A DNA stretch of 24,000 nucleotides, taken from positions 1 through 24,000 of the forward strand of contig JAZKHR010000022.1 of assembly GCA_040385305.1 (NCBI GenBank). The letters run 5' to 3'. This DNA comes from Pseudomonadota bacterium. Its GTDB lineage: Bacteria > Pseudomonadota > Gammaproteobacteria > Xanthomonadales > Xanthomonadaceae. The notes under the pieces were generated by a model. The model saw nothing but the letters and a program-made list of their open reading frames with translations. It did not search any database and was not told where the DNA came from. Shown here in pieces: positions 1 to 24,000 of this stretch. Both the position numbers and the translations under genes were made by a program. How positions within the stretch are numbered: the stretch's first letter is position 1; each line of letters starts with the position of its first letter.

Positions 1-417
1 GCCTCGCTGGGCGGCATCAAGGAAATGAACCGCCTGCCCGACGCGCTGTTCGTGATCGACATCGGCCATGAAGACATCGCCATCAAGGAAGCCAAGAAGC
101 TCGGCATCCCTGTGATCGCGGTGGTCGACACCAACTACAACCCGGAGCTGGTCGACTACGCGATCCCGGGCAACGACGACGCCATCCGCGCCGTGCAGCT
201 GTACGCCGGTGCCGCCGCCGACGCCGTGCTGGAAGGCAAGGCCGCCGCGCCGAGCGCCGCGACCGTGCGCGAACAGGACTTCGCTGGCGGCGCCGAAGGC
301 GACGACAAGAAGAGCCGCCGCGCGCCGGCAAAGAAGGCGGCGTCTGCTGCCGATGCCCCGGCTGCTGAAGCTCCGGCCGCCGACGCTGTCGAAGACGCCG
401 CACCCAAGACCGAGTAA
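1..417 (+). CDS. rpsB: 30S ribosomal protein S2, C-terminal part (5' end lies outside the window)
   Basis: The frame is open from nt 1 ([68 protein letters not shown]), a typical S2 C-terminal core. It is followed by an Ala/Pro/Lys-rich tail and TAA at 415-417. It sits directly upstream of tsf, as in the conserved rpsB-tsf operon. Confidence 0.95.
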
Positions 418-429
418 TCCGGGCGTCAT

Positions 430-458
430 CCGCTCGCGCCACGCTGCGCGAGCGGTTT
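430..458 (+). terminator. Candidate intercistronic attenuator hairpin in the rpsB-tsf spacer
   Basis: Perfect 10-bp stem CCGCTCGCGC (430-439) / GCGCGAGCGG (446-455) with a 6-nt loop, followed by only TTT (456-458). A second 7-bp hairpin GCGGACC/GGTCCGC lies at 474-492. The short U-tract suggests partial termination or an RNA-processing site rather than a strong terminator. Confidence 0.3.
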
Positions 459-546
459 GCATGCCTTTCGCAGGCGGACCTCCGCGGTCCGCTTCGCCGA
501 TCCGGCGGGCCACGCCCGCCCTCTCCAACACATCGAGGTAACCCCC

Positions 547-1425
547 ATGGCAGAAATCACCGCGTCCCTGGTCAAGGAACTGCGCGAGCGCACCGGCGCC
601 GGCATGATGGAGTGCAAGAAGGCACTCACCGAGAACAACGGCGACATCGACGCTTCCGCCGAGTGGCTGCGCAAGTCCGGACTGGCCAAGGCCGACAAGA
701 AGGCCAGCCGCATTGCCGCGGAAGGGCAGATCGTGTCGGCACAAGCCGGCGGCAAGGCCGTGCTGGTCGAAGTCAATTCCGAAACCGACTTCGTGGCCAA
801 GGATGAGAACTTCCTGAACTTCGCCAATGCCGTCGCCCAAGCCGCGCTGGCTTCCGGCGCCGCCGATGCCGAAGCCCTCAAGAGCGTCACCCTGCCCTCC
901 GGCGAGACCATCGAGGAAGCACGCGCGGCGGTCATCTCCAAGGTCGGCGAGAACGTGCAGGTGCGTCGCATCGCCCGCATCGAAAGCAACAACAACGTGG
1001 CCGCCTACGTCCACAGTGGCAAGATCGGCGTGCTGGTCGAAGTGGCCGGCGGCGACACCGACCTCGCGCGTGGCGTGGCCATGCACGTGGCCGCGATGAA
1101 CCCGCCGTACAACAAGGCCGCCGACGTCCCCGCGGATTTCGTGGCCAAGGAAAAGGAAATCGAACTGGCCAAGATGTCCGAGAAGGACAAGCAGAAGCCG
1201 GCCGAGATCCTTGAGAAGATCATCGGCGGCAAGATCGCCAAGATCGTCAACGAGGTCAGCCTGTACGGCCAGCCGTACGTGCTCAATACCGACCAGACGG
1301 TCGAGCAGGCCATGAAGGCCGCGGGCGCCGACGTGGTGGGCTTCCAGCGCCTCGCCGTGGGCGAAGGCATCGAAAAGGTGGTCGAGGATTACGCGGCGGA
1401 AGTCGCCAAGGCCATGCAGGTCTGA
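547..1425 (+). CDS. tsf: Elongation factor Ts
   Basis: [53 protein letters not shown] is the canonical EF-Ts UBA-like N-terminus. GAGGTAA lies 6 nt upstream of ATG 547. The product is 292 aa. The 457 start in the ORF track is an unlikely upstream extension. Confidence 0.96.
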
Positions 1426-1446
1426 TCCGACCAGATCGGGCTAACT

Positions 1447-1473
1447 AAAAACCCGCCGCGAGGCGGGTTTTTT
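1447..1473. terminator. Bidirectional rho-independent terminator between convergent tsf and pdeM
   Basis: AAAAA-CCCGCC-gcga-GGCGGG-TTTTTT. The GC stem has an A-run on one side and a T-run on the other, so it reads as stem plus U-tract on both strands. It lies 22 nt after the tsf stop and 54 nt after the pdeM stop. Confidence 0.8.
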
Positions 1474-1526
1474 ATGGGCGATGGCGTGACATCGCAACTT
1501 TTCCGAGGCCGTGTCGCCATCCCGCG

Positions 1527-2195
1527 TCAGGCCGGCTCATCCGCCGCTGGCAATGCCACGGAGAACGCGGGCGATGCCATCACATGCCCGTGCACGCAGG
1601 CGAGCCACGCGTCCTGCATCGAGACTTTCCAGCCACCCGTCATCGCGGAAAAGGCCGGCAGTACCAGCCCGCCTTGCTGCAAATGGAACACCGGGAACGA
1701 CGCTCCCAGCGCCTTCAAGCGCACCACGGGATGCACGTGGCCGGAGATGCAGATGCCGGCGTCCCCGGCTTCATGCTCGTGTGAGAAACGGAATGGCCCC
1801 TCAGACAGGCGTTCGGCGATGACCTCGATGTCGAGACCGGCCGCATCCAGCCCGCGATCGTGGTTGCCGAGCACCACGTCGACCGAAATTGGATGGCGGG
1901 TGCGGAACGCGTGCCACGCCTCGCGCCAGCGCGCGACCCCGGCCGTGCCGTGGATGAAGTCGCCCAGCACACGCAGGCGCGTTGCCTGCGTGTGCTCCAG
2001 CAATTCGGACAGCCGCGAAAGATCCGCCTGCGTGCCGCCGGACGGCAGTGCGATGCCGGCCGAGCGGAACACGTCGTCCTTGCCGAGATGCAGGTCCGCG
2101 ATCACCAACAAGCGCCGCCTGGGCCAATGCAGCGCGCGCTGGGCGAACAGCTGGATGGTTTCACCGGCGAGGACGGCGTTGCTGCAGTCGAGCAT
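1527..2195 (-). CDS. pdeM: Ligase-associated DNA damage response metallophosphoesterase/endonuclease PdeM (MPE)
   Basis: Calcineurin-like phosphoesterase motifs appear in order: VIADLHLGKD, VLGDFIHG, LGNHD, SGHVHP. The product is 222 aa. The start ATG 2195 is preceded by GGAGGA with a 6-nt spacer. It is the last gene of the exonuclease-ligase-helicase-PdeM cluster. The 2357 start in the ORF track is an extension into the helicase gene. Confidence 0.85.
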   Translation of the reverse strand: MLDCSNAVLAGETIQLFAQRALHWPRRRLLVIADLHLGKDDVFRSAGIALPSGGTQADLSRLSELLEHTQATRLRVLGDFIHGTAGVARWREAWHAFRTRHPISVDVVLGNHDRGLDAAGLDIEVIAERLSEGPFRFSHEHEAGDAGICISGHVHPVVRLKALGASFPVFHLQQGGLVLPAFSAMTGGWKVSMQDAWLACVHGHVMASPAFSVALPAADEPA

Positions 2196-4668
2196 GCTTG
2201 TCCTCCAGTTTCTCCGCGGTGCGGGCCACGCGCGTCTTCCAGTCCTCGGTGCTGAGTTGCCCGCGCAATGACTCCGCCCACAGCGGAAACGAAAACGGGG
2301 TGAGGCTGGGTGGCAGGCGCAGGTCCGGGCCGCGGGCGCGCAGGGCCAGCAGCGCATCGGTGATGGCCTGCACGTCCAGTTGTTGCTCCATGACTTCGCG
2401 CTGGGCCTGGCCCAGCAGCATGTGGCCGGGATCGTGCTGCTTCAGGACATCGAAGATGAGTCCGCTGGACGCCTGCAACTGGCGCATCGAACGCGGCGCG
2501 CGGCCAGGCAGCGACGGCGGCAGCAGGCCTGCGACCCGCGCAACCTCACGGAACTGCCTGCGCGCGAGCTCCGCCAGGTTCACGCCTTCGAGCAGGTCGT
2601 CCAGCACGTTGGCGGGATCGAGTAACGTCGCCAGCGTGTCGGCATCCATTTCGGTGCGGGCCTGCGCCGAGACCACCAGCCCGTAGTCGTTTGCCGCATA
2701 GCCGAAGGTATTGGGCTGGACCCGGCCCCAGCGCAACGCCAGCAGCGCGGCCAGGCCTTCGTTCACCAGCCTTCCGGCAAAGGTGTAGATGAACAGGTGC
2801 CAGCCATCGCGGGTGCGCAGGAATTCAGCCACGCTGCGGGTCGCCTTCGGCACCTGCGACAGCGCCGCCTGCAGGTCCAGCAGCTCACGCGCATGGCGCA
2901 TTTCCGGTGAGCGCACATCCTCCTCGAGGGTGCGTAGCATCTGCCGGCCGAGCTCGTTGGACAACGGCATGCGCCCGCCCATCCACTTGGGCACACGGCC
3001 ATCGCGCACCTTGGCGATGCGCACGTAGGCGGTCATGTCCTGGATGCGCGCCAGTTCCAGGGTGCGGCCCGCGAACTGGAAGACGTCGCGTGGGCGCAGG
3101 CGCGCGATGAAGCTTTCCTCCACCGACCCCAGCACGCCTCCCTTGAGCAGGCGCACGGTCAGGCTGCCGTCGCTGGTGATGGTGCCGATGTTGAGGCGAT
3201 GGCGCAGCGCGGCACGCCGGTCAAGCATCCGATAGACACCGTCGGCGCCCACCTCGACCCGGCGGAAATCCGGGTAGTGTTCCAGCGCCGCGCCACCGCG
3301 CACGATGAAATCCAGCACCAGCTGGAACTGTTCCCGGGTCAGGTCGCGGAAGCTGTAACTCCCCTGCACTTCCGCCAGCAACGCGTCCGCGGTGAAGCCG
3401 CCGCCCAGCGCGAGGGTCACGCAATGCTGGGCCAGCACGTCCAGCGACAGCCTCGGCACCGGCCGCGATTCGATGTGCCCCGCCAGCAATGCCTGCCGCG
3501 CCGCGGCGTATTCGATGACTTCCAGCGCATGGGTGGGCACGCAGATGATGGCGCCCGCCTCGCCCGGTCGATGCCGCGCGCGACCGGCACGCTGGATCAG
3601 GCGCGCCACGCCTTTCGGGCTGCCGACCTGGAACACCTGGTCCACGGCCGGGAAATCGACGCCCAGGTCGAGGCTGGATGTTGCCACCACGCAGCGCACG
3701 CTGCCGTCGCGCAGACCCTGCTCCGCCTGCGCGCGCAATGCCTGCGACATCGAGCCGTGATGGAGGGCCAGTGTCTCCGGCGCGTCCAGCCACACCGAGG
3801 CCAGCGCCTTGTGCCACAGCTCCGCCTGCGAGCGGGTGTTGGTGAACACGACGCTCGAGCGCGCATCGGCCAGCAGCGCGCTGACCCGCTGCAGCTGGCT
3901 GAGCCCAAGGTGGCCCGCCCAGGGAAAGTGTTCGCCGGCATCGGGCAGCAAGGTGTGAAGGGTGATGGCGCGCTTGGCGGCGCCATCGACGATGCGCGCC
4001 GGCATGCCTGCTGGCAGCAGCGCCGCGGCCGCTTCGTCGAGGTTGCCCAACGTGGCCGAGAGCCCCCAGGTGCGCGCGTCGGGCGCCAATGCCCGCACGC
4101 GTGTCAGCGCCAGCTGCAGGAGAACCCCACGCTTGTTGCCCATCAGTTCGTGCCACTCGTCGACCACGATCCAGCGCAGCCCACCCAGCAGATCCGCGGT
4201 TTCGGGATAGCTCAGCATCAGCGACAGGGATTCCGGCGTGATCACCAGCACTTCGGCCTGGCCAGTTCGCGCCAGGCGCCGGTCGCGCGCGCTCGCATCC
4301 CCAGTGCGCATGGCCACGGTCCACGCAATCTCCAGCGCTTCCAGGGGCTCACGCAACGCACGCACGGTGTCATTCGCCAGCGCACGCAAGGGCGTCACCC
4401 ACAGCACCTGGATGCGCCCTGGCCGCGGCGCCTTGCTGTGCTTGGCGGGCGCGGGGACCGGCGGGGCAGCCAAGGCTTCGATCAGCGCGCCACCAAAGGC
4501 CGCCAGCGTCTTGCCGCTACCGGTGGGAGTCACGATGAGGCCGGACTCGCCCGCCAGCCCGCTTCGCCATGCCGCGCGCTGGAAGGCCGAAGGCGACCAG
4601 CCTCGCGCGCCGAACCACTCGAGCAGGCGAGCGCGCGCGGCGCGCAGGGCGGCGGCGCGCGAACTCAA
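2161..4668 (-). CDS. Ligase-associated DEXH-box (Lhr-type) ATP-dependent helicase
   Basis: SF2 motifs: Walker A TPTGSGKTL (4504-4530), DEWH box (4150-4161), SATLGN, VATSSLDLGVDFP, QRAGRARH. The product is about 835 aa, which fits the Lhr-core size. The start is uncertain. The only plausible initiator before the conserved LLEWFGARGW N-terminus is TTG 4668-4666, overlapping the ligase stop. The 5058 start in the ORF track would overlap the ligase gene by about 390 nt. Confidence 0.85.
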   Translation of the reverse strand: MSSRAAALRAARARLLEWFGARGWSPSAFQRAAWRSGLAGESGLIVTPTGSGKTLAAFGGALIEALAAPPVPAPAKHSKAPRPGRIQVLWVTPLRALANDTVRALREPLEALEIAWTVAMRTGDASARDRRLARTGQAEVLVITPESLSLMLSYPETADLLGGLRWIVVDEWHELMGNKRGVLLQLALTRVRALAPDARTWGLSATLGNLDEAAAALLPAGMPARIVDGAAKRAITLHTLLPDAGEHFPWAGHLGLSQLQRVSALLADARSSVVFTNTRSQAELWHKALASVWLDAPETLALHHGSMSQALRAQAEQGLRDGSVRCVVATSSLDLGVDFPAVDQVFQVGSPKGVARLIQRAGRARHRPGEAGAIICVPTHALEVIEYAAARQALLAGHIESRPVPRLSLDVLAQHCVTLALGGGFTADALLAEVQGSYSFRDLTREQFQLVLDFIVRGGAALEHYPDFRRVEVGADGVYRMLDRRAALRHRLNIGTITSDGSLTVRLLKGGVLGSVEESFIARLRPRDVFQFAGRTLELARIQDMTAYVRIAKVRDGRVPKWMGGRMPLSNELGRQMLRTLEEDVRSPEMRHARELLDLQAALSQVPKATRSVAEFLRTRDGWHLFIYTFAGRLVNEGLAALLALRWGRVQPNTFGYAANDYGLVVSAQARTEMDADTLATLLDPANVLDDLLEGVNLAELARRQFREVARVAGLLPPSLPGRAPRSMRQLQASSGLIFDVLKQHDPGHMLLGQAQREVMEQQLDVQAITDALLALRARGPDLRLPPSLTPFSFPLWAESLRGQLSTEDWKTRVARTAEKLEDKHARLQQRRPRR

Positions 4669-6266
4669 GCGGCCATGTCCGCAAGCGTGGCCAGCACATC
4701 GGCATCTGCGGCTGTCTTGTCGGTGCGCCAGCGCAGGATGCGCGGGAAGCGGGTGGCGATACCGGACTTGTGGCGGCTGGATTTGTTGACCGCCTCGAAG
4801 CCGAGTTCGAACACCAGCTCGGGCGCCACCGAGCGCACCGGCCCGAACCGCTCCCGGGTATGTGCGCGGATCCAGCGGTCGAGCTTGAGGATCTCCGCAT
4901 CGGCGAGGCCCGAATAGGCCTTCGCCACCGGTACCAAGCGGTCGCCATCCCAGAGCGCAAACGTGTAGTCCGTGTAGAGATTGCTGCGGCGGCCATGGCC
5001 GGCCTGCGCGTAGACCAGCACCGCGTCGATGGTCATCGGCTCGACCTTCCACTTCCACCAGTCGCCGCGCTTGCGGCCGCCAACGTAGGCGGAACTCGCG
5101 CGCTTGAGCATCAAACCCTCGACGCCGCGCATGCGCGCCTCTTCGCGCAGGACTGCGGCGCTGGACCAGTCAGGCACTTCGACACGATCGGAGAGTTGCA
5201 GCGCAGGATGCCCCTGCCGTGCGACCAGTGCCTCCAGCTGGGCACGTCGCGCATGCAACGGGTGACCGCGCAGGTCCTGGCCGTCGAGTTCGAGCAGGTC
5301 GTAGGCAACCAGCGCCACCGGGGTGTCGGCCAACACCTTGGGACCCGGCTTGCGGCGCTGGATGCGGGTCTGCAGCGCGCCGAACGGACGTGGTTGGTTC
5401 GCGGTGCCATCCCACGCCAGCAGTTCGCCATCAAGCACGCACGGCGGCAGTAGCGCGGCCATGGCTTCCACTTCCGGGAAGCGGCCATCCAGCCGTTCCT
5501 CGCCTCGCGACCACAGCGCGATCTCGCCCTGGCGATGGATCAGCTGCATGCGAATGCCGTCCCACTTCCACTCGAGCAACCATGCATCGATGTCGCCCAG
5601 CGCAGGCGGCTCGCCGTCGAGTGGCGAGGCCAGCTGGAACGCGTACGGGGAACTTGCATCGCCAGGCTGGACTTCGTGCGACAGCAGCTGCCCGGCGAAC
5701 GCCGCGGTGGGCTCCCAGTTGCCGAGCAGACGCTGCGCGATCACCGCCACTTCGAGCCCGGAGACCTCGGCCAGGGCCTGCTGCACCAGCCCCTGCGATA
5801 CACCCACCCGCAGGCTTCCGGTCAGCAGCTTGTTGAACACCAGCCGTTCTGCCTCGCCCAGGCCATCCCACGCCTCGACCATCACCGCGCGCCGGACCGA
5901 TGGCTCCGCGTTGGCCACCGGCCACAACACGCCTGTGATCCAGTCCGCCAGCCCCCGCTCCGCGGCTGCATGCGTGGGCGGCGGCAGCAACAGCGTCAGC
6001 GTTTCCGCCAGGTCCCCCACGTGGTGGTAACTCTCTTCCACCAGCCATGCGGGGTTGCCGGAGACCTCACCCACCCACTCGCGAAGCTCGCCGGTGGTGG
6101 CCAGCTTGCGGCGCGCGCCGCCGACCTTGCCGCCCGACAGCAGGTGGATGGCCCACGCGAGGTCGTCCGCCGGACACGCGCGGAAGTACTCCACGAGCGC
6201 GCGCCGGCGGTCACTGGTGGCGGTCAGGCGGTCCAGCCGCTGGTACAGCTCCGCGAAGCGACGCAT
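4665..6266 (-). CDS. ATP-dependent DNA ligase (ligase-associated damage response type)
   Basis: Nucleotidyltransferase motifs appear in order: motif I EWKWDGIR (KWDG at 5556-5567), motif III CVLDGELLAW, motif IV EGLMLKR, motif V DWWKWK. An N-terminal DNA-binding-like region is present. The product is 533 aa. Start ATG 6266 overlaps the exonuclease stop by 1 nt (TGATG). Confidence 0.9.
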   Translation of the reverse strand: MRRFAELYQRLDRLTATSDRRRALVEYFRACPADDLAWAIHLLSGGKVGGARRKLATTGELREWVGEVSGNPAWLVEESYHHVGDLAETLTLLLPPPTHAAAERGLADWITGVLWPVANAEPSVRRAVMVEAWDGLGEAERLVFNKLLTGSLRVGVSQGLVQQALAEVSGLEVAVIAQRLLGNWEPTAAFAGQLLSHEVQPGDASSPYAFQLASPLDGEPPALGDIDAWLLEWKWDGIRMQLIHRQGEIALWSRGEERLDGRFPEVEAMAALLPPCVLDGELLAWDGTANQPRPFGALQTRIQRRKPGPKVLADTPVALVAYDLLELDGQDLRGHPLHARRAQLEALVARQGHPALQLSDRVEVPDWSSAAVLREEARMRGVEGLMLKRASSAYVGGRKRGDWWKWKVEPMTIDAVLVYAQAGHGRRSNLYTDYTFALWDGDRLVPVAKAYSGLADAEILKLDRWIRAHTRERFGPVRSVAPELVFELGFEAVNKSSRHKSGIATRFPRILRWRTDKTAADADVLATLADMAA

Positions 6267-7255
6267 CAGTCGTCCTCGCCGAACTCGGTATTGAAGGTGC
6301 CGGTGGCGATGCCTTCCTCGTTGAGCGCGCGCACCAGCGCATCGGTGTTGCCATGGGTGGCGATGACACGCTTCGCGCCGGTCTCGCGTACGGTGCGCAG
6401 CAGGTCCGGCCAATCGGCATGGTCGGACACCACGAACCCGCGATCATAGTTGCGGCGCCGACGGTTCCCCCGCACGCGCATCCATCCGGAGGCAAAGCCA
6501 TGCTGGGCGCCGCGGAACCTGCGCACCCAGGTGCTGCCCGCGGCGGACGGCGGTGCCAGCACCAGTTGCCCGGCGAAGTCCGCGCCCTTCGGCGTGTCCG
6601 AGACCTTGAGCGTGTCGATCATGCGGATGCCAGCGGCGCGATAGACCTCGACGCCGGTGGCAATCGCCCCGTGCACGTAGACGGGGCCATCCATGCATGC
6701 GTCCAGCTCGGCCAGCAGGCGCTGCGATTTGCCCAGCCCATAGCAGTACAGGATCGCGGCGTTGCCTTCGCGCGCGCATTCCTCGCGCCATGCCGCGATT
6801 TCGCGTGCCACTTGCGCGGTGTCCGGCCAACGGTACACGGGCAGCCCGAACGTGGCTTCGGTGACAAAGGTGTCGCAGGGAACCACCTCGAATGGCGCGC
6901 AGGTCGGATCGGGGTTTCGCTTGTAGTCGCCCGACACCACCCAGACTTCGCCGCCATGCTCGATGCGCACCTGGGCCGAGCCGAGCACATGCCCGGCCGG
7001 GTGCAGCGACACCGTGGTGTCGCCCAGCGGGAAGCGATCGCCGTAGGCGTGCGCGTGGTAGTCCTGCTCGCCCAGTCGCCATTGCAGGATCGGCAGGCCC
7101 TCGCGCGTGGTGTGGTACTCGCCCATGCCGACACGGGCGTGATCCCCGTGGCCATGGGTGATCACCGCGCGCGGCACGGGCCGCCACGGGTCGATGAAGA
7201 AGTCGCCCGCGGCGCAATGCATGCCTTCCGGACGCACGGTGACCAGGTCCCGCAT
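6266..7255 (-). CDS. Ligase-associated DNA damage response exonuclease (metallo-beta-lactamase fold)
   Basis: MBL motif HGHGDH (7139-7156) lies within AVITHGHGDHARVG. The product is 329 aa. It is the first gene of the 4-gene minus-strand operon. GAGG lies about 10 nt upstream of ATG 7255. Confidence 0.85.
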   Translation of the reverse strand: MRDLVTVRPEGMHCAAGDFFIDPWRPVPRAVITHGHGDHARVGMGEYHTTREGLPILQWRLGEQDYHAHAYGDRFPLGDTTVSLHPAGHVLGSAQVRIEHGGEVWVVSGDYKRNPDPTCAPFEVVPCDTFVTEATFGLPVYRWPDTAQVAREIAAWREECAREGNAAILYCYGLGKSQRLLAELDACMDGPVYVHGAIATGVEVYRAAGIRMIDTLKVSDTPKGADFAGQLVLAPPSAAGSTWVRRFRGAQHGFASGWMRVRGNRRRRNYDRGFVVSDHADWPDLLRTVRETGAKRVIATHGNTDALVRALNEEGIATGTFNTEFGEDD

Positions 7256-7407
7256 GCTGCGATTGCCTCGGTTTGGCCCAACGGTGTATGGGCCGCGCAG
7301 GCGCCCTGCAAGGCACCGCGAAACCCGTTTCAGCTATATGAACGAATCAGGGGTGAATACCCCGTCGCCATCGCACGCGGTGCGACACGCTTCGAGACAA
7401 TGGCGGC
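7256..7407. promoter_or_regulatory. 152-bp divergent control region shared by the LADDR operon (-) and the radical SAM/UDG operon (+)
   Basis: This is the only non-coding DNA between the two divergent first genes. It holds the locally AT-richest patch of the block (7329-7350) and three short inverted repeats: GGCCCA-N8-TGGGCC (7275-7294), TTCA-N6-TGAA (7329-7342) and TCGCAC-GCG-GTGCGA (7371-7385). I could not assign clear -35/-10 hexamers. Confidence 0.45.
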
Positions 7408-8664
7408 ATGGAACTCACCCGCAAATTGCAGGTCCTCGCCGATGCGGCGAAATACGACGCCTCGTGCGCGTCCAGTGGCGCCGACAAGCGCAATTCAAGC
7501 AAGACCGGCGGCATCGGCAGCACCGAGGGCATGGGCATCTGCCACAGCTACACGCCGGATGGCCGTTGCGTCAGCCTGCTCAAGATCCTGCTGACGAATT
7601 TCTGCATCTTCGACTGCGCCTACTGTGTCAACAGGGTGTCCAGCAACGTGCAGCGCGCGCGCTTCACGCCCGAAGAAGTGGTGCGGCTGACCATGGACTT
7701 CTACAAGCGCAACTACATCGAGGGCCTGTTCCTCTCCAGCGGCATCATCCGCAATAGCGACTACACCATGGAGCAGCTGGTGCAGGTCGCCCGCAGCCTG
7801 CGCGAAGACCACAAGTTCGCCGGCTATATCCACCTCAAGACCATTCCCGATGCCGCGCCCGAACTGCTCGCGGCCGCCGGCAAGTACGCAGACCGCCTCA
7901 GCATCAACGTGGAGTTGCCGACCGAAGCCGGTCTGGCCAAATTCGCGCCGGAGAAGACCCTGCCTGGCATCCGCGGGGCGATGGGCGAACTGCGCTGGCG
8001 CATCGAGGAAGCCAAGGAGGCGCGCCGCGCGACACCCGCGACCGGCACACGCAAGGCGAAGCCGCCGCGCTTCGCGCCCGCTGGTCAAAGCACGCAGATG
8101 ATCGTGGGCGCCGATGGCGCCAGCGACCGCGAGATCCTGCGCGCCAGCGACAACCTGTATGGCAATTACCGGTTGCGGCGCGTGTACTACTCCGCCTTCA
8201 GCCCCATCCCGGATGCCTCCACGCACCTGCCTTTGGTTGCGCCACCGCTGCAGCGCGAACACCGGCTGTACCAGGCCGACTGGCTCCTGCGCTTCTACGA
8301 ATTCAAGGTGGAGGAAATCGCCAGCGACAGCGCCGACGGCATGCTGGATCTCGACATCGATCCAAAGCTGGCGTGGGCGCTGCGCAATCCCGACGCCTTC
8401 CCGGTTGACCTCAACAAGGCGCCCAAGGAAAAGCTGCTGCGTGTGCCGGGCCTTGGCACGCGCAACGTCAAGCGCGTGCTGATGGCGCGCCGCCACGGCG
8501 GGCTGCGGATTGCCGACATGGCCCGCCTGCGCGCACCCATCGCCAAGCTGCTGCCCTTCGTGCAGCTGCTGGACCACCATCCGCGCCAGCGCCTGGACGA
8601 TCCGGTGGCGCTGCGCGCCCAGCTGGCGCCGAAGCCGCGGCAGGCGGACCTGTTCGCCGCGTGA
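7408..8664 (+). CDS. Putative DNA modification/repair radical SAM protein
   Basis: CxxxCxxC cluster motif CIFDCAYC (7603-7626). The N-terminus is MELTRKLQVLADAAKYDASCASSG. A C-terminal helix-hairpin-helix-like segment LLRVPGLGTRNVKRVL lies at about 8434-8481. The product is 418 aa. It is followed after 10 nt by the DUF4130-UDG gene, which matches the known conserved pairing of this radical SAM family. Confidence 0.85.
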   Translation: MELTRKLQVLADAAKYDASCASSGADKRNSSKTGGIGSTEGMGICHSYTPDGRCVSLLKILLTNFCIFDCAYCVNRVSSNVQRARFTPEEVVRLTMDFYKRNYIEGLFLSSGIIRNSDYTMEQLVQVARSLREDHKFAGYIHLKTIPDAAPELLAAAGKYADRLSINVELPTEAGLAKFAPEKTLPGIRGAMGELRWRIEEAKEARRATPATGTRKAKPPRFAPAGQSTQMIVGADGASDREILRASDNLYGNYRLRRVYYSAFSPIPDASTHLPLVAPPLQREHRLYQADWLLRFYEFKVEEIASDSADGMLDLDIDPKLAWALRNPDAFPVDLNKAPKEKLLRVPGLGTRNVKRVLMARRHGGLRIADMARLRAPIAKLLPFVQLLDHHPRQRLDDPVALRAQLAPKPRQADLFAA

Positions 8665-8674
8665 GACCGCTTCG

Positions 8675-10099
8675 ATGAGCCGATGGTCGGCGGCCGTTGA
8701 CCCGCCGTGGGATCTGCAAGCGTGGCGTGGCTTGGCGCGCGCGGCGCTCTGTGCGGAAGTCGCGCCGCACGACATCGACTGGACCGGCGCGGATCAAGGC
8801 AGCCTGCTGGGGTTGCCTGCGGTCGCCAACGCGCCCGTCCTGCATGCCTCGCCGCGCGTGCCTGCGACGCTGCTGCAACTCGCGGACAGCGTGCTCTGCC
8901 ATCGCGATCCCGGCGGCGCAGGCCTGCTGTATCGCCTGCTGTGGCGCACCACCCACGGCGAGCCGCGCGTGCTTGGCAATCCGGCGGATCCGGACACCCA
9001 TCGCGCCCATGCGCTGGCCCAGGCCGTGCGCCGCGACAGCCACAAGATGAAGGCGTTCGTGCGCTTCCGCGAAGTACCGGGGCAGGAAGACCATTTCGTG
9101 GCGTGGTTCGAGCCGGAACACTTCATCGTCGACCGGGTGGCGCCGTTCTTCGCCCGCCGCTTCGCGGGCATGCATTGGGCGATCCTGACGCCGTATCGCA
9201 GTGCCGCATGGGATCGCGAGGCGCTGGTGTTCGGTGCAGGCGCGGACCGCAGCCAGGCGCCGACAGAAGATGCCGGCGAAGACCTGTGGCGCACCTACTA
9301 CGCCAACATCTTCAACCCGGCGCGGATCAACCCGCGGATGATGCGCCAGGAGATGCCGCAGCGTTACTGGAAGCATCTGCCGGAAGCGCAGCTGATCCCC
9401 GGCCTGTTGCGCGATGCCGGTGCCCGCGTGGCGGCGATGGATGCACGGCCGGCCGAGCCCGCGCGGCGCCGCATTCCGGCACCGCTTCCCGATCCAGCAC
9501 CCGCGCTGCTGCATGGCCTGCCCGCGCTGCGCACTGCCGCGCGCGAATGCCGCGCCTGTCCGCTGTGGGAACCGGCCACGCAGACCGTATTCGGCGAAGG
9601 GCCGCAGGATGCCCGCATCATGCTGGTGGGCGAACAACCCGGCGATGCCGAAGACTTGAGCGGGCGGCCGTTCGTGGGACCGGCGGGCAAGTTGCTGGAC
9701 CAGGCGCTGGCACAGGCCGGCATCGCGCGAGACGCGCTGTACCTCACCAACGCGGTCAAGCATTTCCGCTTCGAGCAACGCGGCAAGCGGCGACTGCATC
9801 GCAACCCGGATGCAGCGCATGTGTTGGCCTGCAGTACCTGGCTGGCGCAGGAAACCGCCATCGTGCAGCCGCGCGCCATCGTGTGCCTGGGCGCCACCGC
9901 TGCACGCGCCGTGTTCGGGCCTGGCTTTGCGCTGATGCAGGAACGCGGCCGCTGGCGCACCCGCGACGACGGCACGCGCGCCATGGCCACCGTGCATCCC
10001 GCATGGGTCCTGCGCCAGACGGGAGAGGCCCGCGAGGCCGGCTACCGCCTGCTGGTCGCGGACCTTGCCCTGCTGCGTGAAACAGACGCGGCGCCCTGA
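8675..10099 (+). CDS. DUF4130 (probable DNA metabolism protein) fused to a UdgX-like family-4 uracil-DNA glycosylase domain
   Basis: The N-terminal half has DUF4130-like signatures (HKMKAFVRFREV..HFVAWFEPEHFIVDRVAPFFARRFAGMHWAILTP). The C-terminal half has ECRACPLW (Fe-S Cys pair), motif A IMLVGEQPGDAEDLSGRPFVGPAGKLL (GEQPGD at 9629-9646), the insertion GKRRLH (KRRLH at 9785-9799) and motif B ATVHPAWVLR. I chose start ATG 8675, 10 nt after the radical SAM stop. The 8510 start in the ORF track would overlap the radical SAM gene by 155 nt. Confidence 0.85.
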   Translation: MSRWSAAVDPPWDLQAWRGLARAALCAEVAPHDIDWTGADQGSLLGLPAVANAPVLHASPRVPATLLQLADSVLCHRDPGGAGLLYRLLWRTTHGEPRVLGNPADPDTHRAHALAQAVRRDSHKMKAFVRFREVPGQEDHFVAWFEPEHFIVDRVAPFFARRFAGMHWAILTPYRSAAWDREALVFGAGADRSQAPTEDAGEDLWRTYYANIFNPARINPRMMRQEMPQRYWKHLPEAQLIPGLLRDAGARVAAMDARPAEPARRRIPAPLPDPAPALLHGLPALRTAARECRACPLWEPATQTVFGEGPQDARIMLVGEQPGDAEDLSGRPFVGPAGKLLDQALAQAGIARDALYLTNAVKHFRFEQRGKRRLHRNPDAAHVLACSTWLAQETAIVQPRAIVCLGATAARAVFGPGFALMQERGRWRTRDDGTRAMATVHPAWVLRQTGEAREAGYRLLVADLALLRETDAAP

Positions 10100-10110
10100 G
10101 GCGCCGCGTC
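10085..10110. terminator. GC hairpin between the convergent UDG-fusion gene and katE
   Basis: Perfect 11-bp stem GACGCGGCGCC (10085-10095) / GGCGCCGCGTC (10100-10110) with loop CTGA. The loop contains the TGA stop of the upstream gene. There is no U-tract on either side, so intrinsic termination is uncertain. Confidence 0.4.
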
Positions 10111-10132
10111 GCGTTGCATCGAGATGTCCTGC

Positions 10133-12220
<2,088 letters not shown>

Positions 12221-12255
12221 GATGTTTCCTCTAGGTGTGTTCCCGGCAGGGCCGG

Positions 12256-12858
12256 TCAAAGCATTTCGCTGCGGGCCTGCTCGGCGCGGCTGGCGCCAAT
12301 CGCGGTTTCAACGTTCCTCTTCTCCTCGGGCGGCGGCAGGACGGCCGGCATGCCCAGGCTCTCGATCCACAGCTCCCGGCACCAGCCGGCGTTGTGGTAG
12401 AGGTGGTGATCCTCGTCTTCCTCGACTTCCTCGTGCGCGGCCTTCAGCGCCTTGCCGTCCGCCCCCGTGGCCGTCTCGGCGACGCGACCGAGCAGTTCCC
12501 AATTGCTGTGGTCCTTGGTTTCGGCCAGCAGCACGCATTCGCAGGCCACCAGCTGGGCACCTGCCTTGTCGGCCTTGGCCTTGGCCAACTCCATCGCCTG
12601 CACCAGGGACTTGCCGTTGTGGGCGACCACCTCGCGACCCGGCGTGCTCGCGTTCGGATCCAGGCCAAAATGGGCGAAGAGTCCCAGCACGACCTCCTGG
12701 TGGTGGCGGGTCTCTTCCAGGTATTCCTGCCATTCCTTCTTCAGGTCGGCGTTGACGGCGCAGCTGATGGCGGTGATGTATATCTGCTCGCCGCCGAGTT
12801 CGGTCTCGAGCATCTGGTACAACAGTTCAACCAGCTGTGCCTTGTCATAAGTGGCCAT
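12256..12858 (-). CDS. Ferritin-like/four-helix-bundle di-iron-type domain protein, co-oriented with katE
   Basis: The product is 200 aa from ATG 12858, with GGAG 9 nt upstream. Paired acidic/His motifs (LETELGGEQIY, YLEETRHHQ, ECVLLAETKDH, EEVEEDEDHHLYH) are spaced as in ferritin-like bundles. Its stop lies 35 nt upstream of the katE start. The family assignment is by pattern only. Confidence 0.6.
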   Translation of the reverse strand: MATYDKAQLVELLYQMLETELGGEQIYITAISCAVNADLKKEWQEYLEETRHHQEVVLGLFAHFGLDPNASTPGREVVAHNGKSLVQAMELAKAKADKAGAQLVACECVLLAETKDHSNWELLGRVAETATGADGKALKAAHEEVEEDEDHHLYHNAGWCRELWIESLGMPAVLPPPEEKRNVETAIGASRAEQARSEML

Positions 12859-12960
12859 CTGCGCGCTCCATGCGTTTGGGGTGGGAAACCCCTCTACCCT
12901 GCGCCCGGGAGCGTGAAAAGTGCGTGGCTGTAGCGCCTCCTTCCCAACTTCCGGTGTCGC

Positions 12961-14166
12961 ATGGACCTCAAGAGTGGTTACCCGTTCTGGGCTGTCAAGA
13001 ATGGCCTGATGCAGGCCTTCCCGAAGCTGGAAGACGACGTGAAATGCGACGTCGCGATCATCGGCGCCGGCATCACCGGCGCACTGATCGCGGATGAACT
13101 TGCCGGCCACGGCCACGAGGTCTGCGTGCTCGACCAGCGCGACGTCGGTTGGGGCAGCACCAGCGCCAGCACAGCGCTGCTGCAGTACGAGATCGACACC
13201 CACATGGTCGACCTGGCCAAGGACTACGGGGAGGCCGATGCCGTCCTCGCCTACCGGGCCTGCGCCGATGCCATCGACCTGCTGGCCGGGAAAGCCGCCG
13301 AAGTCCGCGATGTCGATTTCGCCCGCATGCGCAGCCTGTACTACGCCAGCAAGCGCAGGCATCGCAGCGACCTTGCGGAGGAATTCGCGATGCGCTCGCG
13401 CCACGGGTTCGCGGTCGAATGGCTGGAGCCGCAACAGGTGCGCGAGGCCTACGGTTTCGACGCGCCCTGCGCGATCCTCAGCGAGAAGGCAGCGCGCATC
13501 GATCCATATCGCATGGCCCATCGCCTGCTGGAGCGATGGCAGCGTGCCGGCGTCCATGTGCATGACCGCACGCCGGTGACCCGCATCGCCGCCAATGCGA
13601 GGGGCGTCGAGCTGGAAACCGCCGGCGGCGCCCGTATCCGCGCCAGATACCTGGTGATGGCTGCGGGCTACGCCGGCCAGAAGTTCCTGCGCAAGGACGT
13701 GGCCAAGAACCGCAGCAGCTACGCCTTCATCACCGATCCCATCAACCCCGCCCTGCTCGGTCCGCTCAACGACACCATGGTCTGGGAATCAGCGCGGCCA
13801 TACCTGTACATGCGCACCACCGGCGACGGCCGCCTGCTGATCGGCGGCGAGGACGACAACATCGACATCGCGTCCAAGCGCGATGCCCAGGTGGACGCCA
13901 AGGCCCGCAAGCTGGCCAAGCAGGTGTCCAAGCTGTTCCCGCACCTGCCGGTGGAGCCTGCGTTCGCGTGGGCCGGCACCTTCGCCGAGACCAAGGACGG
14001 CCTGCCGTGGTTCGGTGCCCACAAGCAACACGGGCCCCGGGTGCTGTTCGCGATGGCCTACGGCGGCAACGGGATTTCCTATTCCATGCTCGGCGCGGGC
14101 CTGCTGCGGGCGGCGATCGAACGTCGCAAGCATCCGCTCGCCCGCCTGTTCGGCTTCGAACGCTGA
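12961..14166 (+). CDS. FAD-dependent oxidoreductase (DAO/glycine-oxidase-like family)
   Basis: N-terminal Rossmann dinucleotide fold CDVAIIGAGITGALIADELAGHGHEVCVLDQ. The product is 401 aa, and the C-terminal GGNGISYS segment is typical of DAO-family enzymes. The substrate cannot be inferred. Confidence 0.8.
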   Translation: MDLKSGYPFWAVKNGLMQAFPKLEDDVKCDVAIIGAGITGALIADELAGHGHEVCVLDQRDVGWGSTSASTALLQYEIDTHMVDLAKDYGEADAVLAYRACADAIDLLAGKAAEVRDVDFARMRSLYYASKRRHRSDLAEEFAMRSRHGFAVEWLEPQQVREAYGFDAPCAILSEKAARIDPYRMAHRLLERWQRAGVHVHDRTPVTRIAANARGVELETAGGARIRARYLVMAAGYAGQKFLRKDVAKNRSSYAFITDPINPALLGPLNDTMVWESARPYLYMRTTGDGRLLIGGEDDNIDIASKRDAQVDAKARKLAKQVSKLFPHLPVEPAFAWAGTFAETKDGLPWFGAHKQHGPRVLFAMAYGGNGISYSMLGAGLLRAAIERRKHPLARLFGFER

Positions 14167-14225
14167 CCTGCGCGCCGCATTCACGTCCTGAGCCCTACCC
14201 TGCGCGCCCCTGACGGAGCCACCCG

Positions 14226-15908
14226 ATGACCGACGCCGCCGCCCCTTCCGGCCTGGCCCGTACTGCCCAGATCGTGCGGTTCCTGCTCAAGTACCGCAAC
14301 GCCGGCGTGTTCTCGGGCCTGGACGTGGACGCCTCCCAGGCCGATCCGGGCAGCGTGGTGGTGGAAGGCCGGCCTGAGGAATTCGTGGCCGACCTGGAAG
14401 CATTGGGTCCTACCTTCATCAAGATCGGACAGGCGCTCTCCACGCGGCCGGACATGGTGCCGCCCGCGTACCTGGTCGCGCTCGAGCGGATGCAGAACGA
14501 CGTCGCGCCGGTGCCCTTCGAGGACATCCGCGCGGTGGCCGAGGAGGAGTTGGGTTTCAAGCTTGGCAAGCTCTTCTCGGAATTCGAGGAGACATCGATG
14601 GGCGGCGCCTCGCTGGCGCAGGTGCATCGCGCGCGCCTGCGCGATGGCCGGCAGGTGGCGGTCAAGATCCAGCGGCCGGACATCGTGGAGAACATCCATG
14701 CAGACCTGGATGCGCTGGCCTCCCTGGCGGACAAGGCCGACCGCTACACGGACGTGGGTCGCCGCACCCAGTTCTCCGAATGGGTCCACGAATTCCGCAA
14801 GAGCCTGCTCGCGGAGCTCGACTATCGGGTCGAGGCCGAGAACCTGGAGCGCTTCAACCAGCATTTCACCGCCTACCCCGAGCTGTTCGTGCCACAGCCG
14901 ATCTGGGACCTGACCCGCCGACGGGTGTTGACCATGGAGCTGGTGGACGGCGTCAAGGCCACCGACATCACCGGCCTGCGCCGCACCGAGCAATCGCTGG
15001 CGCCGCTGGCCGAGGCCGTGATGCGCGGCTACCTGGACCAGACCTTCGTGCATGGCGAGATCCACGCGGATCCGCACCCGGGCAACCTGCTGGTGACCAA
15101 CGACGGCCGCATCGCGCTGCTGGACCTCGGCATGGTCGCCCACGTGCCGCCACGCCAGCGCGAGCGCCTGCTCAAGCTGCTGTTCGCCGCGGTCGACGGG
15201 CGCGGGGAAGAGGTGGCGATGGAGGCCATCGGCATGAGCACGCAACTGGCGGAGTTCGACGAGGGGCACTACATCCGCGAAGTCGGGCAGATGGTGGCGC
15301 GTTACGCGGCGCGTTCCGGCAGCCGGGCGACATCGGAAGGCCGCCTCGTCCTGGACCTGACCCTGCTGGGCGCCAACTGCGGCCTGCGCACGCCGCCGGA
15401 ACTGAGCCTGCTTGGCAAGACCCTGCTCAACCTGGAAGCGGTAAGCACGGCGCTGGACCCGAACATGGACGTCAAGGCGGTGGTCGAGGATCACCTTGAA
15501 AGCGTCATGCGCGATCGCCTGAAAAAGTCGTTCTCGCCCGCGCGGCTGGCCAGCGAGGCGATGGAAGTGCAGGCACTGGTGCGCGAAGCCCCGCGCAAGC
15601 TGTCGGATATCCTCTCGCTGGTGGCAGAAAATCGCCTGCAGGTGCGGGTGGCCGGGCTGGATGATTCGCAGCTGATGGAAAACGTGCAGAAGATCGCCAA
15701 CCGCATCAGCACCGGCATCATCATCGCCTCGCTGGTCCTGTCTTCCGCGCTGCTGATGCGGCTGGAAGGTGGTCCGAGGCTGCTTGGCTATCCTGCGCTG
15801 GCCTTGGTTCTTTTCAGCATCGCGGCCGTGCTGGCGCTCGGCATCGTGGTCAGCGCCATGCTGCGGGACCACCGCGCGCGCCCGCAGGAAACCCGCGGCC
15901 CGCGCTGA
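14226..15908 (+). CDS. ABC1/UbiB-family atypical protein kinase (paralog outside a ubiE-ubiJ-ubiB context)
   Basis: ABC1 signatures FIKIGQALSTRPDMVPPAYLVALERMQNDV, ASLAQVHRARLRDGRQVAVKIQRP and HADPHPGNLLV. Two C-terminal hydrophobic helices are present (ISTGIIIASLVLSSALLM, LALVLFSIAAVLALGIVVSAML). GGAG lies 7 nt upstream of the ATG. The product is 560 aa. Confidence 0.88.
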   Translation: MTDAAAPSGLARTAQIVRFLLKYRNAGVFSGLDVDASQADPGSVVVEGRPEEFVADLEALGPTFIKIGQALSTRPDMVPPAYLVALERMQNDVAPVPFEDIRAVAEEELGFKLGKLFSEFEETSMGGASLAQVHRARLRDGRQVAVKIQRPDIVENIHADLDALASLADKADRYTDVGRRTQFSEWVHEFRKSLLAELDYRVEAENLERFNQHFTAYPELFVPQPIWDLTRRRVLTMELVDGVKATDITGLRRTEQSLAPLAEAVMRGYLDQTFVHGEIHADPHPGNLLVTNDGRIALLDLGMVAHVPPRQRERLLKLLFAAVDGRGEEVAMEAIGMSTQLAEFDEGHYIREVGQMVARYAARSGSRATSEGRLVLDLTLLGANCGLRTPPELSLLGKTLLNLEAVSTALDPNMDVKAVVEDHLESVMRDRLKKSFSPARLASEAMEVQALVREAPRKLSDILSLVAENRLQVRVAGLDDSQLMENVQKIANRISTGIIIASLVLSSALLMRLEGGPRLLGYPALALVLFSIAAVLALGIVVSAMLRDHRARPQETRGPR

Positions 15909-15933
15909 GTCCCAAGCCCGCATCGGCTAGAAT
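15905..15933 (+). promoter_or_regulatory. Candidate sigma70-type promoter for pyrH
   Basis: CTGAGT (15905-15910), N17, TAGAAT (15928-15933), 38 nt upstream of the pyrH ATG. The -35 is weak. This is a pattern match only. Confidence 0.25.
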
Positions 15934-15971
15934 TCAGCGGCTGTCCACGCTTGCCACCGCCGGAGTTCCCC

Positions 15972-16694
15972 ATGTCGAAACTCGCCTATCGCCGCGTCCT
16001 GTTGAAGCTGTCCGGCGAAGCTCTGATGGGCGACGAGGACTACGGCATCGATCCGAAAGTCATCGGTCGACTGGCGCAGGAAGTGGTCGAAGCGCGCGAC
16101 GCCGGCACCGAAATCGCCCTGGTGGTCGGCGGTGGCAACATCTTTCGTGGTGCCGGGCTTGCAGCGGGCGGCATGGATCGGGTCACTGGCGATCACATGG
16201 GCATGCTGGCCACGGTGATCAACGCACTGGCCATGCAGGACGCGCTGGAGAAAGTGGGCGCCAAGGCGCGGGTGATGAGCGCGATCAAGATCAACGACGT
16301 GTGCGAGGACTACATCCGCCGCCGCGCCATCCGCCACCTGGAGAAGGGGCGCATCGCGATCTTCGCCGCAGGCACCGGCAATCCGTTCTTCACCACGGAT
16401 TCCGGGGCCGCGCTGCGCGCGATCGAGATCGGCGCCGACCTGCTGCTCAAGGCAACCAAGGTCGATGGCGTGTATGACAAGGATCCGAAGAAGCACGCGG
16501 ACGCGGTTCGCTACGAACGCCTGAGCTACGACCAGGTGATCGCCCGCGACCTGCAGGTGATGGACACCGCGGCCTTCGCGCTGGCGCGCGACAGCGACCT
16601 GCCCCTGCGCATCTTCGACATGGCCCAGCCGGGCACCCTGCTGCGCATCCTGCGCGGCGAGGAGATCGGCACGCTGGTCCAAGGGCGCGACTGA
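15972..16694 (+). CDS. pyrH: UMP kinase
   Basis: [28 protein letters not shown]...[10 protein letters not shown]...[15 protein letters not shown] is canonical PyrH. GGAG lies 7 nt upstream of ATG 15972. The product is 240 aa. Confidence 0.96.
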
Positions 16695-16700
16695 CGCGGG

Positions 16701-17720
16701 ATGGGCGCCGGTCACGCCCATGGGCATGACGCCACGCGCGCATTCGCGTTGGCGACCCTGATCAATCTCGCCTACACCTTGCTTGAAGCCGGTTACGGCT
16801 TCGCCACCAATTCCCTGGCGCTGCTGTCCGATGCGCTGCACAACTTCGGCGACGTGTTGGGCCTTGGCCTTGCGTGGGGCGCCGCGGTCATCGCCAAGCG
16901 CATGCCGACCGAGCGCCACACTTATGGCTGGCGGCGCGCAACCCTGCTCTCGCCGCTGGCCAATGCGTCGCTGCTGGTCGGGTTTTCCGGCGCACTGGCA
17001 TGGGAGGCGGTGCGTCGCTTCGATGCCCCGCCGCAGGTGCCGGGGATGACGGTGATGGTGGTGGCGGCGATTGGCATCGCCATCAACCTCGGCGCGGCCT
17101 GGCTGATGCGTGGGGGCCACGCCCAGGACCTCAATCGTCGCGGCGCGTACCTGCACCTGGTCGCCGATGCCGCGGTGTCGCTGGTGGCGGTGCTGGCCGG
17201 CGCCGGGCTCTGGCTGCTGGGCTGGTCCTGGCTGGACCCGGCCACCGCGTTGCTGGTCGCGGTCGTGGTCGCGGTGGGCTCGTTCGGCTTGCTGCGCGAC
17301 GCGTTCAACGCGGCGATGGACGCAGTGCCGCGCGGCATCGACCAGCAGCAGGTGCGCGACTGGTTGCTGCAACAGCCGGGCGTGTCGGCCCTGCATCATC
17401 TGCATATCTGGTCGCTTGGCGCCGGCGAGATCGCGTTGACCGCCCACTTGGTGCGTGCCGAGGACAGCGACCACGACGCCATCATCGACCGCATCAGCGC
17501 CGGCCTGGACGCGCGCTTCGGCATCAACCACCCGACCCTGCAGGTCGAACGGGGCAGCAACTGCGAACACGACTGCGATGATCGCGCGCCGCATGGGCAG
17601 CCGTCCCCCGCGCACCCGCCGCGCCAGCGTGACGATGGACGTTCCCACCATGTCGACGACGCGGCGAGCCACGCCCATGCTGGGCCCGGGGAACCGTCTG
17701 CCGCGCCGCCTCGCTTATAA
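16701..17720 (+). CDS. Cation diffusion facilitator (CzcD/ZitB-type) divalent metal efflux transporter
   Basis: CDF signatures: TM2 SLALLSDALHNFGDV and TM5 HLVADAAVSL (HxxxD pairs), six predicted TM segments, a His-rich N-terminus (GAGHAHGHD) and a His-rich C-terminal tail. The product is 339 aa. It starts 6 nt after the pyrH stop. Confidence 0.85.
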   Translation: MGAGHAHGHDATRAFALATLINLAYTLLEAGYGFATNSLALLSDALHNFGDVLGLGLAWGAAVIAKRMPTERHTYGWRRATLLSPLANASLLVGFSGALAWEAVRRFDAPPQVPGMTVMVVAAIGIAINLGAAWLMRGGHAQDLNRRGAYLHLVADAAVSLVAVLAGAGLWLLGWSWLDPATALLVAVVVAVGSFGLLRDAFNAAMDAVPRGIDQQQVRDWLLQQPGVSALHHLHIWSLGAGEIALTAHLVRAEDSDHDAIIDRISAGLDARFGINHPTLQVERGSNCEHDCDDRAPHGQPSPAHPPRQRDDGRSHHVDDAASHAHAGPGEPSAAPPRL

Positions 17721-17721
17721 T
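17716..17721 (+). promoter_or_regulatory. Perfect TATAAT hexamer, candidate -10 element for frr
   Basis: TATAAT at 17716-17721 overlaps the CDF stop codon TAA (17718-17720) and lies 33 nt upstream of the frr ATG. A perfect AT-only hexamer stands out in about 70% GC DNA. No convincing -35 is present (ACCGTC at 17-nt spacing). Confidence 0.3.
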
Positions 17722-17753
17722 CCCGAGGTTGCCACGCACCCACGGAGACCGCG

Positions 17754-18311
17754 ATGCTGAACGAGATCAAGAAAGACGCCCAGTCCCGCATGGGCAAGAG
17801 CATCGAGGCCCTTCGCCACGCCCTGATCAAGCTGCGCACCGGGCGCGCCAACGCGGCCATCGTCGACCACCTCAAGGTCAGCTATTACGGTGCGGACATG
17901 CCGCTGTCGCAGGTCGCCAGCGTTGCCATCACCGACGCGCGCACCATCACCATCACCCCGTGGGAAAAGCAGATGGTGGGCCCGGTGGAGAAAGCCATCC
18001 TCGGCTCCGACCTAGGCCTGACCCCGACCACCGCCGGCACCGTGATTCGCCTCAACATCCCGGCCCTGACCGAAGAGCGCCGCCGCGACCTCACCAAGGT
18101 CCTGCACAGCGAAGGTGAGGACGCCAAGGTGGCGATCCGCAACATCCGCCGCGACGCCAACCACCAGGTCAAGGAACTGCTGAAGGACAAGCAGATCACC
18201 GAAGACGAGTCCAGCCGCACCGAGGCCGAGATCCAGAAACTCACCGACGGCGCGATCAAGGACGTGGACGACGTGGTCAAGGCCAAGGAAGCCGAGTTGA
18301 TGGCGGTCTGA
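17754..18311 (+). CDS. frr: Ribosome recycling factor
   Basis: MLNEIKKDAQSRMGKSIEALRHALIKLRTGRANAAIVDHLKVSYYG...LNIPALTEERRRDL is canonical RRF. The product is 185 aa. GGAGA lies upstream of the ATG. Confidence 0.96.
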   Translation: MLNEIKKDAQSRMGKSIEALRHALIKLRTGRANAAIVDHLKVSYYGADMPLSQVASVAITDARTITITPWEKQMVGPVEKAILGSDLGLTPTTAGTVIRLNIPALTEERRRDLTKVLHSEGEDAKVAIRNIRRDANHQVKELLKDKQITEDESSRTEAEIQKLTDGAIKDVDDVVKAKEAELMAV

Positions 18312-18346
18312 GCGTCTCCCGGCATGGATCGGCCGATGCGCCCGAC

Positions 18347-19099
18347 GTGAGCAGCCAGGCTTCGCGCATTCCGCGGCACGTGGCCATCATCATGGATGGC
18401 AATGGCCGCTGGGCCCAGCAGCGCCACCGCCCGCGCATCATCGGCCACCGCGCCGGCGCGCGCGCGGTGCGCACCTGCGTCGAGTTCTGCCTGGAACACG
18501 GCATGGAGGCCCTGACCCTCTTCGCGTTCTCCAGCGAGAACTGGAACCGTCCGCAGGAGGAGGTGGGCGGGCTGATGAAGCTGTTCCTCGGCGCCCTGGA
18601 ACGCGAGGTCGATGAACTGCACCGGCTCGGCGCGCGCCTGCGCTTCATCGGCGAGCGCGATCGCTTCGACCCGGCCCTGCTGGCGCGGATGCAGGCCGCG
18701 GAAACGCTGACCGCGGGCAACCGCCGGCTGACCCTGGCCATCGCCGCCAGCTACGGCGGGCGCCAGGACATCGCGCACGCGGCGCGCTCGCTGGCGGAGG
18801 ACGTTGCCGCCGGCCGCCTGCGTCCCGAGCAGGTGGACGAGGCGATGCTCGCATCGCGCATGGCCCTGTCCGACCTGCCCGAGCCGGACTTGTTCATCCG
18901 CACCGGCGGCGAACTGCGGATCAGCAATTTCCTGCTGTGGCAGATGGCCTACACGGAGTTGTGGTTCACCGAAACATTGTGGCCGGACGTGGATGCGGCG
19001 ACACTGCAGCGCGCGCTGGACGATTACGCCGGCCGCGAACGCCGATTTGGCCTGACTGGCGCGCAAGTCGCCGCCACCGCTCCGGGGAATCCGTCATGA
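18347..19099 (+). CDS. uppS: Undecaprenyl diphosphate synthase (cis-prenyltransferase)
   Basis: RHVAIIMDGNGRWA, FAFSSENWNRP and RTGGELRISNFLLWQMAYTELWF are present. It apparently starts at GTG 18347, since no in-frame ATG lies upstream. The product is 250 aa. Confidence 0.93.
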   Translation: MSSQASRIPRHVAIIMDGNGRWAQQRHRPRIIGHRAGARAVRTCVEFCLEHGMEALTLFAFSSENWNRPQEEVGGLMKLFLGALEREVDELHRLGARLRFIGERDRFDPALLARMQAAETLTAGNRRLTLAIAASYGGRQDIAHAARSLAEDVAAGRLRPEQVDEAMLASRMALSDLPEPDLFIRTGGELRISNFLLWQMAYTELWFTETLWPDVDAATLQRALDDYAGRERRFGLTGAQVAATAPGNPS

Positions 19100-19109
19100 A
19101 GGGCCGGGA

Positions 19110-19961
19110 ATGACCAAAACGCGCCTGCTGGCCGCGCTGATCATGGCGCCCATCGCCATCCTGTCCGTCCTGTTCGTATCCACCCCGGTGCTGGCCGCGC
19201 TCAGCGCCCTGCTGTTCCTGGCCGCGCTGTGGGAATGGTTGAAGCTGGCCGATGTCGAGGACACCCTGGCCCGCACCATCCTGCTGGCCTGCAACCTGGC
19301 GCTGATGGTCGCCCTGGTGTGGGGCTCGCGTACCGCCATCGGCGGGTCGTTCGCGCTGCTGCAGCTGGTGATCGTGATCGGCGTGGCCTGGTGGTTGCTG
19401 TCGATCCTGTGGATGCGGCACTACCACTTCGCTTCCGACCACGACAGCCACGCGCGCGCATTCAAGCTCGCCGCCGGAACCCTTGCCGTGGTCCCGGCGT
19501 GGTGCGCCCTGGGGTTCATCCATGCCAGCCAGCCGGACGGCCACAAGTGGCTGCTGCTGGCGCTGTTCCTGGTCTGGGCGGCGGACACCGGCGCTTACTT
19601 CGCAGGCCGGAAATTCGGCGGCAAGCTGTTCGGCGGGCGCAAGCTGGCGCCGCGGATCAGCCCCAACAAGACCATCGAGGGCCTGCTCGGCGGCATGCTG
19701 CTCGCGTTGGCGGTGGCCATCGCTGGCGCGCTGCTGATCGGCGCAAGCGTGGCGCAGCTGCCGGCGATCGGCGCGGTGGCGCTGGTCACCGTGGTGTTCT
19801 CGGTGGTCGGCGACCTGTTCGAAAGCATGCTCAAGCGCCACGTCGGCGCCAAGGATTCGGGCGACCTGATTCCCGGCCACGGTGGCGTGCTGGATCGCAT
19901 CGACAGCGTGCTCGCCGCGTTGCCGGTGTTCGCCCTCGGCAAGGCATGGCTGGGATTCTAG
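19110..19961 (+). CDS. cdsA: Phosphatidate cytidylyltransferase (CDP-diglyceride synthase)
   Basis: It is a multi-TM protein with the CdsA signature [28 protein letters not shown]. The product is 283 aa and occupies the conserved position after uppS. Confidence 0.93.
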
Positions 19962-19972
19962 GCGCGGTGCAC

Positions 19973-21166
19973 ATGCAACGCGTCGCAGTCCTCGGAGCCA
20001 CCGGCTCGATCGGCGCGTCAGCGCTGGACGTGATCGCGCGGCATCCTGACCGCCTGCGGGCCCACGTGCTGGCTGCCGGCAGCCAAGTCGAGGCGCTGGT
20101 CGAACTGTGCCGCCAGCACGCGCCGCGGCATGCGGTGGTCGCCGACCCGTCCGGTTTCCCAGCCCTGCGCGATGGCCTGGCCCAGGCGGGACTCGACACC
20201 CAGCCGCACGCCGGCGCCGATGCGCTGGACGAACTGGTGTCAGGCGATGCCTGCGACACCGTGGTTGCCGCCATCGTCGGTGCTGCCGGGCTGGCTTCCA
20301 CGCTGGCTGCCGCCCGCGCCGGCAAGCGACTGTTGCTGGCCAACAAGGAATCGATGGTGCTGGCCGGCGAGCTGCTGATGCGGGCCGCGCAGGCCGGTGG
20401 CGCCGTCGTGGTGCCGATCGACAGCGAACACAATGCGATTCACCAATGCCTGGCCGGCTGCGACGACCGCGCCGCGCTGGCGCGGATCACCCTTACCGCG
20501 TCCGGCGGACCGTTCCGGGGCCACGACCGGGCCGCCTTGGCCGAGGTCACCCCTGCGCAAGCCGTGGCCCACCCCAAGTGGTCGATGGGACCGAAGATCT
20601 CGGTGGATTCCGCGACCCTGATGAACAAGGGCCTCGAGGTCATCGAAGCCCACCACCTGTTCGGCCTGCCCGGCGAGCGCATCGGTGTGCTGGTGCATCC
20701 GCAATCGCTGGTGCATTCGCTGGTGGATTTCATCGATGGCAGCACCCTTGCCCAGCTCGGCCTGCCGGACATGCGCACGGCGCTGGCAGTCGGCTTCGGC
20801 TGGCCGGGGCGGATTTCCTCCGGAGTGGCACCGCTGGACCTGCTGGCCCAGGGCGGACGACTGGAGTTCGAGGCGCCCGACGTCGATGCCTTCCCTTGCC
20901 TCGCCCTCGCGTATCGCGCGCTTGACGCAGGCGGCACCGTCCCCGCCATGCTCAATGCGGCCAACGAAGAGGCCGTTTCAGCCTTTCTTCAGGGGCGCAT
21001 AGGCTTCCTGTCCATCCCCGACACCGTCGCAGCCACCCTGGACGCGTTGCCCGCGCAGCCCGCCGAATCGATCGAGGCGCTGCTTGAGGCCGACGGCCGC
21101 GCGCGTCGGCTTGCCCGGGAACGTATCGCCTCCCTCGCCTCCGCACGGACCCGCACCCTCGCATGA
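19973..21166 (+). CDS. dxr: 1-deoxy-D-xylulose 5-phosphate reductoisomerase
   Basis: [20 protein letters not shown] (NADPH-binding GxTGSIG), [22 protein letters not shown] and [27 protein letters not shown] are present. The product is 397 aa from ATG 19973 (GTG 19967 is also possible). The 19229 start in the ORF track runs through cdsA in another frame. Confidence 0.94.
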
Positions 21167-22518
21167 GCACGTTCCTCGGATCGCTGTGGTGGATGCTGGT
21201 CGCGCTCGGCGTGCTGGTGACCTTCCACGAATTCGGCCACTTCTGGGTCGCGCGCCGCTGCGGCGTCAGGGTCCAGCGGTTCTCGGTGGGCTTCGGGCGC
21301 GCCCTGTGGTCGCGGCGCGGCAAGGACGGCACCGAGTACGTGCTGGCCGCCCTGCCACTCGGCGGCTACGTGAAGATGCTGGACGAGCGCGAGGGCGACG
21401 TCGCTCCCGCGGACGCGCCTTTCGCCTTCAACCGGCAATCGGTATGGAAGCGCATCGCGATCGTGGCCGCCGGTCCGCTGGCCAACATTTTGCTGGCCAT
21501 CGCCCTGCTCTGGGCGATGCTGGTGGTGGGGCGACCCGACTACGCCCCGGTGGTCGGCAAGGCCCAGGGGATTGCCGAACAGGCCGGCCTGCAGGCGGGC
21601 GACATCATCCAGTCGGTCGGTGGCCGCGACACCCCCACCTGGAGCGAGGCGGCGATGGCCTTGAGCGTGGCCGCGCTGGATCGTCAGCCGGTGGAACTGC
21701 AGGTGCGGCGCGCCGATGGCAGCGCGCAATCCCGCACGTTGCCGTTCCAGCGCATGCCGGCGGAATTCGACGAAACCCGCGCACTCGAGGCAGCGGGCCT
21801 GACCCCGCGGCATTTCCTGCTGCCACCGGTCGTTGGCAAGGTCAGCGAGGGCCTCCCGGCCTGGGGCGTGCTGGCCGAAGGGGACCGCATCACCGCCATC
21901 GATGCCGCGCCGGTGGCCAGCTTCGACCAGATCGCACCACTGGTGCAGGCGTTGGGCGAACGCGGCGGGTCCGGCATGGTCGAGGTCCTGCGCGATGGCG
22001 AGCGGCTGGCGCTGGAACTCACGCCGCTGCAGCGCGAGAACCCGGACGGCAGCCGGAGCTGGCTGCTGGGTGTGGGTAATGGCGCCAGCCAGCCCCCCGT
22101 GCACGATGCGGTACTGCGCTACAACCCCCTGGCGGCGCTCCCGGCGGCGGTATCCCAAGCCTGGCAGTTGGGCTCCGATTCAGTCGGAATGCTCTGGCGG
22201 ATGCTGAATGGCAGCGCCTCGGTGCAGAATGTGTCCGGCCCGATCACCATCGCGCAGTACGCCAATGCGTCCGCGCAGCTGGGCTTGGCCTGGTTCCTGA
22301 ACTTCCTTGCCCTGCTCTCGGTCAGTCTGGCGATCATCAACCTCCTGCCCGTTCCCGTCTTGGACGGGGGTCACCTGCTGTATTACCTTATCGAACTGGC
22401 CACGGGCCGCCCGCTGGGCGAACGCGCCATGGCCGTTGGCCAGTACCTCGGCCTCGCGTTCATCGCGGGGCTGATGGGACTGGCCTTCTACAACGACATC
22501 CTGCACCTGGTGTCGTGA
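21163..22518 (+). CDS. rseP: RIP zinc metalloprotease RseP (site-2 protease)
   Basis: [11 protein letters not shown] (HExxH), a central PDZ-like region ([13 protein letters not shown]) and the C-terminal [12 protein letters not shown] motif are present. The ATG overlaps the dxr stop (ATGA). The product is 451 aa. Confidence 0.93.
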
Positions 22519-22588
22519 CGCGCCGCTCCCCCACCGCTGGCGCCGCCGGCAACCCGCCACGCACCTCGCTTCGCAACAGGATGTCCGC

Positions 22589-24000
22589 ATGACCCGATCC
22601 ATGTCCCGCCGCCTGCTCACCCTTGCCCTGGCCTCGGCGCTTTCGCTGCCGGCGTGGGCGCAGACGGCGTTCGCCCCGTTCACGGTCAGTGATATCCGCA
22701 TCGACGGCCTGCAGCGCATCGGCGCGGGCACCGTGTTCACCTACCTGCCGGTCGAGCGCGGAGATACCGTCGACCAGGCTCGCGCCGCGGAGGCCCTGCG
22801 CGCGCTGTACAAGACCGGGTTCTTCGAGGACGTGAAGCTCGACCGCCAGGGCGGCATCCTGGTGATCACCGTGGTCGAGCGCCCGGCGATCAACAAGCTG
22901 ACCCTGGCCGGCAACAAGGACCTCAAGACCGAGGACCTCCTGAAGGGCCTCAAGGACATCGGCCTGGCCGAAGGCGAGACCTTCAACCGGCTGAACCTGG
23001 ACCGGGTGACCCAGGAACTCAACCGCCAGTACAACAACCGCGGCAAGTACGGGGTGGAGATCATCCCGAACATCGAACGGCTGGACCGCAACCGCGTCGA
23101 CGTGACCCTGAACATCAAGGAAGGCAAGGCGGCGAAGATCCGCCACATCAACCTGGTGGGCAACGAGACCTACCCCGAGGAAGACATCACCAAGAACTGG
23201 GAGTCCCGCACCAGCAGCTGGCTGAGCTGGTACAAGCGCGACGACCAGTACTCGCGCGAAAAGCTGTCCGGCGACATCGAAAAACTCAACGCCTGGTACC
23301 TGAACCGCGGGCACATCGATTTCAGCCTGGACTCGACCCAGGTGGCGATCAGTCCGGACAAGAAGGACATGTTCCTGACCGCCGGCATCTCCGAGGGCGA
23401 GGTCTACACCATCTCCAGCGTGACCGTGTCCGGCGACACCGTCCTGCCGAAGGAGGAGATCGAACAGATCGTGGCGTTCATCCAGCCAGGCAGCACGTTC
23501 TCGCGCGGCCTGCTGGAACTTGCCACGGATGCCATCACCGCGCGCCTTGGCAACATTGGCTACGCGTTCGCGCAGGTCAACCCGGTACCGCAGATCGACC
23601 GCGACAAGCGCACGGTGGGCGTGGACATGCAGGTGCAGCCAGGCCCGCGCGTCAACGTGCGTCGGATCGTGTTCAAGGGCAACACCCGCACCGCGGATTC
23701 GGTGCTGCGCCGCGAAATGCGCCAGTTCGAAGGCGCCTGGTTCTCGCAGGCGGCGATCGACCGCAGCAAGGTGCGCCTGTCGCGCCTCGGCTATTTCGAG
23801 GAAGTGAACGTCGAGAACGAGCCGGTCGCGGGCAGCGACGACCAGGTCGACGTGGTCTACACGGTCAAGGAAACCACCTCCGGAAGCATCTCGGCCGGCG
23901 TCGGGTACTCCCAGCTGTCTGGCGTGAACCTGTCGTTGCAGCTGTCGGAAAACAACTTCCTCGGCACCGGCAACCGGGTGTCGATGGCGGTCAACCGCAG
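22589..24000 (+). CDS. bamA: Outer membrane protein assembly factor BamA, N-terminal POTRA region (3' end lies outside the window)
   Basis: This ORF is absent from the ORF track because it has no stop within the window. By my own translation, ATG 22589 gives MTRSMSRRLLTLALASALSLPAWA|QTAFAPFTVSDIRIDGLQRIGAGTVFTYLPVERGDTV. That is a signal peptide followed by the POTRA1 signature, with further POTRA repeats up to the window edge (RRIVFKGNTRTADSVLRREMRQFEGAWF). ATG 22601 is an alternative start. Confidence 0.93.
   Translation, partial: MTRSMSRRLLTLALASALSLPAWAQTAFAPFTVSDIRIDGLQRIGAGTVFTYLPVERGDTVDQARAAEALRALYKTGFFEDVKLDRQGGILVITVVERPAINKLTLAGNKDLKTEDLLKGLKDIGLAEGETFNRLNLDRVTQELNRQYNNRGKYGVEIIPNIERLDRNRVDVTLNIKEGKAAKIRHINLVGNETYPEEDITKNWESRTSSWLSWYKRDDQYSREKLSGDIEKLNAWYLNRGHIDFSLDSTQVAISPDKKDMFLTAGISEGEVYTISSVTVSGDTVLPKEEIEQIVAFIQPGSTFSRGLLELATDAITARLGNIGYAFAQVNPVPQIDRDKRTVGVDMQVQPGPRVNVRRIVFKGNTRTADSVLRREMRQFEGAWFSQAAIDRSKVRLSRLGYFEEVNVENEPVAGSDDQVDVVYTVKETTSGSISAGVGYSQLSGVNLSLQLSENNFLGTGNRVSMAVNR

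Follow-up and report, generated by a model that had tools for sequence, protein, structure and literature searches.

A radical SAM gene followed by a DUF4130-UdgX fusion gene in a Xanthomonadaceae contig: a typical copy of a widespread module and a possible covalent tether

Covalent protein-DNA adducts at abasic sites are formed by the SRAP proteins HMCES and YedK, which occur in SOS and translesion-synthesis contexts and for which a shielding role has been proposed, and likewise by uracil-DNA glycosylases of the UdgX type. The two are unrelated in fold and chemistry, SRAP proteins forming a thiazolidine via Cys2 and excising no base, whereas UdgX links a histidine to the sugar C1'. UdgX differs from ordinary family-4 enzymes in its motif A, which reads GEQPG instead of GE(A/G)PG, and its physiological role is acknowledged as an open question (PMC10359453). 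The biochemical literature on UdgX has been built on the standalone mycobacterial enzyme and never mentions radical SAM or DUF4130 partners, and no paper that treats “UdgX” and “radical SAM” together was found in the literature searched.

The databases, on the other hand, list UdgX domains as part of a gene set, TIGR03916/TIGR03915/TIGR03914, known as the “UDG-based repair” operon of SOS regulons. It belongs to the LexA regulons of Alphaproteobacteria, Verrucomicrobia and Bacteroidetes, and its SOS membership has been published (PMC8565304), a point that the initial annotation of our locus does not mention. In Acinetobacter baumannii, a radical SAM gene followed by a DUF4130 gene is part of a DNA-damage gene set, and expression of this operon depends on DdaA (PMC12392091). 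The radical SAM partner of the UDG has been labelled “SplB-like” by Aravind and colleagues (PMC3765255), and SplB (spore photoproduct lyase, COG1533) is likewise a radical SAM protein presumed to act on DNA, SOS-regulated in several phyla. That the set is catalogued while its function is undefined, as the initial annotation of our locus had stated, still holds in the literature up to a preprint of August 2026.

The window analysed here is a 24,000-nt stretch of contig JAZKHR010000022.1, and its features are collected in Table 1. It is virtually certain that the locus is an intact orthologous copy of the widespread two-gene module COG4277-COG1573, in which a TIGR03916 gene is followed by a fusion of TIGR03915/DUF4130 with TIGR03914/UdgX. 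Both open reading frames and the CIFDCAYC, GEQPGD and KRRLH motifs lie exactly where the initial annotation had placed them, and the architecture that it had read from the sequence was borne out by the reading frames and by family HMM scores, all three TIGRFAM models being matched above their curated cut-offs. The two genes are on the same strand; 10 nt separate the stop codon of the first (8662-8664) from the ATG of the second (8675), and the resulting MSRW start is also the one used by homologues. The closest database relative of the second protein is 93% identical and has 474 aa, too. Gene order and fusion are shared with the set of the SOS regulons. Gene set, naming and SOS regulation are already found in databases and papers, and the locus is a typical member that adds little leverage of its own.

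Table 1. Features of the radical SAM/DUF4130-UdgX locus (positions in the window).
Feature	Positions	Strand	Remarks
Palindrome TCGCA-N5-TGCGA, 15 nt	7371..7385	.	37 nt upstream of radical SAM start codon
Radical SAM ORF	7408..8664	+	418 aa; TIGR03916 match
N-terminal segment with C20, C45-H46, C54	7465..7569	+	invariant in 27 sequences from several phyla
CX3CX2C motif CIFDCAYC (C66, C70, C73)	7603..7626	+	radical SAM [4Fe-4S] cluster binding; invariant in relatives aligned
C-terminal helix-hairpin-helix-like segment, aa 332-365	8401..8502	+	includes VPGLG
Second ORF	8675..10099	+	single 474-aa polypeptide: DUF4130/TIGR03915 domain, linker, UdgX-type family-4 UDG domain
DUF4130/TIGR03915 domain, aa 13-238	8711..9388	+	HMM matches
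Inter-domain linker, aa 239-281	9389..9517	+	predicted flexible
UdgX-type uracil-DNA glycosylase domain, aa 282-467	9518..10075	+	TIGR03914, phmmer, Foldseek
Fe-S cysteines C292, C295 (CRAC)	9548..9559	+	aligned with MsmUdgX C24, C27
Motif A GEQPGD, aa 319-324	9629..9646	+	aligned with MsmUdgX 51-GEQPG-55 and D56
R-loop GKRRLH, G370 and KRRLH aa 371-375	9782..9799 (KRRLH 9785-9799)	+	gapless versus MsmUdgX GKRRIH
Further candidate Fe-S ligands C386, C404	9830-9832, 9884-9886	+	C386 aligned with MsmUdgX C120
Motif B HPAWVLR, H441...R447	9995..10015	+	counterpart of MsmUdgX 178-HPSSLLR-184

The upstream protein matches the TIGR03916 model “DNA modification/repair radical SAM” with 557.8 bits (cut-off 343.5), a family that reportedly occurs in about one in five prokaryotic genomes. 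Pfam Radical_SAM is matched as well (E=2.8e-08), and sequence identity amounts to ~80% across Lysobacteraceae and to 56-81% across phyla. The conserved cysteines and the histidine of the N-terminal segment may possibly constitute a second metal or cluster site. The VPGLG segment that had been noted in the C-terminal part is indeed present (aa 346-350), and its P347, G348 and G350 are invariant in the alignment; the surrounding segment scores against Pfam HHH_3 with E=9.5e-4 and 19.7 bits, which is below the 27-bit cut-off, and the family profile matched the ComEA HhH domains 2duy (E=0.0065) and 8dss (E=0.013) in the PDB. Otherwise, PDB searches with the protein or its profile retrieved no solved relative beyond the cluster-binding motif, and the predicted structure is of too low confidence to be usable (pLDDT 50). 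As to a membership in the SplB family, neither an SPL model nor an SPL chain was among the NCBIfam and PDB profile matches, and only the CX3CX2C motif is held in common, SPL having neither a DUF4130 partner nor a ComEA-like HhH tail.

In the second protein, the N-terminal half was correctly recognized as DUF4130: Pfam PF13566 (E=1.8e-44, 151.8 bits versus a cut-off of 27) and TIGR03915 (220.4 bits versus 112.25) are both matched far above their cut-offs, and the invariant DUF4130 motif RDxHKMKAFVRFR is present. AF2 predicts aa 1-198 with a pLDDT of ~90, and neither sequence searches nor Foldseek found a PDB relative of this domain. For DUF4130 and the radical SAM protein, AF3 predicts a complex with an ipSAE of 0.80 and an interface of 3,666 Å2 (bioRxiv 10.64898/2026.08.19.745780). 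The linker to the UDG domain contains the length-variable, gapped columns of the fusion alignment, pLDDT falls below 50 at aa 259-274, and, despite confident predictions for both domains, pTM reaches only 0.46 for the whole chain.

The C-terminal domain is of the UdgX type and not an ordinary family-4 UDG, as had been proposed from its motifs. TIGR03914 (“UdgX family”) scores 286.5 bits over aa 240-466 (cut-off 189.95; Pfam UDG E=9.2e-36), phmmer against the PDB gives E ~4e-55 for chains of the Mycobacterium smegmatis enzyme (MsmUdgX) versus 2.9e-33 for the ordinary family-4 UDG 1ui0, and the best 30 Foldseek matches are all UdgX structures (target TM 0.82-0.91, ~50% identity, rmsd 1.9-2.8 Å). 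With MsmUdgX (PDB 6AIL, 6AJO, 6IO9, 6IOD), identity is ~50% over 196 aligned columns at a target TM of ~0.85. The Thermus thermophilus UDGA (1UI0) shares the fold (TM ~0.85) and the Fe-S cluster, but it is only 37% identical, has the GE(A/G)PG form of motif A and lacks the R-loop insertion. Common to the domain of the window and MsmUdgX are GEQPG(D), GKRR(I/L)H with the nucleophilic histidine, and HPxxxLR; the histidine of KRRLH, H375, aligns with the crosslinking His109, and the alignment suggested in the initial annotation is thus in its favour. MsmUdgX N91, K94, D59, F65 and the Fe-S cysteines are likewise conserved, and differences concern K110, which is R in the window, HPSS, which is HPAW, and a Leu that is replaced by the additional cysteine C404. 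The equivalents of H178, P179 and R184 (H441, P442, R447) are invariant in the alignments, as are those of C292, C295 and C386 in 80 loci, save for one truncated fused match that is gapped at C24/C27; a C27 mutant of MsmUdgX is inactive (PMC4787834). Altogether, every residue on which MsmUdgX relies to excise uracil and to trap the abasic sugar covalently is present and aligned (E320, Q321, D324, D327, N359, K362, R373, H375, H441, R447 and the Fe-S cysteines). From this conservation, we infer that the domain may form an SDS- and heat-stable adduct with uracil-DNA.

The title of the initial annotation implied that the covalent-trap signature is special to this locus, which it is not, as it defines the whole TIGR03914 family and is invariant in it, be it fused or standalone. 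In a sample of 34 fused and 46 standalone UdgX genes, drawn from Proteobacteria, Acidobacteriota, Verrucomicrobiota, Actinomycetota and Myxococcota, the equivalents of R107 and H109 never vary, nor do the trap residues in 44 fusions from Lysobacteraceae. Thousands of such fusions exist, and PGAP/NCBI names them “UdgX family uracil-DNA binding protein”. That they are invariant within fusions suggests that the crosslinking chemistry is maintained there by purifying selection. What separates the two forms is the linkage to the radical SAM gene, which is all-or-none: a fused UdgX almost always has it, a standalone UdgX never does. Of 31 informative loci with fused UdgX, 30 have a collinear radical SAM gene directly upstream, and the DUF4130-UdgX arrangement is one ORF in 33 of 34 cases, with no arrangement of three separate genes seen. 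Annotations of the pair of radical SAM and fusion gene are also found on 145-164 plasmids and chromids. The fusion is no commoner than standalone UdgX, the form present in 46 of the 80 species sampled, and in none of the 43 informative standalone loci was a radical SAM or DUF4130 gene found over a distance of 10 kb. The same applies to MsmUdgX and its mycobacterial orthologues, which stand alone and have none of these neighbours over 8 kb, whereas the domain of the window is the C-terminal third of a fusion protein in an operon with the radical SAM gene. Conversely, Pusillibacter, Acinetobacter and Lachnospiraceae have radical SAM-DUF4130 pairs without any UDG.

How might such a module work? 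In a physically plausible mechanism, which we propose tentatively and rate somewhat below an even chance, the UdgX crosslink would hold the radical SAM enzyme on the DNA. The UdgX domain would flip and excise uracil, which is expected to build up in damage-exposed single-stranded DNA, and His375 would then bond to the sugar C1' and thereby cap the abasic site. This crosslink would also fix the radical SAM/HhH enzyme to that DNA, by way of the flexible linker of ~45 residues and of the interface between DUF4130 and the radical SAM protein, and the enzyme could there carry out 5'-deoxyadenosyl-radical chemistry on some DNA substrate. Taken jointly, the catalogued module and this tether mechanism are the best explanation overall, with the chances for and against it about balanced. 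The comparative data cut both ways on a purposeful tether. In its favour are the strict conservation of trap residues in fusions and the fact that fused UdgX is obligately linked to the radical SAM gene. The flexible linker, the predicted DUF4130-radical SAM complex, the damage regulation of relatives and the chemistry of UdgX with its RecA-dependent tolerance (PMC4787834, PMC10359453) favour the overall explanation, too. Against it, each uracil would cost one whole complex if the tether is of the suicide type; moreover, the trap must be able to function without the partners, since standalone UdgX, including the mycobacterial enzyme, lacks them, and the substrate of the radical SAM enzyme cannot depend on a UdgX tether, since pairs without UDG exist. 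A further reading takes UdgX as a uracil-triggered covalent anchor, with the His-C1' adduct being either the substrate of radical SAM-DUF4130 or an obligatory positioning device for it; the enzyme would then process or reverse the adduct by radical chemistry. We consider this improbable; if true, no earlier case of a programmed DNA-protein crosslink resolved by a radical SAM enzyme would exist, and the reading would give the “suicide” chemistry of UdgX a physiological rationale. The question matters as it bears on the physiological role of UdgX and on the chemistry of TIGR03916 radical SAM proteins, and the invariant trap in fusions, the all-or-none linkage and the damage regulation in several lineages sharpen a testable hypothesis.

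What alternatives exist for the tether mechanism? The operon could in principle encode two independent, co-expressed activities, with UdgX as a self-sufficient abasic-site cap in the manner of HMCES/YedK and radical SAM-DUF4130 repairing a different lesion. UdgX would then clear single-stranded DNA of uracil at gaps or stalled forks and shield the sugar until recombination or proteolysis, the fusion would only ensure co-regulation and co-localization, and the crosslink would serve no radical SAM reaction. The partnerless standalone genes of mycobacteria and all 43 informative loci agree with such an autonomy, as do the UDG-free radical SAM-DUF4130 pairs, the five loci in which standalone UdgX adjoins imuB-like and dnaE2 genes (two of them with LexA boxes), and the RecA dependence of the tolerance of UdgX-DNA complexes (PMC4787834). 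However, the fusion partner DUF4130 is the predicted radical SAM-binding subunit, so that any crosslink would immobilize the radical SAM protein too, and the linkage is stronger than co-regulation usually yields. We regard independent activities as rather unlikely.

The pair might also resolve the UdgX-DNA crosslink, with a hydrogen abstraction at the adducted sugar that either frees His375 or cleaves the strand. Such a resolution would fit the radical SAM gene being an obligate neighbour of fused UdgX, the flexible linker that keeps the adduct within reach, and a His-C1' bond that is otherwise irreversible (PMC10359453), but reversal cannot be the ancestral or general function of a pair that is widespread without UdgX, organisms with standalone UdgX show no such partner nearby, and the chemistry is without precedent, all of which makes this mechanism distinctly improbable.

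Conventional base excision repair, in which the fused domain would be an ordinary uracil glycosylase with turnover, is suggested by the name “putative UDG-based BER system” in the SOS-regulon literature (PMC8565304) and by Bradyrhizobium Bll3023, a UdgX homologue of unstated architecture with an activity “corresponding to its class” (PMC5449639); yet the crosslinking histidine, its dyad partner E52, Q53 and R107 are all invariant in fusions, and MsmUdgX turns over only once His109 is mutated (PMC4787834, PMC10359453), which renders ordinary turnover very unlikely. Hardly credible is an anti-phage module, with crosslinks formed on phage DNA that contains uracil. It is backed only by the reasoning that phages with U-DNA would be blocked by a protein that binds uracil specifically and covalently, and by the toxicity of UdgX in ung- cells (PMC5449639), whereas no PADLOC family matched either protein, the locus is not in a defence-island context, the operon shares its LexA or DdaA DNA-repair regulons with recA and uvrA, and the phage matches are ordinary family-4 UDG domains only, with at most 41% identity among the matches listed.

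For the operon in the window, a damage regulation would be no more than an analogy with its relatives, which counts against the tether mechanism here. Of 17 alphaproteobacterial loci, 15 have an exact GAAC-N7-GAAC or GTTC-N7-GTTC no more than 100 nt from the start (background 0.035 per kb), the betaproteobacterial Variovorax locus has a CTGT-N8-ACAG box, and a DdaA site was found upstream of the Acinetobacter operon. The promoter region of the window contains neither a LexA box nor a DdaA site: in the 152-nt intergenic region (7256-7407), there is no TTAG-N6-TACTA with up to two mismatches and no CTGT-N8-ACAG with up to one, nor was an alpha-type LexA box found on reading it. Instead, and different from the set of the SOS regulons, there is a palindrome at -37 that is conserved in Xanthomonadales. 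TC[GT]CA-N5-TG[CA]GA occurs at -37 to -39 in the window, in two of the compared loci (L085, L117), in three Xanthomonas genomes and, with one mismatch, in Rudaea, and three further loci have variants (L086, L087, L100). In 157 kb of compared loci, the strict motif occurs six times, always at the site upstream of the operon, and this conservation makes it a candidate operator. The palindrome upstream of the Acinetobacter operon, CGTCA-N5-TGACG, is also of the 5-N5-5 type with inner CA...TG, but its half-sites are CGTCA versus TCGCA in the window; the Acinetobacter operon further differs by having no UdgX domain, while its radical SAM protein is orthologous with 51% identity. As for the genomic surroundings, a ligase-associated DNA damage response operon lies divergently to the module here, an arrangement confined to this Thermomonas-like clade.

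The locus is, in our judgement, virtually certain to be a radical SAM plus DUF4130::UdgX module. As the initial annotation had described it, a radical SAM gene is followed after 10 nt by one polypeptide with a DUF4130 half and a UDG half, and both the ORF listing and the HMM matches agree with this. The listing also offers a longer frame for the fusion, from TTG 8510, but ATG 8675 is the start, as homologues share an MSRW start. Within the fusion, TIGR03915 (DUF4130) matches aa 13-238 and TIGR03914 (“UdgX family uracil-DNA binding protein”) aa 240-466, both well over cut-off, and Pfam finds DUF4130 (E=1.8e-44) and UDG (E=9.2e-36), which confirms the assignment of the N-terminal half. The motifs CIFDCAYC, GEQPGD and KRRLH lie at the positions that had been claimed for them. 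It had further been proposed that the UDG half is of the UdgX type and not an ordinary family-4 enzyme, and the comparison with solved structures bears this out: the best PDB matches in phmmer are chains of M. smegmatis UdgX (MsmUdgX; E ~4e-55), behind which the ordinary family-4 UDG 1ui0 ranks with E=2.9e-33, and the top 30 Foldseek matches of the fusion model are UdgX crystal structures (target TM 0.82-0.91, ~50% identity, rmsd 1.9-2.8 A), all matches being UDG-superfamily or UDG-containing proteins. In the phmmer alignment, GKRRLH corresponds column for column to GKRRIH of MsmUdgX, and the loop is thus homologous to the UdgX loop. The window keeps equivalents of MsmUdgX E52, Q53, D56, D59, F65, N91, K94, R107, H109, H178, R184 and the cluster cysteines, which are experimentally important residues (PMC10359453, PMC10776899, PMC4787834).

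Coordinates of genes and sequence elements; positions refer to the window unless a comparison locus (L-number) is named
Feature	Position	Strand	Remark
tsf	457-1425		housekeeping flank
Ligase-associated DNA damage response operon	1527-7255	-	four genes
PdeM TIGR04123	ORF 1527-2357	-	ligase-associated operon
Lhr-type DEXH helicase TIGR04121	ORF 2161-5058	-	ligase-associated operon
ATP-dependent ligase TIGR04120	ORF 4665-6413	-	ligase-associated operon
Exonuclease TIGR04122	6266-7255	-	ligase-associated operon
Conserved 19-mer	7328-7346		
Palindrome TCGCA-N5-TGCGA	7371-7385		
Radical SAM ORF	7408-8664	+	418 aa, ORF listing
C20, C45-H46, C54	7465-7569		aa 20-54 of radical SAM protein
CIFDCAYC	7603-7626		
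DUF4130::UdgX ORF	ATG 8675 to 10099	+	474 aa, ORF listing
DUF4130 C-terminal end	9269-9388		aa 199-238 of fusion (ORF B)
GEQPGD	9629-9646		
KRRLH	9785-9799		
Large-subunit catalase	10133-12259	-	convergent with radical SAM operon
FAD-dependent oxidoreductase	12961-14166	+	just beyond catalase
dxr, rseP	19229-22518		housekeeping flank
Palindrome in L005	7447-7461		
Palindrome in L007	7560-7574		
Palindrome in L008	7695-7709		
Palindrome in L006	~38 nt 5' of radical SAM start at 1686		

The AF2 model of the fusion has a mean pLDDT of 80.5, with both domains confident and a linker between them that is of low model confidence and of variable length among homologues. DUF4130 gave zero sequence matches in the PDB. 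Its C-terminal end (LWRTYYANIFNPARxNPRMMRQEMPxxYWKxLPEA) is among the best-conserved stretches, and in the AF2 model the pLDDT is <50 at aa 199-218, with block means of ~36-54 across aa 201-240. This end may fold only when bound to the radical SAM protein or to DNA.

For the radical SAM protein, no solved relative was detectable by sequence or profile searches against the PDB. Its matches there were restricted to the generic cluster-motif region of HydE/HydG and to HhH domains of ComEA/RuvA, with the ComEA domains reached at E=0.0065 and 0.013 by a profile of 22 diverse family members. The C-terminal VPGLG segment that had been called HhH-like is present (aa 346-350), but its HhH assignment is weak, as Pfam HHH_3 stays under the cut-off. 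With a pLDDT of 49.9, the AF2 model, made from an alignment of 40 sequences that are ~80% identical, is too low in confidence for use. No similarity to spore photoproduct lyase was detected, and “SplB-like” would therefore be a functional analogy at best. N-terminal to the CX3CX2C motif, the residues C20, C45-H46 and C54 do not vary between phyla, and this conservation suggests that they may form an auxiliary cluster or metal site.

The covalent-trap signature had been regarded as special to this locus, which does not hold, since it is common to fused and standalone UdgX proteins broadly. A word-indexed search gave at least ~8000 homologues of the fusion, the best 120 of which all combine DUF4130 and UDG; for many of these, which come from Luteimonas, Thermomonas, Xanthomonas and Stenotrophomonas, NCBI uses the name “UdgX family uracil-DNA binding protein”, and the closest among the matches listed is 93% identical. 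The window is accordingly assigned to a member of the Lysobacteraceae close to Thermomonas. With only the UDG domain as query, an exhaustive HMMER search yielded 967 clusters (50% identity) at E<=1e-30. Of the 150 best, 58 are >=420 aa, 67 are <=300 aa and 25 lie between; a DUF4130 half, scored by similarity to the N-terminal half of the window's protein, occurs in 80, and GEQPG together with G[KRQ]xRxH in 115, fused and standalone alike. In a GTDB-wide scan, matches came from at least 593 species. Among the 80 genome loci with UdgX that were retrieved from it, the 34 fused and 46 standalone proteins keep the equivalents of His109, R107, E52, N91, H178 and R184 without exception; motif A and TNAVKHF served as search patterns, and their conservation in this sample is therefore circular, whereas the R-loop and motif B lie outside these patterns.

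The same loci permit a view on gene linkage. DUF4130 lies directly 5' of the UDG domain in 34 of the 80, in 33 cases as one ORF, and the radical SAM gene is collinear and adjacent in 30 of the 31 fused loci whose upstream sequence is long enough, Bradyrhizobium sp. C9 (L080) being the sole informative fused locus without a detectable upstream radical SAM gene. Within 10 kb of standalone UdgX, no radical SAM or DUF4130 gene was found in any of 43 informative loci. Pusillibacter (by annotation), Acinetobacter and Lachnospiraceae carry the radical SAM-DUF4130 pair with no UDG domain. From these UDG-less pairs and the partnerless standalone UdgX genes it follows that radical SAM plus DUF4130 is the core module, and UdgX is an accessory domain that was recruited through fusion in some lineages and is a free-living gene elsewhere. 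Mycobacterial UdgX, to which all published UdgX biochemistry and structures refer, is of the standalone kind, and this is probably why no paper naming both “UdgX” and “radical SAM” was found in the literature searched. Neighbour clustering around 29 fused loci revealed no recurrent partner gene beyond lineage synteny. In Sphingomonas and relatives (L034, L046, L052, L082), a ~160-aa gene separates the radical SAM gene from DUF4130::UdgX, and it encodes a hemerythrin HHE domain protein (PF01814, E ~1e-17; L082 and L052 tested). In five loci (L019, L061, L067, L068, L075), standalone UdgX has an imuB-like Y-family polymerase gene and dnaE2, i.e. an SOS mutagenesis cassette, as neighbours, with GTTC-N7-GTTC boxes in L061 and L068.

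How might the parts of the module work together? Intact UdgX trap residues are physically fused to DUF4130, a radical SAM gene is the obligatory partner of the fusion gene, and a complex of DUF4130 with the radical SAM protein, with a large interface, has been predicted (bioRxiv 10.64898/2026.08.19.745780). If the crosslink and the complex both form, a crosslink at a uracil site would also fix the radical SAM/HhH enzyme to that DNA. That UdgX in this way holds the radical SAM enzyme on DNA is a tentative reading to which we give somewhat less than an even chance. Tethering would then be the purpose of the fusion, the relevant uracils would arise in damage-exposed single-stranded DNA, and the radical SAM enzyme would act near the UdgX-DNA adduct. 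For the best explanation as a whole our confidence is about even, a compromise between the near-certain identity and the weaker tether estimate. The main rival is that UdgX acts as an autonomous abasic-site cap and that the fusion does no more than deliver two SOS activities together; it explains the standalone UdgX genes and the UDG-less pairs better than the tether does, and we consider it unlikely, yet serious. The pairing of trap residues with a radical SAM gene could also be read such that the radical SAM enzyme resolves the UdgX-DNA crosslink, which is improbable, and a role in ordinary BER is slightly less probable still. Phage defence is hardly credible, as PADLOC and phage searches were negative.

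The window locus is a typical orthologue of a catalogued gene set, and the finding is thus already known. TIGRFAM/NCBIfam models have existed for years, in line with the initial annotation, and PGAP already names such fusions UdgX. The association of DUF4130, radical SAM and UDG was noted in a 2013 comparative-genomics paper (PMC3765255), SOS regulation of the operon has been published (PMC8565304), and a 2026 preprint that models the DUF4130-radical SAM complex calls the function still unknown (bioRxiv 10.64898/2026.08.19.745780). What is of interest beyond this is solely the unsolved biochemistry, a genuine question that experiments can address. New in a minor way are the all-or-none linkage statistics, the hemerythrin gene within the Sphingomonas operon, the invariant N-terminal Cys/His motif and a Xanthomonadales palindrome at -37.

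Upstream, in divergent orientation, is the full operon of the ligase-associated DNA damage response. This adjacency is kept in four related metagenomic loci (L085, L086, L087, L100) and also in L117, where the short contig covers the exonuclease and the ligase. As a general partner the operon was rejected: the adjacency is limited to the closest clade and absent from 80 other genomes, Xanthomonas and Rudaea included, and the ligase operon is therefore not counted as part of the module. On plasmid 1 of Paracoccus denitrificans (L088), the radical SAM operon has an FAD oxidoreductase and a catalase 64% identical to that of the window 2-4 kb downstream. No catalase beside the operon was seen in the 80 genome loci, so its proximity in the window and in Paracoccus may be coincidence. 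In Proteobacteria, tsf, dxr and rseP usually stand in one conserved cluster; here, the repair genes, the catalase and the oxidoreductase stand between tsf and dxr/rseP.

LexA regulation of the COG1573-COG4277 operon has been published for Alphaproteobacteria, Verrucomicrobia and Bacteroidetes (PMC8565304), and predicted LexA boxes confirm it at the sequence level: of 17 alphaproteobacterial loci, 15 have an exact GAAC-N7-GAAC or GTTC-N7-GTTC <=100 nt from the radical SAM start, often at -18 (background 0.035 per kb), and Variovorax has a perfect CTGT-N8-ACAG overlapping this start. In A. baumannii, expression of the radical SAM and TIGR03915 genes needs the WYL activator DdaA (PMC12392091), and the DdaA motif CGTCACTTCATGACG is found ~105 nt 5' of that operon (L146, position 3396). 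A promoter/terminator scan was negative, and no LexA-type box was found in the 152-nt intergenic region of the window. The palindrome TCGCA-N5-TGCGA lies there 37 nt 5' of the radical SAM start, and TC[GT]CA-N5-TG[CA]GA recurs at this spacing (-37 to -39) in related metagenomic loci, three Xanthomonas species and Rudaea (one mismatch), where the surrounding sequence is otherwise unalignable; the strict motif has no further occurrence in the 157 kb that these loci comprise. Its architecture is like that of the Acinetobacter DdaA site CGWCA-N5-TGWCG, which may serve as a lead. A LysR regulator encoded upstream in Xanthomonas was considered as the palindrome binder, but finds no support in the window clade, which is without that gene. 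A 19-mer, TTTCAG[CG]TAT[AC]TGAAC[CG]AA, was rejected as a regulon mark, with 55 exact metagenome matches comprising two orthologous loci and otherwise low-GC chance matches. It is conserved within the otherwise divergent intergenic region, with ~73 nt to the start of the exonuclease gene and ~80 nt to that of the radical SAM gene, and is confined to the clade with the adjacent ligase operon.
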